The position numbers were made by a program, and so were the translations under genes. A DNA stretch of 49,695 nucleotides from an uncultured Candidatus Saccharibacteria bacterium (GTDB lineage Bacteria > Patescibacteriota > Minisyncoccia > UBA6257 > 2-01-FULL-56-20), in the NCBI GenBank assembly GCA_964418085.1, contig CAYQKB010000001.1:1-49695 (forward strand), written 5' to 3'. How positions within the stretch are numbered: position 1 is the stretch's first letter; each line of letters begins with the position of its first letter. Below are positions 1 to 49,695 of the stretch, one piece after another. The notes below the pieces were generated by a model that worked only from the letters and a program-made list of their open reading frames with translations, did not search any database and was not told the DNA's origin.

Positions 1-146
1 CTCGCGGATACAATAAAATCTCTCACAACGCGACTAGAAGATATTTTGGGATAGGGGCTTAAACAGTACCACAAAGTCAAGAAATAAGCCACTATAGACG
101 TCCGGAAACGGAATTTTCTGGAGTCTGCAAAAAAAATATAGTTCAA

Positions 147-176
147 ACAAAAAACTCCCAAGGTGGGAGTTTTTTG
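147..176 (-). terminator. Rho-independent terminator downstream of the major pilin gene
   Basis: Hairpin ACTCCCA-AGG-TGGGAGT (about 154-170) flanked by an A-run and a T-run, so it is bidirectional in form. It lies about 20 nt past the stop of the 197..679 gene. Confidence 0.6.
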
Positions 177-196
177 GTAATCGTTTTAGATTAGAA

Positions 197-679
197 CTAG
201 CGGGTAATAGATATCGCCTGACCAAGCTCTTGGTTGGGAGCCGGAACAGCTACAGTGACTCTTCCATTAGCATCCTTAACAACTGTGTATTGTGTATCAT
301 AGTCAGTTGCGTTAGTTACGTGAGCTCCAGCTGCACTCGGATCAAACGGCATATCTGCCATATAGGTTGGGACTATACATGTGTACAAATCCGAGAGTCC
401 CGCTGCAGCGGCGGCAGTATATTTAATTGTACGTACCGTGTTGTCTAATACAGCTCCCGCGGCGGAACATGTAAATACACCTTTATTGTCTGCCATATTT
501 TGTCCAATAGCATTCAAGATTGCGTTCACATTACTAACACGTTGTGTGTTTCGTGCCTGTGCAAACTGCCGCGACGGGTTGATTGCGATAAGTACGATTG
601 TCGCCAAAATCGCGATAATACCAATAACGACGAGGATTTCAATAAGAGTAAATCCTTTTTGATTTTTAATGTTTTTCAT
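197..679 (-). CDS. Type IV pilin (prepilin-type N-terminal cleavage/methylation domain), probable major pilin
   Basis: The N-terminus MKNIKNQKGFTLIEILVVIGIIAILATIVLIAI is a class III signal (G|FTLIE) followed by a hydrophobic helix. It is the last gene of the pilus operon and has its own terminator. Confidence 0.85.
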   Translation of the reverse strand: MKNIKNQKGFTLIEILVVIGIIAILATIVLIAINPSRQFAQARNTQRVSNVNAILNAIGQNMADNKGVFTCSAAGAVLDNTVRTIKYTAAAAAGLSDLYTCIVPTYMADMPFDPSAAGAHVTNATDYDTQYTVVKDANGRVTVAVPAPNQELGQAISITR

Positions 680-745
680 ATTTTTTTATTTTTTATCTAA
701 CCTTTTTATTTTTCGACCTTTTTTGATACTTACTACGATTTGCTT

Positions 746-775
746 GTTATAACACACCTAAAGAATTTTATGCAA
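746..775 (-). promoter_or_regulatory. Candidate sigma70-like promoter for the major pilin gene
   Basis: On the minus strand, TTGCAT is followed by about 18 nt and then TATAAC, in the 108-nt gap upstream of the pilin ATG. Confidence 0.3.
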
Positions 776-787
776 TAGCGTGACACG

Positions 788-1234
788 CTACGGCAAATGT
801 GGTATTTCATTCCAGGATAAAATCGAAAACGGAGTTTGCTGAACTGTGATTGCCAAATTTGTGTACGAATTCCGATACACCGCTTGAGCTTTGAGAGTCT
901 GGGGATTCGCCCCAACTGTGGTAACCGAAAAAATATGGCACGTATTGCTGCCGCTCACGGTACTCGTCTCATTTCCGGAATAGTTCCAATCTTCCGCAAG
1001 TTTCAAAACGGCGGTATTCGCGCACGCGTCGGCAAGCGAAGCGCTCACCCTTTTAAGCTCGGAATTTAAAATATTGAACCGCCCGATATATCCGCCCAAA
1101 CTAAGCGTGGTTACCATAAGAAGCAAAACGACGGAAATAAGAAGTACCGAAACAAGCGCGATGAATCCCCCGTTCGAATTCTGCGCAGTGGCAATACCAG
1201 GCAAATCTTTTTTGTGCAATAAAATATATTTCAT
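788..1234 (-). CDS. Putative minor pilus component (PilX-like, N-terminal membrane helix)
   Basis: A 148-aa ORF with the hydrophobic segment GGFIALVSVLLISVVLLLMVTTLSL. Its start overlaps the stop of the upstream pilin-like gene by 4 nt (1231-1234), which fits an operon. Confidence 0.5.
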   Translation of the reverse strand: MKYILLHKKDLPGIATAQNSNGGFIALVSVLLISVVLLLMVTTLSLGGYIGRFNILNSELKRVSASLADACANTAVLKLAEDWNYSGNETSTVSGSNTCHIFSVTTVGANPQTLKAQAVYRNSYTNLAITVQQTPFSILSWNEIPHLP

Positions 1235-1692
1235 CGGAGAAATTTAGTTAATTGGAATGTCTGGCCATTCATGACAAAGGTGCTTGTTACCGCCGCACTG
1301 CTTAGGGTAAATGACAATGACGAAACACTAACATTTGTGGTGGTAAGCGCCTGCGGCGTGAGCGATGAGAGAGCACACGTTTCTCGCTTTAACATAATTT
1401 TATGAGTAGCGCCGTCCAAACTGAAACAAAAACCAGATCCAGTCGTAATCGAAAGCGTAGAACCGCCTGTAACTTCCGTTTGCTTCGCGCCGGTAAGTGA
1501 ATAGCCGAGCTTATGAAGAACAAAATCCGCCTCCGATTGAATCACAAGACGAGTATTGTCGCTCGCTGCCCCCTGGGTGATTTGCCCCGAAACTCCAAGA
1601 GCCCCAGTAATAATGATCGAAAGGAGCGCGATGTAGATGAGAACTTCGATGAGGGTAAACCCTCCTAAAGATTTTTTATTTCGTTCGTTCAT
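1231..1692 (-). CDS. Prepilin-type N-terminal cleavage/methylation domain protein (minor pilin)
   Basis: N-terminus KKSLGGFTLIEVLIYIALLSIIITGALG. It sits 2 nt downstream of the 812-aa gene. Confidence 0.8.
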   Translation of the reverse strand: MNERNKKSLGGFTLIEVLIYIALLSIIITGALGVSGQITQGAASDNTRLVIQSEADFVLHKLGYSLTGAKQTEVTGGSTLSITTGSGFCFSLDGATHKIMLKRETCALSSLTPQALTTTNVSVSSLSFTLSSAAVTSTFVMNGQTFQLTKFLR

Positions 1693-1694
1693 TT

Positions 1695-4133
1695 CTAGTT
1701 TACGATTATTTTGAAGTTGTTTGTCTGCCTGGTCCCCAGAGAACCCGTCACCATCTGATTGTTATACGTTTTCTTTGTCGCTGACGCGGAAGCTTTGTAA
1801 TTGAATGTTACGGAACAGGTATAAGGAGCGGTTGCGCTCGGTGTGCACGAAGCGGTGGTACCTGGACTTATGGTTATGTCCGCAGGCGCGGGGTTTGGCG
1901 CCGTCAACGTCACTGACTGCGGCACTGCACCGGCTACCATGGTTACCGTCACCGTAATTGGTACTGCCGTTGCACTGCCCCGAGTAAGAGTAATGTTTGA
2001 AAGTGTGCTTGGCAGAGAATAATCGAATGTCGGAGCATTCACGGTCAAGGTAAAGCTCTTGCTGTGTGAAGGCGAACTTCCGGTGATAGTAATCGTGTTA
2101 GCGCCAAGAGCTGCATTGTCAGCCGCAGAAAATGTGAGCGTAGTAGTGCACGTCGGAGTACACGAGGTTGCAGAATAATTCACGGTGACACCGCTGGGCA
2201 ATGCAGAATTGGTGAAGTTCACCGTTCCCGCCCCCGAAACAATCGTAGCGGTGATACTTGTATTTGCGGACGCGCCAGCCCGAAAAGCGGTGACATTCGC
2301 CGGAGTGGAAAGCGAATAATCAAACGGCTGCGGATTCACTATTAAATTAAACGTGGTGGTTTGCGAGCCGCCGGTCACGGTGATTGGATACGTTCCGGCG
2401 GGCGTCGTCGGGAAGGAAGTGGTAATGGTAAGCACGCTTGAGCACGTCGGAATACAAGGATTATTCGTGAACGCGGCCGCTGCACCCGCAGGCAAACCGG
2501 ATGCGGTCAACAAAGCATTTGATCCCGTACCCGAAGTCAAAGAGCGGGTAACGGTTGTATTCCCTGCTGACCCCTGTGTAACCGTAATTGAGCCGGCATT
2601 CGACAACGTATATGTAAAAGGCGAAGCACTGTAGATAATGCGAAGCGCGTCGTTCGATTGATTCGCGGTATAAATGCGATCATCTTCATAATCGAGCCCA
2701 ACCGTTTTTTGAGAAAAATTATAATGCGTGACGTCGTGACGCGTCATGTTAAGAGGGTCGGAGATATTCCATACCTGAAAGGGGTCATTCGAATCAGTAG
2801 TCCCGATAAATGCCAAACTCCCTATTACTCTCACCGTCGAAATTATGGAACCGGATTGCATGGAAATATCGGCAGAGCCTTTGAGCTGCGGCGAAGAAGG
2901 ATTTGAAACATCAATCACGAAAAATTCCGGCCCGCTCGGATTCCTGTCTTTTCCGAGATAGAGATATGCGCCGACGACGTCGAGCGTCTCCGCGTCTTGA
3001 GTCCCGCCCACATCCATGAGTGCGAGCGGAGCAGGAATGCTCGCGGGATTCGTGACGTCTAAAACAATCAGATCGGTTGTATTCCCGGACGTCGCTAGAT
3101 ATGCAATCTTTTTTTGCACACCACCCACCATCTGGGTACGCACCTTGATCGTATTTATATTGTGATTCAGTTTTTTGCTTCCGACCCAAACAGGGTGCAA
3201 TGGATCCGAAACATCGAATACATGAAATTCATTTGCTCCTCCTGTAAGAAGTCTGTGCGTCCCAACATAGAGAAAATTACCGTAGAAATAAATGCTTCTT
3301 CCTTGCGGACAGGAATTCGGGCACGTGCCGGAAACGGCGGGAAGTGTGGCAGAAGCGACCACCACCGGAGCAGTGCTTAAATCTTTTGCCTCCTGAATAA
3401 CCATGAGCTGTTTAAGCGGCGTCGTAGTTAAATCATTGCTCGCCACAAAGGCATAAAAATAAGACGGTGATTCAATTGCATCAACTGCGTTCAGTCCATC
3501 TCCCGTGTCAAGACTCCACGAAAGCACGGGTGGAGTTGAAACATTCGCGTTCCGTGCATCAAAAATAAAAAAGTCGGGTTTATTTGAGGCGCTCGCGGTA
3601 CCTGTCATAAAAACAATCTTTGGATCTACATCAATGCCGGTCGCCGGAATACCGGACGGACTGAAATCAACAGAATTGAAATTGTCCGGATTGTTCCAGG
3701 AGACAAAGGATGGCGTCGCAGCACAATCCCCTCCCATCGCGATTGCTTCAGCCGAATTTGTGAGCAAGGTGGTGTATTCCGTTTTTTCCGGACGCACCGG
3801 AGACGCCTGCCAGACGACAGTGCTCGATACATACTTCAAGCAGGGCGAAATGTCATTCACGGATATTTGCGTCCGCTGATAATCAGAATCCTGAGCGGAA
3901 AGCGAAGTGGAAGTTGCGGAATTCCAGTCTTGCGCCGCTTCGGACTTCAGAGTTTCAATGCCTTTCTCCGCTTTCGAAACTGCCTGGCTGGAGAGTTGGG
4001 TATCAAGAGCAACTGCCTGATCGCCAAATGCAATTATCGCAACACCTCCGATTATGAGCACGAAAAAAGAAAATGCGATGAGTATTTCAATAGTACTGAA
4101 CCCTCTTTTTTTTATAAAATTTTTCATTATCAA
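1695..4133 (-). CDS. Giant pilin-like protein: prepilin N-terminus, LVIVD-repeat beta-propeller-like region, three Ig-like C-terminal repeats
   Basis: The N-terminus KKRGFSTIEILIAFSFFVLIIGGVAIIAF is pilin-like. LVIVD-like motifs recur (FHVFDVSDP, LIVLDVTNP, FFVIDVSNP, FQVWNISDP). There are three roughly 95-aa repeats starting FDYSL/FTYTL that are rich in T/S/C. Confidence 0.75.
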   Translation of the reverse strand: MIMKNFIKKRGFSTIEILIAFSFFVLIIGGVAIIAFGDQAVALDTQLSSQAVSKAEKGIETLKSEAAQDWNSATSTSLSAQDSDYQRTQISVNDISPCLKYVSSTVVWQASPVRPEKTEYTTLLTNSAEAIAMGGDCAATPSFVSWNNPDNFNSVDFSPSGIPATGIDVDPKIVFMTGTASASNKPDFFIFDARNANVSTPPVLSWSLDTGDGLNAVDAIESPSYFYAFVASNDLTTTPLKQLMVIQEAKDLSTAPVVVASATLPAVSGTCPNSCPQGRSIYFYGNFLYVGTHRLLTGGANEFHVFDVSDPLHPVWVGSKKLNHNINTIKVRTQMVGGVQKKIAYLATSGNTTDLIVLDVTNPASIPAPLALMDVGGTQDAETLDVVGAYLYLGKDRNPSGPEFFVIDVSNPSSPQLKGSADISMQSGSIISTVRVIGSLAFIGTTDSNDPFQVWNISDPLNMTRHDVTHYNFSQKTVGLDYEDDRIYTANQSNDALRIIYSASPFTYTLSNAGSITVTQGSAGNTTVTRSLTSGTGSNALLTASGLPAGAAAAFTNNPCIPTCSSVLTITTSFPTTPAGTYPITVTGGSQTTTFNLIVNPQPFDYSLSTPANVTAFRAGASANTSITATIVSGAGTVNFTNSALPSGVTVNYSATSCTPTCTTTLTFSAADNAALGANTITITGSSPSHSKSFTLTVNAPTFDYSLPSTLSNITLTRGSATAVPITVTVTMVAGAVPQSVTLTAPNPAPADITISPGTTASCTPSATAPYTCSVTFNYKASASATKKTYNNQMVTGSLGTRQTNNFKIIVN

Positions 4134-4143
4134 AAAATATACA

Positions 4144-4650
4144 TTACCAAACTATCGTCCCTTCACTGTTTATAGAAAGAGTTGAGGTCTTATTGTTTTG
4201 CCCAATGGTTCCTGACCAAACCGGAGTAGAAGTTCCCGAAAGCTGCGTGAATACAATTCCCGCCGCCGGCAATGACGGAGTAAACGTTACTCCGCTTCCC
4301 GCGGGAGTAAGCTCTTTAATCGCGAGCGGACTGATACAACTAGTTCCCTCAAAAATAACATACGTATTGGTCACGGTATAAAAACAAAATCCATGCATAG
4401 ATTGATCAATATTATTCATTGATTCACTACGGGCTTTCTGAAGTAGAGCCACCACTATATCGCGCTCTGAACGAAAATATGTGCCACGAAACGTATCGAG
4501 CGTCATAAAAAGCCCGAGGCTTGAGATAAGGATAAAAATTCCCGCGACAACCAATATCTCAATCATAGTAAAAGCCGACTGATATGGAAAACGATTACGG
4601 ATGTAAATGTTGGGTAATTTCATAAATAGGGGTAATGATAGAAACGGCAA
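4144..4650 (-). CDS. Prepilin-type N-terminal domain protein (minor pilin); start uncertain (4650 or 4623)
   Basis: QSAFTMIEILVVAGIFILISSLGLF is a pilin-like N-terminal helix. The ORF overlaps the pilC 3' end, so an internal start at M10 is possible. Confidence 0.7.
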   Translation of the reverse strand: MPFLSLPLFMKLPNIYIRNRFPYQSAFTMIEILVVAGIFILISSLGLFMTLDTFRGTYFRSERDIVVALLQKARSESMNNIDQSMHGFCFYTVTNTYVIFEGTSCISPLAIKELTPAGSGVTFTPSLPAAGIVFTQLSGTSTPVWSGTIGQNNKTSTLSINSEGTIVW

Positions 4651-5683
4651 TAAACCCGACGATAGCGCCCATAAAAATCATAAGTATGGGTTCGATTGAA
4701 GTAGATAGATTTTTGGTGATCATATCCACTTCGCTTTCGTACATCTCGGAAACAAAGTAGAGGGTTTCGCTCAAATTCCCCGTGGTCTCCCCCACCGAAA
4801 CCATTTGAGACACCATCGGAGGAAAAAGATTGGGCTTTGAGTCCAAGTGGGTAGAGATCCTTCCTCCCTTCTTGAGACTTTCAGAGATTGAATGGATTTC
4901 CCGCCGGTATACAACAGTGTTCATGGTGTCCGCGGTAATCGTCGTCGCCTGCACAATCACAATCTGGCTCTTCAAAAGCAATCCCAACGTACGGCAAAAA
5001 TTTGCCATGTGATAGCTCTGCGACAATCTCCCGAAAATCGGAACCTTGAAAACAAAATGTTCAAAAGCAAACTTAATATTGTCACTCTTCGAAAGAAGCA
5101 CGGCTACAACCACAACTCCGACCAATCCAAGTAATAGAAGGAAGCCGTAGTGAATAAAAACACCACTCACAAAAATCAAAATCTTCGTCGTGATTGGCAG
5201 GTCGAACTTAAAGCTCGCAAAAATCGGCAGGATCTTGGGAAAAATAAATACGGTAAGCATAACGCTGATGACAATAGTGCCAAGAACTATAATCGCGGGG
5301 TATACCATGGCGCTCACAACCTTCCGCCTCAAGGCCTGCTTTTTTTCAAGCTCATCCGCCAAATAATTCAAATTTTCCTGGAGCGTACCGCTCATTTCTC
5401 CGACGCGGATGATATGCACTGCCAAATCACCGAAAATCTTGTGAAACTGCCCGAGACTCGTCGAAAGAAACTGGCCATTCTCCACATCCTCGACAACCTG
5501 CTCGAATATTTTCTTTGCGCTCGGTGAGGTTGATTGTTTTTTGAGAATTCGCAAACACTCCAAAATGGGCACGCCGGCCTTAACAAGAATGGAAAGCCGC
5601 TTTGCGAACAAAATTTTTTCCTGATTTGTAAGACGGAAAAATAATGCACCGAAGGAAGGTTTTTTCAAAGCGGGCTTATTCAT
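4595..5683 (-). CDS. pilC: Type IV pilus platform protein PilC (GspF family)
   Basis: Polytopic membrane protein with the duplicated GspF-type architecture. The start was moved to MNKPALKK (5683), whose ATG overlaps the pilB stop (ATGAATAA). Confidence 0.88.
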   Translation of the reverse strand: MNKPALKKPSFGALFFRLTNQEKILFAKRLSILVKAGVPILECLRILKKQSTSPSAKKIFEQVVEDVENGQFLSTSLGQFHKIFGDLAVHIIRVGEMSGTLQENLNYLADELEKKQALRRKVVSAMVYPAIIVLGTIVISVMLTVFIFPKILPIFASFKFDLPITTKILIFVSGVFIHYGFLLLLGLVGVVVVAVLLSKSDNIKFAFEHFVFKVPIFGRLSQSYHMANFCRTLGLLLKSQIVIVQATTITADTMNTVVYRREIHSISESLKKGGRISTHLDSKPNLFPPMVSQMVSVGETTGNLSETLYFVSEMYESEVDMITKNLSTSIEPILMIFMGAIVGFIAVSIITPIYEITQHLHP

Positions 5684-6890
5684 GGAGAATCCGTAAAACT
5701 TCTTCGACGGTCGTGATGCCCGCACAAACTTTTTCAAGCCCATCTTCAAGGATCGGGACCATGCCTCGCGAAACAGCGATGGCCTTTATTTCGTCCGCCG
5801 ATACCTTCCGGAGCACCGCATCGCGAACCGGCCCATCCACAAGCAAAACTTCATGAATCCCGATTCTCCCCCTATAGCCGCTCCCCGCACATGCGTCGCA
5901 CCCTTTTCCTTCAAAAATTTTTTCGCATTTCTCGAGAAGCGTTACCGGAATGACCTCGGCAAGACTTTTGACCTCTGCCGCAGTCATCTTTTTTTCAACT
6001 TTGCAATGCTCACAAATTTTTCTTATAAGCCGCTGGCCAATGGCAACGTTCACGGTGGATGCAATAAGATACGGCTCGAGCTTCATATCGAGAAGCCGCG
6101 GGAGCGTGGTTGCGGCATCGCTCGTGTGAAGACTCGAAAGAAGAAGATGTCCGGTGAGCGCGGTGTTCACGGCTATGCCAGCGGTTTCGGCGTCACGAAT
6201 TTCGCCGACCATGATGATGTTCGGGTCTTGCCGCAGGATAGAGCGTAGTCCATTTGCAAATGTGAGGCCCGCGCGCGGATTCGCCTGGATTTGATTGATG
6301 CCTTTGATCGAGTACTCGATCGGTTCTTCGATGGTGATGATGGATGTGCCACGGACATTTAACATTTTAATTAGAGTGTAAAGCGTCGTGGTCTTTCCGG
6401 AACCGGTGGGGCCGGTCGCCAAAATCATGCCGTGCGGCCGCTTGATCGCCCGAAGTAATTTTTTCTGATTATGAGGACTGAAACCCAGCGACTGAAGCGA
6501 GAAATCTTCGGCTCTGTCGGAGAGAAGCCGCATCACCACATCCTCGCCGTAAAAAGTGGGAGCGATGGAAACCCGCACATCAACCACGCTCCCGTCTTCA
6601 AGCACGCTTCGAAAACGGCCGTCCTGAGGAGCCTGGTGTTCATCCGTCCGGAGATTCGAAATAATTTTTATGCGCGAAACAATTTCGGGATGAATGCGCA
6701 TCGGAAGCACATGCGAATCCTGAAGTACGCCGTCAATACGGAATCGAACTTGTACGTCATCTTGCTGGGGATCAATGTGGACATCCGATGCCCGAAGAGT
6801 ATGGGCATCCTGAACCAGATAATTCACGACATTGATGATCGAAATCTTTACACCCAGATCGAGCTCTTTTTGAATTTGGTCTTTAATCAT
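5676..6890 (-). CDS. pilB: Type IV pilus assembly ATPase PilB (GspE family)
   Basis: Carries Walker A GPTGSGKTTT, Asp box ITIEEPIE, Walker B IIMVGEIRD, His box GHLLLSSLHT and a tetracysteine CEHC..CDAC. Confidence 0.9.
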   Translation of the reverse strand: MIKDQIQKELDLGVKISIINVVNYLVQDAHTLRASDVHIDPQQDDVQVRFRIDGVLQDSHVLPMRIHPEIVSRIKIISNLRTDEHQAPQDGRFRSVLEDGSVVDVRVSIAPTFYGEDVVMRLLSDRAEDFSLQSLGFSPHNQKKLLRAIKRPHGMILATGPTGSGKTTTLYTLIKMLNVRGTSIITIEEPIEYSIKGINQIQANPRAGLTFANGLRSILRQDPNIIMVGEIRDAETAGIAVNTALTGHLLLSSLHTSDAATTLPRLLDMKLEPYLIASTVNVAIGQRLIRKICEHCKVEKKMTAAEVKSLAEVIPVTLLEKCEKIFEGKGCDACAGSGYRGRIGIHEVLLVDGPVRDAVLRKVSADEIKAIAVSRGMVPILEDGLEKVCAGITTVEEVLRILHE

Positions 6891-6937
6891 CTCGGTTTTA
6901 TCCCGGGGGAACGAGAGCTAATCCGCCATTTACAGAT

Positions 6938-6961
6938 AACTATTATTATCATCAAAGCGCG
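6938..6961. repeat. 24-nt direct repeat, copy 1 (AACTATTATTATCATCAAAGCGCG)
   Basis: Nearly identical (one mismatch) to 7039-7062. Lies in the divergent intergenic region between pilB and the 7170 gene. Confidence 0.6.
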
Positions 6962-7038
6962 ACATAATCAAGTAATCGAGGACTCTGATGATTTATACCC
7001 CCTGAACGCACGTCAAATGCGTATCCGTGACGATAATA

Positions 7039-7062
7039 AACTATTATTACCATCAAAGCGCG
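7039..7062. repeat. 24-nt direct repeat, copy 2 (AACTATTATTACCATCAAAGCGCG)
   Basis: Pairs with 6938-6961, about 100 nt apart in the same orientation. Confidence 0.6.
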
Positions 7063-7169
7063 CCGCAGGTGAAAATACTATGAATGAACGATAAAAAACA
7101 GAGATGAGAGAATACAAAAATTCCGCTTTTCCTGCACTCCTTTTTGCTTTACACTGAAGACATAATCAC

Positions 7170-8150
7170 ATGGAAAGCGTAACCATACGACGAAGCCCGA
7201 TCGTGCTTATCAGGACATTCGTACTCATCGAAATCCTGGGATTTATCTGCTATTCGGTTGCCGCCACGCTCGGAAATTATAAGTATGACCTCTATACGCG
7301 TCTTTCGCTTTCGAATGTACTTTCATACGCAACCGCAAAATTTTTACTTCTCTCGGGCGCCCAGCTCGTCATAACCATTTACGCATTTTTAAAGTGGTAC
7401 TACGAATCCTACGCCATCGGACCCGGAGCGATTTCGCACGAATGGGGAGTATTTTTCAAAAAGCGAAAAACAGTGTCACTCGAAAAATCAATGTCAATGA
7501 AAATGGCATCCGGACCGCTCGGCAAAATATTGCATTACGGCTCGATTCAGATCGGAAATAAAACACCGAAAAATTCTTTGCGGTTGGCGGATATTTCCTA
7601 CCCTCAGAAAAATCTGGAATTTATTAAAAAATGCAGCGACGCACCAGCTGAAAAAGAACCTGATATATATCGCTTACTCGCGGAAAACGAACACGAACAG
7701 CTTGAATTCAAATCCTCTCTCCGTTTCGACAGGAAAACCAGCCAAGTGAATCACAAGCTCGAGCAAGCAGCGATAAAAACCGTTGCCGGATTTTTAAATT
7801 CGAAAGGAGGCCAACTCGTGATCGGCGTTGACGACTCGCGCGAGCCGACAGGCCTCGAAAACGATTACCAAACGCTCAAGCGGCCGACGAGCGACGGGTT
7901 TGAAAACCATTTCACGCAAGTTTTTAACAGTGCCATCGGGCCGGAATTGCGCCATTTTGCAAAAGTGCGGTTTCACACGATCGGCGGACGGGATGTTTGC
8001 GTTGTAGACGTTGCGCCAAGCGCCCAGCCTGCATATGCGAAGTTCGATGACGTTGAACATTTCTTTATCCGCACCGGAAACGTAACGACCCCGCTCAAAT
8101 TGAGCGAGATTGAATCGTACACGCGTTCACGCTGGCCGCGGATGAGCTGA
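7170..8150 (+). CDS. Membrane-anchored bPH (DUF304-like) domain fused to an AlbA_2/Schlafen-like putative DNA-binding domain
   Basis: The N-terminus has two TM helices plus YESYAIGPGAISHEWGVFFKKRKTVSLEKS...HYGSIQIG, which is YdbS/YdbT-like. The C-terminus EHEQLEFKSSLRFD...AAIKTVAGFLNSKGGQLVIGVDD matches the AlbA_2 (PF04326-type) signature. Confidence 0.7.
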   Translation: MESVTIRRSPIVLIRTFVLIEILGFICYSVAATLGNYKYDLYTRLSLSNVLSYATAKFLLLSGAQLVITIYAFLKWYYESYAIGPGAISHEWGVFFKKRKTVSLEKSMSMKMASGPLGKILHYGSIQIGNKTPKNSLRLADISYPQKNLEFIKKCSDAPAEKEPDIYRLLAENEHEQLEFKSSLRFDRKTSQVNHKLEQAAIKTVAGFLNSKGGQLVIGVDDSREPTGLENDYQTLKRPTSDGFENHFTQVFNSAIGPELRHFAKVRFHTIGGRDVCVVDVAPSAQPAYAKFDDVEHFFIRTGNVTTPLKLSEIESYTRSRWPRMS

Positions 8151-8321
8151 ACGATAAAAAAATCCGCTCTACCCAAATCGATTTTTGAAAACGGGCCTCA
8201 TTGCTAAAGAAGCAACCAACGCGATGTACCAGATATTTAAGAAACATCCGGAGCGCAGCGACGTGTGAAAAAAATTCGCAAAAAAATATCTGTGTGGCAA
8301 AAATATTTATTTCTTTTCCTC

Positions 8322-8355
8322 TAAAAACCCAAACACCCCTCATAAGGGGGTGTTT
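8322..8355 (-). terminator. Rho-independent terminator for the 8378..9832 gene
   Basis: Hairpin AAACACCCC/GGGGTGTTT (8331-8355) is followed on the minus strand by a T-rich run (GGGTTTTT). Confidence 0.55.
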
Positions 8356-8377
8356 AAGCGTACGCACTGAATTCTGT

Positions 8378-9832
8378 CTATAACGTGCTGGGCGGACTGC
8401 CATCTTCTGCACGTTCAACGTATTCGATGTTTTCGGCCTTCTTGGCATTTTCCGGCGTAATGACCCTTGTCCGTCGTCTATCACGCAAATAGCCCAAGAG
8501 AACAAAAAGCAAAATAAGAAGAAGAAGTAACGGCCATATCCATCCCCACGGAATAACCGAGAAAGCGAAAGCCAAACCGCCGACCGGCTCCGTAGATGAA
8601 GAGCTTGTCGCGTTTGTCAGTATTGCAAGAGATGAGAGAGTGCCGGATGCATTCTTCGTCCCCGTTGCATTCCGCAGAGAACCCGGAAGCTCGGCGAGGT
8701 TTCTTTCGGTGCTCGAAGGAACTCCTCCCAAACCGCCTTCAAATTTATGGACGGTTCCCGACGGCGCGCCCTGATTCCGCAGCAATTCTAATAAGTTCTT
8801 TCCGTTCTGCACTACGAGCTGTTGAGCCGGGGTAAGCGGAAACTGTCTTCCGCAGAAAATCTCGTTTATTTTCTTTACCGTTGTGATATACACATATCCT
8901 GTCGGCTCGGTAAGTCCCCATGGATCAAGTATGTCCGCCTTATATCTTTCCTGAAACGCCTTTACCGCTTCGAATGTTGCGGCATCGTACACTCCAGTTA
9001 TCTGAACATTCTCAAATCCTTCAATATAACGCAGAAACCCTTGAAGCTTATCTACTTCAACAGGATCGTTCTGCTCGCCAAAGCGGATATATTTACGAAT
9101 ATAAGTGACGCATTCAGTCGGAACTGTAATTGTTCCGCCACCAGAACCAGAAGATGGGACTATCGGCGCAGTCGGAGTTGAAGAAGTCGGGAATGTTCCG
9201 GTACCGCCGCCCACAGTTACAACTGTCGGATTGCCTGAACCGCCACCTCCTCCTCCGCCTCCCCCGTTTACTCCTCCGCCGTTATTTCCATTTCCTCCCG
9301 GTGTCGTTGATGTCGGCTGAACAGACACGCCGCCGTCTCCTCCATTTGAAGATCCACCGGTCACCGTGCTCGAAGCCGTAGATGTCGGAGTAGAAGATAT
9401 GCCATCCCCTCCGTTCGATGAGCCGCCGGACACGGTTGATGTCGCGGTAGATGTCGAAACAGAAATGGAAGAATCATCTCCATTCGAAGAACCTCCGGTC
9501 ACCGTGCTTGTAGGCACAGTTGCCGTAGTGCTCGTCGGGAAAACAATTGCATCATCACCATTCATGGATCCTCCAGTCACGGAACCCCCCGGGAAAGTCG
9601 AACTCGGGGTCGAAGTTGAAACCACAGTCGTGCCATCGTCTCCGTTCGTGGATCCGCAGCTAATCGGTGAACTCGAACTTTCGCGAGAAATCACCGCCGT
9701 GCCATCGTCTCCACTCGAGGAATCGCCATGCACACTCGCTAAGGCAACCGTTTGAGAACGGAAAAATAAGGTTAACACAATCAGCAAAATCAAAACTATC
9801 GTATTATGACAATAATTCCGGAATAATTTCAT
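8378..9832 (-). CDS. Secreted Ser/Thr/Gly-rich repeat protein with peptidoglycan-binding-like domain and C-terminal membrane anchor
   Basis: The start was moved to MKLFRNY..IVLILLIVLTLFF, which is signal-like. It has tandem GGSSNGDD-type repeats, a poly-G tract, LQGFLRYIEGFENVQITGVYDAATFEAVKAFQERY (PG_binding_1-like), and a C-terminal WPLLLLLILLFVLLGYLRDRRR anchor. Confidence 0.75.
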   Translation of the reverse strand: MKLFRNYCHNTIVLILLIVLTLFFRSQTVALASVHGDSSSGDDGTAVISRESSSSPISCGSTNGDDGTTVVSTSTPSSTFPGGSVTGGSMNGDDAIVFPTSTTATVPTSTVTGGSSNGDDSSISVSTSTATSTVSGGSSNGGDGISSTPTSTASSTVTGGSSNGGDGGVSVQPTSTTPGGNGNNGGGVNGGGGGGGGGSGNPTVVTVGGGTGTFPTSSTPTAPIVPSSGSGGGTITVPTECVTYIRKYIRFGEQNDPVEVDKLQGFLRYIEGFENVQITGVYDAATFEAVKAFQERYKADILDPWGLTEPTGYVYITTVKKINEIFCGRQFPLTPAQQLVVQNGKNLLELLRNQGAPSGTVHKFEGGLGGVPSSTERNLAELPGSLRNATGTKNASGTLSSLAILTNATSSSSTEPVGGLAFAFSVIPWGWIWPLLLLLILLFVLLGYLRDRRRTRVITPENAKKAENIEYVERAEDGSPPSTL

Positions 9833-9844
9833 ATACAAGTGAGT

Positions 9845-10017
9845 AGACCCCATCTCAAAAGTAGGCCTGCGATTGTCGCGAGGGATTTTCGAGATGAAAA
9901 CAAGGATATTCCGACAAAGGATACGGTCGTATCCTGCGAAGGAAATCGTTGTTTTCAGCCGAAAATAACCGTGAGAACCGCGGTTCTTCATTGATACCTA
10001 CTTGTGAGATGGGGTCT
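9845..10017 (+). ncRNA. Candidate structured RNA / foldback element 1 (about 173 nt)
   Basis: AGACCCCATCTCAAAAGTAGG at the 5' end pairs with CCTACTTGTGAGATGGGGTCT at the 3' end. Inner helices are GCGATTGTCGCG/CGTGAGAACCGC, ATTTTCGAGATGAAAACAA/TTGTTTTCAGCCGAAAAT and GGATAC/GTATCC. It is homologous to element 3. Strand was inferred from G-U pairs only. Confidence 0.4.
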
Positions 10018-10046
10018 GGATAAATTTTTTCGACCATTTCCAGGAA

Positions 10047-10076
10047 TTGTCAAAGATCTGTCAAAGCAATCATAAT
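10047..10076 (+). promoter_or_regulatory. Candidate sigma70-like promoter directly upstream of RNA-like element 2
   Basis: TTGTCA (10047-10052), an 18-nt spacer, then CATAAT (10071-10076). Element 2 begins about 19 nt downstream. Confidence 0.35.
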
Positions 10077-10094
10077 CATCAATGCAGAGATATT

Positions 10095-10366
10095 AGACCC
10101 CACTTGCAAAATCCCTTCTAGCCGCGTTCTTAGCGATTTTTTCGTATCCGCAAGGCTTCGATGAGGAAGTTGTGCTGAAGCACTACGCCCGAGTCGAAAC
10201 GAAGCGGGACGAGAAAATCGCAAGAACCCTTCGGGATACGCTAAGTTTGTGCTGTCGCTGCGTCGCTTCGGGACTCGGAGTACGTAAAGCACACCTTCGC
10301 CCTTGCTCCTTGCGACATCAAAAATTTAGCAGTATCGCGGCCGAAGGTATTTTGTAAGTGGGGTCT
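10095..10366 (+). ncRNA. Candidate structured RNA / foldback element 2 (about 272 nt, rod-like)
   Basis: AGACCCCACTTGCAAAAT pairs with ATTTTGTAAGTGGGGTCT, including one G-T pair that works only on the plus strand. Further nested pairings are CCTTC/GAAGG, GCCGCG/CGCGGC, GCAAGG/CCTTGC and CCGAGTC/GACTCGG. Confidence 0.4.
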
Positions 10367-10414
10367 TGATTTTTAAAGAGCGGCTTATCCTACCACAAAA
10401 ACCTTTATAGTCCA

Positions 10415-10620
10415 GAACCCATCTCAAAAGTAGGCCAGCGGTTGTCGCGAGATATTTTCGAGAATAAAAACGACGATGTTCCGACCCGCCTCGACTCGAC
10501 GTCTTCGGCGAGGCGGGCAAGGAATACTGAGGTATTCCGCGAAGGAAATCGTTGTTTTCAGCCGAAAATAACCGCGAGAACCGAGGCTCTTCGTCAATAA
10601 CCTACTTTTGAGATGGGTTC
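10415..10620 (+). ncRNA. Candidate structured RNA / foldback element 3 (about 206 nt), homologue of element 1
   Basis: GAACCCATCTCAAAAGTAGG pairs with CCTACTTTTGAGATGGGTTC. The closing stem differs from element 1 by a compensated change (GACCCC/GGGGTC versus GAACCC/GGGTTC). It shares GCGAAGGAAATCGTTGTTTTCAGCCGAAAATAACCG with element 1 and has an extra hairpin CCCGCCTCG...CGAGGCGGG. Confidence 0.4.
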
Positions 10621-10722
10621 AAGGTTTATGCGGCCCATTCGCCTCTAACTACGTGACGCTTCATAGCGAGTGCTATTACAAAATCTGATTTTAGCGACAC
10701 CGGAGCACGACTGGGAAATATT

Positions 10723-10750
10723 TTGATATAACAACTAAAACGTGTAGAAT
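10723..10750 (+). promoter_or_regulatory. Candidate promoter of the ABC transporter operon
   Basis: TTGATA, a 16-nt spacer, then TAGAAT, about 40 nt upstream of the 10791 ATG. Confidence 0.4.
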
Positions 10751-10790
10751 ATGGAATAAAGTTAAAACAGCATTATTCTAGAAAGATCTG

Positions 10791-11516
10791 ATGATTTCCA
10801 TAAAAAATATTTCAAAGAAGTATTGGCATGAAACGGTTGTGCGCGGAGTGTCACTCAATGTCCGCGAGGGCAGCGTGTTTGGCTTCATGGGGCAGAACGG
10901 TTCGGGAAAAACAACCACGATGAAAATGATCGTCGGTATCACCGCGCCGACGGAGGGAACTATTGAGATAGACGGAAAGCAGTTGGGCGACGCGTCTGTG
11001 CACGAAGTGATTGGCTATATGCCCGAAGCTCCCTATTTCTATGACCGGCTTACCGGATTGGAATTTTTACGTTTCTCGGGAGAATTATTTGAGAATGGAA
11101 AAAAACAGGATACCGATTACGATGCGCTCTTAAAAGAGGTTGGCATCTATGGCGCTCGCGACAAAAAAATTCAGACCTATTCAAAAGGAATGAAGCAAAG
11201 ACTCGGCTTCGCGCAAGCGCTGGTGAATGACCCGAAATACGTGTTCCTCGACGAACCGCTCGACGGACTCGACCCGATCGGACGGCGGGAAATTAAAAAT
11301 ATCATCAAAGGGTTGAAAGCGCGCGGGAAAACTATTTTTTTCAATTCGCATATCCTGTACGACACAGAGGAGCTGTGCGATGAGATCGGTATCATTAACG
11401 ATGGCTCGCTCCTCTATCGCGGCACGGTAAAAGAGTTCACACACGGTCGCCCGCTCGAAGAACAATTCATCGCGCTTGTCGAAAAGCACGGCGTGCCGCA
11501 TTCAACAGCAACATGA
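10791..11516 (+). CDS. ABC transporter ATP-binding protein
   Basis: Walker A GQNGSGKTTT, signature-like YSKGMKQRL, Walker B VFLDEP. A 4-nt overlap links it to the downstream permease. Confidence 0.9.
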   Translation: MISIKNISKKYWHETVVRGVSLNVREGSVFGFMGQNGSGKTTTMKMIVGITAPTEGTIEIDGKQLGDASVHEVIGYMPEAPYFYDRLTGLEFLRFSGELFENGKKQDTDYDALLKEVGIYGARDKKIQTYSKGMKQRLGFAQALVNDPKYVFLDEPLDGLDPIGRREIKNIIKGLKARGKTIFFNSHILYDTEELCDEIGIINDGSLLYRGTVKEFTHGRPLEEQFIALVEKHGVPHSTAT

Positions 11517-12271
11517 GAATCATCTTCGTCATAGCCAAAAATACGTTCAGAGAAGCAATACGGGATAAAATCCTCTACGCAATCGTGGGTTTTGCCGCGC
11601 TTTTTATTCTTTCGAGCTTGTTCGTCGCGCAGCTTGCGCACAACGACATCATTCCGGTAAAAAGCTTTGGGCTTACAGGCATATACGTCTTTGGCCTCAT
11701 TGCCGCGATATTTTTGGGGTCGTCTATTATCTATAAAGAAATTGAAAAAAGAACCCTGTATTTCATCCTTTCAAAACCGGTTTCCCGCACGCAGATTATC
11801 ATGGGAAAATTTCTCGGCCTTCTTGCCGCCGTTGCGCTTACGACAATCTTAATGACGCTCGTCTACGAAGGCGTCATCCTGTATCAGGGCGGCGGGTTCG
11901 ATTACGGAGCGCTCCTATCCACACTTTTTCAAATCATGGAAGAAGCGCTTTTCACTGCACTCCTCATTTTTCTCTCTTCAATCATGGCACCGCTCACCTC
12001 CACCATTTCCGCGATTATCATTCTTTTCGTTGGGCATCTTACCGCCTCCGCTCTCGCGGAAGCAAAAACCGTCGGTGGAATTTCGTATAAATTCATCTCA
12101 TTCATTTATTATGTTTTTCCGAATCTCGGAAAATTCGACATCCGGGCATTCATCATCCACGGCACGCCGCCGCCCTCATCACTCGGCATCATTGCATTCT
12201 GCTACGCCCTTTTTTACTCGACACTGCTCCTTTTTTCCGCGTGTATACTCTTTAAGCGGAGGGAGCTTTAA
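11513..12271 (+). CDS. ABC-2 type transporter permease
   Basis: A 252-aa polytopic membrane protein, translationally coupled (ATGA) to the ATPase gene. Confidence 0.75.
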   Translation: MRIIFVIAKNTFREAIRDKILYAIVGFAALFILSSLFVAQLAHNDIIPVKSFGLTGIYVFGLIAAIFLGSSIIYKEIEKRTLYFILSKPVSRTQIIMGKFLGLLAAVALTTILMTLVYEGVILYQGGGFDYGALLSTLFQIMEEALFTALLIFLSSIMAPLTSTISAIIILFVGHLTASALAEAKTVGGISYKFISFIYYVFPNLGKFDIRAFIIHGTPPPSSLGIIAFCYALFYSTLLLFSACILFKRREL

Positions 12272-12350
12272 AACATATATCCCCTCACCCGTCAAAGATC
12301 AGTCTATCTAGTGAAATCGAATCATTCGCAGTAGCCTCTATATAATAAAC

Positions 12351-13232
12351 ATGACATCATCATTGCAACCAAAATCTTTGAAAGGTGTGGGGATGCCCAA
12401 GATTATAAACGGACCGGCGAAGCTCGTCGCAATACTGGCGCTATTCGGCGGAGTGTTCGGAACACAACTTATCTACGACACAAAAAAAATTCAAGCGCCC
12501 GAAACCGATTTCGCGGTTTCTCCAAAATTTTTGGCGGCGATTGATATCGGACTTCATTCGGCGCTTGCATCATACCTGTGGCTTTTTAAAACAAGAACCG
12601 AGCTTATCCATTTTCTATTTCTTTCAAAAAAAGATCAGGAAGATGGTTTCAACAAATTTTCCCGTGACATAAATACCATAAATACGCTCGATCCGAAATA
12701 CAGCGACCCGTACGCGTACTCCGTCATCGTTCTTCCCGCAAGCACCTATTCAAAAAGAATTGAGGCCTCAATCGAGATAGGCAAACGCGGAGTCGCAAAC
12801 GCCGATCCGGACTGGCAAATCCCCTTCTATATGGCCGTCACCTATCATCTCGACCTTAAAGACAGTCTGGACGCACTCAGGTATTTCGACATCGCATCCC
12901 GCACGCCCGGAATTCCCAACGTCGTAAAAGTATTTGCGGCAAATTACGGCTCAATCCCAACAACCCGCGAACAAACAAAACAAATCTGGACAGTAATTTA
13001 CAAAACCACAGACGACGAAGCAACTCGCGAGCGGGCACAATCCTACATCGTACACCTGGATATTTTTGACTTCCTTGAAAATGCGGTAAAGGAATATAAA
13101 ACAAAATTTGGCATGTATCCAAAAGATCTCTCCGATCTCGTTTCGAAAAAAATCATACCGGAAATACCGCTAGATCCGCTGGGCTTTACCTTCTATCTGT
13201 TTAAAAACGGTGAAGTGCGGGTGAAGGATTAA
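12351..13232 (+). CDS. Hypothetical membrane-anchored protein (start 12351 or 12393)
   Basis: Long ORF with the N-terminal helix AKLVAILALFGGVFGTQLIY, followed by a strong terminator. Confidence 0.6.
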   Translation: MTSSLQPKSLKGVGMPKIINGPAKLVAILALFGGVFGTQLIYDTKKIQAPETDFAVSPKFLAAIDIGLHSALASYLWLFKTRTELIHFLFLSKKDQEDGFNKFSRDINTINTLDPKYSDPYAYSVIVLPASTYSKRIEASIEIGKRGVANADPDWQIPFYMAVTYHLDLKDSLDALRYFDIASRTPGIPNVVKVFAANYGSIPTTREQTKQIWTVIYKTTDDEATRERAQSYIVHLDIFDFLENAVKEYKTKFGMYPKDLSDLVSKKIIPEIPLDPLGFTFYLFKNGEVRVKD

Positions 13233-13240
13233 AATGCGAA

Positions 13241-13268
13241 GGCGGGACAATGTTGTCCCGCCTTTTTT
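13241..13268 (+). terminator. Rho-independent terminator
   Basis: GGCGGGACA-ATGT-TGTCCCGCC followed by TTTTTT. It sits between convergent genes. Confidence 0.7.
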
Positions 13269-13289
13269 GACGTGTACCGGCCTGCTCGG

Positions 13290-13676
13290 CTATGCAAGAT
13301 AGTAATCACTCGACCGCCACGCTGACACCGTAAATACGGTAACTTCGGCAGGTCCGCCCACACCCTCGGCCCAGTGTTCTTGGCCAGGACGGATAGTCAA
13401 GACGTTATTTTCGCGAAGCGTCAACGGTTCCTGCCTTCTGTTTCCGATATGAACTCTCAGGATCCCTTTCCGGACCTGATAGACTTCGATGGTTTCTTTA
13501 TGTACATGTGGCTTCGAAGTGCCGATCAGGGCAATTGCCAGGCTCCAGCTTTCGTCCGTGGCTCTCGCAACTTCGCAGACCACTTCCTCGGGCGCGTCTT
13601 CGGGAATCATGAAAAATGTAGCTCCCTTTGGCTGTTGCTGTTTCAACCGTTCAATCATTGCTGTCGGAATAATCAT
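13290..13676 (-). CDS. Cupin-domain protein
   Basis: A 128-aa ORF with PHVHKETIEVYQVRKG...LTIRPGQEHWAEG, a cupin-like two-motif pattern. Confidence 0.6.
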   Translation of the reverse strand: MIIPTAMIERLKQQQPKGATFFMIPEDAPEEVVCEVARATDESWSLAIALIGTSKPHVHKETIEVYQVRKGILRVHIGNRRQEPLTLRENNVLTIRPGQEHWAEGVGGPAEVTVFTVSAWRSSDYYLA

Positions 13677-13779
13677 ATGGTTTCACTTTCGTTAAAGGTC
13701 TGGCGTGATAATAACTCTAAATTCGCCCGCATGGCAAGCGATGAAAAAATCGCGGGCCGGCAAAAAAACAAAAAAATCT

Positions 13780-14664
13780 CTACGTATGGACCGCGGAGAA
13801 AACTGCACGGACATCTTTCTTTTTTAGGATAACGTCATCAAGTGCAATAAGTATCGGGAATCTCTTTGCTTCGCCCTTAAGCATTGAAAGCACCGACGGA
13901 AGTGACACGGTGCCTTCCCCCATCGGCGCCACGCCCTCTTTAATCAAACGTTCCCCTACGCCACGATTCCGCGAGTGCGGGGAAAATCCGGTCGCAACCA
14001 AATCGCCAAGGCCGGCGCAGCTATATGCCGCCTGGCCGTCCCCGCCGAGCGTCTTTATTATTTCAGCCATTTCGGAAAGTGCCTGCCCGACATACCAGCC
14101 CTTAAAATTTGAGCCGAGCTCAAGCGCATCCACGATTCCGAGGCCGACCGCGTAAATATTTTTAAGCACTCCGGCGAGAGCCACGCTTCGAATGTCAGAT
14201 GAATGCTCGAGAACAAGATTGGTATTCGAAAAAAGATTCTTAACTTCGGAAATTGCTGCCTTATCAAGCGACGTGCACACACCCCTGCCGGATAAGCTGT
14301 TAGCCAGTTCTTCGGCAAGCATCGGCCCGCTTACAAGCACGTTTGGGTGGTGGGGCAAAAGTTCGGTAAAAATTTCGTCCGCGCGCTTCAGGGTTTTGCC
14401 TTCAATCCCTTTCGCGAAAAAAATCAGTATCGCATTGTCCCGTAAATACGGTTTCAGATCTTTTATGGCGTCGCGCACTCTCCACGACGGAACGCACAAA
14501 AATATAACGTCTGCCTTCGACACGGTTTCGGAAAGCGGTTTTTGATTCGGCACTTTCGAAACATCAACGTCAAAAAACTCGGTTCGTACATTTTTCTTCT
14601 CCAAAATACTCCCTAGTGCCGCCCCAATTCTCCCGGCACCGATAATTAAAACAGTGTTGTTCAT
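13780..14664 (-). CDS. gpsA: NAD(P)H-dependent glycerol-3-phosphate dehydrogenase
   Basis: N-terminal Rossmann motif VLIIGAGRIGAALG and the C-terminal GpsA-type motif AGLGDLVATGFSPHSRNRGVGERL. Confidence 0.8.
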   Translation of the reverse strand: MNNTVLIIGAGRIGAALGSILEKKNVRTEFFDVDVSKVPNQKPLSETVSKADVIFLCVPSWRVRDAIKDLKPYLRDNAILIFFAKGIEGKTLKRADEIFTELLPHHPNVLVSGPMLAEELANSLSGRGVCTSLDKAAISEVKNLFSNTNLVLEHSSDIRSVALAGVLKNIYAVGLGIVDALELGSNFKGWYVGQALSEMAEIIKTLGGDGQAAYSCAGLGDLVATGFSPHSRNRGVGERLIKEGVAPMGEGTVSLPSVLSMLKGEAKRFPILIALDDVILKKKDVRAVFSAVHT

Positions 14665-14768
14665 CCCGTTAGAAAATTAAAAACAGCGCTTTGCGACCGC
14701 TAAGGCGATTAGTGTTAGAATCGATTGTTTGATATTGATACGTTGTGATTGTTAATTTTCTAACGGGA
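14664..14768 (-). mobile_element. 105-nt MITE-like element, copy A, abutting the gpsA start codon
   Basis: Terminal inverted repeats TCCCGTTAGAAAATTAA (17 bp), flanked on both sides by TTCA (TGAA on the gene strand) at 14660-14663 and 14769-14772. Its reverse complement aligns along its whole length with copy B. The last element base supplies the A of the gpsA ATG. Confidence 0.6.
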
Positions 14769-14780
14769 TTCATGCTCTTG

Positions 14781-14809
14781 ATTATAAAGCGTTGCAAGCC
14801 TGGTTTCTA
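14781..14809 (-). promoter_or_regulatory. Candidate gpsA promoter just outside the MITE-like element
   Basis: On the minus strand, TAGAAA, a 17-nt spacer, then TATAAT. The predicted start falls near the outer end of element A, so the element would form the 5' leader. Confidence 0.35.
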
Positions 14810-14872
14810 GCTTTTCTTCCCTCCTTATTTTAATATTCTTAGGTACCAAACGTAATCCGACCTCTATCAAAC

Positions 14873-15349
14873 CTAGTTCCCGCTCGTCTTCAAAAATCCG
14901 GCAATCGCCTTCACCACCTGGGAATCCGGCTTCAGGTTTTCCCAAAACATGATTTTATCCTTCGGAATATACATCGTGTCCTGCGGGCCATGGAGTTCGC
15001 CGCCAAGCTTCACGAGGTTAAATCCCGATCCCGGCGCCGTCGCTCCCTGTTGAAGCTGTTCGGCAACCTGCAAATAGAAAATATTTGAAAGCGTCACGTA
15101 ATCCCTGCTGTGGTTCGCGAGATGTCCAAAATAAACCTGGTTATTGGTTAGAAACACCGACTGCCACTCCGATCCGGAAACCGCCGGGAAATCCCCGCCG
15201 GAAAGAATACTCCAGGCGACAACCACGATAGCCGCTATAATGAGTATGCCCACAATGTTCCATCCCCGCCCACCGCCGCGCTTCGGCGCAACCGACTCTG
15301 GCGCAACATGCGCCGAAGTCTCAAAAGCTACATTTGTTTTTCCAGCCAT
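14873..15349 (-). CDS. Hypothetical membrane-anchored protein
   Basis: A 158-aa ORF with one TM helix (WNIVGILIIAAIVVVAWSIL) and a soluble C-terminal domain. Confidence 0.55.
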   Translation of the reverse strand: MAGKTNVAFETSAHVAPESVAPKRGGGRGWNIVGILIIAAIVVVAWSILSGGDFPAVSGSEWQSVFLTNNQVYFGHLANHSRDYVTLSNIFYLQVAEQLQQGATAPGSGFNLVKLGGELHGPQDTMYIPKDKIMFWENLKPDSQVVKAIAGFLKTSGN

Positions 15350-15499
15350 TGATGTATGGTATAAGTTTAATTTCGACTTTTTATAATCATACCACGCTGT
15401 CCAAAAAATAAAATATATCGTATCTCCTAATATTATATTTCTATCTTATCTCTAAGCTCTTATCTCTTGTCTCTATTTTCTAAGTACTATTTTCTAGTC

Positions 15500-15642
15500 T
15501 CATTTCCCCAGTTGGTAGAGCATCTGGACTTCGCGCGGAGACAGCGCCCGGTTGCTTGCCCGGAGCTTGTCGAAGGTGCTTGCCCTGACTCGTCCCGAGT
15601 ATTATCGAGGGAGCTTGTGGAAGTGTAGACGCACACGTCGTC
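15500..15642 (-). pseudogene. Orphan LamG-tail fragment: DDVCVY, a 71-nt insert, then NRALSPREVQMLYQLGK-stop
   Basis: The minus strand encodes DDVCVY at 15625-15642 and NRALSPREVQMLYQLGK* at 15500-15553 in a different frame. They are separated by 71 nt, exactly at the Y|N junction of the conserved LamG module tail DDVR(I/V)YNRALSxREVQxLY. Confidence 0.55.
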
Positions 15643-15669
15643 GAGGAAAGCAGTAAAAAAACGGAGTCA

Positions 15670-15915
15670 TTATCGCGAGTGCTTTTGCTCAAGCTTTCGC
15701 ACGCGCATCTCAAGGGCGTCAAAACGCTCCTTCCAGTCAGAACCCAAAGACGAAATTTGGAGTTCTACACGGTCAAAACGGTCGTTCACCTCCGCATTGA
15801 ATTTTGTTATATCAGCATTAGTAGCCGCGAGTTCTGCTTTTGTCGCCGTCTTTTCAAAACCGGCCGCCACCATCTGTGCCAGCTCATCTAATGTAATATT
15901 TTTTGCCTTTGCCAT
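15670..15915 (-). CDS. Small coiled-coil protein, unknown function
   Basis: An 81-aa ORF with heptad-like charged sequence (DRFDRVELQISSLGSDWKERFDALEMRVRKLEQK), lying between two orphan LamG 3' fragments. Confidence 0.45.
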   Translation of the reverse strand: MAKAKNITLDELAQMVAAGFEKTATKAELAATNADITKFNAEVNDRFDRVELQISSLGSDWKERFDALEMRVRKLEQKHSR

Positions 15916-16082
15916 ATGCTTATAGTAGACGTTGAAATGGATTTGTCAATCTCCATCTTCTCCGATGCCCAAGTCAGCCGGGTCTTTCTCTCTTCGGTGG
16001 CAGCGGATAAGACAGATCAGCCCCTATACAGTCTTATCCATCCTCTCTATTTTCTAAGTACTATATTTCCGCTGCGCCCCTC

Positions 16083-16166
16083 TGTCATTCTCGAGCGCCG
16101 CGTTCGGGAATCCAGACCATTCCCAACTCAACCCTGGATCCCCGGGCTGCTGCCCGAGGATGACAG
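16083..16166. repeat. Composite palindromic (REP-like) element, copy 1
   Basis: TGTCATTCTCG..CGGGAATCCAG ... CTGGATCCCCG..CGAGGATGACA: two hairpins with inverted TGTCAT/ATGACA ends. Same family as 18711-18784. Confidence 0.6.
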
Positions 16167-16171
16167 AAAAA

Positions 16172-16225
16172 CTACCTCCCCAAGTTGTAGAGCATCTGCA
16201 CTTCGCGGGGAGAGAGGACGCGGTT
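16172..16225 (-). pseudogene. Orphan (displaced) LamG 3' end: NRVLSPREVQMLYNLGR-stop
   Basis: The minus strand reads AAC CGC GTC CTC TCT CCC CGC GAA GTG CAG ATG CTC TAC AAC TTG GGG AGG TAG. It begins immediately after the GIY-YIG stop codon, in the same frame. Confidence 0.55.
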
Positions 16226-16486
16226 TTACCCTGTGAAAAACGATTTGAGTCTTCGACGCAAAGTAATTTTTCCACGAAAAGTTTTTAATGATTTTTCACG
16301 CCGGCGGGCATCCTCTTCATTAAGACACGCTTCATAATAAATAAGTGTTAATGGTCTGCGACTTTTCGTGGAAATTACTTTGCCTTTTTGATGTTGCTCA
16401 AATCGTTCGCGCAAATTATTCGTAGAGCCAGTGTATAGCTGACCATCTTTCAGACTTTTTAAAACGTAGGTATAAAAGAATGGCAT
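16226..16486 (-). CDS. GIY-YIG nuclease family protein (86 aa)
   Basis: FYTYVLKSLKDGQLYTGSTNNLRERFEQH..., the GIY..YIG/YTG motif followed by the conserved R and E, matching stand-alone small GIY-YIG proteins. Confidence 0.8.
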   Translation of the reverse strand: MPFFYTYVLKSLKDGQLYTGSTNNLRERFEQHQKGKVISTKSRRPLTLIYYEACLNEEDARRREKSLKTFRGKITLRRRLKSFFTG

Positions 16487-16570
16487 AAAAATTTGCGCGA
16501 TTTCACAGGGTGTCCCCTGTGAAATAGCCGTCGCGGCTAAAATTTTTTGGAAAAATTTTTTTCACAGGGT
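16228..16570 (-). mobile_element. About 343-nt mini-element carrying the GIY-YIG gene, with 13-nt terminal inverted repeats
   Basis: ACCCTGTGAAAAA at 16228-16240 and TTTTTCACAGGGT at 16558-16570 are reverse complements. An internal copy forms the hairpin TCACAGGGTGTCCCCTGTGA at 16502-16522. It is inserted between a RIY-coding remnant and an NRVLS-coding remnant. Confidence 0.55.
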
Positions 16571-16589
16571 GTAGATGCGGACGATGACA
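16571..16589 (-). pseudogene. Degenerate DDVRIY-coding remnant directly after the LamG gene stop
   Basis: The minus strand GAT GTC ATC GTC CGC ATC TAC (DVIVRIY) starts inside the TGA stop of the 749-aa gene, out of frame. It is the upstream flank of the GIY-YIG element. Confidence 0.45.
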
Positions 16590-18839
16590 TCACCGCCCAA
16601 GGTTGTATAACATTTGAACTTCCCTAGCGCTCAAAGCTCTATTGTAAATGCGGACGTCGTCGAGGGAGCCGGGGAAGAAGTTGCTGCCACTTAGAGAAAA
16701 TTTCTGTACAAGTGCGCCAATCGAGGTTGTATTCAGAGTTGTAGTAGCGGCCGTGTAGCTGAAATTTGTCGCGTCTAAGGATCCATCAATATATAATTTC
16801 CCTGCTCCCTGATTATCCATCCAGACGATATGGTGCCATCTGTTATCAAAAACATTACCGGTTGAACCAGTATTGAGTTCTATAACACCAGCATCGGACT
16901 CAATAGAAATTCGAATATTTTTACTTGGAGCAACTCCTGTGCGGATAGCGAATTGCGAAACTGCGTTCGAGGTATTACCTTCACAAAAGATGCATTCCGC
17001 CTGATTTATTGTTAGTCCTTTGACCCAGAATGTAACGCTGTAGGGAGTTGTGGTGCTGTAAATGGGCAAATTGTTGTTATAAGTAACACCAACATAATCA
17101 TTCACCCCATCAAACCTGAACCCCTGCCCAATCTTCCCAGCAACCGAAACCGTCGAAGAAGTCATATTCGTCATCGTCCCTGTGTTTCTGTTCCCGCTCA
17201 TGTCGAAGGTCTGCCCTGTCGCCCAGTTCGTATTCTGTCCGTCAAATGTCCAGTAGCCGACGAGGCCGGAGGTTAGGGACATGACAGGAGAATTATTTAT
17301 CTTTGCCTGGCCGAGCTGGTAGAGCATCTGCACTTCGCGGGGAGACAAGGCGCGGTTGTAGACGCGGACGTCGTCAATAAGACCATTGAAAAATGCTGCG
17401 CCTTGGAATGTTCCTATGGTAATTGTCTGATTGGAAACTAGTGTCCCTGTTCCCGTTGACGCACCATCAGATGCGCCATTTAGATAACAATTGATTGTCC
17501 AGGCGGAACTAGAACCCGTACGGACAACAACAACATGATACCAAGCATTAATTTTTAATGTAGTATTACAAGTGACTATCATCGCAGCACTTCCTCCTGC
17601 GTGTACGTAGCCAACTTTTCCAGCAGTTCGATTCATTTCCAAGTCCCATTGTGCATTTCCTGCCCCATTACCATTTCCAATGATAACAGCGTTACCTGCG
17701 GCGACAGTTTTAGTATTAATCCAAGCGGAAATTGTTAAATCTCCAGTCAAACTAAGACTAGCCGGCGAGCCAATATTGACTCTATAATTCACCCCGTCAA
17801 ACTTGAACGCCTGCCCAATCTTGCCGGGCACGGGCACAGTCGAAGAAGTCATATTCGTCATCGTCCCGGTGTTTCTGTTCCCGCTCATGTCGAACGTCTG
17901 CCCTGTCGCCCAGTTCGTATTCTGTCCGTCGAAGGTCCAGTAGCCGACAAGGCCGGAGGCAAGACTTACAACCGGCGAGTTGTTGAATTTTGCCTGGCTG
18001 AGTTGGTAGAGAGTTTGGATTTCGCGGGGAGATAAAACGCGGTTGTAAATGCGGACGTCATCAATGAGACCCTTAAAATATTGAGCATTAAACGCTCCGG
18101 GCCTCCCAATCGCAGATACTTGAGTTGCAGGCAAATTTGGAGTTGCAGATAATGTAGTCAATACTGATGATTTCAAAACACCGTTAACATAAAAAGAAGG
18201 AGAGCTGGTCCCTACTTGAGTCACTACGAGATGTGTCCACACATTTGCAGTCAAAACAACTGCGCTTGTATCATATCGCACATAACCCGTCGATCCTCCA
18301 GTCCATAACGTAAGCTTCCCTGCCGTATTATCAAATTCTCTAAATTGGGTCGCCCCCGAATCTTCCATACCATAAATTGTCTGCGTAACTGCAGTGGATA
18401 GGATTTTAATCCACGCACTATAGGAAATATTAGAAGAGTTTAAAGAAGCCACAGATCCAAGATTTACCCTATCATCTACTCCGTCAAACTTGAACGCTTG
18501 TCCCATCTTGCCGGGCGCGGGCACAGTGGAAGAAGTCATATTCGTCATCGTCCCCGTATTTCCATTCCCGCTCATGTCGAAGGTCTGCCCGGTTGCCCAG
18601 TTGGTGTTCTGTCCGTCGAAGGTCCAGTAGCCCACGAGGCCGGATCGAAGCGTCATGGTGGGAGAGTTGTTGACCACTGCGGACGCGTGGGCTTGGAAAA
18701 CACAGAGTATTGTCATTCCCGCGAAAGCGGGAATCCAGGTTAATAGAAGAATCTTTTTGGATCCCCGCTTCCGCGAGGATGACAAAAAAGATCTTATCCA
18801 CAAAACAATGCCTGACTTTTTTTTGGTGTTTATTAGCAT
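16590..18839 (-). CDS. Secreted protein with four LamG / concanavalin-A-like lectin modules (start uncertain)
   Basis: Three 230-aa modules begin NNSP..SGLVGYWTFDGQNTNWATGQTFDMSGN.NTGTMTNMTSST and each ends LIDDVR(I/V)YNR.LSPRE(I/V)Q.LYQL. A fourth, divergent module ends LDDVRIYNRALSAREVQMLYNLGR. The N-terminus is signal-like (ILLLTWIPAFAGMTILCVFQAHASA). Confidence 0.8.
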   Translation of the reverse strand: MLINTKKKSGIVLWIRSFLSSSRKRGSKKILLLTWIPAFAGMTILCVFQAHASAVVNNSPTMTLRSGLVGYWTFDGQNTNWATGQTFDMSGNGNTGTMTNMTSSTVPAPGKMGQAFKFDGVDDRVNLGSVASLNSSNISYSAWIKILSTAVTQTIYGMEDSGATQFREFDNTAGKLTLWTGGSTGYVRYDTSAVVLTANVWTHLVVTQVGTSSPSFYVNGVLKSSVLTTLSATPNLPATQVSAIGRPGAFNAQYFKGLIDDVRIYNRVLSPREIQTLYQLSQAKFNNSPVVSLASGLVGYWTFDGQNTNWATGQTFDMSGNRNTGTMTNMTSSTVPVPGKIGQAFKFDGVNYRVNIGSPASLSLTGDLTISAWINTKTVAAGNAVIIGNGNGAGNAQWDLEMNRTAGKVGYVHAGGSAAMIVTCNTTLKINAWYHVVVVRTGSSSAWTINCYLNGASDGASTGTGTLVSNQTITIGTFQGAAFFNGLIDDVRVYNRALSPREVQMLYQLGQAKINNSPVMSLTSGLVGYWTFDGQNTNWATGQTFDMSGNRNTGTMTNMTSSTVSVAGKIGQGFRFDGVNDYVGVTYNNNLPIYSTTTPYSVTFWVKGLTINQAECIFCEGNTSNAVSQFAIRTGVAPSKNIRISIESDAGVIELNTGSTGNVFDNRWHHIVWMDNQGAGKLYIDGSLDATNFSYTAATTTLNTTSIGALVQKFSLSGSNFFPGSLDDVRIYNRALSAREVQMLYNLGR
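16593..18671 (-). repeat. Three tandem 690-nt coding modules (18671-17982, 17981-17292, 17291-16593)
   Basis: The first 200 or so nt of each module and the last 90 or so nt of modules 1 and 2 are near-identical at the DNA level, while the interiors diverge; the tail of module 3 is conserved in protein but more divergent in DNA. The differences seen are mostly synonymous. Confidence 0.7.
18711..18784. repeat. Composite palindromic (REP-like) element, copy 2, inside the 5' end of the LamG ORF
   Basis: TGTCATTCCCGCGAAAGCGGGAATCCAGG...TTGGATCCCCGCTTCCGCGAGGATGACA. Its translations give the familiar repeat-derived peptides IPAFAGMT and SRKRGS (gene frame) or LDSRFRGND (another frame). Confidence 0.6.
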
Positions 18840-18917
18840 AAGATTTCGACGTACGGACCCCTCTCTAGTCCTATCATGCCATGTGCCTGCCTCTTCTTTC
18901 GGGAAGATCAGTGTAGG

Positions 18918-21900
18918 TCATGGATTTACTTGCTCGGTCGTATTAGTCGTATCCGACGTATCCGGTGCCGCCACGTCGCCGTTAGAAGAGCCGGATGTCG
19001 AAGATGTCGTCCCCAATGTCCCCGTGTCAGTAGTTCCCGTTGTCGTCGAGGAAGCATTGGTATCCGTCGTCGTGCTGGCGTTTGTAGTATCAATCGTCGA
19101 GCTTGTCGCCTGCTGGTCACTGGTCTGTCCGTCACTAGTAGATCCGCCGTTAGTAGTCCCCGTGTTATCAGTCCCCGCCGTCCCATTGTCGTTAGTCGTT
19201 TGTCCCGTCCCTGTGTCTCCTGTCCCCGTTGTCCCATTCGTCCCTTCTTCGCCGCACATCCCCGGCACAGATTTCACTGCGCCGTCTTCCACAACCAAGC
19301 AGTACGGCTGTTTGGTTTTCCGGTCGTAGAGTGTAATGCCCGCGGGCGCGCCCGCCGAGCCCACTTCAAGCTGGCCAGTTTGTATTCCTTTAAACGCATA
19401 AACCTTGCTCGAATCAAACGTCGTCACATTGAGCGCTACCGCGGCGGCGGGCGATCCCTGCAAAGCATCACCGGCAATCGCGGGCGCATACCAATGCGGA
19501 TTGATAAAGACAAGCACGGTACCCGTCTCCGAAGCCGTTGCACCGTCAAAAGATCCGAGCGCGATTCCCACCACGCGGCCCATCTTTGTCGCCTTCATAC
19601 CGTACCCGCGGAGCGACGCAGCCGTGATAAGATCTCCCGGCACAATCGGGCCGTTTTCACCGGTAACCTTCGCGATTATTCTTCCCGCAAGCGCCATAAC
19701 CACCTTACTCTCAATATTTTCACCGCCAGCGATAAACGCGGCGTGCCTGGTCACCACGCCGGCAAGACCCGAGTCATACACGCGCCTGCTCTTTTCGAAA
19801 AGTTCTGTTGAACTCGAGATTGAAAGCAAATCGCCTTCGTCGTAATCGCCTGCGTTCCCCGCAACCGGCACATATTCGCCATAGTCGGCTGAATTTCCGG
19901 TGATGTTGCCACGGGCAAGAATGGAGGCAGTGCCGGTAGTTCCGTCCACCGACGCGAACTGGGCGACAGTGGAAGTGGCGGTGGGGAGCGTACAATTCCC
20001 AATCGCACACACCACAAACCGCGTACTCGTGCTGAATGTGGATGTTCCGAAACCTATCCGTCCGTTGTTCAAAATTGTTAGGATATTTGTGGTTGTGGCG
20101 ATGGTGAGTAAGGCATTACCCGCTGCGGCAGTCGTCGTCGCGATGAGCACATTGCCGGAGTTGTTCACGCCGAAGATGAACGTACTCGTCGAAATGGTGA
20201 GAAGCCCACCGGAAATCTGTGTACCCGTGGCGATTGCCAAACTGCCGGAAGCGTTCACCACATATTTCGTCGAGCTATTCACCTGATAATTTTCAAAATC
20301 TCCGATAAATGAGCTCGACATATTTATACCAAGCACAGTTCCCGAAGCATTCCCGCCGATAATCGTTCCGGCCACGCCGTCACCTAAGAAAACCAGCGTA
20401 CCAGTAGCGGTGAAGGGCGTGCTCGAAACGACAGTTAAAAGCGAGAGCGGATTTGTGGTGTTGATTCCCACGCGGAAATTTTGCACGCCGCCGGTGCCGT
20501 CGGACTCGCCATAAATTGTCATCACCGGATTGCCGTCGAGTTGTGCACTGTATCCGACGGGTGTCGAGGCAAGCGTCGAAGACACGCTCATGTCCGTCCA
20601 GCTCACCACGCCCGCGTCCTCCGGGAACATCAGCGCGCCAAATTGCGTCTGGTCTGCGGTTACCACGCCGTTCGCGTGCACCATGAGCGCGTTATTGCCA
20701 AGATCATCCTGCGCTCGCAGTATCGGCGCCTGCACGAAGACAGAGGTGGCGCTTGAGAGCGGCGGATTGAACGGAAAATTCACAAGCGCGGAGGTGGCGC
20801 TGCCGATCGCGATCACAATTCTCCACTGGTCAGGCGTGCTGATTACGTCGCCCACCTGAAGCTGGGTGCCAAAGAGCGTAGTGGACGTGCCGGTAACAGT
20901 GAGGTCGCCGAAGGGATTGCTGCTCGTGACCGTGCCGGTGAGTGTGCTCGAGGCAAGGCCGACGATGTGCAGACGGCCCAAGGGCGTGGACGTGGAAATA
21001 CCGACGAGCCCGCCGGCCGTAACGTTGAAGAAATTGCTCGACGTCGCAACCGTAAACAAGGTGGCAGGACTCGACGTGCCGACGCCGACGTTGCCGTTCG
21101 AAAGGACGGTGAAAATATTGGAACTCGTGGCGATGGTGAGTAAGGCATTACCCACCGCAGTGGATGTGCCGATGCTCAAAGTGGTTGAAACGGTTGTGGT
21201 CGAGAGCGTTGCAATACCGCGCACGGCGAGGTATCCACTAAGCGTCTCGTTCGATCCGGAAGCATTCGTATACGCGAGCGTCGGGAATAATCCATAGCCG
21301 GTCGCGGAAATATTCGTACTCGATACATTCGTTCCGCTCGCATTGCCGAACACAAATTGCCCATTCACGATCGTTGACGATCCAAACGTCGAAGTAGCGG
21401 AAAATGTTTGTGCCGCGTTAAATATCTGCGCCGCGCTCCACGTGACGGACGATGCAGAAGTGACAAACCCGGGATTCACAAAATTGAATGTAACCGACCC
21501 GGTTGCATTTGAAACAGAAATATATGTTCCAGAAACAGCGGACGTAACGCCCGCCGCCGGAGTGGAAGTAATATATTTATTTCCGCCAAAGTCAAAAATG
21601 TTTTGCGCCTGTAAGTAGCCGGTAAGCCCGATATTTGTTCCCGAGGCGCTCGTGAACGAAAGCGATGTGATGGTGGACGTGCCGATCGAAAGCAATTTTG
21701 TGGAACTGTTAAACACAAACGACGAATCCCCGCCCACGGTGGACGAGGATAGATAGAAACTCACAAAGGTAGATGTCGAAGCGCCCGCGAGACTGGCAAC
21801 GACGGTGCAGTTTGCGTCCCCCGGAGAACAAGTCGGGTTCAAAGTCTCCCCCGGCGCGTATGGGCTTGCCGGCGGAGAAGCAAAAGCCGTGAAAGGCAAA

Positions 21901-22016
21901 ACAAACACCATCGCCATCGCCGCCATAAGGAAAATGGGCATGAAAAGAAGGGCAAAAAAACCGCGTTCAAGTTTCCTTTTCCTGCCAAAACAATCCGATG
22001 TCGTTAGGAATTGCAT
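18918..22016 (-). CDS. Large secreted fibre-like surface protein (1032 aa) with Thr/Gly/Ser-rich C-terminal tail
   Basis: Signal-like N-terminus FALLFMPIFLMAAMAMVFVLPFTAFA. Recurrent LLTIATSSNIFTVLSNGNVGVGTSSP-type repeats. A tail-fibre-like block ADYGEYVPV...GDLLSIS...VVMALAGRIIAKVTGENGPIVPGDLITAASLRGYGMKA. The last 110 or so aa are low complexity. Confidence 0.8.
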   Translation of the reverse strand: MQFLTTSDCFGRKRKLERGFFALLFMPIFLMAAMAMVFVLPFTAFASPPASPYAPGETLNPTCSPGDANCTVVASLAGASTSTFVSFYLSSSTVGGDSSFVFNSSTKLLSIGTSTITSLSFTSASGTNIGLTGYLQAQNIFDFGGNKYITSTPAAGVTSAVSGTYISVSNATGSVTFNFVNPGFVTSASSVTWSAAQIFNAAQTFSATSTFGSSTIVNGQFVFGNASGTNVSSTNISATGYGLFPTLAYTNASGSNETLSGYLAVRGIATLSTTTVSTTLSIGTSTAVGNALLTIATSSNIFTVLSNGNVGVGTSSPATLFTVATSSNFFNVTAGGLVGISTSTPLGRLHIVGLASSTLTGTVTSSNPFGDLTVTGTSTTLFGTQLQVGDVISTPDQWRIVIAIGSATSALVNFPFNPPLSSATSVFVQAPILRAQDDLGNNALMVHANGVVTADQTQFGALMFPEDAGVVSWTDMSVSSTLASTPVGYSAQLDGNPVMTIYGESDGTGGVQNFRVGINTTNPLSLLTVVSSTPFTATGTLVFLGDGVAGTIIGGNASGTVLGINMSSSFIGDFENYQVNSSTKYVVNASGSLAIATGTQISGGLLTISTSTFIFGVNNSGNVLIATTTAAAGNALLTIATTTNILTILNNGRIGFGTSTFSTSTRFVVCAIGNCTLPTATSTVAQFASVDGTTGTASILARGNITGNSADYGEYVPVAGNAGDYDEGDLLSISSSTELFEKSRRVYDSGLAGVVTRHAAFIAGGENIESKVVMALAGRIIAKVTGENGPIVPGDLITAASLRGYGMKATKMGRVVGIALGSFDGATASETGTVLVFINPHWYAPAIAGDALQGSPAAAVALNVTTFDSSKVYAFKGIQTGQLEVGSAGAPAGITLYDRKTKQPYCLVVEDGAVKSVPGMCGEEGTNGTTGTGDTGTGQTTNDNGTAGTDNTGTTNGGSTSDGQTSDQQATSSTIDTTNASTTTDTNASSTTTGTTDTGTLGTTSSTSGSSNGDVAAPDTSDTTNTTEQVNP

Positions 22017-22180
22017 CTACCCTTATAGTATATAACCCAAGAGGTGCCAAAGATACATGAAGTTATCCACAAGCGCCTTATTGCCCGCCTTTAATCAAGA
22101 AAGGGGGGCGAAAGTGTTAATTTCTTTCTGTCTGAATCGTTCAGCCCGCCCGGATGAATCCGTTCGGACGGGTCGGACGG

Positions 22181-22209
22181 ATAGATGCGGACGTCATCAA
22201 AGGTGCCGC
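22181..22209 (-). pseudogene. Isolated LamG-tail remnant (GTFDDVRIY) upstream of the 1032-aa gene
   Basis: The minus strand GGC ACC TTT GAT GAC GTC CGC ATC TAT matches the conserved nucleotide motif GA(C/T)GACGTCCGCAT(C/T)TA(C/T). The downstream sequence is unrelated to LamG tails. Confidence 0.35.
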
Positions 22210-22247
22210 TTAGTATCTAACGTAAATTATCTTTTAACTTTTATATA

Positions 22248-22283
22248 ATAATCAATTATCAGACGGTCGTTCAATAATTGATT
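22248..22283. promoter_or_regulatory. 36-nt palindromic repeat, copy 1 (candidate operator)
   Basis: ATAATCAATTATCAGACGGTCGTTCAATAATTGATT: 10-bp arms AATCAATTAT/ATAATTGATT around a 14-nt spacer. Identical to 22970-23005. Lies about 230 nt upstream of the 1032-aa gene start. Confidence 0.45.
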
Positions 22284-22316
22284 TTTCTCTCCAACACAAA
22301 AACCTAAAATACACGC

Positions 22317-22937
22317 CTATCCTTCCGCGGCGGCAATCTCTCTCCCTTGTCCAATTTTCCGCTCTAAGCTTCCCTTTTTATACACAGAAAAGATTTCAAT
22401 ATGTTGAAAAATGTTTAAAAAAACGAAATCATCAATCAGCTGGGAAGGAATTTTACAGTTGCCGATCCAAACACTTTTTTGCACCATCGTATAATCAAGC
22501 CGTCGCAAGACCGATCGAAGCCACTGCCTCTTATGCCTATGCCTTTCGGGAATATCAAAAATAATAATACTCGACGCGGTAGCTTCTTCTTTCGGATATG
22601 ACCGCACCGGCAAAATTCTCGACGGAGATTCAAGAAACTGTTTGAGCTTCTTTACACCTCGAAGAGTTAGTCTCAAATCCCCATCAGTTCGCTCCACAAA
22701 TCCTTCTTTTTTTAAATTGTGTACGGCGCTTTGGATCCTATGACGAAGGCGATAACGCGTCAGCATGATTTCCCTATCGCGCAATCTGTTCGCACGATGC
22801 CGGCGAACATTTCTATCCAATTTTCCATACGAAGCTCCATATCCGGATTCTAAAACCGCCGTGATTATATCCGAAGTACTGCCTACGCCCTCCCTGATCA
22901 ATTGAAAAATTTTTACCGCCAAATCCCCTTTTCTCAC
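22317..22937 (-). CDS. PaaX-like / Cas2-fold-containing winged-helix regulator (tentative)
   Basis: IIIFDIPERHRHKRQWLRSVLRRLDYTMVQKSVWIGNCKIP resembles the PaaX C-terminal (Cas2/VapD-like) motif. The N-terminal half is basic and helix-rich. Confidence 0.6.
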   Translation of the reverse strand: MRKGDLAVKIFQLIREGVGSTSDIITAVLESGYGASYGKLDRNVRRHRANRLRDREIMLTRYRLRHRIQSAVHNLKKEGFVERTDGDLRLTLRGVKKLKQFLESPSRILPVRSYPKEEATASSIIIFDIPERHRHKRQWLRSVLRRLDYTMVQKSVWIGNCKIPSQLIDDFVFLNIFQHIEIFSVYKKGSLERKIGQGREIAAAEG

Positions 22938-22969
22938 TGTTTATAATTATTTTAATTCCCTTCGATAAG

Positions 22970-23005
22970 ATAATCAATTATCAGACGGTCGTTCAATAAT
23001 TGATT
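22970..23005. promoter_or_regulatory. 36-nt palindromic repeat, copy 2 (candidate autoregulatory operator)
   Basis: Identical 36-mer located 33 nt upstream of the PaaX-like gene start. Confidence 0.45.
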
Positions 23006-23074
23006 ATTTGGTTTTTATATCCACGCACACCCACAATTAAAACTCAACGCAATTCAAAAAAACGAGATCAATCT

Positions 23075-23440
23075 TTAACTTTTTATTTTCTGAACGAGGA
23101 GGCCAAGAAGATTTTTCACCTCATCCTGCGCTTGCGCTTCGTCTTTGCTGTTCACAAACTTATTCCACTGGTCAAGGATTTCCGGATCGTTTAAACCACG
23201 AACCACAGTCTCCAAATTCAACCGGTCTTCAAAACTCACCTCCCCCTTCGCTTTCAAAACTTTTTCAATGAACAAGGATGCGAAATTAAGAACGCGGCTG
23301 TTGAAATTCACTTTCTCAAGCTGGACGCTTTGCGCCACAAGCTGGCTCTGGGCCGCCGTGTACTCAAATATAAAAAACACATTCCCCAGAAGTAAGAGCA
23401 GAACAACGGCACCGACAATTACTTTATTTCTTTGAAGCAT
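23075..23440 (-). CDS. Hypothetical single-pass membrane protein
   Basis: A 121-aa ORF with N-terminal TM helix VIVGAVVLLLLLGNVFFIF. Confidence 0.5.
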   Translation of the reverse strand: MLQRNKVIVGAVVLLLLLGNVFFIFEYTAAQSQLVAQSVQLEKVNFNSRVLNFASLFIEKVLKAKGEVSFEDRLNLETVVRGLNDPEILDQWNKFVNSKDEAQAQDEVKNLLGLLVQKIKS

Positions 23441-23559
23441 ATTGATGTTTAAATGTATTTTCGCCCTTTAAGTGTAACATACTGGCTAACAACTAATACC
23501 TTTGACGTATGATCGGTTACTGTAATTGTTTTAGTTTTAAGCCATTGGGTATATAGTCA

Positions 23560-25989
23560 TTAGTTTCTCCGACGTTTTCTATCCTGATAGAAATTATAGA
23601 GGAGGAGGAGCGTGACAATAATGAGCAAAAGCGTCTTCCAGTCCACGATCCACAGCCAACCATATTTCGACGATAGCTCGATATTAAAATGCACTTCGTT
23701 GTTTTCGCTTACCTCAAACGGCTTGCCCTGATACTCGCCATATCCCGGAGCAATGACGCCGATATAGTAATATCCCTGCGGCACCAAAAATGCGTACGTG
23801 CCGCGCACATCCGTGATCTGCGGATTTTCCTGGTGATAATCGTGCGCCGGCCACAGCTCATATTTGTTATTCGCCGGATTGAGCGTATAGAGCGACACAA
23901 CCGCGCCCGGGATCCGCACCTCCTTGTCTCCCTGCTTTTCAAAAACATACCCCTCCGGATCCACGATGGTGGTAAGCCGGATTTCCCGCGTGCCCACGGT
24001 GGGGTCTTTGTACGAAATGAGTGTGATGATATCGTACTCGCCGTCCACGCGCGGTGCATTGATGGTTGCCGTATAAATGCCGTCGCCATCGGGATCGGTG
24101 TATTCAAATTCCGAAAGCGCGAACCGATCTTCTACCTCTCCGGCCGGAACAGACTCGCCCGCGAGCGTATTGTGGCCAGACACCACTCCTCCGCCATTTG
24201 AAATCGTCTGCGTCGGATTCAAGGCATCCGCCACATTCGCGAGCGTCTTGTTCGCGCCTGCAGACGCCTGCGGGATGGCACCGCGTACCGGATCAATCCC
24301 GCTAGAGGCAGAGGCGCGTCTCGTTGATGAGGAATTTTTGATTCCAGCGCCAGTGTGCGTAGAAATCCCCACCGAGTCACCCTGTAAAGCCTCGCGGCCT
24401 CTAACGGGATCAACTATATAATTCGTCTTCGTTGCACGCACACCAAAATCCGGCACCGCAAAAAATATAGAAGCGGAAAGTTTTTGAAGCGGCAGGCTAT
24501 CCTGCAGAGGTATCTCCCGTATCACCGAAGGAGTGACGGGTGCCGAAGGACCGAAAACAGAAACGGCGTCGGCAAAAAGTTTTCCCACAAGACTACTCGC
24601 CAAAACATTCGGCGGAGCCGCAACTCCTAGCTCTTCTTGCGGCAAGCGCGTCCTCAAAACCAGATATCCCCGAACGGAGAGAGCGGGCGCGCCGGGCTTC
24701 ACGGCAAGGTTAAGCGATGAGCCGACCACCGTCCTGATGGTTTTTTGTAAAATGCCTTGATTGTTGAGTGTAAGTCCGATGGAAAAATCTATTTTCTCGC
24801 CGCCCGTCCGCGCAAAAACAATTTCTTTCGGAATCTGCTGTTTTAATTTCGCGCCCATGCTCGCAAGCGGAATTCCCGACGGGAGCGCGAAATGCCCGGG
24901 CGCGATGCCGACAGACGGTATGCCGGAATTTGTAGAAGTGCCGCCGGAGAGAGCAACCGGCGCAATGCCCGCTGCCTCATGTAAGCCGGGCAGGACAAGC
25001 GTGGCATTCGCCAATTTCGGCAAATCCGTCATGCGCGCGATGCCTACGCCAGAGAGCGTCTGGCCGAATTTCGGAAACTGTTTCACAAGCGCCGCAAATT
25101 CTTTGGGGAGCGGTGCCAGCACGAACGCTCCCATTTCCCGCGCAGAAATCAAGTCAAAAAAACCTCCGAGCGCGAAAGGCGCTTTTTTCGTAAGAAGCTT
25201 TGCGATATCAACCTGCGGCAACGGTTTCTGTTTCGGGAAAAATAAATTACCGAAAAAACTTTGCACCCTCCCCAAAATAGAAAGTAACTGGCCGGGAATC
25301 TGGTTTACGATGCTGGCAGTCCCGCCTCCCGTTCCCGGCCGCGTTCCAGCCGGCGACTGATACGGTGGAGCGATCCCCGTTCCCGAAGGATTCATGAGCG
25401 GCTGTCCGGGCGCACTACTCGTCGCGGCAGGATACGTTGACGTAGTGTAATACCCAGTACCTCCCCCACCGCCCCCGCCATTCGACGTTCCTCCGCCGCC
25501 GTTGTTATTCCCTCCTCCGCCATTTCGAACCGATGCCGGCCGCCAGTCTGTTCTCACGGAACAATTTGTGCAATCGAAACTGATGCTCCCCTTCGGCGTG
25601 GAAGAAACCGCTGCCGAGCCGGCAAAGACACCGGAACTTGAAATGCTAACACCACTAAAACTAATCCATCCCAATTTTTCGCCCCACGCGTAGCCCGATA
25701 AAATTCCGGTTCCGTCGTTCGTCACACCACCCAAAGAAGGACTCAGATTAATCCATCCGTAATTTTCGCTCCACGCGTAGCCTGTAAGCACCGTGTCCGT
25801 AATATGCACATTTCCCCCGCTCGTACCAAAATTCACCCAACCGATGTTACTACCCCACGCGTACTTACTTGTCGCGTCAATCGTGCCATCGGTAGTCGAA
25901 GCAAAAGAAACACGAGCTATACATAGAAATGTAAGCAGAGCGGCTCCCACCGCATACACAAAAAGGAACTTCTTTTTTTGAAATTTCAT
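23560..25989 (-). CDS. Large secreted protein with N-terminal YAWG..GWI(N/S)F repeats, carboxypeptidase-regulatory-like domain and C-terminal TM anchor
   Basis: Signal peptide FLFVYAVGAALLTFLCIARVSFA. Repeats YAWGSNIGWVNFG, YAWSENYGWINLS and YAWGEKLGWISFS. C-terminal segment GAVVSLYTL...TDVRGTYAFLVPQGYYYIGVIAPGY followed by the anchor LLLIIVTLLLLYNF. Confidence 0.75.
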   Translation of the reverse strand: MKFQKKKFLFVYAVGAALLTFLCIARVSFASTTDGTIDATSKYAWGSNIGWVNFGTSGGNVHITDTVLTGYAWSENYGWINLSPSLGGVTNDGTGILSGYAWGEKLGWISFSGVSISSSGVFAGSAAVSSTPKGSISFDCTNCSVRTDWRPASVRNGGGGNNNGGGGTSNGGGGGGGTGYYTTSTYPAATSSAPGQPLMNPSGTGIAPPYQSPAGTRPGTGGGTASIVNQIPGQLLSILGRVQSFFGNLFFPKQKPLPQVDIAKLLTKKAPFALGGFFDLISAREMGAFVLAPLPKEFAALVKQFPKFGQTLSGVGIARMTDLPKLANATLVLPGLHEAAGIAPVALSGGTSTNSGIPSVGIAPGHFALPSGIPLASMGAKLKQQIPKEIVFARTGGEKIDFSIGLTLNNQGILQKTIRTVVGSSLNLAVKPGAPALSVRGYLVLRTRLPQEELGVAAPPNVLASSLVGKLFADAVSVFGPSAPVTPSVIREIPLQDSLPLQKLSASIFFAVPDFGVRATKTNYIVDPVRGREALQGDSVGISTHTGAGIKNSSSTRRASASSGIDPVRGAIPQASAGANKTLANVADALNPTQTISNGGGVVSGHNTLAGESVPAGEVEDRFALSEFEYTDPDGDGIYTATINAPRVDGEYDIITLISYKDPTVGTREIRLTTIVDPEGYVFEKQGDKEVRIPGAVVSLYTLNPANNKYELWPAHDYHQENPQITDVRGTYAFLVPQGYYYIGVIAPGYGEYQGKPFEVSENNEVHFNIELSSKYGWLWIVDWKTLLLIIVTLLLLYNFYQDRKRRRN

Positions 25990-26120
25990 AATAAAGCTTT
26001 ACTTCATTAGTATACATCTTCATTGTGATACAAAAAACAGAGCTTTTATACACAGTCTCAAACGCGACGTTTTTCTTCTTATTTCTCTCTATCTAGTTGG
26101 CTATTTTTCTTTTTTAATCC

Positions 26121-27347
26121 CTACGTCCCTATCTCCGCCTTCAAAACCTCCACTGCCTTATCAAGCTGCGGATCTTTTTTGTTTTTTATATCGTCGTCGG
26201 TCAGTTTCACCTCGATATCGGGTTTAAGTCCGCCATTTTCCAGAATCCCCCCGCCGGGCAACACCCAGTGGGCAACCGTTATCTTGAGTGACGAGCCATC
26301 AGGCAAAGATTCGAGCTGCTGCACTGTCCCCTTACCAAAACTCGTCTCCCCGATCAATTTTGTTTTTCGCAAATCGCGCAAAGCTCCCGCTAAAATCTCG
26401 GATGCGGAAGCGGACCCTCCGTTCATAAGCACCACCAATGGGAAGTTGGCAAGCGCAGCATTGCCGTTTGCCTTAAATTCCTGAACAACCTTCTCACCGC
26501 GTCCCTGCTCGCTTACGACAAGCGACCCCTTGGGCACAAGCCACCCGGCAAGATCAACCGCAACCTCAAGATATCCGCCCGGATCATTCCGCAAATCAAG
26601 AATCATTCCTTTCGCGCCGCTGGCGATTGCTTTTTGAACTTCACTCGCAAACAATGTGGTCGCGTTCGCGTTGAAACTCTCAAGATGCAGCGAAATGATT
26701 CCTCCCGGAATGGATGTTGTCTCAATGGTGGGAATCGCAATATTTTCCCGAACAAGAGTGAAGTCTTTCGGCTTCTGCCACGTTTCTCGGAAAATAGTGA
26801 GTGTCAGATTCGTTCCGACAGGCCCGCGAATAAGATTAACGGCGGTATCAACTGCCATTCCGTCGGTTGACGAAGCATTGATCTTTATAATCTCATCCCC
26901 AGCGAGAAACCCGGCCCTGCTCGCCGGAGTATCTTTGAGCGGCGCGATGATCACAAGCTGATTTTTCTTAACCCCAAGCTCGGCTCCTATCCCGCCGAAG
27001 TTGCCCTGAATGTCTTCCTGGAATTTTTTACTGTCGGTCGGTGGAAAAAATTCCGAGTAGGGGTCGCCAAGCGAACCAACAAGCCCGTTGATAGCTCCGT
27101 ACACGCGGGCCGTTGGCCCTACGCTGCTGCTTCGCAAATATTCGTCATCAATCGTCTGCCACGCCTGCCAGAAAGTCCCAAAATCAACCATAGCCGGTTT
27201 TCGCGATTCAAGATTATCTACTCCTTGAACAACAATTTTTTTAGGGAACCGTTCGCCAACGCTTACGCCGTATAAAAAGCCGCTGCCCAAAAGTGCGGAA
27301 ACAACGACGAGCGCAACAAAAGCAGCAACTATTTTATTTTTTAGCAT
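26121..27347 (-). CDS. C-terminal processing peptidase, S41 family
   Basis: PDZ region (GIGAELG...AGFLAGDEIIKING) and catalytic region LVVLMNGGSASASEILAGALRD...GKGTVQ. The start was moved to MLKNKIVAAF (signal anchor). Confidence 0.85.
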   Translation of the reverse strand: MLKNKIVAAFVALVVVSALLGSGFLYGVSVGERFPKKIVVQGVDNLESRKPAMVDFGTFWQAWQTIDDEYLRSSSVGPTARVYGAINGLVGSLGDPYSEFFPPTDSKKFQEDIQGNFGGIGAELGVKKNQLVIIAPLKDTPASRAGFLAGDEIIKINASSTDGMAVDTAVNLIRGPVGTNLTLTIFRETWQKPKDFTLVRENIAIPTIETTSIPGGIISLHLESFNANATTLFASEVQKAIASGAKGMILDLRNDPGGYLEVAVDLAGWLVPKGSLVVSEQGRGEKVVQEFKANGNAALANFPLVVLMNGGSASASEILAGALRDLRKTKLIGETSFGKGTVQQLESLPDGSSLKITVAHWVLPGGGILENGGLKPDIEVKLTDDDIKNKKDPQLDKAVEVLKAEIGT

Positions 27348-27427
27348 AGACTTAATTTTATCAGAGGAGCAAGCGATACCGCAAGGCCAACTTGAGACAG
27401 AAAGCATAATCCATTAGAATACGGGGA

Positions 27428-27700
27428 ATGGCGACCTACAAAGCCGAATACGTAAAAAAAATCAAAAAACGCGCTACCGAATCGAAAGTATATAAAAAAT
27501 ATCAGCTCATCGGCCTTGAAATCGCAAAGATTTTGGAAGACGAAAGCCATAAATCGCTCTACATAAAACTCGCAAAACAGGGAGACACGGAAAATCTCCT
27601 CCGGCAGGCAAAAGAAGTCAGCGAAAGGCGGAATGTAAAAAACAAAGGCGCATACTTCATGTCCGTCATATATAGCTCAAAACCAGATACAAAAGCATGA
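27428..27700 (+). CDS. Hypothetical small basic protein
   Basis: A 90-aa ORF. Its TGA stop is the left TGAA flank of MITE-like copy B. Confidence 0.45.
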   Translation: MATYKAEYVKKIKKRATESKVYKKYQLIGLEIAKILEDESHKSLYIKLAKQGDTENLLRQAKEVSERRNVKNKGAYFMSVIYSSKPDTKA

Positions 27701-27701
27701 A

Positions 27702-27806
27702 TCCCGTTAGAAAATTAAAAGTCATGATGGATAAACATCAGACAATCAATTTCAAAAATAATCGCTTTAGTAATTACAAAATGCTAGTTTTAATTTTCTA
27801 ACGGGA
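27702..27806 (+). mobile_element. 105-nt MITE-like element, copy B, abutting the def start codon
   Basis: 19-bp perfect terminal inverted repeats TCCCGTTAGAAAATTAAAA, with TGAA on both flanks (27698-27701 and 27807-27810). The last base of the element is the A of the def ATG. Confidence 0.6.
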
Positions 27807-28333
27807 TGAACGACGCCATAGTCACGGTCGGAACAAAAGCGGACGAAAAGTTTTTGAGAAAAAAAACGGCTGCGTTTGACTTCAAAAAATTCTCGAAAAA
27901 GGAAATTGCCGAGCTCATTGCAAAAATGAAGCGGATGATGCGCGCGGCGAAGGGCATTGGGCTTTCGGCAAACCAGATTGGGCTCAAACTCAAGTGCTTC
28001 GTCGCGGAGGTTCCAAACCAGCAGGGAGAGATGAAATTCTACGCAGTATTCAATCCCCGTATTGAAAAATCGGCAGGAGAAAAATTACTTCTCGAAGAAG
28101 GATGCTTGAGCGTGCCGGGAAAATATGGGCATGTCGAACGCTTCGAAAAAGTTAATCTTTCGGGATACGACAAAAACGAGAAACCGATAAAAATAAAAGC
28201 GTGGGGGCTTTTGGCGCACGTCTTTCAGCACGAGGTAGACCATTTGAACGGAATCATTTTTACCGACAAAGCAAAAGACGTTCACGACACGCCAAAAGAA
28301 GAACGTCTCGCGGAGAAAGAGGAGAATAAATAG
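27806..28333 (+). CDS. def: Peptide deformylase
   Basis: All three PDF motifs are present: GIGLSANQIG, EGCLSVPG and HEVDHLNG. Confidence 0.9.
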   Translation: MNDAIVTVGTKADEKFLRKKTAAFDFKKFSKKEIAELIAKMKRMMRAAKGIGLSANQIGLKLKCFVAEVPNQQGEMKFYAVFNPRIEKSAGEKLLLEEGCLSVPGKYGHVERFEKVNLSGYDKNEKPIKIKAWGLLAHVFQHEVDHLNGIIFTDKAKDVHDTPKEERLAEKEENK

Positions 28334-28403
28334 GAATTATCTAAAAAATTAAAATTCGTATCCGCTTTCTATTTTCTATTATCTAATTACTACTATCTAT
28401 TAT

Positions 28404-29249
28404 ATGAAATATATCTTCTTCGGTACTCCCAAATTTGCGGCAGCAGTCCTTGAAAAATTAATTGCCGCCGGCCTCCCGCCGGCTGCAGTCGTCTGCAATC
28501 CCGATAAACCCGTCGGAAGAAAAAAGGTGATCTCCGCGCCTCCCGTAAAAGAAATTGCCGAAAAACACGGCATCAAAATTCTGCAACCTGAAAAGTTGGA
28601 AGTTAATAGTTTGAAATTACAAGTCGGTGAAGTAGACTTCTTTGTTGTTGCCGCGTATTCTAAAATACTTAAAAAAGAAATTTTGAGCATCCCCCGTCTA
28701 GGAACAGTAGGTGTCCACCCCTCGCTTCTCCCAAAGCACCGCGGGGCATCTCCGATCCAATCGTCCATACTTGAGGGCGACACGGAAAGCGGAGTGACGC
28801 TCTTTTTAATTGACGAAAAAGTAGATCACGGGCAAATTATCGCAAACTTAAAACTGAAAACTGAAAACTTAAAACTGAATTATCTGGAACTTCAAAAAAA
28901 ACTTGCGGAGGTAAGCGGCGATCTTCTTGCCGAAACCCTGCCAAAATTTCTCTCTGGGAAAATAACCCCAAAAGAACAAAACGAAGCGGAAGCAACATAT
29001 ACGAAAAAATTTTCAACCGAAGACGCCTATGTCGAACCAAGCGACCTCGAAAAAGCGCAAAGCGGCGCCAATCCCATAATCGCCGAATCTATAGATAGAA
29101 AAATCCGCGCTTTGAACCCGGAGCCCGGCGTCTGGACAATCCACGACGGCGAGCGCTTAAAACTTCTCGAATCGGAAACGAAAAACGGAGCCCTCCATAT
29201 TCGGAAATTTCAACGAGCAGGGAAAAAACCGCAGTCCGGTATTCTGTAA
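28404..29249 (+). CDS. fmt: Methionyl-tRNA formyltransferase
   Basis: N-terminus IFFGTPKFAAAVLEKL and HPSLLPKHRGASPIQSSILEGDTESGVTLF (formyltransferase core). Classic def-fmt gene order. Confidence 0.9.
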   Translation: MKYIFFGTPKFAAAVLEKLIAAGLPPAAVVCNPDKPVGRKKVISAPPVKEIAEKHGIKILQPEKLEVNSLKLQVGEVDFFVVAAYSKILKKEILSIPRLGTVGVHPSLLPKHRGASPIQSSILEGDTESGVTLFLIDEKVDHGQIIANLKLKTENLKLNYLELQKKLAEVSGDLLAETLPKFLSGKITPKEQNEAEATYTKKFSTEDAYVEPSDLEKAQSGANPIIAESIDRKIRALNPEPGVWTIHDGERLKLLESETKNGALHIRKFQRAGKKPQSGIL

Positions 29250-29257
29250 TCTATTTT

Positions 29258-29938
29258 CTAAGTACTATTCTCCATATTCTTTGAAGCTTCTTCCCAATTC
29301 ACCACGCTCCACCATGCTCCGACATAGTCCGGCCGCCGATTTTGATATTTCAAATAATACGCGTGCTCCCACACATCAAGCCCAATAACAGGAATCAATC
29401 CCTGCATGATGGGACTGTCCTGATTCGGCGTCGTAATAATTTTTAATCGCACTCTTTCATTTTTGAGATTTGATTTTTCATTTTTCATTTTTTCTTCTAC
29501 CAGCCACGCCCACCCGCTGCCGAAGACACCCGCCGCCGCGGCGCCAAACTGCTCTGTAAATTTCGCAAAACTTCCGAAAGATTTTGAAATCATCGCGCCA
29601 AGTGCGCCGGTGGCTTCATTTGTTGCGCCAGATGCGCCCGCCGGTTTCATAATCTTCCAAAAGAATGAATGATTGGAGTGTCCCCCGCCATGGTTCCGCA
29701 CCGCAGTTCGAATGTCCGGTGGAAGAGAATCAAGCGAACCCAAAAGCTTCTCAAGCACTTCGAGCTCTGGCTTGCCCGCCAAAGTCTCGACGACGGCGGG
29801 ATGCTTCGCGATAGCCTCATTTAATTTTGTCACATACGTCTGGTGATGCTTGGAGTAATGCAGCTCCATCGTCCGCGCATCAATATACGGCTCGAGGGCA
29901 TCGTACGCATAGGGCAACTGCGGTAATTCAAATTTCAT
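29258..29938 (-). CDS. Fe/Mn superoxide dismutase
   Basis: [29 protein letters not shown] and [19 protein letters not shown]. Contains a lysine-rich insertion ([19 protein letters not shown]). Confidence 0.9.
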
Positions 29939-29977
29939 AGTTTTAATTATTTGTTTGCCTAATTCGACGTTTTAAAT

Positions 29978-30475
29978 TTATTTATTCTTATACTCAATTT
30001 TTATATTGTCGAGGTCCCGCAAGACTAAATTTTCGTAATCTGTACTCGTCACGCCGTTCACGGTCATCACTATTTGATGCGTCGCATCAACTTTGTAATC
30101 GAGAATCTGATCTTTCGTAAAGGTCTGTCCCCACACGGCGAAGAAATCAGAAAGTGTAAAATCCCTCTGCTCCGGCGACTCAACGTGAATCGTTCCCGTT
30201 TCATCGTGCGTATGGATGGGATGCATACAGCTAATGGTGATACCGGTATTCGCCGGAATAGACTGCTCTAAACCGTTTATGATAATCGTAAGATGCGGAT
30301 GGATATGAAACTGGGTATACATGTCGAGCGTACAGCTCATGGCAAGTTCGCGCGTAGTCTGTCCCGTAGTGTTGTGTCCGTTAAAAATGGCCGCAATATT
30401 CCCCCAGCCCAAAAGCACGACCGCGGCGATAACAAGGAACGTTATAATGATGGTTGTTTTACTACTCTTTTTCAT
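29978..30475 (-). CDS. Hypothetical secreted/membrane-anchored His-rich protein
   Basis: N-terminal TM helix, then HIHPHLTIIINGLEQ...MHPIHTHDETGTIHVE (conserved histidine clusters, possible metal binding). Confidence 0.5.
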   Translation of the reverse strand: MKKSSKTTIIITFLVIAAVVLLGWGNIAAIFNGHNTTGQTTRELAMSCTLDMYTQFHIHPHLTIIINGLEQSIPANTGITISCMHPIHTHDETGTIHVESPEQRDFTLSDFFAVWGQTFTKDQILDYKVDATHQIVMTVNGVTSTDYENLVLRDLDNIKIEYKNK

Positions 30476-30566
30476 TGCCTATACAGTATATAAAAAAATA
30501 TAGTCGAGGCAAATCCCGTGAGCGTTGTCATGCACGCCGAGAGATGATAAAGTATTCCAACAAGTT

Positions 30567-30640
30567 TGGGGGATCGTCTAATGGTAGGACAGTGGCCTTT
30601 GGAGCCATCAATCTAGGTTCGAATCCTGGTCCCCCAGCCA
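30567..30640 (+). tRNA. tRNA-Gln (anticodon UUG)
   Basis: Hand-folded cloverleaf: acceptor TGGGGGA/TCCCCCA (U1-A72, G73), D arm GTCT/GGAC, anticodon arm GTGGC-CTTTGGA-GCCAT, T arm CTAGG-TTCGAAT-CCTGG, with an encoded CCA. Confidence 0.9.
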
Positions 30641-30732
30641 TCAATACTTATTATCCTAAGACCGAGCGGGGTAAAAGATTGATATCTCCGTACTGCCCAC
30701 GTCATACCGGCTGAGCGCCGTATTCAAGAAAG

Positions 30733-30765
30733 AAAAACCGCCTAACTCAATCGGCGGTTTTTCTT
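30733..30765 (+). terminator. Rho-independent terminator after tRNA-Gln
   Basis: AAAAACCGCC-loop-GGCGGTTTTT followed by a T-rich tail. Confidence 0.6.
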
Positions 30766-30837
30766 TGCCTACTGGATTGATTTCTTTGGTGAAACCGTAG
30801 TAGATTGTTAGCATATTAAAGACTGTCAACCCCTACT

Positions 30838-31836
30838 ATGGTCAACCCAGAAACACAAAAAATAGCATACTTGTTTGGTGCCGGCGCGACCAGCGCCGAA
30901 CTCTCAAATACTGAGCAAGAGGACGACAAAGACAAGGTCGGCTTATCGGTTGGTGATGTGACAAGGAGAGTTATTATAAAAGCAAAAGCTGACGAAAGTT
31001 TTCTCAAAAACGATAGAATACTTTTGGACCGTGCAGCAGACTCTTCGAATATAGAACTGTTCATAAGTCTCATTGAAAGCAACCACTACGCCTTTGACGA
31101 TGTGTCGGTGATAGTGGATCACCTTAAAGGATTGGTCGAGAAAGACATCAAAAGCATATTAACCAAAGAGCGAACCGATAAGTTTCTCCTTCATAAAGCC
31201 CTCCTTGAACTTCACAAATATAATGAAAAAGAAATTGTCATCGGTTTAATATCGTTAAACTACGATACTGTTTTAGATGAGGCCTACAAGTTATATTACG
31301 GAGAGCCGGACTATAGCTTTTCTTTTCCTAAAGAGAAGCCCGATGAAGCCAAACCCCCATTACTGAAACTTCACGGATCCTTTAGCTGGGATGATGTTGA
31401 AATAAATGGGAGAAAAAGGAAGATTCCCATTATCCCTTTAGGAGTAAACAAAAACTATTTACGATTACCCTATAATTTCATCTGGGGTCGCGCATTGGAA
31501 ATCTTAATAAAATGTGACAAACTACGTGTAATCGGCTGTTCCCTCAGCCAGAACGACATACATCTAATTGACCTATTATTCAAAGCACACCTAGAAAAAA
31601 GAGCCCCCTTCGAGATCGAAATAATAAGCTCCGAAGAAACTGGCCAAGAGATTAAGGGCAAATATGCCTTTTTCCCTAAAATTACCACTGCAGAGAAAAT
31701 TGAAGAAACGCTAATGCCAGATGCAAAAAGAGGTATAAATGTTTTTAAAGAGTGGCTAAAGGCAAAAGGAAGACGAGTATTGAAAGAAGATGCACAAATT
31801 CAAAAAACTACATATTTAAAAGAGATAATATTATAA
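30838..31836 (+). CDS. SIR2-like (SIR2_2 family) protein, probable NAD-consuming defence effector
   Basis: Motifs in family order: YLFGAGATSAE, ISLNYDTVLDEAY, LLKLHGSFSW and LRVIGCSLSQNDIHLIDLL. Confidence 0.8.
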   Translation: MVNPETQKIAYLFGAGATSAELSNTEQEDDKDKVGLSVGDVTRRVIIKAKADESFLKNDRILLDRAADSSNIELFISLIESNHYAFDDVSVIVDHLKGLVEKDIKSILTKERTDKFLLHKALLELHKYNEKEIVIGLISLNYDTVLDEAYKLYYGEPDYSFSFPKEKPDEAKPPLLKLHGSFSWDDVEINGRKRKIPIIPLGVNKNYLRLPYNFIWGRALEILIKCDKLRVIGCSLSQNDIHLIDLLFKAHLEKRAPFEIEIISSEETGQEIKGKYAFFPKITTAEKIEETLMPDAKRGINVFKEWLKAKGRRVLKEDAQIQKTTYLKEIIL

Positions 31837-31840
31837 GAAA

Positions 31841-32998
31841 ATGGTTACGAAAAAAATAAACAATAAATCAGAAAGTAAGAGAACTGGATTTTCCCTTACG
31901 ATAAAAAAGCTCATTCTCGATGAGTTCATTTTGGGTATTGATCTCGACGCAGATTATCAACGTGAAAAAATATGGTCTACCGAAGATCAGAAATTACTAT
32001 TAGACTCGATTATTAGCGATATAGATATACCAAAAATTTATCTCGCAAAGCTCAAAGACGACAAACAGTTTGACTATGAATGTATTGATGGAAAACAGCG
32101 CATGGCCACCCTTCTTAACTTTTTCAAACCAGAGCAGGATAGAGAGAGAAAAAAACCACTAACCCTTACCTTTGATAATCGGGATTATTCTTACCAAGAA
32201 TTAAAAAATGAATACCCAAAAGTTGCGGAGAGGATCGAGAATTATAATTTGGATTTCGTCGTTTATGATAAAAGCAGCCTTGAGGATGGTGCAGAAGGTG
32301 AAAAATTGATCCGAGAAATATTCAGGCGTTTACAGTTGGGGATAAGACTCAATTCGGGAGAAAGATTAAAAGCGCATCGTGGCGCTATGAGGGATTTTAT
32401 TTTTGAAGAGATGGGCGGAGCCGCTCCCTTTTTTAAGCATACGAGCTTGTCAGAAAAGAGATTCTCCAGGCAATTTACTTTAGCGCAAATTTGTTTAAAT
32501 TCATTTATGCGCAAAGAAATTTATGAGAATGAAAAAGATATAAACGGCTTCGTAAGAGCGCGATTAGAAGATATAGAGGACTTTTTTGACGAAAAATCGA
32601 ACCTGAAAACAGACGATAAAAACTTCGCTCGCATAAGAACTATTTTGAAGAATATGGATACTGCCTTTGGAGCTAACGCAGCTGGTATTTCCAGTAGGGC
32701 CGTGGCTGTTTCCGCCTATCTATTTGCCGAAGGCCTTAGCCTAGAAGGAAAAGCTGATTCAATCTCCGAGTTTGCGACTTTCTATATTAAGTTGCTGGCA
32801 GAAATAAAGAGAAATATGGAATTTGTCAGAAAATTTGAAAGCCCAGAAAACACGAAGGTAATGGAAGGTTTTCAGAAGTATATTTTGCAAGCCTCGGTTG
32901 AACCCTACTCTATAAAAAGAAGGAATGTTTTCTTAAACGAGGCCTTTGGATACTTTAGAAGTTCGACTACCAAGGGAAAAATAATTGGAGACAAATAA
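31841..32998 (+). CDS. DUF262 (ParB-like / GmrS N-terminal type) domain protein without a recognisable DUF1524/HNH domain
   Basis: DADYQREKIWSTEDQKLLLDSIISDIDIPKIYL and CIDGKQRMATLLNFF (DGQQR-type motif). Starts 4 nt after the SIR2 gene stop. Confidence 0.8.
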   Translation: MVTKKINNKSESKRTGFSLTIKKLILDEFILGIDLDADYQREKIWSTEDQKLLLDSIISDIDIPKIYLAKLKDDKQFDYECIDGKQRMATLLNFFKPEQDRERKKPLTLTFDNRDYSYQELKNEYPKVAERIENYNLDFVVYDKSSLEDGAEGEKLIREIFRRLQLGIRLNSGERLKAHRGAMRDFIFEEMGGAAPFFKHTSLSEKRFSRQFTLAQICLNSFMRKEIYENEKDINGFVRARLEDIEDFFDEKSNLKTDDKNFARIRTILKNMDTAFGANAAGISSRAVAVSAYLFAEGLSLEGKADSISEFATFYIKLLAEIKRNMEFVRKFESPENTKVMEGFQKYILQASVEPYSIKRRNVFLNEAFGYFRSSTTKGKIIGDK

Positions 32999-33003
32999 AA
33001 TTC

Positions 33004-34236
33004 TCACAGATTTTCCCAAATAATAATACTTTCCCTAGAAGGATTCCTTTTGAATTTTTTCATTTGTTGAGCGCTGTTCCCCCTATGTCTTGCGATAATT
33101 ATAGTTTTCTTTGACAACCCAGCCTGCCCTCCGATCTTTGCCAATATTTTATCAACGGGGATGTTAACGCCCCCAAAGCGCACATTGCTTACAACAAGGG
33201 CCAATTTCCCTTTTTTCTTAAGGCATTTTTTCATCTGGAGCAGCGAAAGATACATATCTTCAAAATAGCCCTCAATCATCGCCGGAACTTGTGAATTATT
33301 TAGGCCTGCCTTTTTTATCTTGGCAATTATAGTATCGATGATCTTAGGTTTTTTATAGTCCGTCGCCTCAAACTGTTTTTTTGCCTCAACGTGAGATCTA
33401 AGCGTGTTGTATCTGATTCGTTTCAACTCGTTGTGATCTTTAACGAAGCCGACTATTAACTCGAGTCCATATATTCTTGTGTAATCATGCCTATTTGGAT
33501 ATGGCGGCGAGGTGATAATCGCATCAAATTTTCTTTTTGTTGTTAATGTTCTTGAATCTGCAACTTCTGCTTTTGCTTTAGTGACAGTGAATTTCAAGGA
33601 TTTATTGAACTTTTCAACGTCTCCGATCATTGTCTCAATTTTCGATAAAAATTGTGGGCGCACATTTTTTGAGGAAATCCTTTTTTTCGTGATTCGTAAA
33701 AATCCCCCTGCTTTTGCAGTATTGCTCACCGATTCAAGAATACTTAGCAGGCCGAGCATATAAAAATCTCTTACTTTCGGGTTTCGAATTGTATTGATCT
33801 GAGTTTTCAGACAAAGTACCTCTTTTCTTATATCGTAGCTAAAAGCTACATTTATGATCTTAATATCTGGCAAATAAAGATCCCTTTTTGTTAGTTTATC
33901 CTTTTTATTGAATTTCTTAAGTTGTCGCCTTAGTAAGGTGGGCTTGTAAGTCCTAGTTTTAACATTCGACAAAAACACCGAGAAAGGGAGTATATCAAAA
34001 CCCTCTGAGTTAATACCCAATTCCTTACATGCGAGGAGCGTTGTCCCGCCGCCACAGAAAGGATCTAAAACCCACGAGTTTTTTGTAAGACCAAACTCTT
34101 GAACGAGTTTTTCCACTAAAGCTTTTGAATAGCCGTGCTTAAAAGCATGCCAGTTATATATTGACGCGTCTCGATCGCGAGACGGAGATATCAATGATCC
34201 ATATCCGTTTGTTGGCAAAATCCGTTTTATTTTCAT
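33004..34236 (-). CDS. Stand-alone DNA methyltransferase (motif I before SPPY motif IV; N4-C or N6-A)
   Basis: LDPFCGGGTTLLA (AdoMet motif I) is followed about 185 aa later by ITSPPYPNRHDY. The start was moved to MKIKRILPT, 5 nt after the hsdR stop. The stop lies 5 nt from the convergent DUF262 gene stop. Confidence 0.85.
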   Translation of the reverse strand: MKIKRILPTNGYGSLISPSRDRDASIYNWHAFKHGYSKALVEKLVQEFGLTKNSWVLDPFCGGGTTLLACKELGINSEGFDILPFSVFLSNVKTRTYKPTLLRRQLKKFNKKDKLTKRDLYLPDIKIINVAFSYDIRKEVLCLKTQINTIRNPKVRDFYMLGLLSILESVSNTAKAGGFLRITKKRISSKNVRPQFLSKIETMIGDVEKFNKSLKFTVTKAKAEVADSRTLTTKRKFDAIITSPPYPNRHDYTRIYGLELIVGFVKDHNELKRIRYNTLRSHVEAKKQFEATDYKKPKIIDTIIAKIKKAGLNNSQVPAMIEGYFEDMYLSLLQMKKCLKKKGKLALVVSNVRFGGVNIPVDKILAKIGGQAGLSKKTIIIARHRGNSAQQMKKFKRNPSRESIIIWENL

Positions 34237-34240
34237 AGCT

Positions 34241-36544
34241 TTAGACAGCCGTTTTCCCGTACAAGTTTTTTTGAAAGTCAAAGAAGGTTGAACGGATTTT
34301 TTCTACTCCTCCCAACACCTTTTCCGCATCTGCAATAGCGTGATATTTCAAGTTTAATAAAATCGGTAATTTTTCTTCATCAAGTTCTTCCACGCCACTA
34401 TGTTCATATTTCGCTAGTACGAATTCCAAAAATTCTTTTTGTCGTGTATCTAGGTCTTCAAAGATCTTTGTCCTTGTTCGTTCAACTCTTTGCTTTCTTG
34501 TAATCGGCGGGGTTAAGAAAGAAATATACGCCAAAACATCAAACAAATCGCTTTGCTCAGCATTTATCATTTTTTGCAGTATTTCTAATTCATCCTTGCC
34601 ATAACCAAGTGCGCTAATCTTTTCCAGAAAAGTTTTTCTAGTTGTTGGGTTTGACCAGATTTTGCGTAACTCATCTTCGTTTTTGAAAAATTCTGGCAAT
34701 GTGCCAAACATATTATCCATAAACTCTTGTATGGAAATTGGCTTGCCATCAGCGCTCCAGAACGAAGTGGCAATCATATGCTGTATTTCTCGCTCCTTGC
34801 CATCACGTAGCTTGATTTTCAGCCTCCTCTTGGGCTCTTCCGTCGGTTCTGGCGATAATGGCGGCTCTTTGGGCTCCTTTGGTTCCTTCGGCGTTCGTGG
34901 CTCTTTCTCTACGGTTTGATCAATTGGCTCTCCGTCCCACTCCGGATCAGAAAAATGGTGATAGGCATCCACAAAATCAAGGATCGTAAAGTATTCCTTA
35001 CCGTCAAAAAGCCGTGTACCACGTCCGATGATTTGCTTAAATTCAATCATCGTATTGATTGGGCGCATCAAGACAATATTCCGAATATTCCTAGCATCAA
35101 CCCCGGTTGAAAGCTTTTGCGAGGTAGTCAAAATTGTGGGGATTGTTTTTTCATTGTCCTGAAACTCACGCAAGAATTGCTCCCCACGTGCGCCATCATT
35201 AGCGGTTACACGCACGCAGTAATTCGGCTCCTTACTCTCCTTCGTCTGGTTGATTAAATCCCGAACTGCAAGGGCGTGATTTTGGGTAGCGCAAAAAACA
35301 ATAGTCTTCTCGTTTTGATTGATCTCGTCCAGCATTACCCTTACTCGCTTAGCTTCACGCTCCTTAATTTCAATTATCTTGTTGAAGTCTTCTTCCTGAT
35401 AAATTTTTCCTTCCTCGACCTCACCCTCTATGATCTGGTCATCAGATGTATAAACGTATTCATCCAATGTAGTTTGAATTCTTTTAACTTTGAACGGCGT
35501 AAGAAATCCATCATTGACACCCTCCTTTAGTGAATAGGTATAAACCGGATCGCCAAAGTACTTGTAGGTATCAACGTTGTCTTTTCTTTTCGGCGTTGCT
35601 GTTAAACCAAGCTGCACCGCCGGAGAAAAGTATTCCATAATTCCACGCCAGTTGCCTTCATCATTTGCGCCGCCACGATGACACTCGTCTATAACAATAA
35701 AATCAAAAAAGTCCGGTGGATAACCACCGAAATACGGCGTATCGCCAGATCCACTCATGAACGTTTGGAATATAGTAAAAAACACGCTTCCGTTTGTGGG
35801 TACTGCGCCTTTCTTCCTTATATCCAAGGGGTTTATTCTTACCAGTGCATCTTCTGGAAACGATGAGAAAGTATTGTATGCTTGATCCGCTAGAATATTT
35901 CTGTCAGCCAAGAAAAGGATACGTGGACGCCGTCCGCCATCATGTTGTAGAGTCCATCTAGTTTGATAGAGCTTCCAGGAAATCTGAAATGCAATCGCTG
36001 TTTTTCCGGTACCAGTCGCAAGGGTCAGTAATATTCGTTTCTTATCCTCAGCTATTGCATTAAGCGCATTGTTAATGGCTATCTCCTGGTAATATCGCTT
36101 TCCAAGCTCGCCCTCCAGAGGGATTGAGGTAAACTTTTCTTTCCATTCGTTTTGATCAGAAAAAACTACATTCCATAACTCATCCGGCGTAGGGAATTTT
36201 TCTACGTAGCCCTCTTTGCCAGTTTTCATTGAGATCTGATAAATCTCCCTTCCGTTAGTCGCATACGTATGCTCAATTTTGAGTTTCTCAGCATACGCCT
36301 TGGCTTGTGCTACGCCCTCAGTCGCTGGCAGGCTTTCTTGCTTAGCTTCTACTACAGCCAGCTTTTGATTTTTGAATACCAAAATATAGTCGGCAATTTC
36401 CGGTTTTGCTCGTGTGCCACCAGTCTGGATGCGTCCTTCGGTAATACGAAATTCCCGGAGGATTTTTGATCCTTCTGCCTCACCCCAACCGCTGGCTTTC
36501 AGCTTTGGGTCAATGTATTCAGCTCTTGTTTCTGCTTCGTTCAT
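34241..36544 (-). CDS. hsdR: Type I restriction enzyme R subunit
   Basis: N-terminus MNEAETRAEYIDPKLKASGW, helicase motif I LATGTGKT, motif II VIDECHRG, and an EcoEI-R-type C-terminal domain after a PKEPKEPKEP linker. Confidence 0.9.
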   Translation of the reverse strand: MNEAETRAEYIDPKLKASGWGEAEGSKILREFRITEGRIQTGGTRAKPEIADYILVFKNQKLAVVEAKQESLPATEGVAQAKAYAEKLKIEHTYATNGREIYQISMKTGKEGYVEKFPTPDELWNVVFSDQNEWKEKFTSIPLEGELGKRYYQEIAINNALNAIAEDKKRILLTLATGTGKTAIAFQISWKLYQTRWTLQHDGGRRPRILFLADRNILADQAYNTFSSFPEDALVRINPLDIRKKGAVPTNGSVFFTIFQTFMSGSGDTPYFGGYPPDFFDFIVIDECHRGGANDEGNWRGIMEYFSPAVQLGLTATPKRKDNVDTYKYFGDPVYTYSLKEGVNDGFLTPFKVKRIQTTLDEYVYTSDDQIIEGEVEEGKIYQEEDFNKIIEIKEREAKRVRVMLDEINQNEKTIVFCATQNHALAVRDLINQTKESKEPNYCVRVTANDGARGEQFLREFQDNEKTIPTILTTSQKLSTGVDARNIRNIVLMRPINTMIEFKQIIGRGTRLFDGKEYFTILDFVDAYHHFSDPEWDGEPIDQTVEKEPRTPKEPKEPKEPPLSPEPTEEPKRRLKIKLRDGKEREIQHMIATSFWSADGKPISIQEFMDNMFGTLPEFFKNEDELRKIWSNPTTRKTFLEKISALGYGKDELEILQKMINAEQSDLFDVLAYISFLTPPITRKQRVERTRTKIFEDLDTRQKEFLEFVLAKYEHSGVEELDEEKLPILLNLKYHAIADAEKVLGGVEKIRSTFFDFQKNLYGKTAV

Positions 36545-37686
36545 AATGAATTAGTAAATGCCGTTCTTAAAATTGATTTTCTAAATTCTCCTAGATAGGA
36601 AATTTTATGTTCGTAGTTATTCTCTAATTTACTTGTATCTTCTACTAAGATATCAAGTTTTTTAGCAATAGTTTTCTGTTCGGAAATAGATGGAATTAAA
36701 AGTGAGCAATTTAATATGTCGTTTTTTCTAAGATTTGTTTGGTTCTCGCCGTTATCAAAATTTAAGAAGTATTTGCTTCTATTGAGTTGATAATATAAAA
36801 ACTTTTTATCAAAAACTTTGGTGCGAATAGCGCAGATCCGCTGATTTAAACTGTAGGTCTCATCCTTGTCTATAAGAAAACATTTTGCCAACGTTTTTCC
36901 ATTTGGTACATCGCTCATCACCATAACAATATCCCCACGAAAAAGCGGGAAAAGCTGTTTTTTTGTTCTCTTATAAATGCGTCCGTCAGACGAAATAAAT
37001 TTTGAATTAACAACGATATAATTACCATCCTCATCTATGCATTTTTCATGCGCTTTTCCATTGAAAAAATCGCAGGTATCACTCAGGGTTTTCTCTCCCC
37101 AGTTTTTACCGGGATTGGCAAAGACGTTATGTAAATATGATTCAAAAAGCTCGTGAGGGGCTTGTAAGTTCTTTTTGGTATTATCTTGCGCCTTCGCAGT
37201 TTTTTCAAAGGCTTCGTTCAAGGCTTTTACAATACGCTCCTGAACAGGAAGCGGAGGTGTTAATACTGGAAAATCGTGAATATCATCTTTGCTGAAACCA
37301 GCCTGTGCAGATCTAGCTGCAACTTTTAATAATCTGCTCTGAAATTCATCCGATATGAGATAGTAATAAAGAAACTTCCTATCCAATAGATGAGGGTTGG
37401 GTATTGTTTTCATTACCGCTACATTGAATGCACCTTTTTTATTTACTAAAATTTTTCCAACTGATGCGCCATACCGTCCAATCAGAATATCATCCTCATT
37501 GCACAATCTGTTCTTTTTTGATTCAGGAATATACGTAATATGTTTATCACTCGCAAAATCTCGTATTTGCAAAAAACGTACATAACCCCTTCGCGACTCG
37601 TAAATAAAATTGCTTTTGGGTGGCTGAGAGCCACCTTGAAAATCGCAAATCTCGCCAAGTTTTTTTATTTGCCAATTACTTTTCAT
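36541..37686 (-). CDS. hsdS: Type I restriction-modification specificity subunit
   Basis: Two target-recognition-domain halves, each starting W..KKLGEICDF / W..KTLSDTCDF, separated by conserved helices. A 4-nt overlap links it to hsdR. Confidence 0.85.
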   Translation of the reverse strand: MKSNWQIKKLGEICDFQGGSQPPKSNFIYESRRGYVRFLQIRDFASDKHITYIPESKKNRLCNEDDILIGRYGASVGKILVNKKGAFNVAVMKTIPNPHLLDRKFLYYYLISDEFQSRLLKVAARSAQAGFSKDDIHDFPVLTPPLPVQERIVKALNEAFEKTAKAQDNTKKNLQAPHELFESYLHNVFANPGKNWGEKTLSDTCDFFNGKAHEKCIDEDGNYIVVNSKFISSDGRIYKRTKKQLFPLFRGDIVMVMSDVPNGKTLAKCFLIDKDETYSLNQRICAIRTKVFDKKFLYYQLNRSKYFLNFDNGENQTNLRKNDILNCSLLIPSISEQKTIAKKLDILVEDTSKLENNYEHKISYLGEFRKSILRTAFTNSL

Positions 37687-39145
37687 GAATTTGTTTTAAA
37701 ATACTATCCAAAATGTCTTCGCTTTCTTTATCCAATTTTTTCATGGCATCTAAAATTTCTTTCGGGCTCCGAAGCGATACTTCTGCACCGCCATAAGGAT
37801 TTTTTACTGATAAATCAAAAGTGCCTTTATCTATTTTTGAAAGATCAACAGACCAAGAATTTTCTGAATTCGCCTTAGTTTTTTGCAAGTCAACAAATTC
37901 AGCTAAGTCTTTTTCGTTAAGTGGATGGTTCTTGCCTAAATTTCTATCCAGGTCTAGGTGATAATACCAAACTTTTTTTGTGGGCGTGCCTTTGTCAAAA
38001 AAGAGAATAACGGTTTTCACACCAGCCCCCTGAAAAGCTCCACCCGGAAGATCTAGGATAGTGTGGAGATTGCAGCTTTCTAGAAGAAGTTTACGAAGTG
38101 AGACAGAAGCATTATCGGTGTTGGAAAGAAAAGTATTTTTAATAACGATGCCAGCCCTACCGCCAGCTTTGAGAATTTTTATGAAATGCTGCAAAAACAA
38201 ATAAGCGGTTTCCCCGGTCTTAATTGGAAAGTTTTGTTGAATTTCTCTTCCAATACCCGCACCAAAAGGAGGATTTGCAAGAATTATGTCGTAGCGGTGT
38301 TTTTCTCGAATGTCGTTAATATTCTCGGCAAGTGTATGAGTGTGCAATATGTTCGGCGCCTCAATGCCATGCAATATCATATTCATTACACCGATAATGT
38401 AAGCCAGGGATTTAATTTCCTTGCCATAAAAAGTGTCTTTCTGTAGTTTTACTGATTCGGCGGTTGAGAGATCTTTACTCTTCTTGAGGTAATCAAAAGC
38501 CTCTACAAGGAAACCCCCTGATCCGCATGCGCCATCATAAATTTTATCTCCAACTTTTGGGGCAACGACTTTGACGATAGTTCTAATGAGAGGTCGAGGC
38601 GTGTAATACTCGCCGCCATTGCGCCCAGCATTGCCCATTTTTTTGATCTTTTCTTCATAAAGATGCGAAAGCTCGTGTTTTTCACGATCTGTACGGAAAT
38701 GCATTCCATCAACAATATCTAAAATCTCCCTTAGCCTGTATCCGCTCTGTATTTTATTTTTTAACTCGTTAAAAATCTCGCCAATTTTGTATTCAATAGT
38801 ATTCGGTCTATCGGCTTCTGTCTTGAATTTTTTTAGGTACGGGAAGAGTTTGCTATTTACGAAATCCCTAAGATCGTCCCCAATAAGAGCTTTGTTATGA
38901 TCCAATTTGCCATCTGTCGTTTTTGGCTCAGCCCAAACTTTCCAGCGATACTGCGGGTCAATAATGAAGGAGTGTTTTTTGCCAGCCAGAGCCGCTTCGG
39001 TTTTTTTAGTCTCCTCCAAATCATCAAGATACTTCAAAAAAAGTATCCAGGAAGTTTGCTCAATATAATCCAGCTCGGTAGCACTTCCAGCATCCCTGTG
39101 CAGGATATCGTCTATATTTTTGAACGCTTGCTCGAACATATACAT
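37676..39145 (-). CDS. hsdM: Type I restriction-modification N6-adenine DNA methyltransferase subunit
   Basis: IYDGACGSGGFLV (motif I), ILANPPFG (motif IV) and an HsdM N-terminal helical domain. An 11-nt overlap links it to hsdS. Confidence 0.9.
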   Translation of the reverse strand: MYMFEQAFKNIDDILHRDAGSATELDYIEQTSWILFLKYLDDLEETKKTEAALAGKKHSFIIDPQYRWKVWAEPKTTDGKLDHNKALIGDDLRDFVNSKLFPYLKKFKTEADRPNTIEYKIGEIFNELKNKIQSGYRLREILDIVDGMHFRTDREKHELSHLYEEKIKKMGNAGRNGGEYYTPRPLIRTIVKVVAPKVGDKIYDGACGSGGFLVEAFDYLKKSKDLSTAESVKLQKDTFYGKEIKSLAYIIGVMNMILHGIEAPNILHTHTLAENINDIREKHRYDIILANPPFGAGIGREIQQNFPIKTGETAYLFLQHFIKILKAGGRAGIVIKNTFLSNTDNASVSLRKLLLESCNLHTILDLPGGAFQGAGVKTVILFFDKGTPTKKVWYYHLDLDRNLGKNHPLNEKDLAEFVDLQKTKANSENSWSVDLSKIDKGTFDLSVKNPYGGAEVSLRSPKEILDAMKKLDKESEDILDSILKQIHEK

Positions 39146-39166
39146 AGAAGTTTATTCTAAAAATGC

Positions 39167-40504
39167 TTATTTTTCCAGCGGACATACTACCTTGTTTCTG
39201 ATCGCGAATTTCGTTTTTATCAGCGCGAGCAGCTCTCGTTTTTCGAGCACGTTGCCCTCTCGAAGCACGTACTTCGCATAAATTTTCGCATCTACTTTTT
39301 CCGTTTCTTCTTCCGCATTTTTTATCCCGAGCACCATTTTTCTGAACTTATGGTACCGGTTTATTTCGTCTTTAAACCTATGGGATATGCCAAGCTCGCT
39401 GATGTCTATTTTATCGATGAGCCCGGAAAGCTGATTGACGAGTTCTTCCTCGCGAATATACGGACTCTTACACTCTCTCGTTTTTGAGTTCGTGCAGCCG
39501 TAGTAGACGTATCGCGCCGTCGTGCCATTTTTGAGCTGCTTATATTTCTCCTCGGCCGTGATGCCCGATCCGCAGAGGCCGCACGTCATGAGCTTTGTGA
39601 AGGCGAATTCTTTGCTCTCGCGTTTTATCTGATCGCGCTTCAGTTGTGCTTGGGCAGACATGAATAAATCCCTTGAAATAATTGGCTCGTGCTTGCCAGT
39701 ATGAAAGTTCCCGCTTCCTTTGGGATATTCGAGGATGCCGTAGTAGAAGTGATTTTGCAAAATTATGTACACATTCGAGAGCGAGAGATGATGGTTATGG
39801 ATTGTGCGAAAATTGAGCTCGAATCTCAACCAGTGATAAATCTTTTTTCCGCTCCAGCCGCCGTATGCGTGTTTTTCAAAAATCTGCTTGATGACATGCG
39901 CGCGCTCCGGATCGATAAGCACATGGCATTTTTTATCGACACGCTTTTCATTCAAATATCCGGTGGGCGCGGTTCCCGGCCAGAGTCCCATCTCAACTCT
40001 CGTTCGTAAGCCACGTTTCACATTCACGCTCTTGTTATCATTTTCTAGTTTCGCTTGGCTGCACAAAATCATCAGCAAGAATTTCTCGTTTGGCGAATTT
40101 GAGAAGCGTTGGCCGTAGGTTCGGATTTCAATGAGCAACTTCTGGTCCATTAAGTCCACGAGCGACCCCAAGTCGCCTGCGTTTCTTGATAAGCGGTCTG
40201 GTGCCCATGTGAGGATACCCGTATATCTCCCGCTCCGGATATCGGTCAGTATTTCCGCGAACACCGGGCGCTGCCCCGAATCTTTTGCCGAATGTGACTC
40301 CCTGCGGATGTCCACAATCTCCAGACCCTCCCGTTCGGCGATCTGCAACATTTCCTTCACCTGCGAATCTACCGAGAGCACCTGACGCTCCTCTGATTCG
40401 CTCGATTTCCGCGCGTAGAGGCAGTATTTGACCTTTATTGGGAGCTGGACTGCGGTTGGGGCTCCGGCTCCCTCAAGCCCCTTTGTTTGGGTATTCATAC
40501 CCAA
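39167..40504 (-). CDS. Large serine recombinase
   Basis: Resolvase-type catalytic domain (YCLYARKSSESEERQVLSVDSQ, APDRLSRNAGD), recombinase domain and zinc ribbon (CGLCGS...YYGC). Lies 21 nt upstream of hsdM on the same strand. Confidence 0.9.
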   Translation of the reverse strand: MGMNTQTKGLEGAGAPTAVQLPIKVKYCLYARKSSESEERQVLSVDSQVKEMLQIAEREGLEIVDIRRESHSAKDSGQRPVFAEILTDIRSGRYTGILTWAPDRLSRNAGDLGSLVDLMDQKLLIEIRTYGQRFSNSPNEKFLLMILCSQAKLENDNKSVNVKRGLRTRVEMGLWPGTAPTGYLNEKRVDKKCHVLIDPERAHVIKQIFEKHAYGGWSGKKIYHWLRFELNFRTIHNHHLSLSNVYIILQNHFYYGILEYPKGSGNFHTGKHEPIISRDLFMSAQAQLKRDQIKRESKEFAFTKLMTCGLCGSGITAEEKYKQLKNGTTARYVYYGCTNSKTRECKSPYIREEELVNQLSGLIDKIDISELGISHRFKDEINRYHKFRKMVLGIKNAEEETEKVDAKIYAKYVLREGNVLEKRELLALIKTKFAIRNKVVCPLEK

Positions 40505-40691
40505 AGAGATGACGCAACCACGCGAGGATGTCCAGAGTGGTCATGTTGATAATCCAATGGTCAAAATAAGGTGACGAAAGATCGAGAAAGGCAAGGACGC
40601 CCAGACTTTTTTCCTTTTTTTCCTACTTTTGGATCAATGTTGTATAATTGAATTGTAGTTTATTAGGAATATTTTATATCCATACAAACCA

Positions 40692-40919
40692 ATGTCTCTA
40701 AAAAATCTTATCATCGCCACAATCGCTTTTTCGGTAATAGCTCTCGTAGCGATTTTGATAAATAGTATGGGCCTGATAAGCGAATTTTCAATGAAATTGA
40801 TCGCTGGCATTTCTGGATTGATAGTCATCGGATTTCTCCTAAAGGCATTTCTGGATCTCAATGGAGTCCTTCGTAGATATCACAAAAAATATCCCAATGA
40901 CACAAAAGATTGGCTTTGA
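40692..40919 (+). CDS. Small two-helix membrane protein (hypothetical)
   Basis: A 75-aa ORF with two hydrophobic helices. Confidence 0.35.
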   Translation: MSLKNLIIATIAFSVIALVAILINSMGLISEFSMKLIAGISGLIVIGFLLKAFLDLNGVLRRYHKKYPNDTKDWL

Positions 40920-40928
40920 GTTGTGGCT

Positions 40929-41348
40929 ATGAAAGGAAAAACCAACCGAAATAACAACCAAGCCCCTCCACAAGAGTTTATTGATGAGGTTAAAAAACTA
41001 TCTTCCGATAATTGCCATATAACGTTTCCAGCCGACAAAGATACGAAAGATAAAATTGCAGATATTGTTAGTAGCGCGGAGGCAGAAGTAAAAAAACTTT
41101 CAAAACAATTCACCTCAACCTTTTTAGTAATTAGTTCCAACGATGACGAAGTAAGTTACATAAAATCTGGACAGCTTTTTCAACGAATATGGTTAATGGC
41201 AAAACAGCGAGGAATCAGCATGTCGCCACTTTCAGCTGCAATTCAATCAGGCGAGAATTCTAAAAAGCTGCAAGAAATTTTAGGAACCAAACATCAGTCG
41301 TTTATTCTTTCTCGCCTCGGTTATTCCAAAGAAGAGGCTTCATCGTAG
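40929..41348 (+). CDS. Nitroreductase-like C-terminal-half fragment (possibly a truncated paralogue)
   Basis: SGQLFQRIWLMAKQRGISMSPLSAAIQ parallels TGRLMQRLWLKATKMGLSIQPLTGALF in the next gene. There is no N-terminal FMN-binding half. The ATG at 40929 is preferred over the GTG at 40923. Confidence 0.4.
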   Translation: MKGKTNRNNNQAPPQEFIDEVKKLSSDNCHITFPADKDTKDKIADIVSSAEAEVKKLSKQFTSTFLVISSNDDEVSYIKSGQLFQRIWLMAKQRGISMSPLSAAIQSGENSKKLQEILGTKHQSFILSRLGYSKEEASS

Positions 41349-41378
41349 CTCACTCTGAGGTTTGCTATAATCTAGGTA

Positions 41379-43409
41379 ATGATTTCTCGCGAGACAATTC
41401 AAAAGATCCTAGAGACCGCCGTCCACGCCCCCTCTGGCGAAAACTCCCAACCGTGGAAATTTGTTGTTGAAGGCGATCAAATCAAAATATTTAATATCCC
41501 CGAGAGAGATGAATCACTATACAATGTAGACCAAAAAGGATCGTTCGTTGCTCACGGCGCACTTTTAGAGAATATCTTGATAGCATCTTCCGTGGCTGGA
41601 TACAAAGCAAGCTACAAACTGTTTCCTGATAATAGCGATAAAAATTTGGTCGCAATAGTATCATTTTTTGAATCTTCTCCTCGCGAAGAGCAGCTTTATC
41701 CCTTCATCACTAAGCGTTCCACCAATAGAAAACCGTATGAGGTAAAACCACTAAGCGAACAACAAGTTAGTGAATTGATTAATGTTTCTCAAGAAATAGG
41801 AGGAGGAATAGTAAAGTTTATAACTGACCGAAATAAAATAGAGCAACTTGCAGAAGCGGCAAGTGCGAATGAGAAAGTAATGTTTAGCAATAAATATCTG
41901 CATAACTTCTTTTTTACTCACATCAACTGGACAGAAAATGAAGAACGGGAAAAGAGGGTTGGATTTTATATAAAGGCGCTTGAAATGCCTGCGCCTGCCC
42001 AAAAAGCAATGAAACTTTTTAAGCATTGGCCGATTATGAAAGTCCTTAGCAAGTTAGGCTTAGCGAATAAAATTGCCCAAGAGAATACAAAGGGATTTAT
42101 GGCATCGGCAGCAATCGGAGCTGTTTTGGGGGACGGCGATACGCCAAGTGATTATGTTGCCACCGGAAGATTGATGCAACGACTTTGGCTAAAGGCAACA
42201 AAAATGGGTCTAAGTATACAACCTTTAACAGGAGCTTTGTTTCTCTATAAAAATATGGCGAAGCGGGAAAGCAATAAATTTTCTGCGAACCAAATTGAAA
42301 TCTTGGAAAATGCCAATACCACAATAAAGGCCGCGTTTGATGTTCAGAAAAAAACAATCGCGATGATGTTTCGGATTGGCCATGGCGACGCGCCGACAGC
42401 TCGCTCGATGAAATTAGCGCCGATTATTTTAAATGGCAGCGAAAAAACAGAGCCGACCAAAAAAAATCCTGAAGTTTTGACTACGAGGAAGGGAATAATT
42501 AATCATATTCTTGCGGATTTAAAAATCCTGGAAAACAATCCGTCTTTTCATAATAAGTATGCTATCCGAGAAAATATTGCCTTTTTCGAAGCAATCAAAT
42601 CCGTTCCAAATTATATAAAGTGGCTCGTCCAGAAGGCGGGAAAACTGGATCGAACAAAACTTTTAGAACTTACTGATTTTCCGTTTCCAAAATGGGATCG
42701 GGAAATGCATCGAAAGTTGATAGAAATGGAGAAAAAAGATTTTCCTGGACTTGTAGCCCCGCTGGTTAATAGGGTTACTGAACTCATTCTGGCAAAAAAA
42801 GACCGCTTTATCGGAGTAGGGCTTGGATGCGGAGGAATGGAAGTTGAACGACAAGTTATCAAAAAGCTACTGGAAAAGAATCATCCGCATCAAGTTGTTC
42901 TAATTGGGGTGGACAAATCTCCTGTTACTCATGAAGTCGCGAGGGAAAACTTGCGCGAAGTAGAGCCGCATATTGATATTCATGAAATAGAAAATCTGAA
43001 TTCATCTTCACTCGAAAATTTGCTAAAAGGAGATAAACATAGACACATAGTCATACTTTGCAAAAACGATATATTCAAACTTCCGGAGCATTTCCCGCCT
43101 CAATTTTTTGATGTCATCTACCATTCATTATTCAAGCATCATCTAATGGGCAATCACAAAGCAGAAATGGACTCGGTCGTAACTTCGCTTAGGAAATGCG
43201 GTCTCGAGTATGATGGTTTCAAAAATTGGCCGATAATAATCCCTCAAACTTTAACCGGCTGGAGTCATCCCGCGTTTTTTAATGCAGAAATATTCTCTAA
43301 CTTTAGGTTTCTAGAAAAACATGAATTAATGAAAATTTATAGTGGGTTAAAATTATCTTTTTTTAAACGAACTGGCACATATCTATTAGAACACCGCCAC
43401 GAAGGATGA
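41379..43409 (+). CDS. Fusion of an Acg-type double nitroreductase-like domain with a C-terminal SAM-methyltransferase-like domain
   Basis: N-terminus TIQKILETAVHAPSGENSQPWKF and ITKRSTNRKPY. The C-terminal half has FIGVGLGCGGMEV (motif-I-like) and VLIGVDKSP. Confidence 0.65.
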   Translation: MISRETIQKILETAVHAPSGENSQPWKFVVEGDQIKIFNIPERDESLYNVDQKGSFVAHGALLENILIASSVAGYKASYKLFPDNSDKNLVAIVSFFESSPREEQLYPFITKRSTNRKPYEVKPLSEQQVSELINVSQEIGGGIVKFITDRNKIEQLAEAASANEKVMFSNKYLHNFFFTHINWTENEEREKRVGFYIKALEMPAPAQKAMKLFKHWPIMKVLSKLGLANKIAQENTKGFMASAAIGAVLGDGDTPSDYVATGRLMQRLWLKATKMGLSIQPLTGALFLYKNMAKRESNKFSANQIEILENANTTIKAAFDVQKKTIAMMFRIGHGDAPTARSMKLAPIILNGSEKTEPTKKNPEVLTTRKGIINHILADLKILENNPSFHNKYAIRENIAFFEAIKSVPNYIKWLVQKAGKLDRTKLLELTDFPFPKWDREMHRKLIEMEKKDFPGLVAPLVNRVTELILAKKDRFIGVGLGCGGMEVERQVIKKLLEKNHPHQVVLIGVDKSPVTHEVARENLREVEPHIDIHEIENLNSSSLENLLKGDKHRHIVILCKNDIFKLPEHFPPQFFDVIYHSLFKHHLMGNHKAEMDSVVTSLRKCGLEYDGFKNWPIIIPQTLTGWSHPAFFNAEIFSNFRFLEKHELMKIYSGLKLSFFKRTGTYLLEHRHEG

Positions 43410-43574
43410 GTCATAAATTAGTTATGAGGCAAATTTAACTTCGGCGACTAAAACCTTGCTATTTTCAGAGAAATTATGCATTATATTTCCACTCTTAGAA
43501 AAATTGCCTAGAGGGGTAGCTTTCTCTAAGACTGACCTTTGAAAACAGAAAACACCGAATAGAAAGGAAATGGT

Positions 43575-44315
43575 ATGTTGAATTTATCAATAAACAGATA
43601 TTGGCATGATGTTTTTTCTCGAATTGCCAAAACTGAAAATGCAGAAGCGAAAAACAAGCTGATCCACAACTTTTTTGAAGAAGTTTTAAAGCCCGGAAGA
43701 CTGAGGAAGTTATTGGAAGATTTCATCTGTGTGATTACAAATCTTGCCGAGCAACAACAGTATTCATATTTTCATGACAATGGTTTCCACAAGATTACGT
43801 TGTATGTTGATATGGAGAATTTGATGAAGCTGCGTTTGCACATTTGGGATCCAATAAGCGGCAAGAGAGCACCCCAGAACGTTCATAACCACAGATGGTC
43901 TTATACCTCGGCAATTCTCTTGGGTGAAATGGTTCAAAAGATATTGCGGGTATCAGATGGGGATGGTGAATGCTATCACTATAAGTATTCAGCACGCGGC
44001 ACCAAATCTTATTACAACGTCCACTCTGTTGGGCGCTGTAGTGTTGAGGTATATCAAACTGACCGACTCACGCCGGGCATGATATATTCGTTGCCTTTCA
44101 ACGTTCTGCATCAAATTGATGTCCCGAGTGATCAAACGGTCGCAACTCTGATTCTCACTCACGAAACGGATGACCTAGTGGTTAATGATTTGATTTCATC
44201 GAGAAGGTTGGATGTTGTCGAGGGAAAGATTGCCTCACCGCCATATTCAAATGAATTTTTGATTGAATTGGTGCGACAGTTTATGCATGTGCGACAGCTC
44301 AAGGGGTATGACTAA
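43575..44315 (+). CDS. Hypothetical protein with cupin-like His cluster
   Basis: A 246-aa ORF preceded by AAGGAA. Contains LRLHIWDP...NVHNHRWSYTSAILLGEM. Confidence 0.5.
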   Translation: MLNLSINRYWHDVFSRIAKTENAEAKNKLIHNFFEEVLKPGRLRKLLEDFICVITNLAEQQQYSYFHDNGFHKITLYVDMENLMKLRLHIWDPISGKRAPQNVHNHRWSYTSAILLGEMVQKILRVSDGDGECYHYKYSARGTKSYYNVHSVGRCSVEVYQTDRLTPGMIYSLPFNVLHQIDVPSDQTVATLILTHETDDLVVNDLISSRRLDVVEGKIASPPYSNEFLIELVRQFMHVRQLKGYD

Positions 44316-44336
44316 TCAATAAGGAGTTACAAACAC

Positions 44337-44381
44337 AAAAATGTGTAGCATAAGATCAACTTGCGCTACACATTTTTTTTT
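44337..44381 (+). terminator. Strong rho-independent terminator
   Basis: A 12- to 13-bp stem AAAAATGTGTAGC/GCTACACATTTTT followed by a T-run. Confidence 0.75.
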
Positions 44382-44396
44382 CTTATATTTTACTGT

Positions 44397-44975
44397 ATGG
44401 ATACAGAATATGAAGCTGTCTTTACAGGAGTTAAAGTTGAGGATGTTCAAAACAAATTGAGACAACTAGGCGCAAAACTATTAAAATCCCGGTATCTACA
44501 GAGAAGAACTACTTTGCAATTACCTATATCGCATCGGTCGGATAATAAATGGTTGCGTGTTCGAGACGAAGGAGATCGAATAACGTTAGCGCTTAAAGCT
44601 ATTGAAGGCGAGGGAATCGCTGGCCAAAAAGAACTACAGGTAAACGTAAGTTCTTATAAAGATACAGTTTTATTACTTGAAGCTATCGGAGCAGAAAAGA
44701 AATCTGAACAAGAATCATATCGGGAACTTTGGTTGTTAAATAAAGTCGAAGTCGTGATAGATGAATGGCCATTCTTACAACCATATATAGAGATTGAAGC
44801 GAAATCGGATAAAGAAGTAAGATTGGTTGCTGAAAAATTGGGTTTTTCCTGGACCGATGCGCGATTTTGCAATGTGACGAAATTGTATTCTGAAAAATAT
44901 AACACTCCAGAAAATTTCCTTGATCACGTTAAAGAATTAACTTTTGCAGGTCATAATCCTTTTATTGCAAATTAA
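44397..44975 (+). CDS. CYTH-domain protein (class IV adenylate cyclase / triphosphate tunnel metalloenzyme family)
   Basis: MDTEYEAVF (ExExK-like start), WLRVRDEGDRITLALKA and VIDEWPFLQPYIEIEA. The start was moved to the ATG at 44397 because the longer ORF runs through the terminator. Confidence 0.7.
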   Translation: MDTEYEAVFTGVKVEDVQNKLRQLGAKLLKSRYLQRRTTLQLPISHRSDNKWLRVRDEGDRITLALKAIEGEGIAGQKELQVNVSSYKDTVLLLEAIGAEKKSEQESYRELWLLNKVEVVIDEWPFLQPYIEIEAKSDKEVRLVAEKLGFSWTDARFCNVTKLYSEKYNTPENFLDHVKELTFAGHNPFIAN

Positions 44976-44986
44976 TTGAAAAAAAG

Positions 44987-45017
44987 AAAAACCCGTCATT
45001 TTCATGTCGGGCTTTTT
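44987..45017. terminator. Possible bidirectional terminator between convergent genes
   Basis: An imperfect hairpin AAAAACCCG...CGGGCTTTTTT. Confidence 0.35.
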
Positions 45018-45035
45018 TGATTTAGAGCATTTGAG

Positions 45036-45515
45036 TTATTCGATTTTCAGAATCGTCGCGGTATCGCCATCCGGTAGTTTTATTTGGTCACCAACTTTTT
45101 TCCCTAGAATTGCTCTAGATAGCGGTGCAACAAGGTTAACAGTTATGATTGCGATACCCTCAACACTCACCTCGACACCACCGATCGAGGAAACAAATAC
45201 ACAAAGTGAATGTTCTGGACAGCTCAGATAAACCACACATCCACCTCGCACAACATCCGGGATTTTGTTTGCAGTCGTCTCCTCAATTCTATCTAATGCT
45301 CGGATTTGCGATTCAAGAAGGGATTTTTTCTTTGCGTATGCAGCTTCAAGGCTTTGACTTTCTTCTTTTGCTGACCCATATCGAGTTTGCATTCTACCTT
45401 CAGCTTCAATCGCATCCGTGTTGGCAGTTTTCCTACCAACTTCTGATAAGTTAATGCTTTTCTGTAGTTCTGTTCGAATCGCCTCAATGATTTTTTTCTT
45501 TGCGATCGTTTTCAT
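45036..45515 (-). CDS. GreA/GreB-family-like protein (coiled-coil N-terminus, GreA C-terminal-like domain)
   Basis: The C-terminus VNLVAPLSRAILGKKVGDQIKLPDGDTATILKIE resembles the GreA C-terminal signature S.SP.G.AL.GK.VGD. Confidence 0.6.
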   Translation of the reverse strand: MKTIAKKKIIEAIRTELQKSINLSEVGRKTANTDAIEAEGRMQTRYGSAKEESQSLEAAYAKKKSLLESQIRALDRIEETTANKIPDVVRGGCVVYLSCPEHSLCVFVSSIGGVEVSVEGIAIITVNLVAPLSRAILGKKVGDQIKLPDGDTATILKIE

Positions 45516-46077
45516 AATCGTCTCCTAGTTTTTGTATTTCTCGAAGGATTTTCAGGACGGCCTCCTCGGGAAGGTTGTTGTTTGTGATTAGTCTTGCTCC
45601 GCTTTGAGCCATAAGGCGGAAAGTTTTTTTATCCACTCGGTTGGCTCTTTCCCATGCATCGCTACTGGCATTGCCTTCTTTGCGATTCGCGATGCGACTT
45701 TCTCTTAGTTGATGCGGCGCATCAATCAAAAATGTCAGATCGGGTATGCATATCTGAAGTCTTTGAGCGAGAGATTTTACATCGATCTTGATGCCCGCTG
45801 CTCGATGGTAACAGAGGGTCGACAAAATATATCTGTCGCAAATCACATGTGATGTTAATAAAGATCTCCGAATTTCTTCGCTTGCGTAAGATACGCTTGC
45901 CAAGTAGTAGAGGAACCTGGTTTGTAAATCTCCTTCATCAATTGTTTTTCTTATTTCGCTGATTTTCGGAGATGGGGTGCTTATAAGTATTGCGGGTAGC
46001 TTGGCGGCGAGTAGTTTGCAAAGAGTGCTTTTCCCGCTTCCCGATAAGCCCTCAAGGACAATAAAGAGTTTTTTCAT
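45484..46077 (-). CDS. P-loop nucleotide kinase (thymidylate kinase-like)
   Basis: IVLEGLSGSGKSTL P-loop at the N-terminus and size typical of dNMP kinases. The start was moved to MKKLFIVLEG. The 3' end overlaps the GreA-like start by 32 nt. Confidence 0.65.
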   Translation of the reverse strand: MKKLFIVLEGLSGSGKSTLCKLLAAKLPAILISTPSPKISEIRKTIDEGDLQTRFLYYLASVSYASEEIRRSLLTSHVICDRYILSTLCYHRAAGIKIDVKSLAQRLQICIPDLTFLIDAPHQLRESRIANRKEGNASSDAWERANRVDKKTFRLMAQSGARLITNNNLPEEAVLKILREIQKLGDDYENDRKEKNH

Positions 46078-46254
46078 AGCTTTCGGTTTTTGTCTTCTTT
46101 TCAATTCCAGACATCCTACATAGGAGTTGGAAGCTGCGCATATAATAGAATAACCTTAGTTGTTGTGTCAATCAAAAAAGCGGGCAAGCCTCACGAGTCC
46201 CAAATTACTCACAGGTAGACCTACATTGATTAGGTTTTGCTATAATACATCTAT

Positions 46255-47844
46255 ATGGGCCTATTAAACAATCTTGACTTGATCTCTGTCGCTATGGCAA
46301 TTGCTGGGATCGCCATTCTTGGATTTAGTGTTTTTTTTAACAATCGGCATAGCGCAACAAACAGGAATTTTTTATACCTTTCGTGGGCAATTATTTTCTG
46401 GAGTCTATTCACATATCTTTTCCATTATTCAAAAGACCCCGAATATTATCTTTTTCTAATCCGAATATCGTTGTTTTTCGCGGTATTATTTGCTTTTTAT
46501 CTCTTTCGTTTGGCATATGTTTTTCCAGGAGACACAATTAAACTTCCCAGTTGGTATAGAATATTAGTTTTACCGGCGGTTATAGTTGTTTTAATTTTGA
46601 CGTTGACGCCTTTCGCTCTTCAAAAAGCCGTTGCGAACCCTTCAGGAGAAAACATAGTAAATATAAATGGGCCAGGAATGGTTCTCTTTGGGATAGTTGC
46701 GGGCGGGCTCGATATAGTTGCAATTAGTCTTTTTCTCAAAAAGATGCTCTCTTCCAAGGGAGTAGAACGGAGACAAGCACTTTTTGTTCTTATTGGAGTT
46801 GGAACAATGATTGGATTGATATTGGCTTTTAGTTTCATCCTTCCCGCATTTTTTAAAATTACGAATTTTACATCACTTGGCGCAGTATTCGTTTTTCCTT
46901 TCGTTGCGTTCACTGCTTATGCAATCTATAGGCATCATTTGTTAAATGTAAAAGTTTTTACGACAGCAGCTGTAGCATTTTTGTTTACCATCGTAGGTAT
47001 TTTTGAAATCATTATTTCGAAAGATATAAATGTGCTGGTTTTCAGATCGGCTGTTTTCTTGCTCACGCTGGTATTCAGTATCCTATTGGTTAGAAGCGTT
47101 TTCAAAGAGGTCGAGCAGAAGGAAGAATTAGAGGAAAAGAATATTCAACTCGATGAACTAGGCAGATCAAGGCTTAAATTGCTCTCGATCGCGGCGCACG
47201 ATATAAAAAACCCTCTCACGATAATACGGGATTATGCCGGAATGATTTTGGACGGTACATACAAAGATGAAAAAGCCAAAGAAAAACTCGGATCGATAAA
47301 AGAAGAGTCCGATGGGCTGATGGGCCTCCTCATAACACTTCTAGATTATCGGCAAATCGTGGAGGGTAAATTGGTATGCAATCTTGAACCTATGGATTTC
47401 GGAGCGTTGGTATCTGAGGTAGTAAAAAAATATACGCCGGAGGCAGAAAGACATAAGCTTGAACTTACTCTTTCTCTGCCTGCGAAAAAAATTATGGTGA
47501 ATGGCGATGCCCCAAAGCTGAAGCAGGAAGTGTTGCAAAATTTATTAAGCAACGCCATCAAATATACGCCCGCAGGCTTCATAAAAGTTTTTCTGGAAGA
47601 AAAAAATAATGCGGTTGTTTTGTCTGTTGTGGACTCCGGATATGGAATGTCTCCAGAACTTCTATCTCATCTTTTCGAAGAATTTATTCGCGAGGAAAAA
47701 ATTGAAAAGCAGATTCGGGGAACCGGACTGGGCCTGAGTATCGCGAAAAAAATAATCGAAGCCCACGGCGGAAAAATATGGGCAGAATCTGCCGGCGAGA
47801 ATAAAGGCAGTACATTCTATGTAAGCGTACCGGAGGTTAAGTAA
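46255..47844 (+). CDS. Sensor histidine kinase with multi-pass membrane sensor region (no adjacent response regulator)
   Basis: About 7 TM helices, H-box AAHDIKNPLT, N-box LLSNAIKYTP, and G-boxes DSGYGM and GTGLGLSIAKKIIEAHGG. Confidence 0.85.
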   Translation: MGLLNNLDLISVAMAIAGIAILGFSVFFNNRHSATNRNFLYLSWAIIFWSLFTYLFHYSKDPEYYLFLIRISLFFAVLFAFYLFRLAYVFPGDTIKLPSWYRILVLPAVIVVLILTLTPFALQKAVANPSGENIVNINGPGMVLFGIVAGGLDIVAISLFLKKMLSSKGVERRQALFVLIGVGTMIGLILAFSFILPAFFKITNFTSLGAVFVFPFVAFTAYAIYRHHLLNVKVFTTAAVAFLFTIVGIFEIIISKDINVLVFRSAVFLLTLVFSILLVRSVFKEVEQKEELEEKNIQLDELGRSRLKLLSIAAHDIKNPLTIIRDYAGMILDGTYKDEKAKEKLGSIKEESDGLMGLLITLLDYRQIVEGKLVCNLEPMDFGALVSEVVKKYTPEAERHKLELTLSLPAKKIMVNGDAPKLKQEVLQNLLSNAIKYTPAGFIKVFLEEKNNAVVLSVVDSGYGMSPELLSHLFEEFIREEKIEKQIRGTGLGLSIAKKIIEAHGGKIWAESAGENKGSTFYVSVPEVK

Positions 47845-47934
47845 CCGCTGTCGATAATTCTGACTAAGCATCTCTAAATTAAGATAGGATGGAGATTTAT
47901 TTTGGGCACATACTGTGGATAAATCGCCAAACCT

Positions 47935-47964
47935 GACCACTTTTCGGCCGGCCGAAAAGTGGTC
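47935..47964. repeat. Perfect 30-nt palindrome GACCACTTTTCGGCCGGCCGAAAAGTGGTC
   Basis: Read directly from the sequence. It lies between the histidine kinase stop and the convergent terminase stop, with no T-run after it. Confidence 0.8.
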
Positions 47965-48031
47965 CCTACAAAAGAAACTATATATACAAAATAGTTATTA
48001 CATTAAAAATTGTGGAAAACTAAGAAAAACG

Positions 48032-49501
48032 CTACACCCAGCAGGTTCCGCCGTTGCTCTTTACCCAATTCTTCCATGTATCCCATGCCCGGTCGTTCTC
48101 AAGCCCTCCAATAGCATCAATGACGGCCATACTGAAAGCATCGGCGAGGTCGTCATGGTTTTCGATACCGAATCCGGTGAGTTGAGAAATCAATTCCTCT
48201 GCACCATGGCGCGGGAAAAGAATCGTGCCGTTTTGGATAAGCTCGCCCGTGAGCGCGAGCCGCGATCTTTTGTCCCCGGTATTCTTGATACCCTCAACGT
48301 TGCAACCGGCTTCATTGACCGCTTGCACGTAAATTTCTTGGAAGCCGTTTGATTCAACGATAAATTTGGGGCGCGTCCCATTTGCTTTGAATGTTATATC
48401 GAGTTCACGCATAGTGCGCACCGCTTCAGGAAAAGAAACTCTTTTATTAAATGGATTGGGAGTAACGTGCAATCTCATATCATTTCCCTGACCATAACGC
48501 TTAATCCCAACCATCGCCGTGTAATCCGCGCCGTCTCGCTGAGAAATCGCAAGATCGACGCCGATATGGACATCTCGGCATTCCGTCTTAGGAAATTCAT
48601 CGTAGTATTTGATCCATTTGGGGAAAACTACGCGCGTGTTATCGGAAACAATGTTTAAAAGATATTCCTGCTGCCACGCGATTTCGTTTGCGACGCTGTG
48701 CCGCAACTCGTCGATTTTCTCTTGCGTGTCGAACTTGCCCGGCCAGAGACAGTCGCCGTGCTCGTTGAGCAACGGAAACCATAAGTAAACACCACGCAAT
48801 TCTTTTTCCAGAATTTTTCGCTTCAGCCGCATCATCAAGGAATCTTCGTGCAAGAGATTCCCTACAATCACGATCCGCGTGCCGATATCGCCCAAGGGAA
48901 CCACTTCACGTGTAAACCAATCGAAAATCTTGTTTCTGCCCTCAAGTGTTTTTGTGGAGTTGATATCTTCAATATCGTCCAAGATAAGAAGATCGGGGCG
49001 ATGTTCGTAATGGCGCAGGCCCCGAATACTCTGGTCGATCGAAGCAATCATGATTCGGGCACCCGTGTTTTGGAACACAATTGAAGACATTGCCCATTCT
49101 CCGGCGGACTCCACGCGGAAGGGGCCGAGGTCGCTTTTAAGAAGCGGGTTGTTTTCGAGCTCACGGCGGAGATTCGCCATATGTTGTCGTGCTTGCGCCT
49201 GGGTCTGGCAAATGATGAGGACGAACTTTTTCTTCTGCACGCCAAGAATTGACCAGAGCGCATACGACAAGGTGATGAGGGTGGATTTTCCGCTTCCTCG
49301 GAACGCCACGATGCATGCGAGCCGATTCGACATATCCTCGGTGATTCGGAAAATGTCTTTCTGGAACTCAGCTACTGGATATTTGATGTAGTGTGCGAGA
49401 TAGACCGAAAAAAAGAGGAGGTGGCTTTCGCGGGCTACCGCCTGCCGCACGGCGCGGTCATTGGCAATTGCTTCAAGAAGATTGTTGCTGGTCTGTTCCA
49501 T
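48032..49501 (-). CDS. Phage terminase large subunit
   Basis: Walker A VAFRGSGKST, Walker B LLILDDIED and a C-terminal RNaseH-like nuclease half (GVDLA...DYTAM, NHDDLADAF). The ATG at 49501 is preferred over the TTG at 49510. Confidence 0.85.
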   Translation of the reverse strand: MEQTSNNLLEAIANDRAVRQAVARESHLLFFSVYLAHYIKYPVAEFQKDIFRITEDMSNRLACIVAFRGSGKSTLITLSYALWSILGVQKKKFVLIICQTQAQARQHMANLRRELENNPLLKSDLGPFRVESAGEWAMSSIVFQNTGARIMIASIDQSIRGLRHYEHRPDLLILDDIEDINSTKTLEGRNKIFDWFTREVVPLGDIGTRIVIVGNLLHEDSLMMRLKRKILEKELRGVYLWFPLLNEHGDCLWPGKFDTQEKIDELRHSVANEIAWQQEYLLNIVSDNTRVVFPKWIKYYDEFPKTECRDVHIGVDLAISQRDGADYTAMVGIKRYGQGNDMRLHVTPNPFNKRVSFPEAVRTMRELDITFKANGTRPKFIVESNGFQEIYVQAVNEAGCNVEGIKNTGDKRSRLALTGELIQNGTILFPRHGAEELISQLTGFGIENHDDLADAFSMAVIDAIGGLENDRAWDTWKNWVKSNGGTCWV

Positions 49502-49695
49502 GATTTTCAAGATTGATGTTTGCTAACTCAAGAGCTTTTCGCACCAGCTCCTTTTGTTCAGGAGAAAGCTCTTGGATCGTATTAATAGTTCCCTCAATCT
49601 CAAGTTTCGGCGCGTACTTCGGGTGGTGATGCCGAAGCCACAGTTGTACGGCTGGAAAATGCTTGTCGCGGACGAGAGAGATGAGCTGGGATTCG
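49473..49695 (-). CDS. Partial ORF (5' end outside the window), possibly a terminase small subunit
   Basis: Hand translation gives ...ESQLISLVRDKHFPAVQLWLRHHHPKYAPKLEIEGTINTIQELSPEQKELVRKALELANINLENHGTDQQQSS*. It overlaps the terminase start. The WLRHHHPKY segment resembles C-terminal motifs of small terminases. Confidence 0.3.
   Translation of the reverse strand, partial: ESQLISLVRDKHFPAVQLWLRHHHPKYAPKLEIEGTINTIQELSPEQKELVRKALELANINLENHGTDQQQSS

Follow-up and report, generated by a model that had tools for sequence, protein, structure and literature searches.

Short hairpin-closed elements in a Candidatus Saccharibacteria contig are very probably MITEs that share the ends of an IS5-family insertion sequence

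The window considered here is the whole stretch of DNA that was analysed, a contig of 49,695 nucleotides from an uncultured Candidatus Saccharibacteria bacterium. Between the gene of a secreted PG_binding protein (8378–9832, minus strand) and that of an ABC ATPase (10791–11516), it displays a gap of 958 nt without genes (9833–10790), filled by three rod-like hairpins. An earlier note, written from the letters alone, had described at this place three consecutive elements closed by long helices, and every feature that it listed is present. The first, E1, covers 173 nt of the plus strand, arms included (9845–10017), with a core of 171 nt (9846–10016). Its arms, 21 nt long and 95% complementary, carry the terminal inverted repeats GACCCCATCTCAAAAGTAGG and CCTACTTGTGAGATGGGGTC, at 1 and 2 mismatches from the 19-nt pattern GAACCCATCTCAAAAGTAG, the repeat of an insertion sequence (IS) described below; TA lies on its left (9844–9845) and TG on its right (10017–10018). 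The third, E3, also on the plus strand (arms 10414–10620, 207 nt; core 10415–10620, 206 nt), has arms of 20 nt that are 100% complementary, with the exact terminal repeats GAACCCATCTCAAAAGTAGG and CCTACTTTTGAGATGGGTTC, both without mismatch to the IS pattern, and CA and AA as flanks. That E1 and E3 are homologues, as the note claimed, is borne out by 86% identity over two blocks, and both are placed in a subfamily A; the covariance model R1 gives E1 143.8 bits on the plus strand versus 66.8 on the minus strand, and E3 112.2 bits. The differences between the two that had caught the eye are all there: a closing stem that reads GACCCC/GGGGTC in one and GAACCC/GGGTTC in the other, an apical stem that reads GGATAC/GTATCC and GGAATAC/GTATTCC respectively, and, near the apex of E3, an additional hairpin where E1 has AAA.

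The middle element, E2 (plus strand; arms 10095–10366, 272 nt; core 10096–10365, 270 nt), has two internal hairpins in its core, and arms of 24 nt, 92% complementary, with diverged terminal repeats (GACCCCACTTGCAAAATCCC and GGTATTTTGTAAGTGGGGTC) flanked by TA and TT. It aligns over its full length to L031 and L025, whose ends are the canonical GAACCCATCTCAAAAGTAG, and judged by its sequence it is a member of a second subfamily (B), not an outlier. A fourth copy, E4, brings the number in the contig to four: it is the 5' part of a subfamily-B element on the minus strand, cut by the contig start (1–59), 10 kb from E1–E3, in the opposite orientation, and it matches positions 13–60 of E2 with 81% identity over 48 nt (blastn). 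Around the three complete copies of the window TA is found on the left only in E1 and E2, and on neither side in E3.

Once the three elements are subtracted, the gap amounts to about 306 nt. The spacer between E1 and E2 (10019–10093), taken as original intergenic DNA, contains the promoter-like site TTGTCA-N18-CATAAT on the plus strand (10047–10076), just upstream of E2 as previously reported, and a divergent minus-strand counterpart, TTGACA-N18-AAAAAT (10053–10024). Another plus-strand site, TTGATA-N16-TAGAAT (10723–10750), lies 3' of all three elements, and the ABC ATPase starts 40 nt after it. The consensus scan that retrieved them found seven such sites, compared with 2.0 expected in shuffled sequences; they are candidate promoters only. 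Searching Rfam at the gathering score recovered a single tRNA in the window (30567–30637); extending the search of the region to E-values up to 10 yielded only chance hairpin matches far below the gathering score, and seven copy-bearing loci searched at E up to 0.1 gave nothing on the elements. The impression that they resemble no RNA class already known is thus upheld as far as Rfam goes.

The propensity of these sequences to fold is considerable. As plus-strand RNA, E1, E2 and E3 reach minimum free energies of -87.7, -134.9 and -106.0 kcal/mol, with z-scores of -10.4, -11.4 and -12.1, a stability that not one of 200 shuffles matches; the advantage of the plus over the minus strand is 8.7, 5.6 and 1.3 kcal/mol, respectively. 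Of 21 A-type copies, 20 fold better as the strand corresponding to that of E1, with a mean advantage of about 10 kcal/mol, while the three B-type copies, E2 included, have no consistent bias. In an alignment of 12 copies (A9), which was fitted to a covariance model and whose members share descent, 94.3% of the cells pair and changes on both sides affect 27 of the 57 pairs; none of 500 shuffles attains any of the pairing measures, and slid controls pair 36–50% of their cells. Paired positions hold more G-U than A-C (28 versus 7); counted by column pairs (17 versus 7), and considering that the copies share ancestry, the excess is no more than modest. Sequence conserved at 90% or more sits in or beside the internal loops (UUUUCG, GCAGCCGAAAA and GGAG, for example), and optional extra hairpins occur at fixed sites in E3, L018, L034, L019 and L020. 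At least five different stems close the A-type interior.

The repeat of these elements is not restricted to the window. Scans of sequence collections for the exact pattern detected it in three other Patescibacteria metagenome-assembled genomes (MAGs) and in 31 metagenome stretches, about 20 of which hold true elements, the remainder looking like chance or coding matches, or lacking a partner arm. Because these scans demanded the exact 19-nt repeat GAACCCATCTCAAAAGTAG, it is partly the search that makes the ends of the matches so uniform. We counted 21 short elements with two arms, 132 to 287 nt apart, a figure in which L013 and L015, one locus on two contigs, enter twice; 12 of the 21 have TA on both sides and most of the others have it on one. 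The copies occur in both orientations beside unrelated genes, coding for a PD-(D/E)XK nuclease, a PRPP synthetase together with UvrB, an ABC ATPase, a cytidylyltransferase, an ammonium transporter or a HhH-GPD glycosylase. That of L013 is placed immediately upstream of an ABC ATPase, and others are found downstream of genes. The earlier note proposed to look for the genes that neighbour other copies: there is no common neighbour. Where the gene context is co-directional, three copies are sense and one antisense; these four informative cases are too few to conclude. One identical copy appears with differing flanks on two contigs of a single MAG (L007 and L009), L018 gathers three copies within 1 kb, and copies are located at contig ends in L024, L033 and L038 as well as at positions 1–59 of the window. 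Interiors unrelated to that of subfamily A are also found between the same terminal repeats, namely in subfamilies B and C and in a minimal form of 45 nt. No open reading frame is open in all of 15 A-type copies, and neither the copies nor the scan of the window revealed a consistent promoter-like or terminator-like motif at the borders. A phage or plasmid origin found no support in a distant-mode blastn search of two collections, where nothing matched, or in a repeat scan of viral contigs, where the repeat was missing.

Six syntenic loci of relatives, fetched via their ABC ATPase (73–84% identical), hold no copy of the element and no comparable hairpin array, their equivalent gaps measuring 135 to 544 nt. 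With an upstream gene that differs from that of the window and an ATPase of only that degree of identity, these loci do not form an exact filled/empty pair with it. A blastn comparison of the sequences flanking every copy against all loci collected revealed no matching empty site: apart from copies of the elements and ABC ATPase coding sequence, the flanks matched only between L013 and L015, which are the same locus, and, as a distant coding match, between L031 and L003–L005, and neither match serves the purpose. Because no matching empty site was found, the TA might belong to the element rather than represent a target duplication.

An IS of about 835 bp, present in metagenome stretches L027 (656–1489) and L041 (765–1599), begins after a TA with GAACCCATCTCAAAAGT and finishes with CTACTTTTGAGATGGGTTC before another TA, enclosing two overlapping ORFs. 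The 19–20 nt closing stem of the short elements, GAACCCATCTCAAAAGTAG, is its terminal inverted repeat; more exactly, the pattern is the right end of the IS, and the left end matches only its first 17 nt. ORFA corresponds to PF13340, DUF4096 (6.5e-27), and ORFB to PF01609, DDE_Tnp_1 (2.7e-16). Together they tile NCBIfam model NF033580, 'IS5 family transposase', over positions 3–103 and 109–258 of 258, with ORFB scoring 111.5 bits for a cutoff of 110, and their overlap contains the slippery heptamer A_AAA_AAG. A single T in a T run is all that distinguishes the two IS; they cease to match precisely at the TA on either side, beyond which lie unrelated sequences. Further copies with the same ends, at 86–87% amino-acid identity, were found in L043 and L044; three of these four IS have TA on both sides, and relatives at 65–67% identity have the related ends TA followed by GAGCTTATCTCAAA and TA followed by GAGCGCATCTCATAAA. 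With these features the partner element of L027, L041, L043 and L044 qualifies as an insertion sequence of the IS5 family. The MITE and IS interiors have no significant similarity to each other, and a tblastn search with the IS transposase found no transposase homologue within the window.

Miniature inverted-repeat transposable elements, MITEs, are small non-coding sequences of bacteria, with terminal inverted repeats and 5'-TA-3' termini, dispersed and mostly intergenic; when transcribed they would fold into a single long stem-loop, the 5' end pairing with the 3' end, and they are assigned to an IS by the similarity of their terminal repeats (PMC2229807). The present elements are short, have neither transposase nor conserved ORF, end in repeats that match those of an IS, and are dispersed in unrelated contexts. 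E1 and E3 (subfamily A), and E2 and E4 (subfamily B), are thus very probably MITEs, non-coding derivatives that kept the terminal repeats of an IS5-family element of the small two-ORF type. Ends in common with a transposase-bearing IS, dispersed copies in unrelated contexts and TA flanks in most of them are what carries this reading. The earlier note had kept foldback MITEs as an alternative to a structured RNA, and it is that alternative which better explains copies sitting in unrelated places, mostly flanked by TA, with 19–20 terminal nt shared with an IS5-family element. Such scattered copies are what the note had said would tell against its RNA reading and indicate plain foldback relics; to speak of plain relics is too strong, however, the hairpin being maintained by covariation.

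How such elements would have reached the locus can be pictured as follows. A -1 frameshift would fuse ORFA, the DNA-binding part (DUF4096), to ORFB, the catalytic DDE part, into a single transposase, which would bind the repeats of about 20 bp, GA(A/C)CCCATCTCAAAAGTAG, at both ends of an element, excise it and insert it at a TA dinucleotide, duplicating the TA. The gap, natively a divergent intergenic region of about 300 nt, would owe its present 958 nt to three separate insertions of this kind. The rods look like RNA in that each element is self-complementary from end to end, one half against the other, and compensatory changes preserve this pairing. Any transcript running through the element would fold into the hairpin, as for other bacterial MITEs, and this could then alter the stability or processing of neighbouring mRNAs, a possibility to which the strand bias points. 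As with ERIC or Correia elements, there might be a role at the RNA level. Several observations count against the MITE reading: no empty site was found, the window has no transposase, the interiors do not resemble that of the IS, and the fold is conserved beyond what an inert element needs.

It remains to account for this conservation. One proposal dispenses with selection altogether: the arms of the palindromes would be matched by repeated arm-to-arm copying, be it gene conversion or hairpin-templated repair, in the course of replication or transposition, and the apparent covariation would then have no functional meaning. The elements are indeed near-perfect foldbacks, both of their arms resemble one and the same end of the IS (…GTAG/CTAC…) instead of one left and one right end, and in E1 and E2 the ends changed on both arms together. 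However, copying predicts Watson–Crick pairs alike on both strands, so that the G-U excess and the bias towards one strand are left without explanation, as are the conserved asymmetric internal loops. We regard this process as rather unlikely, and it competes only over what has preserved the fold, since the elements could be MITEs all the same.

At the other extreme, the subfamily-A interior could be a functional structured RNA module carried as cargo, a mobile non-coding RNA gene that IS5-family transposases would spread among Patescibacteria. Selection would then act on one strand, its signs being the compensatory changes, the G-U excess, the conserved loops and the optional hairpins at fixed sites, and the module would have its effect on the host or the transposon, for instance by controlling neighbouring mRNAs or the transposase. 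We deem this unlikely. Somewhat less likely still is the view that the rods form a family of structured RNA genes transcribed from the plus strand, such as protein-binding rods, with the resemblance to IS ends being secondary, the module having either become mobile as transposon cargo or been recruited from a MITE. A structured RNA family is what the earlier note inferred, and a good part of its argument stands: the conserved fold, the compensatory changes and the preference for one strand, to which may be added the loop sequences, the extra hairpins and the association of one interior with several closing stems. An array of RNA genes at this locus finds no support, however. Against it stand the ends, identical to those of a transposase-carrying IS and found around unrelated interiors too, the multiple TA-flanked copies scattered in both orientations without a common neighbour, and the lack of the elements in the syntenic loci of relatives; positions are not conserved, the borders have no consistent promoter or terminator, and the G-U bias is, as said, modest. 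We dropped the argument that the interior is better conserved than the ends, because this is clear in only one of four copies with variant ends.

A last functional reading, in which the elements form a cis-regulatory leader for the ABC transporter operon that follows them, as a structured 5' untranslated region or riboswitch-like array, is scarcely credible. E1, E2 and E3 are all in the sense orientation upstream of this operon, the site at 10047–10076 would transcribe E2 and E3, and the L013 copy has a comparable position; but the same operon does without any element in the six related loci, which already contradicts the idea, other copies accompany unrelated genes or follow genes, and the better-placed site at 10723–10750 is downstream of all three elements. 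Finally, judging by anatomy alone, we discarded integron attC sites (no cassettes, a wrong size and, by eye, no GTTRRRY-type core at the element ends), REP/BIME elements (much shorter), retron msr/msd RNA (no reverse transcriptase among the scanned genes adjoining elements), IS110 bridge RNA and IS605 omega RNA (a neighbourhood without a matching recombinase) and a hammerhead-like core (its GAAA is paired inside a helix).

As MITEs, these elements have well-known counterparts in Correia/NEMIS of Neisseria, ERIC of enterobacteria and RUP of Streptococcus pneumoniae, the latter linked to IS630-Spn1, with which they have MITE properties in common. They differ by their host, Patescibacteria, by an unrelated sequence, by a partner of the IS5 family and not IS630-like, by a length of up to 270–287 nt, by an unusually strong covariation with optional extra hairpins, and by being known from sequence alone. 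The parallel with eukaryotes is mechanistic only: PIF/Harbinger transposases, the eukaryotic relatives of bacterial IS5, mobilise short foldback MITEs (Tourist) into TA-containing targets. Within the IS5 family, the IS427, IS1031 and ISL2 groups make target duplications of 2–4 bp. Our partner IS is akin to these groups in its length of about 835 bp, its repeats of about 20 bp, its DUF4096 and DDE_Tnp_1 ORFs, its AAAAAAG motif and a predicted transposase of about 258 residues made via the slippery site; in contrast, the window holds only non-autonomous derivatives and not the IS. Published examples of the small two-ORF type have 860–914 bp, repeats of 17–22 bp, a frameshift and transposases of 253–275 residues (PMC3196728). 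The likeness to 6S RNA and Y RNA is that of shape, 160–210 nt with a long end-to-end closing stem and internal loops, whereas the present elements are multi-copy, dispersed, share their ends with an IS and have no Rfam match even at E = 10. A full-text literature search returned no paper describing MITEs in Patescibacteria: the family is seemingly undescribed there, and the kind of element, a bacterial MITE, is ordinary.

For genome annotation the consequence is that such rods should be masked as mobile repeats and not recorded as non-coding RNA genes. They also probably break assemblies, because several contigs, that of the window included, end inside a copy. More generally, it would appear that Patescibacteria, very small and gene-dense as their genomes are, harbour an active IS5-family element and, with it, a diversified set of MITEs. 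Copies pile up where these genomes offer one of their few long stretches between genes: three follow one another here, and L018 has three within 1 kb. With hairpins so strongly conserved, in part with a bias towards one strand, the family lends itself well to the question whether an effect at the RNA level is what maintains the hairpins of bacterial MITEs.

The window is one complete contig of 49,695 nt. The 958 nt between 9833 and 10790, without a credible gene, separate a secreted PG_binding protein gene on the minus strand (8378-9832) from an ABC ATPase gene (10791-11516) that opens an ABC-2 operon and has its closest counterparts in Patescibacteria (Liptonbacteria, Paceibacterota, Kaiserbacteria, Harrisonbacteria). 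Three elements, each folding as a long rod, occupy this region: E1 (9845-10017, plus-strand minimum free energy -87.7 kcal/mol, z = -10.4), E2 (10095-10366, -134.9 kcal/mol, z = -11.4) and E3 (10414-10620, -106.0 kcal/mol, z = -12.1). None of 200 shuffles matched the fold strength of any of them, and the minus strands fold somewhat less stably (-79.0, -129.3 and -104.7 kcal/mol, respectively). The closing arms span 21 nt in E1 (95% complementarity), 24 nt in E2 (92%) and 20 nt in E3 (100%), while E1 and E3 are 86% identical, in two blocks. A fourth copy, E4 (1-59, minus strand), is the initial segment of an E2-like element, truncated by the contig start. All the details that the earlier note listed for the E1-E3 array are present in the sequence. 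That note favoured a structured RNA family; Rfam, run on the window, left E1-E3 unmatched whatever the threshold, and no DNA similar to the elements was found in phage and plasmid collections.

The ends of these short elements are also those of a transposase-bearing insertion sequence (IS). Two metagenome contigs, L027 and L041, carry an element of about 835 bp that begins with TA followed by GAACCCATCTCAAAAGT and finishes with CTACTTTTGAGATGGGTTC followed by TA. The two copies differ by a single T in a T run, and their identity is bounded exactly by the TA dinucleotides, the flanks being unrelated. Two overlapping ORFs, ORFA (112 aa, matching PF13340 DUF4096) and ORFB (157 aa, matching PF01609 DDE_Tnp_1), tile positions 3-103 and 109-258 of the 258 in NCBIfam NF033580, 'IS5 family transposase'. 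Their overlap contains A_AAA_AAG, which we take to be a classic -1 slippery heptamer. Further copies in L043 and L044, which judging by accession series belong to the same sequencing projects as loci related to the window, show 86-87% protein identity and unchanged ends; in more distant relatives (65-67% identity) the ends are variations on the theme, TA followed by GAGCTTATCTCAAA or by GAGCGCATCTCATAAA. The same build is described for the IS427, IS1031 and ISL2 groups of the IS5 family, whose published members measure 860-914 bp, have repeats of 17-22 bp and encode their transposases (253-275 aa) in two ORFs linked by a frameshift (PMC3196728). In L041, two perfectly complementary 13-nt arms, AAAAGTGCTAAAA / TTTTAGCACTTTT, form an inverted repeat at the left end of the IS (780-822), the 3' one overlapping with ORFA's TTG start codon; by analogy with other IS elements, this hairpin could mask the start codon in read-through transcripts.

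The short copies are dispersed and have no conserved ORF. Scanning one genome per species for the arm pattern gave matches in three further Patescibacteria assemblies, Candidatus Colwellbacteria B_PAT_13 (one copy on two contigs, with different flanks), a Paceibacteria and a Parcubacteria; a single Firmicutes match is likely due to chance. Among 31 metagenome stretches, about 20 hold true elements, the others being apparently chance or coding matches, or lacking the partner arm. In all, 21 two-armed elements have arms 132-287 nt apart, one locus on two contigs (L013/L015) being counted twice, in a sample skewed to canonical ends by the demand for exact matches and with the source genome represented by one contig only. 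The copies form groups with common ends and distinct interiors: subfamily A, E1/E3-like (151-282 nt, varying with extra hairpins); subfamily B, E2-like (270-287 nt), with copies in L025 and L031 aligning to E2 over its full length; subfamily C, a 132-nt form in L021; and a minimal 45-nt hairpin in L023. Single canonical arms (TA followed by GAACCCATCTCAAAAGTAG) lie in L022 (about 300-710) and L029 (1023-1354), with the partner arm absent from the available sequence; each may be a solo end or belong to a longer element carrying different cargo.

A covariance model built from ten compact A-type copies recovered the copies with a strong strand preference (e.g. 181 versus 95 bits), the E-values of this home-built model being rough. 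It also brought up A-type interiors that have different terminal stems: TA followed by GAGCATATTCAATAACCC (L025 1768-1934) or GAAGCTGTCTCTAAAGCGG (L024), GAGAGGGTGTTGAAAAAGT (L018 654-819) and AGACTTGCTCCTGAGTAAG (L018 1077-1238). These variants are similar to the range of ends among the IS relatives, the simplest reading being that lineages of miniature inverted-repeat transposable elements (MITEs) track distinct but related IS elements. An argument from better-conserved interiors was set aside because conservation is clearly above that of the ends in only one of the four variant-end copies. In L018 (654-1600), three A-type elements lie inside 1 kb in + - + orientation, with terminal stems all different, a cluster resembling that of the window.

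TA flanks 12 of the 21 short copies and three of the four IS copies on both sides, and most others on one side. The window copies (TA/TG for E1, TA/TT for E2, CA/AA for E3) fit older, slightly decayed insertions. Since no empty site matching any copy was found, TA may either belong to the element or be a target duplication. The neighbours of other copies, which the earlier note thought worth comparing, turned out to be unrelated genes (PD-(D/E)XK nuclease; PRPP synthetase and UvrB; ABC ATPase; cytidylyltransferase; ammonium transporter; HhH-GPD glycosylase) in mostly TA-flanked contexts. Contigs end within or beside a copy in the window (1-59), L024, L033 and L038, as would be expected of assembly-breaking repeats. 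In L025, a tmRNA gene (1186-1497; Rfam RF00023, 119 bits) lies between a B-type (491-781) and an A-type (1768-1934) copy.

The fold itself is maintained through compensatory change. With 12 copies, kin by descent, in an alignment fitted to the model, standard pairs fill 94.3% of pair cells and 27 of 57 pairs show changes on both sides; none of 500 shuffles reached any of five measures, and sliding the partners by 1-3 columns left only 36-50% pairing. Interior stretches at least 90% conserved are UUUUCG, GCAGCCGAAAA and GGAG, and extra hairpins sit at fixed places (E3, L018, L034, L019, L020). It is possible that selection on a transcript keeps the hairpin whole, as has been suggested for the Correia and ERIC elements (PMC2229807). 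An excess of G-U over A-C at paired positions (28 versus 7; 17 versus 7 column pairs) favours this moderately, as does the one-strand bias: with orientation assigned from homology and not from energy, 20 of the 21 distinct A-type copies fold more stably as the E1-like strand, usually by some 10 kcal/mol, the bias being inconsistent among the three B-type copies, E2 included. Arm-to-arm copying within the palindrome, or a requirement of transposition, could possibly have the same effect.

Other repeats are present in the window. Tandem 69-nt repeats (9340-9726) inside the PG_binding gene encode Ser/Thr/Gly-rich units (e.g. ...GGSSNGDD...). An element of about 125 nt, in two copies of opposite orientation (14656-14780 and 27690-27814, 85% identity) and with the 20-21-nt inverted repeat ATCCCGTTAGAAAATTAAAA / TTTTAATTTTCTAACGGGAT as its closing stem, looks like a second MITE-like family unrelated to E1-E3. 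A palindrome of about 40 nt, ATAATCAATTATCAGACGGTCGTTCAATAATTGATT, forms a direct repeat (22238-22294 and 22960-23008) flanking a minus-strand ORF (22317-22937). Three repeats of about 298 nt (17097-18768; 687-nt spacing; 84% and 61% identity to the reference copy) lie within a long minus-strand ORF (16590-18839), and related 65-nt repeats are found at 15507, 16179, 17311 and 17998; these probably represent paralogous genes or protein domains repeated in tandem. A 36-nt motif, TCT(C/A)TATTTTCTAAGTACTATTTT-like, has five intergenic occurrences (15444-15493, 16032-16067, 28361-28396, 29236-29271) and may be a common promoter or terminator signal.

Bacterial MITEs are small, with terminal inverted repeats and TA at their termini, and their transcripts form a single long stem-loop by end-to-end pairing (PMC2229807). 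The E1-E4 family answers this general description (PMC2229807), but differs from known bacterial MITEs in host, sequence and partner IS family, and its covariation is unusually clear; a full-text literature search retrieved no paper on Patescibacteria MITEs and none with the repeat sequence. As MITEs, the short elements would be mobilised in trans, into TA sites, by a frameshift-fused transposase binding the repeats of about 20 bp, and three insertions would have built up in a long gap between genes, of which a compact genome has few. In six loci of the closest relatives, which share the gene order Schlafen-like gene, ABC ATPase (73-84% identity to that of the window), permease and 274-aa protein, the equivalent gaps (135-544 nt) hold no copies. 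Without E1-E3, the window gap would come to 12 + 77 + 47 + 170 nt, about 306 nt, which is close to the 302 nt that separate the divergent genes ahead of this operon in L002. Promoter-like sites, matched by consensus only, lie divergently in the 77-nt E1-E2 spacer (10047-10076, plus; 10053-10024, minus) and just 5' of the ABC gene (10723-10750). Were these sites functional, the short leader of the PG_binding gene would contain E1 in antisense orientation, and sense transcripts of E2 and E3 would be possible from the upstream site.

Follow-up and report, generated by a model that had tools for sequence, protein, structure and literature searches.

Probable replacement of a LamG gene tail by a small GIY-YIG cassette in Candidate Phyla Radiation bacteria

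The 3' end of a LamG gene in the window, which is the whole stretch of 49,695 nucleotides analysed here, has probably been invaded by a small selfish DNA cassette that carried a replacement tail and displaced the native one. The observations behind this view are the anatomy of the locus, the recurrence of its junctions in other lineages, the limits of a block shared between loci, the native or foreign identity of the tails, a covarying structure and paralogous copies bounded by repeats.

Anatomy of the locus in the window

All the parts listed by the earlier note, namely a LamG gene, a remnant, an inverted-repeat element, orphan tails, a REP-like hairpin, an 81-aa ORF and a third copy, are present on the minus strand and were confirmed base for base (Table 1). 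The LamG gene encodes a secreted protein of 749 aa with three Laminin_G_3 domains (Pfam PF13385, E 9e-76, 3 stretches), each terminating in DDVR[IV]YNR.LS..E[IV]..LY, and it ends with DDVRIYNRALSAREVQMLYNLGR and a TGA at 16592-16590. In the head remnant that follows, the strictly LamG-like part is the final 12 nt only, GTCCGCATCTAC. The next element had been described as one unit of 343 nt with 13-nt inverted ends; these ends are perfect, and the description can be refined to two nested units, each with its own repeat pair. One is a miniature, in which a repeat pair around two small hairpins gives a three-way junction in the predicted DNA fold, and equivalents of it are found in L001, L010, L014 and L175 (related loci are given by L numbers). 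The other is the GIY-YIG unit proper, with a single-strand fold z of -10.3, whose left repeat is ACCCTGTGAAAT (16511-16500) and whose right repeat TTTTTCACAGGGT (16240-16228) doubles as the final codons of the ORF (FFTG and the stop). The GC content of this ORF is 37.5%, against 45% for the window. Its 86-aa product matches the PDB UPF0213 proteins 1zg2 and 1ywl (E 1e-10 and 2e-8), and the nuclease looks active, judging from the GIY and YIG tyrosines, Arg, His and Glu, which are invariant or nearly so in 25 homologues.

Table 1. Position of the features of the LamG locus in the window
Feature	Position	Strand	Basis or remark
Possible solo head GTFDDVRIY, intergenic	22181..22207	(-)	weak match
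LamG host gene, intact	18839..16590	(-)	ORF list
Tail 1, in-frame functional 3' end (NRALSAREVQMLYNLGR, stop)	16590..16643	(-)	coding AAT AGA GCT TTG AGC...
Head remnant GDVIVRIY	16571..16591	(-)	overlaps TGA of tail 1
Inverted-repeat element, 343 nt	16570-16228	(-)	perfect 13-nt inverted ends ACCCTGTGAAAAA / TTTTTCACAGGGT
ORF-less double-hairpin miniature, 57 nt	16514..16570	(-)	DNA fold -19.7 kcal/mol, z -6.75 to -8.4
GIY-YIG unit proper	16226..16511	(-)	left repeat, 5' leader, ORF, right repeat
GIY-YIG ORF, 86 aa	16486..16226	(-)	PF01541, E 2.2e-15
Tail 2, orphan, native-type (NRVLSPREVQMLYNLGR, stop; AAC CGC...)	16172..16225	(-)	begins exactly at Asn codon
REP-like long hairpin, GTCAT.C.CG...GGAATCC type	16075..16171	(-)	inverted repeat; DNA fold z -3.4
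ORF81, small coiled-coil-like protein	15670..15915	(-)	no Pfam or NCBIfam hit
Head 3, LDDVCVY, ends at Tyr codon	15625..15645	(-)	LamG-like similarity reaches ~15658
71-nt insert between head 3 and tail 3	15554..15624	(-)	direct repeats
Tail 3, orphan, native-type (NRALSPREVQMLYQLGK, stop; AAC CGG...)	15500..15553	(-)	tblastn E 3e-7

The REP-like hairpin, a single copy in the window, lies directly 3' of the stop codon of tail 2 and splits a flank that is common to tails 2 and 3 (16032-16067 against 15458-15493, 86%). Tail 3 is 85% identical over 48 nt to the end of domain 2 and then runs into this homologous flank. ORF81 has no family match in Pfam or NCBIfam, and a homologue of it is found at L001:339-584 (tblastn 57% identity, E 2e-24), directly upstream of the L001 LamG gene. 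The 71-nt insert is made up of a directly repeated 14-15-nt motif, GGAGCTTGTCGAAG, in two copies that code for FDKL/ELVEG-type peptides; it is unrelated to the GIY-YIG element, has no significant fold (z 0.07) and has no second copy in the window. The solo head in Table 1 likewise stops at the Tyr codon, lacks a following tail and is a weak match (tblastn E 0.078; blastn 19 nt at 95% identity, E 0.012). As the earlier note had stated, the two breaks in the window each fall exactly between the TAC and AAC codons (Tyr/Asn, the slash marking the break). Chance is excluded as the source of the repeats and orphan tails: the 343-nt element contains every one of the four matches to the 11-mer repeat core found in 49.7 kb (0.84 expected), and the orphan tails score tblastn E-values of 1e-6 and 3e-7.

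Junctions, shared block and tails in related loci

Homologous GIY-YIG units or ORF-less miniatures are located at LamG 3' ends in about ten other Candidate Phyla Radiation (CPR) contexts, mostly with the same Tyr/Asn boundary, and support the first of the two readings in the earlier note. The GIY-YIG proteins that are 98%, 85% and 84% identical to that of the window all lie directly after a multi-LamG gene, with the order of parts as in the window and with different neighbour genes; additional LamG-linked cases are L016, L017, L095/L191, L096, L099 and L135. Recurrences of the left junction TAC/ACCCTG come from 7 lineages and those of the right junction, GGGTA(A)/AAC, from 8, with neighbouring genes that differ, and the GTCCGCATCTAC core is kept at the left border of the element throughout the LamG-associated clade. 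A head remnant is also present in L001-8 (DVMVRIY), L014 (DDINVRIY), L016, L017 and L095/L191. These recurrent junctions support site-specific insertion at approximately CGCATCTAC/AACCG, but the conserved break is not universal: in L096 the insertion lies after the stop codon and the second tail has 9 codons only, L095/L191 keep a native-type tail 1 without tail 2, and the close homologues in L175, L179 and L183 are not at a Tyr/Asn junction. The comparison of LamG tails with related genomes yielded occupied sites in these contexts and no empty site, and relatives of the window's third LamG domain in the protein collection do not exceed 48% identity. The nuclease gene occurs alongside uninterrupted AACCGC-type ends, both at the internal domain ends of the same LamG gene and, in L014, as the terminal tail of a second LamG gene, so either the junction sequence is insufficient for insertion or insertions there are purged.

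Loci whose LamG bodies fail to align still share the block of head, tail 1 and GIY unit at 79-85% identity. Between the window (16671-16219) and L002 (2040-2493) the identity is 84.8% over 461 nt, the match running from the head motif into the first 7 nt of tail 2, whereas their LamG proteins are 45% identical overall and the cores of their third domains give no blastn match and are far more divergent in the BLASTP alignment. The same block limits are found in L010/L014 and L099/L135, each at 79%. Tail 1 of the window, which is homologous to tail 1 of L001 and L002, lies inside the 85% block. Tails 1 and 2 of the window agree in 15 of 17 amino acids and differ at 23 of 54 nucleotides. Compared with the internal domain ends of the host gene, tail 2 reaches nucleotide identities of 0.92 (window), 0.87 (L001) and 1.00 (L017), against 0.62, 0.59 and 0.67 for tail 1, and it shares 27 consecutive identical nucleotides with the end of the host's second domain. 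Between sister pairs, identity is higher from tail 1 to tail 1 (0.74-0.87) than from tail 2 to tail 2 (0.56-0.67). Because the tail behind the element matches the host's own internal domain ends better than the in-frame tail does, we interpret tail 2 as the displaced original and tail 1 as a replacement imported with the element; the contrast between native and foreign tails is weak in L010, L014 and L016. The Arg codon beside the junction is AGR or CGG in 8 of 8 imported tails and CGC or CGA in 8 of 8 displaced ones. In L014, four of the first six nucleotides differ between the tails (AATAGA vs AACCGC) and the next 17 are identical. For comparison, 35% of the Asn codons in the large ORFs of the window are AAC and 19% of the Arg codons are CGC. 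The shared block and the host-like displaced tail favour the proposal that a replacement 3' end was supplied and the old end pushed downstream.

Tandem LamG paralogues that decayed by deletion, with the conserved LamG 3' end as a hot spot for unrelated small repeats, would offer another explanation, in which no tail was carried: the in-frame tail would be that of gene 1, and genes 2 and 3 would have left the orphan pieces. The order ORF81, head 3, tail 3 does resemble an ORF81 plus a deleted LamG gene, a second LamG gene lies downstream in L014 and L191, and the downstream flank is common to tails 2 and 3. The arrangement in L095/L191 (native tail, head remnant and GIY, with the displaced tail absent) also fits, and unrelated inserts occur in orphan ends too, such as the 71-nt repeat, the REP-like hairpin and a 135-nt insert in L175. 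However, random deletion gives no account of heads that end at Tyr and tails that start at Asn in 7-8 lineages. It also leaves unexplained a block bounded inside LamG motifs while LamG bodies and downstream genes differ, as well as the host-like identity of the tail after the element. We consider paralogue decay unlikely, but the third copy and the origin of the composite may still be due to it. The earlier note proposed repeated insertion here, yet the third copy may be the relic of a second LamG gene, split by the unrelated 71-nt repeat, because the ORF81 homologue precedes a LamG gene in L001.

A quite improbable explanation is that the LamG ends are recombination sites of an integron-like cassette array, into which the GIY-YIG gene, toxin-antitoxin pairs and ORF81 were integrated serially by some site-specific recombinase, with a copy of the site between each. 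It draws on L010, where YafQ-like and nucleotidyltransferase/HepT (MNT-HEPN-type) modules are each followed by an orphan LamG tail or head plus tail, on L175, where a HEPN/nucleotidyltransferase pair is flanked by two ~290-nt repeats, each an orphan head plus tail, with HicAB modules alongside, and on a PemK toxin gene after the GIY gene in L014. Nevertheless, integrases and recombinases are absent from the Pfam-scanned window ORFs and the called genes of the fetched loci, the sole transposase seen being a Y1 fragment on the border of L014. These genomes commonly carry toxin-antitoxin genes as filler, and the order of parts is, in our reading, unlike the product of a single crossover within a 12-nt core.

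Folded structure and mobility of the GIY-YIG family

The small GIY-YIG family (UPF0213, SLX1-like) has covarying inverted repeats at its borders and a conserved Watson-Crick three-way junction. The ends, leader and coding sequence of the core unit, about 290-300 nt, pair into this junction, which is closed by inverted repeats of 12-14 nt. Of 80 loci from many phyla, 60 have the ORF bracketed by a perfect repeat of at least 9 nt, compared with none of 80 control windows. In helices P1 and P3 together, 96.9% of cells are paired and 39 cells are changed on both sides, compared with 7.3 +/- 2.2 in shuffles (0 of 500 as high) and at most 7 in slid controls; wobble pairs occupy only 5 cells in the whole structure scored for P1 and P3. 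P2 forms an uninterrupted Watson-Crick helix in 46 of 47 units, 9-18 bp long with a mean of 13.5 bp (9.6 for non-cognate pairs), and covaries across units, and helix 1 shows 22 two-sided changes and no one-sided change. Miniatures fold as P1 plus two hairpins in all seven tested (z -6.9 to -8.4). The GIY-YIG unit and the ORF-less miniatures behave as discrete mobile DNA: L023 and L032, on two contigs of one MAG, are 98% identical over 302 nt, the identity ending at the repeats and the flanks being unrelated, and the miniatures occur as 19 distinct copies in both orientations, with a tandem copy number of 1 vs 2 between near-identical contigs. At 58-68% identity, however, the majority of family members do not adjoin LamG genes, which speaks against the cassette reading.

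It is highly improbable that the inverted repeats and helices represent mRNA structure that regulates or stabilises the transcript of a housekeeping nuclease whose adjacency to LamG is coincidental. The pairing does take in the 5' leader and coding sequence and encloses the start codon, and the C-terminal peptide S[YF][FL]TG is conserved, but the miniatures retain the three-way junction with no ORF, in either orientation and in variable number, and the homology of the two copies in one MAG stops at the repeats. Moreover, the near-absence of G-U pairs suggests a constraint on the DNA or on both strands.

Proposed mechanism and known analogues

The other possibility raised by the earlier note was a reservoir of alternative cassettes. 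Read as programmed switching of the LamG C-terminus (phase or antigenic variation), it is hardly credible. LamG proteins are probably variable and exposed on the cell surface, and the locus does hold several neighbouring tails that point the same way. However, the tails encode almost identical 17 residues, so that switching would change almost nothing, all are in direct orientation with no recombinase identified among the Pfam-scanned window ORFs, and a diversity-generating retroelement or shufflon is unlikely since the tail differences are not confined to adenines and no reverse transcriptase or invertase is found among the Pfam-scanned neighbouring ORFs.

For the invasion by a tail-carrying cassette, we propose that a clade of the unit became specialised for the LamG domain end, whose nucleotide sequence GTCCGCATCTAC/AACCGC(G) (Tyr/Asn) is conserved. 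The travelling composite would consist of a recoded replacement tail with its stop codon, a head remnant of 12-20 nt, optional miniatures and the GIY-YIG unit, and break-stimulated gene conversion would copy it into a naive LamG end, using the conserved head as left and the native tail as right homology arm. The 86-aa protein would make the cut, presumably at the target, and the transfer could be either homing-type repair or a transposition-like reaction. The host protein would remain full length, closing with the imported tail, and the native tail would be moved downstream as an untranslated orphan. Recoding of the imported tail just 3' of the junction (AAT AGR or CGG vs AAC CGC/CGA) would block re-cutting and mis-pairing. 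The stack may have grown later, as more miniatures, the REP-like hairpin and the 71-nt insert arrived and an adjacent LamG copy decayed.

The nearest known parallel comes from fungal mitochondria, where a mobile endonuclease ORF can replace the C-terminus of a gene, supplying a foreign end and displacing the native one, and where the argument from native versus foreign identity has also been used (PMC3630166). Classical GIY-YIG homing enzymes have a DNA-binding domain that gives them long recognition sites, whereas the 86-aa protein is a catalytic domain only, which speaks against the proposed mechanism. In the literature we found no report of C-terminal replacement by a mobile nuclease ORF in bacteria. 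Tail replacement in a bacterial surface-protein gene would represent a behaviour previously known from fungal mitochondria.

The LamG gene end and the fragments behind it

The locus lies on the minus strand and consists of an intact LamG gene followed by a series of gene-end fragments. In what follows, tail 1 is the in-frame 3' end of the LamG gene, tail 2 the orphan end after the element and tail 3 the orphan end further down; a head is a LamG-like piece that ends at the Tyr codon, the junction is the boundary between the Tyr and Asn codons (TAC/AAC), a unit is a GIY-YIG gene with its bounding inverted repeats, and a miniature is an ORF-less double-hairpin derivative.

Features of the LamG-end locus, with the sequences at the junction and at the ends of the element
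Feature	Position	Strand	Remarks
LamG host gene, 749 aa	18839..16590	minus	three Laminin_G_3 domains; ends ...GSLDDVRIY NRALSAREVQMLYNLGR and stop (tail 1)
Head remnant GDVIVRIY	16591-16571	minus	overlaps LamG stop codon
Element of 343 nt	16570-16228	minus	starts right after TAC; perfect 13-nt inverted ends; 86-aa GIY-YIG ORF
Miniature, 57 nt, ORF-less	16570-16514	minus	first of two adjoining units
GIY-YIG unit proper	16511-16228	minus	right repeat codes for C-terminus FFTG and stop
Tail 2, orphan, NRVLSPREVQMLYNLGR and stop	16225-16172	minus	follows TAA of the ORF; begins exactly at Asn codon
REP-like hairpin	16171-16075	minus	downstream of tail 2
ORF81	15915..15670	minus	between REP-like hairpin and third head
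Third head LDDVCVY, 71-nt insert, tail 3	tail 3 at 15553-15500	minus	in this order
LamG Tyr/Asn target			native form ...GACGACGTCCGCATCTAC/AACCGCGCGCTG...; recoded form after junction AATAGAGC
Native-type sequence that an unoccupied gene body would join directly			AACCGCGTCCTCTCTCCCCGCGAAGTGCAG
Element end sequences			CAGGGTAA on one side, ACCCTG on the other
Synonymously conserved LamG ends	18044, 17357, 16225, 15553	minus	also internal ends of L001, L010, L014, L017, L095, L096

All of the parts that the earlier note had listed, from the LamG end and its remnant through the element, the second tail, the REP-like element and the 81-aa ORF to the third copy, are present on this strand. A search of the window for further copies of the inverted repeats, as the note had proposed, returned four copies of the repeat core, every one within this element, compared with 0.84 expected by chance; together with the tblastn E values of the orphan tails (1e-6 and 3e-7), this confirms the original observation. 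The description of a single 343-nt element with 13-nt inverted ends stands as far as the ends are concerned, which are perfect, but the element really consists of two adjoining units, the 57-nt miniature and the GIY-YIG unit. Within the head remnant, the strictly LamG-like part is limited to the last 12 nt, GTCCGCATCTAC.

Tails 2 and 3 have a common downstream flank (16067-16032 versus 15493-15458, 86% identity), and the copy of this flank behind tail 2 is interrupted by the REP-like hairpin. A homologue of ORF81, 57% identical, is located directly upstream of the LamG gene in L001, one of the other contigs bearing homologous GIY-YIG genes (L-numbers; those at LamG ends are from the Candidate Phyla Radiation, CPR), suggesting that the third head and tail of the window may be the remains of a second LamG gene. 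The 71-nt insert in this third copy, which contains two direct copies of an unrelated short repeat and has no second copy anywhere in the window, again breaks the sequence exactly at TAC/AAC. A decayed GIY-YIG unit is rejected as its origin, because the insert neither folds nor resembles the unit in sequence, and the two have no repeat in common.

Several further observations were made in the window. An isolated intergenic fragment coding for GTFDDVRIY (22181-22207, minus strand), upstream of a 1032-aa gene, ends exactly at the Tyr codon and stands alone, lacking a LamG body in front and a tail behind; its similarity is weak (E 0.078 in tblastn, and E 0.012 in blastn for 19 nt at 95%). Close by, two palindrome-containing copies (AATCAATTATTGAACGACCGTCTGATAATTGATTAT; 84% identity over 64 nt) at 22225-22286 and 22945-23008 lie on either side of a 206-aa ORF with a PaaX-type central Cas2-like domain (PF20803, E 4e-11), and these copies may be operators or cassette ends. 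Finally, the signal-peptide region in the 5' part of the LamG gene (about 18710-18740, minus strand) codes for WIPAFAGMT, the translation of a common small palindromic repeat that gives SFPRKRESR and VIPAKAGIQ in overlapping frames. These 27 nt are also present, with 96% identity, in the LamG gene of L001 (L001:123-149), so a repeat element seems to be embedded in the LamG coding sequence.

Recurrence at LamG ends and the contrast between the two tails

The exact sequence of the GIY-YIG protein of the window is not on record, while 306 homologues are. Three of them, 98%, 85% and 84% identical, are each encoded directly downstream of a multi-LamG gene, on contigs that differ in their other genes (an AAA ATPase; YafQ-like and HepT/MNT toxin modules; PemK and a second LamG gene). 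The parts recur in one order: first an intact tail closed by its stop codon, next a head remnant whose last codon is TAC, then repeats of the ACCCTGTGAAA type, sometimes accompanied by miniatures, followed by the GIY-YIG ORF and finally a second tail that opens with AAC. Further cases, among the matches listed in one-genome-per-species and metagenome scans, are L016, L017, L095/L191, L096, L099 and L135. The earlier note had staked its reading on the repeats or the GIY-YIG gene accompanying LamG tails elsewhere, and this association indeed recurs in other loci. Among the matches listed, most relatives at 58-68% identity, from many phyla, do not adjoin LamG genes, indicating that the LamG association belongs to a subclade; the metagenome matches listed for the single window protein include few close relatives.

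Site-specific insertion between the Tyr and Asn codons is likewise supported by these loci, since the TAC/element junction is found in seven lineages and the element/AAC junction in eight, in differing genomic contexts. The exceptions are L096, where the insertion follows the stop codon, and L175, L179 and L183, whose close homologues are located away from the junction. The arrangement also varies in other ways: the head remnant is missing from L099 and L135, L095/L191 retain a tail of the native type and lack a second one, and L014 carries a miniature alone at the Tyr/Asn junction with its GIY-YIG unit after the stop codon of tail 2. The position right after a tail's stop codon is a second favoured spot for units and miniatures (L175:293, L010:3927 and the L014 unit). 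In L010, extra orphan LamG ends follow the YafQ-like and HepT/MNT modules, and in L175 a HEPN/MNT pair lies between two repeats of about 290 nt, both made up of an orphan head and tail with a miniature.

Other features of these loci are recorded here as side observations. Toxin-antitoxin modules (YafQ-like, MNT/HepT, HicAB, HEPN/MNT) are located between successive orphan LamG ends at L010:3260-4860 and L175:290-4000, and PemK occurs in L014; the layout in L010 and L175 resembles a cassette array, but no recombinase is among the called genes. In L175, the head of an orphan LamG end is interrupted between DDVR and Y by about 135 nt that contain internal hairpins (1900-2050 and 3070-3220), a third kind of small insert in LamG end fragments. 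A second GIY-YIG unit is found directly upstream of the LamG gene at L191:1429-1702 and L095:471-744; this unit has lost its stop codon (GGGTTGA), so gene callers merge GIY-YIG and LamG into one 815-aa product. L009 and L001, from different samples, share the same GIY-YIG unit, tail 2 and about 22 nt more, after which the downstream sequence is wholly different (L009:282-360 versus L001:3262-3340), which reveals that the right-hand context of the cassette is polymorphic in nature.

The earlier note had also suggested that each insertion supplies a replacement 3' end and pushes the old one downstream, and comparison of the tails agrees with this. The tail after the element resembles the internal domain ends of its host gene (nucleotide identity 0.92 in the window, 0.87 in L001 and 1.00 in L017), whereas the in-frame tail does not (0.62, 0.59 and 0.67, respectively). 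This contrast between native and foreign tails is clear in these three loci and weaker in L010, L014 and L016. Between sister loci, tail 1 is more similar to tail 1 (0.74-0.87) than tail 2 is to tail 2 (0.56-0.67). In the window, tails 1 and 2 agree in 15 of 17 residues, yet 23 of 54 nucleotides differ. The Arg codon at the junction is recoded as well: all eight imported tails use AGR or CGG there, and all eight displaced ones use CGC or CGA. In L014, four of the first six nucleotides differ between the tails and the next 17 are identical. Native LamG ends read AAC CGC almost invariably, while in the large ORFs of the window AAC makes up 35% of Asn codons and CGC 19% of Arg codons.

The limits of the sequence shared between loci are equally informative. 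Positions 16671-16219 of the window form a single collinear block with L002 2040-2493 (84.8% identity over 461 nt), which includes the head motif, tail 1, the remnant, the miniature and the GIY-YIG unit and ends 7 nt into tail 2. Beyond the block the two contigs are unrelated; their LamG proteins are 45% identical overall and the third-domain core gives no blastn match. The blocks shared by L010/L014 and by L099/L135 have the same limits; they start 21 nt ahead of the Asn codon in tail 1, end at the 3' end of the GIY-YIG gene and are 79% identical. Such blocks, bounded on both sides within conserved LamG motifs, are the pattern that homology-dependent copying from an occupied to a naive end would leave.

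As a separate observation, LamG domain ends keep their synonymous sites (CGCATCTAC AACCGCGCGCT) across distant genomes, despite the 45% GC and AAT preference of the window. This conservation suggests either gene conversion among LamG ends or a role of the sequence at the DNA level.

Fold of the unit and its minimal nuclease

The GIY-YIG unit has marks of mobility of its own. Of 80 loci, which come from Patescibacteria, Desulfobacterota, Bacteroidota, Bdellovibrionota and further phyla, 60 have a perfect repeat of 9 nt or more (usually 12-14 nt) located 10-60 nt upstream of the ATG, compared with none among 80 control windows. This repeat pairs with the final codons of the ORF (S[YF][LF]TG and stop), and both arms covary. 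Among 70 distinct flank pairs no target-site duplication was seen, and all that recurs is TT[CT] to the left and [AG]AA to the right; a short motif left of the insertion, T[AT]N, is weakly defined. Two copies on different contigs of one MAG, L023 and L032, are 98% identical over 302 nt, and the identity ends 3-4 nt outside the repeats.

The unit of the window folds far better than shuffled sequence (z -10.3), and in an alignment of 47 units three helices make a three-way junction. Helix P1 is formed by the left repeat and the 3' end of the ORF, P3 by [A/C]GATTTGAG (codons R-F-E) and CTCAAATC[T/G] (codons L-K-S), and P2 by the leader just past the left repeat and codons about 20-27. For P1 and P3 together, 96.9% of cells are paired and 39 cells are changed on both sides, compared with 7.3 +/- 2.2 after shuffling (none of 500 reached the observed value) and at most 7 two-sided changes in slid controls. 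P2, scored by a register-free helix search, is an unbroken Watson-Crick helix of 9-18 bp (mean 13.5 bp) in 46 of the 47 units, with many compensating variants such as TCGCGCAAATT/AATTTGCGCGA, TAGCTTGAGGTC/GACCTCAAGCTA and TTCCGCAAATTTT/AAAATTTGCGGAA. In the 16 units with a variant coding strand, cognate helices have 12.9 bp on average and non-cognate pairs 7.1 bp. P2 does not emerge from RNAalifold applied to the whole-unit alignment, in which the leader is out of register by one column. Hardly any G-U pairs occur, suggesting that folded DNA, or both strands, are under constraint.

Close to GIY-YIG genes we found 19 distinct ORF-less miniatures, in both orientations. All seven that were folded give P1 and two hairpins (z -6.9 to -8.4). 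Their tandem number differs between near-identical contigs, with two in L001 and one in L002. A scan of the element against Rfam 15 gave just two chance-level matches (E 0.42 and 0.71), far under the gathering scores. Phage and plasmid collections contain 3 and 1 distant matches, respectively, and this near absence argues for a chromosomal element rather than one borne by phages or plasmids. In the LamG-associated clade, including L010, the GIY-YIG coding sequence holds an extra helix of about 25 bp (window 16258-16282 with 16361-16383, minus strand; codons KVISTKS with TFRGKITL), which is not obvious in the wider family.

The sole ORF of the unit encodes a GIY-YIG domain (PF01541, E 2e-15, 57 bits versus a cut-off of 22.6), and no DDE, HUH, serine or tyrosine transposase is encoded in it. 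Catalytic residues are all conserved: among 25 homologues, Y7, Y18, G20, H32 and E52 are invariant and R28 is nearly so. The catalytic domain alone covers the 86 aa, with no C-terminal DNA-binding domain and linker of the I-TevI type, and the protein scores 20 bits against the group I intron endonuclease model (NCBIfam TIGR01453), whose cut-off is 56. Profile searches match this stand-alone domain to 1zg2 (E 1.4e-10), 1ywl (E 1.8e-8) and, weakly, SLX1 (E 2e-3). The first two are the PDB entries of the UPF0213 proteins BH0048 (Bacillus) and EF2693 (Enterococcus), and the E. coli YhbQ family is another of these prokaryotic stand-alone groups. On the strength of these similarities the protein is placed in the UPF0213/SLX1-like minimal branch; Slx1-like domains that stand alone in prokaryotes have been called the GIY-YIG fold in its minimal form (PMC1564403). 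The one-genome-per-species data contain more than 586 matches. Source records of such genes use the name 'GIY-YIG nuclease family protein' or the erroneous 'excinuclease ABC subunit C'. We found no report on function or mobility of UPF0213-type proteins in the literature, and none, in the literature searched, of the LamG-end arrangement in bacteria or of repeats and miniatures around UPF0213 genes.

Proposed gene-end replacement and its relation to known elements

The best-supported reading of the LamG-end element is homing by gene conversion. A self-folding GIY-YIG element would have specialised on the LamG end, and as a composite with a recoded spare tail it would spread through break-stimulated gene conversion, in which the head and the native tail act as homology arms and the native tail is pushed downstream. 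The closest parallel is the mobile endonuclease ORF (mORF) of fungal mitochondria, which replaces the C-terminus of its host gene and is known from atp6 of Allomyces macrogynus, atp6, atp9, cox2 and nad3 of Glomus sp., atp9 of Rhizopus and cox2 of Mortierella (PMC3630166). Both involve an endonuclease gene (of the GIY-YIG type in Glomus atp9) that has entered a conserved gene close to its 3' end; the C-terminal piece brought in reads in frame, with divergent DNA and conserved protein, and the native C-terminus is duplicated downstream and matches relatives, which the imported piece does not (PMC3630166). The same native-versus-foreign argument, with the same kind of numbers, established replacement in Allomyces atp6 and in Glomus atp6, atp9, cox2 and nad3 (PMC3630166). 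Unlike the fungal elements, however, the one described here resides in a bacterial chromosome (CPR/Patescibacteria), targets a repeated surface-protein domain end rather than a respiratory gene, encodes an 86-aa catalytic domain only, in an ORF not fused in frame to the host gene, and has inverted repeats, a three-way-junction fold and miniatures. Cleavage by the Allomyces element has been shown biochemically; for the window element it is a prediction.

Classical GIY-YIG homing endonucleases, many of which reside in group I introns, have no inverted repeats or miniatures. With I-TevI, I-BmoI and the phage T4 Seg proteins our element shares the GIY-YIG catalytic fold, a defined position in conserved coding sequence, co-transfer of flanking markers and an element allele that differs from the target beside the junction. 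The classical enzymes have two domains, about 200-270 aa and a long asymmetric recognition site (PMC3664794). The lack of a DNA-binding domain in our protein, and the several close homologues located off the junction, speak against the homing reading. Two further points against it are that no empty allele was found in a search via the third LamG domain of the window, for which the best relative is 48% identical, and that uninterrupted AACCGC ends coexist with the nuclease gene, in other genes or other domains. What the sequences show are the anatomy, the recurring junction, the extent of the shared block, the native or foreign character of each tail, the covarying fold and the paralogous copies bounded by repeats. 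We infer that the nuclease makes the break and where it cuts, and the core unit itself may move either through repair of the homing type or through a reaction on folded DNA that resembles transposition.

REP/RAYT and IS200/IS605 systems are a further comparison. In these, the gene for a Y1 HUH transposase is flanked by cognate palindromes, and small hairpin derivatives are dispersed or in tandem. Our element is similar in its flanking palindromic sequences and small hairpin derivatives, and in having no visible target-site duplication and a Watson-Crick-paired structure as expected of folded DNA, but its enzyme is a GIY-YIG nuclease and its three-way junction runs through the coding sequence, unlike their separate end hairpins. 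The unit contains no Y1 HUH transposase, the sole Y1_Tnp fragment being at the outer edge of L014, and the left motif T[AT]N is too weak to decide whether insertion follows a short motif as in those systems. The analogy with elements integrating at tRNA genes, drawn in the earlier note, is apt in that incoming DNA supplies a functional gene end and the old end becomes a downstream orphan. Such elements rely on an integrase of the tyrosine or serine type and on att cores that are identical, whereas here the two tails are non-identical in nucleotides. Integration of the tRNA type is rejected, as no integrase was found and the sole tRNA gene of the window is at 30567. An integron cassette array (IntI, attI, attC) is not supported, since neither the window ORFs scanned nor the genes called in the fetched loci include an integrase. 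A diversity-generating retroelement or shufflon is rejected, since the scanned ORFs include no reverse transcriptase or invertase, the differences are not adenine-specific and the tails are all direct. A group I intron or intein is dismissed because 345 nt including the ORF is too small for an intron with an endonuclease gene, the intron endonuclease model scores far under its cut-off and the head remnant follows a stop codon.

We thus read the locus as homing-type C-terminal replacement, now in bacteria and with a minimal nuclease, and consider it a substantial possibility that the underlying unit belongs to a class of mobile DNA not described before. More tentatively, and with greater doubt than confidence, we speculate that the UPF0213/SLX1-like GIY-YIG genes of this subfamily may be autonomous members of an undescribed class of prokaryotic mobile DNA, in which a structure-specific nuclease would process the three-way junction of the element and its miniatures without target duplication or a known transposase, and to which the LamG clade would have added a 'spare tail' that makes coding insertion harmless. 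A three-way junction of 51-59 nt offers a concrete candidate substrate for the bacterial members of this nuclease family, for which none is known. GIY-YIG domain proteins are listed in one paper among the genes exported from Patescibacteria by horizontal transfer (PMC12455944). If our reading is true, a function and a life style would be assigned to a great many genes that at present carry the label 'GIY-YIG nuclease family protein' or 'excinuclease ABC subunit C', and in bacteria too a selfish element would have a way of entering coding sequence without killing the gene, by bringing its own recoded gene ending, as has so far been documented for fungal mitochondria. It would also account for the orphan gene-end fragments and toxin-antitoxin pile-ups behind LamG genes in CPR genomes, which is of relevance both to annotation and to how the LamG surface proteins of these bacteria diversify.

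Follow-up and report, generated by a model that had tools for sequence, protein, structure and literature searches.

Analysis of a 49,695-nt stretch of DNA from an uncultured Candidatus Saccharibacteria bacterium (contig CAYQKB010000001.1, positions 1 to 49,695; hereafter, the window) shows that the start codon of def, the essential peptide deformylase gene, is occupied by a 105-nt non-autonomous element flanked by a duplication of TGAA. This element belongs to a large and apparently undescribed family that is widespread in Patescibacteria (Paceibacteria/Parcubacteria), that is, in ultra-small CPR bacteria. The explanation that we consider probable as a whole is that of a MITE-like non-autonomous element that inserts into start codons, couples translation of the downstream gene to that of a short ORF and has relatives encoding a GIY-YIG nuclease. 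In the literature that we searched, we found neither a description of the element family nor any MITE from CPR bacteria.

The def copy, which scores 85.1 bits with the covariance model of the family, and the surrounding genes are organized as follows:

27428-27700, plus strand: upstream 90-aa ORF with a stop (TGA, 27698-27700) that shares bases with the ancestral def start codon
27697-27699, plus strand: left (ancestral) copy of the def start codon, which now opens the short ORF of the element
27697-27801, plus strand: short ORF of 34 codons, MNPVRKLKVMMDKHQTINFKNNRFSNYKMLVLIF, with the stop TAA at 27799-27801, 4 nt before the def ATG
27698-27701, plus strand: left target-site duplication, TGAA
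27702-27806, plus strand: 105-nt non-autonomous element with the ends TCCCGTTAG...CTAACGGGA
27702-27720, plus strand: left terminal inverted repeat, TCCCGTTAGAAAATTAAAA
27724-27726, plus strand: internal ATG (element position 23), where the nuclease ORF of the GIY-YIG cassettes begins
27788-27806, plus strand: right terminal inverted repeat, the last A of which is the A of the def ATG
27807-27810, plus strand: right target-site duplication, TGAA, equal to bases 2-5 of def
27806-28333, plus strand: def (peptide deformylase; PF01327 in homologues), with the start codon rebuilt by the insertion
28404-29249, plus strand: fmt (methionyl-tRNA formyltransferase), downstream of def in the same operon; Formyl_trans_N/C domains in the syntenic genes of relatives

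The two arms of the element are perfectly complementary over 19 nt, or 20 nt if the flanking A and T are counted, and the right terminus contains stops in all three frames. The def ATG consists of the last A of the element and the TG of the right TGAA, and excision of the element along with one TGAA yields GCATGAACGAC, with an ATGA stop/start overlap of the kind present in relatives. The original prediction, made from this stretch alone, held in each of these respects: it described a 105-nt element with perfect 19-nt inverted termini between two TGAA copies, the left one containing the stop of the 90-aa ORF and the right one completing, together with the final A of the element, the start of def, such that removal restores the overlap. 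The 90-aa ORF has no Pfam match; in relatives, its position is taken by a 95-138-aa ORF with an ATGA overlap with def. The 17-mer terminus occurs exactly four times in the window, compared with an average of 0.29 matches at up to 3 mismatches in shuffled sequences, so the termini in the window are not due to chance. In the scenario that we propose, the element would have entered between the A and the TGAA of the def start site, duplicating TGAA; since the element ends in A, this terminal A and the duplicated TG would have remade the def ATG.

A second copy, which scores 85.8 bits with the covariance model, is located at the start of gpsA:

13780-14664, minus strand: gpsA (glycerol-3-phosphate dehydrogenase; Pfam domains), with the ATG at 14664-14662 formed by the element end and the duplication
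14660-14663, minus strand: right TGAA duplication (TTCA on the plus strand)
14664-14768, minus strand: second element copy, at the gpsA start codon, in the same orientation relative to the gene as the def copy
14669-14773, minus strand: short ORF, MNPVRKLTITTYQYQTIDSNTNRLSGRKALFLIF, with the stop 4 nt before the gpsA ATG
14687-14707, minus strand: internal hairpin with a GGTCG loop, CGCCTTAGCGGTCGCAAAGCG, the conserved interior motif of the family
14769-14772, minus strand: left TGAA duplication (TTCA on the plus strand)

The two copies are 79% identical over the 125-nt repeat that includes the flanks and 66% identical over the interiors alone; the GGTCG-loop hairpin is degenerate in the def copy. 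The existence of a second copy of the same length at gpsA, with TGAA on both sides and ending on the ATG, was correctly anticipated, with the nuance that the left TGAA at gpsA does not serve as the stop of a genuine gene; the gene upstream ends at 14873.

The terminal 18-mer, the one exact arm by which the family members were collected, is present at more than 112 loci in ~50 genomes, nearly all of them Patescibacteria MAGs. The elements are 101-112 nt long, and 90 of the 100 examined terminate precisely on an ATG from which an ORF of 50 codons or more runs; among the others are rpmJ and ORFs truncated at the end of a locus. Of 99 elements, 67 have the same 4 bp on both sides (TGAA in 55, TGGA in 10, TGTA in one and TTTA in one), and TGAG/TGAG flanks were present in an earlier count. 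Matching flanks that co-vary in this manner (TGAA, TGGA, TGAG, TGTA) indicate a real target duplication; the only bases common to the insertion sites are A-TG-R-A. The targets are diverse housekeeping genes, namely ssb, topA, rpmJ, polA, rplB, rplX, rplR, gyrA and secY in addition to def and gpsA, and some start codons have been struck repeatedly in independent events: the duplication at def is TGAA in the window and TGGA in locus L106, with the relatives of the window empty, and that at ssb is TGAA in some genomes but TGTA in another. The orientation of the interior agrees with that of the gene in all 24 elements outside the training set whose scores differ by 10 bits or more. Solo termini represent a subfamily with a one-base bulge, CTAAACGGGAT. 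A related family has TCAA/TCAA flanks 2 nt upstream of an ATG. No element copy was found in viral contigs, no Rfam 15 family matched at the gathering score (the best hit, at 26.6 bits against a threshold of 51, is unrelated), and promoter and terminator scans of the elements yielded no consensus and nothing above shuffle expectation. The idea that promoters or open complexes are targeted was dropped because many targets are internal to the ribosomal-protein operon.

In the neighborhoods of Def homologues with 73-77% identity, the order S41 peptidase, small ORF, def, fmt is kept, with the ATGA overlap and without the element; GpsA homologues with 71-73% identity lack the element as well, and one with 78% identity (L119) has an ambiguous upstream remnant resembling a terminal inverted repeat. 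In genome CAYZZK01, the def site is empty (L115) and the family is present elsewhere (L059). Empty sites were thus found in relatives at both def and gpsA; the exact predicted empty def site was sought in metagenomes and not found, and no within-population polymorphism was seen. Under a different reading, the segment would be an ancestral, non-mobile leader, regulatory RNA or small-protein gene of def and gpsA, which would agree with its co-transcription by position, its stable predicted fold (-35.1 kcal/mol, z = -6.9) and the ORF inside it. The empty sites already contradict this reading and, taken together with the occurrence of the element before unrelated genes, the co-varying duplications, the variable peptide with a C-terminus read in three different frames and the lack of a matching Rfam family, leave it extremely improbable. 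A gene-specific leader peptide or attenuator also fails as a candidate, given the many unrelated target genes and the absence from close relatives.

There are also signs of recent activity. Within JAUSKT01 and within JACOXZ01, copies at unrelated loci are 94-96% identical, and two species whose 4-fold sites have reached saturation, at 31% identity, share an ssb element that is 98% identical. At least 23 copies are present in JAUSKT01 and 2 in the window. The original proposal that the element is mobile, duplicates 4 bp and is strongly associated with ATGAA starts is therefore borne out by ~100 copies, by the tabulated flanks and their co-variation, and by the empty sites and recent copies.

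In most genomes, the element interiors are old and diverged and the termini are intact, a combination that could reflect a function at the level of the host rather than pure selfishness. The element would then have been inserted but would now be retained as an RNase III site, a thermosensor, a translational throttle or an insulator in polycistronic mRNAs, which is compatible with our main explanation and accounts for the conserved termini and the interior hairpin. Indeed, across 93 copies sampled by a search that demanded one exact 18-mer arm, 1651 of 1780 stem positions are paired, against interior identities that drop to 50-65%; the topA pair combines a right arm conserved at 100% with an interior at 66%; the interior hairpin of the family shows a conserved GTCG loop and compensatory changes in the stem; and the terminal stem is in principle long enough for RNase III. 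However, the balance of sense-strand G-U against A-C mismatches in the stem (14 vs 7, or 10 vs 6 without position 1) is not significant and thus gives no sign of selection on the helix as an RNA structure as opposed to DNA termini. Furthermore, def and gpsA of close relatives manage without the element, the left arm is decayed in some old copies, and the scans described above revealed no promoter or terminator consensus. We regard retention for a host function as possible but on the unlikely side.

Turning to the consequences for def under the explanation that we favor, the predicted fold agrees with the initial description of a terminal helix that buries the start codon and, if formed, this helix might strongly influence def translation. 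The net effect, nevertheless, is likely to be translational coupling, not blockage. The original ATG, which still overlaps the upstream stop (ATGA), would now open the 34-codon ORF; ribosomes on this ORF would melt the 19-20-bp terminal stem that otherwise hides the def ATG, terminate at the TAA in the right terminus and proceed to def by termination-reinitiation. Such coupling would fit an organism that nearly lacks Shine-Dalgarno sites: GGAG or GAGG occurs within 20 nt upstream of the ATG in only 1 of 41 putative genes of the window, in line with the scarcity noted at the outset. In the family, the conserved short ORF of 34-36 codons starts at the duplicated left ATG and crosses the element; the predicted peptide is variable and 31-37 aa long. 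The interior is free of stops in this frame in 49 of the 60 elements that have a left ATG, with early stops in the other 11; the stop rate is 0.023 vs 0.055-0.097 in the five other frames, and 23 of 32 clusters keep this frame open, compared with 5-10 of 32 for the other frames (Fisher p = 1.4e-7). Relative to the gene ATG, the stops are located at -16/-15, -8/-7 or +1, with one ORF running on to +16, and an ATGA overlap is found at the right junction, too, in 12 of 60 MITEs and in most of the cassettes discussed below. Stops that lie close to or overlap the rebuilt ATG point to translational coupling. From these patterns, we infer that the short ORF is translated and that def is reached by reinitiation; the stop-free frame could in part be inherited from a coding ancestor instead of being selected.

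The 105-nt element encodes no nuclease and contains no gene for a mobility enzyme. Its protein-coding relatives are 277-280-nt cassettes, the first of which was found at positions 4329-4709 of locus L093, that encode only an 86-aa GIY-YIG nuclease (Pfam PF01541, E = 1e-15 to 1e-20); the nearest solved proteins are UPF0213 proteins and SLX1. Among 49 distinct metagenome cassettes, 28 have TGAA/TGAA flanks, 37 have the junction ATG, and in 20 the frame of the host ATG continues through to the TGA in the ATGA overlap. The 105-nt element and the cassettes agree in their outermost 11 nt, in the duplicated TGAA and in their placement on a start codon. Position 23 is, moreover, the most frequent place for an ATG in either group (37 of 91 MITEs, against 5 of 91 in the reverse-strand control, and 21 of 46 cassettes). 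The inner termini differ (GAAAATTAA in the MITE vs GAGATTAA or GAGACAA in the cassettes), local DNA alignments of MITE and cassette interiors did not exceed shuffled sequences in score, a profile of the cassette proteins did not separate MITE peptides from shuffled ones, and no cassette bearing the exact MITE terminus was found. The window itself contains one related gene:

16226-16486, minus strand: 86-aa GIY-YIG nuclease ORF with its own 11-nt inverted repeat (ACCCTGTGAAA / TTTCACAGGGT), a sister-family cassette

We consider this cassette as context, not as the proven mobilizer of the 105-nt element; no TCCCGTTAGAG-type cassette is present in the 49.7-kb window. Most likely, the 105-nt element is a derivative or hitch-hiker mobilized in trans by a cassette-type GIY-YIG nuclease; it is from sequence comparison that we infer both the role of the GIY-YIG protein as the mobility enzyme and the manner in which the 4-bp duplication is made.

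Inverted termini combined with a fixed-length duplication, both of which are present here, are a hallmark of DDE transposition. The element might accordingly be a classical MITE moved by the DDE-type transposase of an unsampled insertion sequence, its likeness to the cassettes being limited to a shared terminus and target, or the cassettes themselves being passengers. This would be consistent with the non-significant homology between MITE and cassette interiors, and no GIY-YIG nuclease is known to function as a transposase or to produce 4-bp duplications. Yet, neither a DDE transposase gene bounded by the termini (TCCCGTTAGA) nor a longer element with these ends was found in the ~0.8 Mb of loci chosen for carrying them or among the matches listed by a genome scan, and searches for a longer parent, using relaxed termini at 300-4000 nt spacing or long ORFs starting with MNPVRK, returned noise or composites only. 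Given, in addition, that the sole protein-coding elements found with these ends encode GIY-YIG and that the duplicated TGAA and the placement at start codons recur in dozens of cassettes, a DDE transposase appears unlikely. Spread by homing, whereby the nuclease cuts empty alleles and repair copies the element in, as with free-standing GIY-YIG homing endonuclease genes, would explain the choice of highly conserved housekeeping genes, the filling of the same genes in different species, the near identity of the ssb elements between species with diverged flanks, and a weak NCBIfam match of the cassette protein to group I intron endonucleases. Homing, however, leaves no target duplication, needs one long specific site and involves no inverted termini, whereas the present elements lie between duplicated, co-varying 4-bp flanks, have struck dozens of unrelated genes at sites that share A-TG-R-A only, and possess inverted termini, which are foreign to homing genes; this route is quite unlikely.

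Returning to mobilization by the cassette nuclease, a bolder interpretation, to which we give somewhat less than even credence, is that of a new class of prokaryotic mobile elements. The autonomous form would be the ~280-bp cassette, with inverted termini and an SLX1/UPF0213-like 86-aa GIY-YIG gene as its sole gene, and the 105-nt element the non-autonomous form. Such elements would insert between A and TGRA with a 4-bp duplication, borrow the host start codon and hence the promoter and initiation signals, and return the ribosomes via a stop adjoining or overlapping the rebuilt ATG. If so, they would do hardly any harm, even in the essential operons of streamlined CPR genomes without Shine-Dalgarno sites. 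The genomes of CPR/Patescibacteria are tiny, gene-dense and thought to be poor in transposons, and the family represents one route by which mobile elements can multiply in them, namely by landing on start codons such that the host gene stays translatable. It also offers a concrete sequence system for the study of translation start and restart in bacteria without Shine-Dalgarno sites and, possibly, a new transposition mechanism with a minimal GIY-YIG nuclease as the candidate mobility enzyme. In practical terms, gene finders will mishandle such starts and the associated 34-95-aa ORFs, and repeats that reach at least 23 copies in one MAG can break assemblies.

In its inverted termini, fixed-length duplication, small size and multiple copies with empty and filled sites, the element corresponds to a MITE; the GIY-YIG cassettes are candidates for the autonomous partner. 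It resembles the bacterial MITEs Correia/NEMIS of Neisseria, RUP of Streptococcus pneumoniae and Nezha of cyanobacteria in the size of ~100-150 nt, the terminal inverted repeats and short target duplication, the lack of a transposase gene, the many copies with empty and filled sites among relatives, and the transcript that would form a long hairpin (PMC3184786). Unlike these MITEs, it targets the start codon itself and rebuilds the ATG, carries a stop-free ORF that joins the old and new start codons, has coding relatives with a GIY-YIG nuclease in place of a DDE transposase, and resides in CPR bacteria. The REP2 repeats of Neisseria and the upstream repeats of Borrelia are located directly upstream of genes, provide the ATG and contain internal stem-loops (PMC3184786); the element described here similarly provides part of the ATG and has an internal stem-loop. 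REP2, however, contributes its own promoter and ribosome-binding site, and no inverted termini or duplications are described for it, whereas here there is no promoter or Shine-Dalgarno consensus and the ATG combines the A of the element with a duplicated TG. Rickettsia palindromic elements, too, are palindromic mobile repeats that are tolerated in translated regions by staying open (PMC3184786) but, being in frame, become part of the host protein; in the element analyzed here, the reading frame forms a short ORF of its own, ending just before the host ATG. The cassettes, in turn, are reminiscent of the phage T4 seg/mob GIY-YIG genes and of the GIY-YIG ORFs of non-intron insertions in CPR rRNA genes in that they are small, lie between or inside conserved genes and need host expression signals. 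In contrast to free-standing GIY-YIG homing genes, they possess inverted termini, 4-bp duplications and many unrelated targets, and encode nothing beyond the 86-aa catalytic domain, which is most similar to UPF0213/SLX1. Finally, as in translationally coupled overlapping genes, the ancestral ATGA overlap is retained at the left junction; the difference is that here the coupling unit travels on a mobile element and is placed between two coupled host cistrons.

The 105-nt inverted-repeat element on the start codon of def has the make-up described in the original prediction. Its termini form a perfect inverted repeat of 19 nt (20 nt counting the flanking A and T), TGAA stands on both sides, the left TGAA contains the stop codon of a 90-aa ORF, and the right TGAA, together with the last A of the element, opens def. 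The second copy, of the same length, is likewise present at gpsA.

27428-27700: 90-aa ORF upstream of the def copy; its stop is the left TGA
27698-27701 and 27807-27810: TGAA flanks of the def copy
27702-27806, plus strand: element, def copy, 105 nt, TCCCGTTAGAAAATTAAAA...TTTTAATTTTCTAACGGGA
27806-28333: def; ATG formed by the element's last A and the right TG
28404-29249: fmt, downstream of def
14664-14768, minus strand: element, gpsA copy, 105 nt, TGAA-flanked, ending on the gpsA ATG

The two copies face the same way with respect to their genes and are 79% identical over a 125-nt repeat that includes the flanks (66% for the interiors alone). The terminus occurs in the window far more often than expected by chance, and the element RNA is predicted to form a long hairpin (-35.1 kcal/mol, z = -6.9). 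Several further repeat families are found in the window (9340-9726, 9845-10620 and 17097-18768): coding repeats of 69 nt in tandem, 20-nt inverted repeats in pairs (AGACCCCATCTCAAAAGTAGG), and three repeats spaced 687 nt apart inside large genes.

To distinguish an insertion from an ancestral leader, we examined def homologues with 73-77% Def identity, located on their own contigs. All of these relatives retain the gene order S41 peptidase, small ORF, def, fmt, and none contains the 105-nt element (for example, ...AAAGCATGAATAGC... in L116; L-numbers denote comparison loci from other genomes or metagenomes). As predicted for an element-free site, the small ORF and def overlap by ATGA in most of the relatives, with an 8-nt overlap in one. 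The gpsA relatives at 71-73% GpsA identity also lack the element; in a 78% homologue (L119), the upstream region holds nothing more than a TIR-like remnant, itself ambiguous. The CAYZZK01 genome has an empty def site (L115), yet carries a family member elsewhere (L059). Empty sites are thus available at both genes, and we interpret the 105-nt segment as an insertion, not an ancestral leader. In one relative of the def locus, a 120-aa gene of the 23S_rRNA_IVP family (PF05635; L113 2077-2439) lies between def and fmt; neither the window nor the other def relatives have it, and it is one more small and probably selfish cassette at an operon junction.

The 18-mer ATCCCGTTAGAAAATTAA is present in more than 112 stretches among the matches listed from a one-genome-per-species collection, nearly all of them in Patescibacteria MAGs (Liptonbacteria, Sungiibacteria, Harrisonbacteria, Vogelbacteria, Giovannonibacteria and Paceibacterota among the matches listed), with a few chance matches in other phyla. 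An indel-tolerant census yielded at least 100 elements, mostly of 104-108 nt. Identical 4-bp flanks were detected in 67 of 99 elements and, when the right flank departs from TGAA, the left flank changes along with it (TGGA in 10 cases, TGTA in 1, and also TGAG); therefore, this is a real target duplication, in line with the predicted mobility. The reconstructed target is no more than A-TG-(A/G)-A. In 90 of 100 cases, the element ends exactly at an ATG with at least 50 open codons behind it; most of the remainder adjoin rpmJ (37 aa) or are truncated at a locus end. ATGAA starts about half of the genes in the window; given that the window contains 48 intergenic TGAA sites (13 of these ATGAA) compared to about 20 ATGAA starts, the 90-95% share of start codons exceeds what availability alone would provide. 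The anticipated preference, or selection, for ATGAA starts is thereby borne out, and may reflect either target choice or survival.

Full or mini copies also occur on contigs binned outside Patescibacteria (L025, L063 and L112, Omnitrophota; L109, Elusimicrobia; L029, "Gammaproteobacteria"), reflecting either mis-binning or transfer beyond the clade. Three elements (L013 477-580, L038 5808-5916 and L085 1858-1963) pair a TTCA flank with a TGAA flank, so that the flanks are inverted rather than direct, the expected product of inversion by recombination between oppositely oriented copies. Elsewhere, elements are arranged in tandem or nested at a single start codon (L058 1809-2727, L014 564-774, L049 4643-4884 and L093 4329-4709), consistent with every insertion recreating the A+TGAA target.

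The occupied genes have housekeeping roles and no relation to one another (ssb, topA, rpmJ, polA, rplB, rplX, rplR, gyrA, secY, def and gpsA), with internal genes of the ribosomal-protein operon among them. At the start of def, the flanks are TGAA in the window, whose relatives are empty, and TGGA in L106; at that of ssb, TGAA occurs in some genomes and TGTA in one other. Both start codons were struck independently more than once. In most genomes, the interiors are just 50-65% identical whereas the termini are intact; within two genomes, copies at unrelated loci share 94-96% identity. The ssb copies of two species are 98% identical despite saturation of the 4-fold sites of these species (31% identity), which points to recent and probably horizontal spread.

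A search for the 9-nt core in longer-spaced pairs revealed an element (L093 4329-4709) with termini ATCCCGTTAGAGATAAC / CCTATCTCTAACGGGAT, located at an ATGAA start, that contains an 86-aa ORF and has a 106-nt element nested within itself. This ORF encodes a GIY-YIG catalytic domain (PF01541, E = 7.5e-20); among solved proteins, UPF0213 proteins and SLX1 are the nearest to it, and homologues adjoin other elements. Scanning metagenomes with an alignment of five proteins, in which 80 loci were retained of 584 relatives, yielded 49 distinct TCCCGTTAGAG-type cassettes of 277-280 nt, with TGAA/TGAA flanks in 28 and a junction ATG followed by a long ORF in 37. In 20 of the 49, a reading frame that opens at a host-derived ATG continues in frame across the left terminus and the whole nuclease, closing with the TGA of the ATGA that overlaps the rebuilt start. 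The terminal 11 nt are common to the MITEs and the cassettes, as are the duplication and the target; the two sets also share an ATG at element position 23, with TTT directly behind it, and this position is the mode in each (reverse-strand control, 5/91). Families of 121-125 nt with exactly cassette-type termini are located between ATGA and GAA. Homology between MITE and cassette interiors was tested and is not significant, so that derivation from the cassettes is less secure than shared ends and target. The GIY-YIG protein is a candidate for the mobility enzyme of the element.

The window itself encodes a GIY-YIG homologue, with a 55-nt mini-derivative bearing the same 11-nt repeat directly upstream.

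16226-16486, minus strand: GIY-YIG ORF, 86 aa, flanked by its own, different 11-nt inverted repeat ACCCTGTGAAA / TTTCACAGGGT
16228-16238, 16501-16511 and 16515-16569: repeats of this cassette

This cassette is not located at a start codon and follows a gene ending in ...REVQMLYNLGR (stop), with a second copy of this gene end after it (repeat D2, 16179-16243). A GIY-YIG ORF in L058 is truncated and interrupted by another element. Other cassettes, with termini ACCCCGTTGGATTA / TAATCCTACGGGGT, are lodged within tyrosine-recombinase-like genes, in the stretch from the ...LLGH motif to the ...TTEIYTH motif (L188-L196 and L202, around position 700-960 of each); the cassette end, GGGGTGA, provides a GTG for a restart, and the host gene may be split yet still translated in two parts.

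In 60 elements, the left flank retains an ATG from which an ORF (MNPVRKL...), not noted in the original prediction, crosses the element, and the interior is free of stops in this frame in 49 of the 60. These ORFs end inside the right terminus, which has a stop codon in all three frames, or at an ATGA overlap (-16/-15, -8/-7 or +1 from the gene ATG); one continues to +16. After clustering of the interiors at 70% identity, the left-ATG frame was open in 23 of 32 clusters compared to 5-10 for the five other frames, with stop rates of 0.023 versus 0.055-0.097 (Fisher p = 1.4e-7). The peptide is unconserved, its C-terminus being read in differing frames, and it is the openness of the frame that is retained, not a protein. 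Inheritance from a coding ancestor could explain part of this openness. The interior has the orientation of the gene in every scorable element, and the simplest reading of the short ORF is translational coupling, a likely design of the family. Under the coupling model, ribosomes would initiate on the old ATG (which, at def, follows termination of the upstream ORF at the ATGA overlap), traverse the element while unwinding the stem, halt beside the rebuilt ATG and restart there.

Of the 41 putative genes of the window, just 1 has GGAG or GAGG ahead of its ATG; therefore, the earlier remark that Shine-Dalgarno motifs are rare holds. In many window genes (for example, 41379, 46255, 12351 and 31841), a TAnAAT box lies upstream of the ATG, its end about 7 nt away, and the same box is found at the reconstructed target sites of L005, L025, L062, L092, L097 and the window gpsA. 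Together with the Shine-Dalgarno count, these boxes suggest that leaderless or very-short-leader mRNAs are common in this organism.

About 12 nt ahead of the right terminus, many copies also share a 5-7-bp hairpin with an (A/T)GTCG(G/A) loop and stems that vary by copy (for example, GTCTTT/AAAGAC, TTGGTT/AACCAA, CCGATT/AATCGG and TCCTTT/AAAGGA). Fixed-register pairing is only moderately above slid controls (70% versus 44-63% of positions). The hairpin is present in the gpsA copy and degenerate in the def copy.

In general, the observation is real and its interpretation in the original prediction is supported, an influence on def-fmt expression being still a prediction; the wider implication is that elements residing on start codons form a widespread family in CPR bacteria. 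In the literature searched, we found neither the terminus sequence nor a link between MITEs and Patescibacteria. RPEs, for their part, are translated within host proteins. GIY-YIG ORFs are also on record from non-intron insertions in the rRNA genes of CPR bacteria; they were judged not to spread by homing, and termini and duplications of these insertions are not described in that work (PMC11270868). The Neisseria REP2 and Borrelia repeats resemble the element in donating an ATG, which they do via a promoter and ribosome-binding-site module (PMC3184786). The element is a MITE by every structural test, the identity of its mobilising enzyme aside; it differs from the Correia, RUP and Nezha-type MITEs in its start-codon target, its coupled short ORF, and its GIY-YIG-coding relatives.

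Follow-up and report, generated by a model that had tools for sequence, protein, structure and literature searches.

The window, which is the whole stretch of 49,695 nucleotides analysed here, comes from an uncultured Candidatus Saccharibacteria bacterium and contains an island across which GC content falls to 0.36-0.41. A tRNA-Gln gene lies at the left edge of this island and a large serine recombinase gene at its right edge (Table 1); no att repeats were found for the tRNA-Gln island. Between these edges are two co-directional genes, designated A and B, a third gene, C, and a Type I restriction-modification (R-M) operon. Genes A and B are separated by 4 nt (stop at 31836, start at 31841), as the first-pass annotation of this DNA had described, and gene C converges on gene B with a gap of 5 nt. 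The Type I operon immediately precedes gene C, which is encoded on the same strand and starts 4 nt past the hsdR stop, and gene C may be co-transcribed with it.

Table 1. Features of the island, with positions in the window
Feature	Position	Strand	Length	Assignment	Basis
tRNA-Gln(TTG)	30567..30640	+		Left edge of low-GC island, context	ARAGORN; Rfam 62 bits
Gene A	30838..31836	+	332 aa	SIR2_2 family, predicted NAD+-consuming effector	Pfam, PADLOC, AlphaFold+Foldseek, motifs
Gene B	31841..32998	+	385 aa	Stand-alone ParB-like DUF262 NTPase with helical C-terminal domain, NsnA-like	Pfam, PADLOC, motifs, fold
Gene C	33004..34236	-		N6_N4-type DNA methyltransferase, predicted self-marking component	Pfam, PADLOC, motifs
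Type I R-M operon	34241..39145	-		Neighbouring system	Pfam
hsdR	34241-36544	-			Pfam ResIII, EcoEI_R_C
hsdS	36541-37686	-			Pfam Methylase_S
hsdM	37676-39145	-			Pfam N6_Mtase, HsdM_N
Large serine recombinase	39167..40504	-		Right island edge, mobility context	Pfam Resolvase, Recombinase, Zn_ribbon_recom

Domain analysis of genes A, B and C

Gene A was matched by the Pfam SIR2_2 profile (PF13289) at residues 137-242, with 33.2 bits (cutoff 24.5; E = 6e-8), a modest score over only about one third of the protein. In Foldseek, its AlphaFold model (pLDDT 82, pTM 0.85) resembled the SIR2 protein of SIR2-HerA, DSR2 and classical sirtuins; the best matches were SIR2-HerA, with the lowest E-value (7e-7), and DSR2, so that the fold is closest to those of defence NADases. 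Weak matches to the SIR2 and Aga_SIR2 models were obtained in PADLOC. The profile score and the fold of the model bear out the earlier reading of gene A as SIR2-like. A full SIR2_2 motif series had also been claimed, of which N141-Y-D143, K177-L-H-G-S181 and I-G233-C-S...D240 are indeed present; the first motif, however, is G14-A-G-A-T18 and not a literal GAGxS. All four motifs are invariant in 20 homologues, and homologue length ranges from 320 to 353 aa. N141, D143 and H179 are candidate catalytic residues, judging from the sequence, and the Asn and His are presumably the equivalents of N112 and H152 of ThsA, with which they were matched by motif position alone. By analogy with ThsA, DSR1/2, SIR2-HerA and SPARSA, the gene A protein would have NADase activity.

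Gene B was matched by PF03235 (GmrSD_N/DUF262) at residues 35-164, with 54 bits (cutoff 33.2; E = 3e-14), and D38-Y-Q-R41, I63-P64 and D83-G-K-Q-R87, the last being the NTP-binding DGxQR box, are all invariant, which confirms the DUF262 assignment first made from the DYQR...IP and DGKQR motifs. Among PADLOC models, NsnA covered residues 32-281 (E = 3.6e-21), PD-T4-2_A was matched with E = 1.3e-14, and one REase_II model was matched weakly (E = 1.5e-6). The top fold match was BrxU, followed by the ParB/Noc CTPases, and this similarity is marginal (E 0.017, pTM 0.56). The C-terminal half is all-helical, and no Pfam match to DUF1524 or HNH was found in gene B at E<=0.1, in agreement with the nuclease half that had been reported missing. 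The nearest relatives of the gene B protein outside the SIR2-paired family carry a C-terminal HNH nuclease. The presence of fused nucleases in the nearest outgroup fits the proposal, already made in the first-pass annotation, that SIR2 replaces the nuclease as effector. No fused SIR2-DUF262 or methylase-DUF262 protein was observed in the best 150 cluster representatives, and the longer relatives were DUF262-HNH or pentapeptide fusions.

Gene C encodes about 410 aa if the ATG at 34236 is the start, and the longest open reading frame reaches 34281. It was matched by Pfam N6_N4_Mtase (E = 5e-13) and PADLOC MTase_II (E = 1.6e-77), and it contains FCGGG (residue 75) and SPPY (residue 258). The SPPY motif is typical of N4-cytosine methylases, and gene C is predicted to be an N4-cytosine (m4C) methylase. 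Searches of PDB sequences with the SIR2 and DUF262 family profiles gave nothing useful; in the search with the methylase, DpnA alone was matched, weakly.

Conservation of the three-gene cassette

The unit at this locus is a conserved three-gene cassette of a SIR2 enzyme, a ParB-like DUF262 NTPase and a DNA methylase, present in some 150 bacteria and archaea, all of them uncultured. A total of 160 related loci were surveyed, drawn from over 12 phyla of bacteria and 5 lineages of archaea. SIR2 was followed by DUF262 in 75 of the 77 judgeable genome loci, and DUF262 was preceded by SIR2 in all 73 metagenome loci; in 148 loci the two genes lie side by side in the same direction, typically -8 to +17 nt apart. 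The pair is co-inherited, the identity matrices of the two proteins being correlated (r=0.96), and the order of the two genes is highly conserved.

The locus had been regarded as a two-gene system. This view does not hold, since a methylase is a near-obligate third part: a PF01555 methylase was located within 2.5 kb in 119 of 123 judgeable loci, and some DNA methylase in 121. Of two loci without PF01555, one has a C5 methylase together with Vsr and a BsaWI-like REase, and the other a D12 methylase. In 37 genome loci, a homologue of the gene C class directly adjoins the SIR2-DUF262 pair. The median methylase gap is 3 nt for the class found in the window, and larger gaps hold a Type II REase gene. 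XhoI- or XcyI/BsoBI-like REases occur in about 31 related loci, roughly a quarter; most loci, including the window, are without them, and the window cassette contains no nuclease-fold protein. Type III mod and res genes flank the cassette in loci such as L034, L068 and L072, and a Type I R-M system accompanies it in, for example, the window, L038 and L053.

The defence island noted earlier, with its Type I operon, recombinase and tRNA, is real in the window; it is not general, as the closest relatives of the window and many other loci have the cassette among housekeeping genes. The linkage holds there too, and island clustering therefore does not explain the association of SIR2, DUF262 and methylase. 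A possible association between methylase-less pairs and pseudogenization was borderline (Fisher p ~0.05), with the broken reading frames mostly in Nanopore MAGs and some loci misclassified by length thresholds. In such Nanopore-derived assemblies, frameshifts are likely sequencing errors.

Exchange of methylase classes

Three weakly similar methylase classes have been interchanged within the crown group, across which SIR2 and DUF262 each keep an identity of at least 55-65%. Such swapping argues that the methylase and the pair are linked by the DNA mark and not by a conserved contact between proteins. The SPPY motif is common to all three classes. In loci of all three, CTCGAG ranked 2-3 of 64 six-base palindromes for avoidance (O/E 0.64-0.74, calculated without control genomes), and other six-base palindromes were depleted as much in the same loci. 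In the window itself the avoidance signal is absent, with 11 CTCGAG sites observed against 15.7 expected.

Comparison with known defence systems

No named system for the SIR2-DUF262-methylase set was found among the models of PADLOC-DB v2.0.0 (2023) or in the searched literature, in keeping with the initial impression that the pairing had no name. Gene B has the core architecture of NsnA of Menshen (ParB-DUF262 and a helical DNA-binding domain in about 385 aa, without nuclease), and Menshen, too, often adjoins R-M systems or solitary methylases. However, the NsnB ABC-ATPase and NsnC inPIN-nuclease are absent from the window and the 160 related loci, with no NsnB ABC/OLD-type ATPase or NsnC cluster conserved in 80 genome loci, and Menshen was rejected for want of these partners. 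Moreover, the predicted effector of the cassette is a SIR2 encoded upstream of DUF262, and its methylase is near-obligate, whereas about 28% of Menshen operons are tied to R-M-type systems or methylases.

GmrSD, BrxU and SspE resemble gene B in having a DUF262 NTPase, with its DGxQR box, at the N terminus, BrxU being the best fold match, and they have a functional tie to DNA modification. The cassette differs from them in having no DUF1524/His-Me nuclease half, and GmrSD was rejected for the missing DUF1524 (His-Me/HNH) domain in gene B. Modified DNA is the target of GmrSD and BrxU, which require no cognate methylase, and the partner of SspE is a phosphorothioation system, not a methylase. Dazbog was also rejected, as genes A and B match no PADLOC DzbA/DzbB profile at E<=0.1. 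Gene B matches the PD-T4-2_A model, and gene A matches no PD-T4-2 model.

The defence NADases of SIR2-HerA, DSR1/DSR2, ThsA and SPARSA have the SIR2_2 fold and catalytic Asn and His residues in common with gene A. In logic, SPARSA (SIR2-APAZ/pAgo) is the closest analogue, in which recognition of invader nucleic acid turns on a SIR2 NADase. The cassette, by contrast, has a ParB-like NTPase as its predicted sensor, with methylation apparently defining self. No HerA, SLOG, TIR, pAgo/APAZ or long DSR C-terminal domain was detected by Pfam or PADLOC in the window genes and the conserved neighbour clusters. Thoeris was rejected in the absence of ThsA, SLOG or TIR matches for the window genes in PADLOC and Pfam, and SIR2-HerA (Nezha) in the absence of HerA from the window neighbours and conserved neighbour clusters. 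A DSR1/DSR2 protein would be expected to be one chain of about 1000 aa that includes a C-terminal sensor domain, and this assignment was rejected given the size of gene A.

The cassette resembles Type II R-M systems in its abutting, cognate-looking methylase, compact and mobile organization and repeated methylase exchange, and a classical REase itself is found in a quarter of the related loci. Unlike in those systems, its restriction function would reside in two proteins, an NTPase and a NADase, mostly with no nuclease fold. With BREX, DISARM, Dnd and Ssp it would share epigenetic self-marking joined to a non-classical effector, and DUF262 proteins are recurrent accessories of these systems (BrxU, DndB, SspE). 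It is, however, much smaller, with three genes and a predicted SIR2 effector, and is without PglZ, PglX, DrmA/B, DndACDE and SspABCD.

Proposed function of the cassette

The cassette looks like an undescribed R-M-style immune system, maybe acting by destruction of NAD+ instead of DNA cutting. We give a probability of about 0.5 to the reading that it is a self-contained, horizontally mobile system with R-M logic, in which the methylase marks self, DUF262 recognises DNA without the modification and SIR2 drains the NAD+ pool. The gene C methyltransferase (predicted m4C) would mark the host chromosome, and the NsnA-like DUF262 NTPase, which has a helical DNA-binding domain, would engage unmarked DNA, probably as an NTP-dependent clamp or switch. 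It would then activate SIR2 in a putative complex of the gene A and gene B proteins, probably by assembly on foreign DNA. Hydrolysis of NAD+ by SIR2 would arrest the infected cell (abortive infection), giving an antiphage role, or block the establishment of an invading element. Where an XhoI- or XcyI/BsoBI-like enzyme is present, the same methylase would cover both a nucleolytic arm and a NADase arm.

Gene B had been proposed as a DNA or modification sensor. A sensor role is still predicted; the near-obligate methylase shifts the likely logic from plain sensing of DNA or its modification toward R-M-like discrimination of self and non-self. An independent point for the sensing of unmodified DNA is the speculation, in a survey of Menshen, that ParB-DUF262 proteins beside solitary methylases "may target non-modified genomes" (PMC12065111). 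The rare C5 and D12 partners indicate that the mark need not be m4C. Against the R-M logic, whole-cell loss of NAD+ at any unmethylated site would be costly in natural transformation or repair.

Alternatively, defence may be licensed by modification, as in SspE/Dnd-like systems: DUF262 would bind the methylated sites of the host and be positioned or primed there, and another phage cue would trigger SIR2. The DUF262 NTPase of SspE senses the host's own phosphorothioate marks, modified cytosines are read by GmrSD and BrxU, Dazbog was reported as a likely sensor of methylated DNA, and m4C could be a single ligand given that SPPY is common to all the main methylase classes. We nevertheless regard this model as rather unlikely, since C5 or D12 methylases serve instead in rare loci and the methylase classes, probably with their target sites, were swapped while the sensor remained more than 55% identical. 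A blocking mark explains swapped methylases beside a conserved sensor more easily than a mark that is specifically read.

The REases in about a quarter of the loci and the cassettes embedded in Type I and Type III operons are also compatible with an accessory or guard role. PrrC is embedded in a Type I locus, and by analogy the SIR2-DUF262 pair may monitor the integrity of the methylase or R-M system and fire when a phage anti-restriction factor disables it. The frequent fusion of cassettes to R-M operons is in line with such a back-up. But in most loci, including the closest relatives of the window, the methylase is solitary and there is no REase to guard; moreover, three or more unrelated methylase families would hardly be compatible with a guard that touches its client. 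These points make a guard function improbable.

The R-M logic may also be correct with a SIR2 that does something other than bulk NAD+ hydrolysis. ADP-ribosyltransferases and deacylases are known in the SIR2 superfamily, and classical sirtuins are among the fold matches of gene A. NAD+-dependent modification of a target, for example ADP-ribosylation of unmethylated DNA or a phage protein, or deacylation would be direct and local, sparing the cell from death at each unmethylated site. To our knowledge, however, all characterised defence-type SIR2_2 proteins (ThsA, DSR1/2, SIR2-HerA and SPARSA) are NADases, the best fold matches of gene A are among them, and no Zn-ribbon or peptide-binding module is evident; such an activity is doubtful. 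A related and similarly unlikely scheme is non-nucleolytic restriction, in which an NTP-gated ParB-like clamp would assemble on unmethylated sites and SIR2 would use NAD+ locally, for example by ADP-ribosylating foreign DNA or bound proteins. If true, it would represent methylation-based immunity without DNA cleavage and without cell killing.

With the same biochemistry as in the preferred R-M logic, the main selected effect could be post-segregational killing that stabilizes a selfish mobile cassette. Classical Type II R-M systems behave as addiction modules, and the cassette is compact, has spread horizontally across bacteria and archaea at >50% identity and is associated with a serine recombinase and IS elements. 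However, plasmid-borne or phage-borne copies were not found in PLSDB or IMG/VR, and addiction and defence are not mutually exclusive; as the principal explanation, addiction has a low probability. Finally, an autonomous SIR2-DUF262 system, its methylase a mere co-resident of defence islands, would agree with the tight coupling of the pair (4-nt gap, r=0.96) and with the position of the window methylase on the opposite strand behind the Type I operon, but is very improbable when nearly every judgeable locus (121/123) has a neighbouring DNA methylase, usually within tens of nucleotides, in either orientation and even amid housekeeping genes.

Implications and distribution

If the R-M logic is correct, the cassette unites two arms of immunity that are usually treated separately, namely epigenetic discrimination of self and non-self (R-M, BREX, Ssp) and abortive infection by NAD+ depletion (Thoeris, DSR, SIR2-HerA, SPARSA). 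It would also provide a minimal three-gene model for sensing of DNA modification state by ParB-fold DUF262 NTPases, bearing on the same question in Menshen, Dazbog and PD-T4-2, and would account for a group of SPPY-type methylases that look like orphans in uncultured bacteria and archaea.

The cassette was not found on PLSDB plasmids, where only distant relatives of the DUF262 protein and methylase occur, and the IMG/VR viral collection yielded no homologues. All homologues found were from uncultured organisms. This absence from both collections and the uncultured hosts probably explain why the cassette has been missed by screens of cultured strains. The family occurs widely among lineages from soil and groundwater, such as Acidobacteriota, Patescibacteria, DPANN and Bathyarchaeia. 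In one Falkowbacteria locus (L044), the cassette is adjoined by a homologue (528 bits) of the serine recombinase of the window.

Identity of the two paired proteins

Gene A matches the Pfam SIR2_2 model at 33.2 bits (curated threshold 24.5; E=6e-8), the match being limited to residues 137-242. Across 20 aligned homologues no variation is seen in the Rossmann loop G14-A-G-A-T18, N141-Y-D143, K177-L-H-G-S181 or G233-C-S...D240. The AlphaFold2 model built from this alignment (pLDDT 82, pTM 0.85) has as its top PDB match the SIR2 subunit of SIR2-HerA (E=7e-7), followed by DSR2 and classical sirtuins. The SIR2_2 identity proposed in the first-pass annotation is thus upheld, although the Rossmann loop written there as GAGxS reads GAGAT, a conservative difference. 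The catalytic motifs are intact, and the predicted fold resembles that of defence NADases.

Gene B begins 4 nt after gene A in the same direction, as had been described. It matches Pfam GmrSD_N/DUF262 at 54 bits (threshold 33.2) over residues 35-164, and its DYQR, IP and DGKQR motifs are invariant among homologues, which confirms the DUF262 assignment. No Pfam match to DUF1524 or HNH was found in gene B, so the nuclease half is indeed absent. The structural model (pLDDT 77, pTM 0.56) consists of an N-terminal alpha/beta domain and a long helical domain; its best fold match is BrxU, at a marginal E=0.017, with ParB/Noc CTPases next. The PADLOC NsnA profile also matches (E=3.6e-21), and the protein has an NsnA-like sensor architecture with intact NTP-binding motifs. 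Its DUF262 family, a compact one, has 99 clusters (50% identity) at E<=1e-30; the closest outgroup members join DUF262 to an HNH nuclease at the C terminus, in agreement with the earlier idea that SIR2 substitutes for the nuclease.

Features of the window
Feature	Position	Strand	Remarks
GC-rich stretch	19000-21000		GC 0.53-0.57 vs roughly 0.45 background
ORF	18918-22016	-	1032 aa
GC-rich stretch	24000-26000		GC 0.53-0.57 vs roughly 0.45 background
ORF	23560-25989	-	809 aa
Low-GC island	30567-40504		GC 0.36-0.41 vs about 0.45-0.50 outside
tRNA-Gln	30567-30640		left edge of island
Hairpin	30733-30766		G+C-rich, with T-run
Gene A	30838..31836	+	332-aa ORF, SIR2
Gene B	31841..32998	+	385-aa ORF, DUF262
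Gene C	33004..34281	-	DNA methyltransferase; longest ORF, likely start ATG 34236
Type I R-M operon	34241-39145		hsdM-hsdS-hsdR, complete; hsdR 34241-36544
Serine recombinase	39167-40504		large; right edge of island
ORF	41379-43409		676 aa

Conservation of the pair

Word-indexed searching among 5.8 billion proteins found about 800 relatives each for genes A and B, most of them 50-78% identical; many of the relatives of the two genes sit on contigs of equal length. With the SIR2 alignment as query, a scan covering a single genome for each GTDB species found 80 loci, in bacteria (Acidobacteriota, Nitrospirota, Patescibacteria, Verrucomicrobiota, Bacteroidota, Omnitrophota, Chloroflexota, Proteobacteria, Zixibacteria, Spirochaetota and others) and in archaea (Iainarchaeota, Aenigmatarchaeota, Micrarchaeota, Altiarchaeia and Bathyarchaeia). 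De novo ORF calls and HMM searches placed DUF262 directly 3' of SIR2 in 75 of the 80; contig ends lie too near to judge in three of the five exceptions. Searching the other way, with the DUF262 alignment against metagenome contigs, yielded 80 additional loci, and SIR2 lay directly 5' of DUF262 wherever there was enough sequence (73/73). Pairwise identities of the two proteins correlate across 104 loci (r=0.96). The pairing noticed in the window recurs in the same order, and SIR2 and DUF262 are a conserved unit.

A methylase as the third member

When neighbours within 5 kb of the pair were clustered by single linkage in 79 loci, the sole further conserved family was a DNA methyltransferase, present in 67. 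It nearly always abuts the pair, either co-directionally (MT>SIR2>DUF262) or convergently (SIR2>DUF262<MT, as in the window). Over both sets, 123 loci could be judged for a methylase, contig ends being too near the pair in the remainder, and 119 of these have a PF01555 methylase at most 2.5 kb away (118 from the automated count, plus locus L022, where it is visible in the neighbourhood listing). In locus L070 its place is taken by a D12 methylase, 570 nt upstream. The m4C pattern is broken most clearly in an archaeal locus (L046:10217-12599), in which a Vsr/BsaWI-like REase/C5-methylase module touches the pair and replaces the SPPY methylase. Only L062 and L074, among the 123, lack any DNA methylase.

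In the two nearest relatives of the window genes, the same triad lies amid tRNA-editing, hydrolase, sigma-factor and transporter genes, and other triads neighbour ribonucleotide reductase, aconitase or UvrA; the methylase linkage is therefore independent of defence islands. The island setting described by the first-pass annotation is not general, and the interpretation given there is partly supported: in place of a two-gene operon, the unit is a three-gene, methylase-dependent cassette. Gene C itself appears to have been taken for a member of the Type I operon. Its longest ORF shares 41 nt with the stop end of hsdR; read from ATG 34236, most likely the true start, the protein has 410 aa, the family median, consistent with homologue N-termini. 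The gene would then begin 4 nt past the hsdR stop and end 5 nt from the gene B stop. With the overlap removed and a 4-nt gap left, gene C may share a transcript with the Type I operon.

Methylase classes and target site

The methylases fall into three classes of weak mutual similarity: MT0 (about 410 aa; median gap to the pair 3 nt), MT1 (about 337 aa) and MT2 (about 435 aa). MT0 includes the window methylase, and every deep-branching or archaeal locus has an MT0 partner as well. Every class occurs in the crown group, whose SIR2 and DUF262 proteins are >=55-65% identical, and the class agrees between nearest neighbours in 94-95 of 104 cases, so methylase replacement has been repeated but not constant. 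Motif IV is S-P-P-Y in every class (TSPPY at residue 258 in the window), a form characteristic of N4-cytosine, as opposed to N6-adenine, methylases.

In 24 loci an XhoI-family endonuclease (PF04555, E=4e-79) occurs alongside MT1, and in 7 an XcyI/BsoBI-like endonuclease occurs alongside a longer MT0 variant; the remaining ~88 loci, the window included, have no recognisable nuclease. XhoI cuts CTCGAG, BsoBI CYCGRG and XcyI CCCGGG. All cassette-associated nucleases are related to enzymes of C^YCGRG-type sites, which suggests that the cassettes may share a target site or have nested targets. In each methylase class CTCGAG is one of the top three palindromes by depletion, as ranked within the loci without a control set; in the window itself it is not depleted.

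Possible mechanism and relation to known systems

Every aspect of cassette activity we infer from comparison. Gene C methylase would mark self DNA, and the DUF262 protein would recognise DNA without the mark, possibly by NTP-gated clamping like that of ParB at parS. It would then activate its SIR2 NADase partner, in the way that recognising a target activates SIR2-APAZ/pAgo systems, and the resulting NAD+ depletion would lead to abortive infection or plasmid exclusion. We give this restriction-modification logic a probability of about 0.5. Since unrelated methylase families are tolerated, methylase and pair presumably communicate through the DNA mark. In SspE-like licensing the DUF262 protein would read the mark specifically. 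A read mark is less robust to methylase swaps and to the occasional C5 or D12 chemistry, which a blocking mark survives better; licensing is therefore ranked lower and seems unlikely. A PrrC-like guard role for the pair is less likely still. It is favoured by cassettes wedged inside Type I operons and inside Type III operons as mod-[MT-SIR2-DUF262]-res, but is hard to square with the solitary methylase of most loci. A SIR2 chemistry other than NADase is similarly improbable.

In the Type III cases (L034:6813-14725, L068 and L072, from Bacteroidales, Ignavibacteria and Melioribacter MAGs) the entire cassette lies between mod and res with gaps of 0-3 nt, an arrangement that recalls the position of PrrC inside a Type I locus.

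Against PADLOC-DB v2.0.0 (2023), gene A gave only partial matches to generic and pAgo-associated SIR2 models, and gene B only to NsnA, PD-T4-2_A and one REase_II model. The cassette lacks NsnB and NsnC of Menshen, the DUF1524 of GmrSD, BrxU and SspE, and the partner genes or domains of Thoeris, SIR2-HerA, DSR and SPARSA; neither gene matches a Dazbog profile. No description of a SIR2-DUF262 pairing turned up in the open-access papers and preprints searched in full text, in keeping with the earlier view that it is not a named system. A 2025 survey of ParB-DUF262 neighbourhoods reported only GmrSD, PD-T4-2, Dazbog, Ssp and Menshen, and noted Menshen beside solitary methylases, with the speculation that the domain 'may target non-modified genomes' (PMC12065111). 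The parts and logics of the cassette are known; their combination appears undescribed, and its comparative-genomic support is unusually clean.

Genomic setting and other observations

The tRNA, Type I operon and recombinase reported around the pair were all located, and GC content drops across the island that holds them with the cassette; no att-like direct repeat was found for this island. Just past tRNA-Gln, roughly 70 nt upstream of the start of SIR2, the hairpin looks like an intrinsic terminator that would leave the pair a short promoter region, in which a consensus scan found no sigma-70-like promoter. The serine recombinase has a close homologue (528 bits) beside a Falkowbacteria cassette (L044:14396-15784), and recombinase and cassette may travel together in Patescibacteria.

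In two candidate-phyla bacteria (L029:6815-9904 and L054), a Type ISP/IIG-like protein of ~1000 aa stops 0-52 nt before SIR2; it has N6_Mtase and a Type_ISP_C specificity domain, its ORF being without the helicase-nuclease part. In L079 and L080 the SIR2 gene is broken up or cut short by an IS481-type transposase (rve/HTH_32), with the methylase left intact; in L007:2642-3934 a transposase belonging to the same cluster closely follows an intact pair. Elsewhere in the window, the sole Pfam match of the 676-aa ORF is a ~30-residue N-terminal nitroreductase fragment, the remainder being unannotated, and the two GC-rich stretches underlie the minus-strand ORFs of 1032 and 809 aa.
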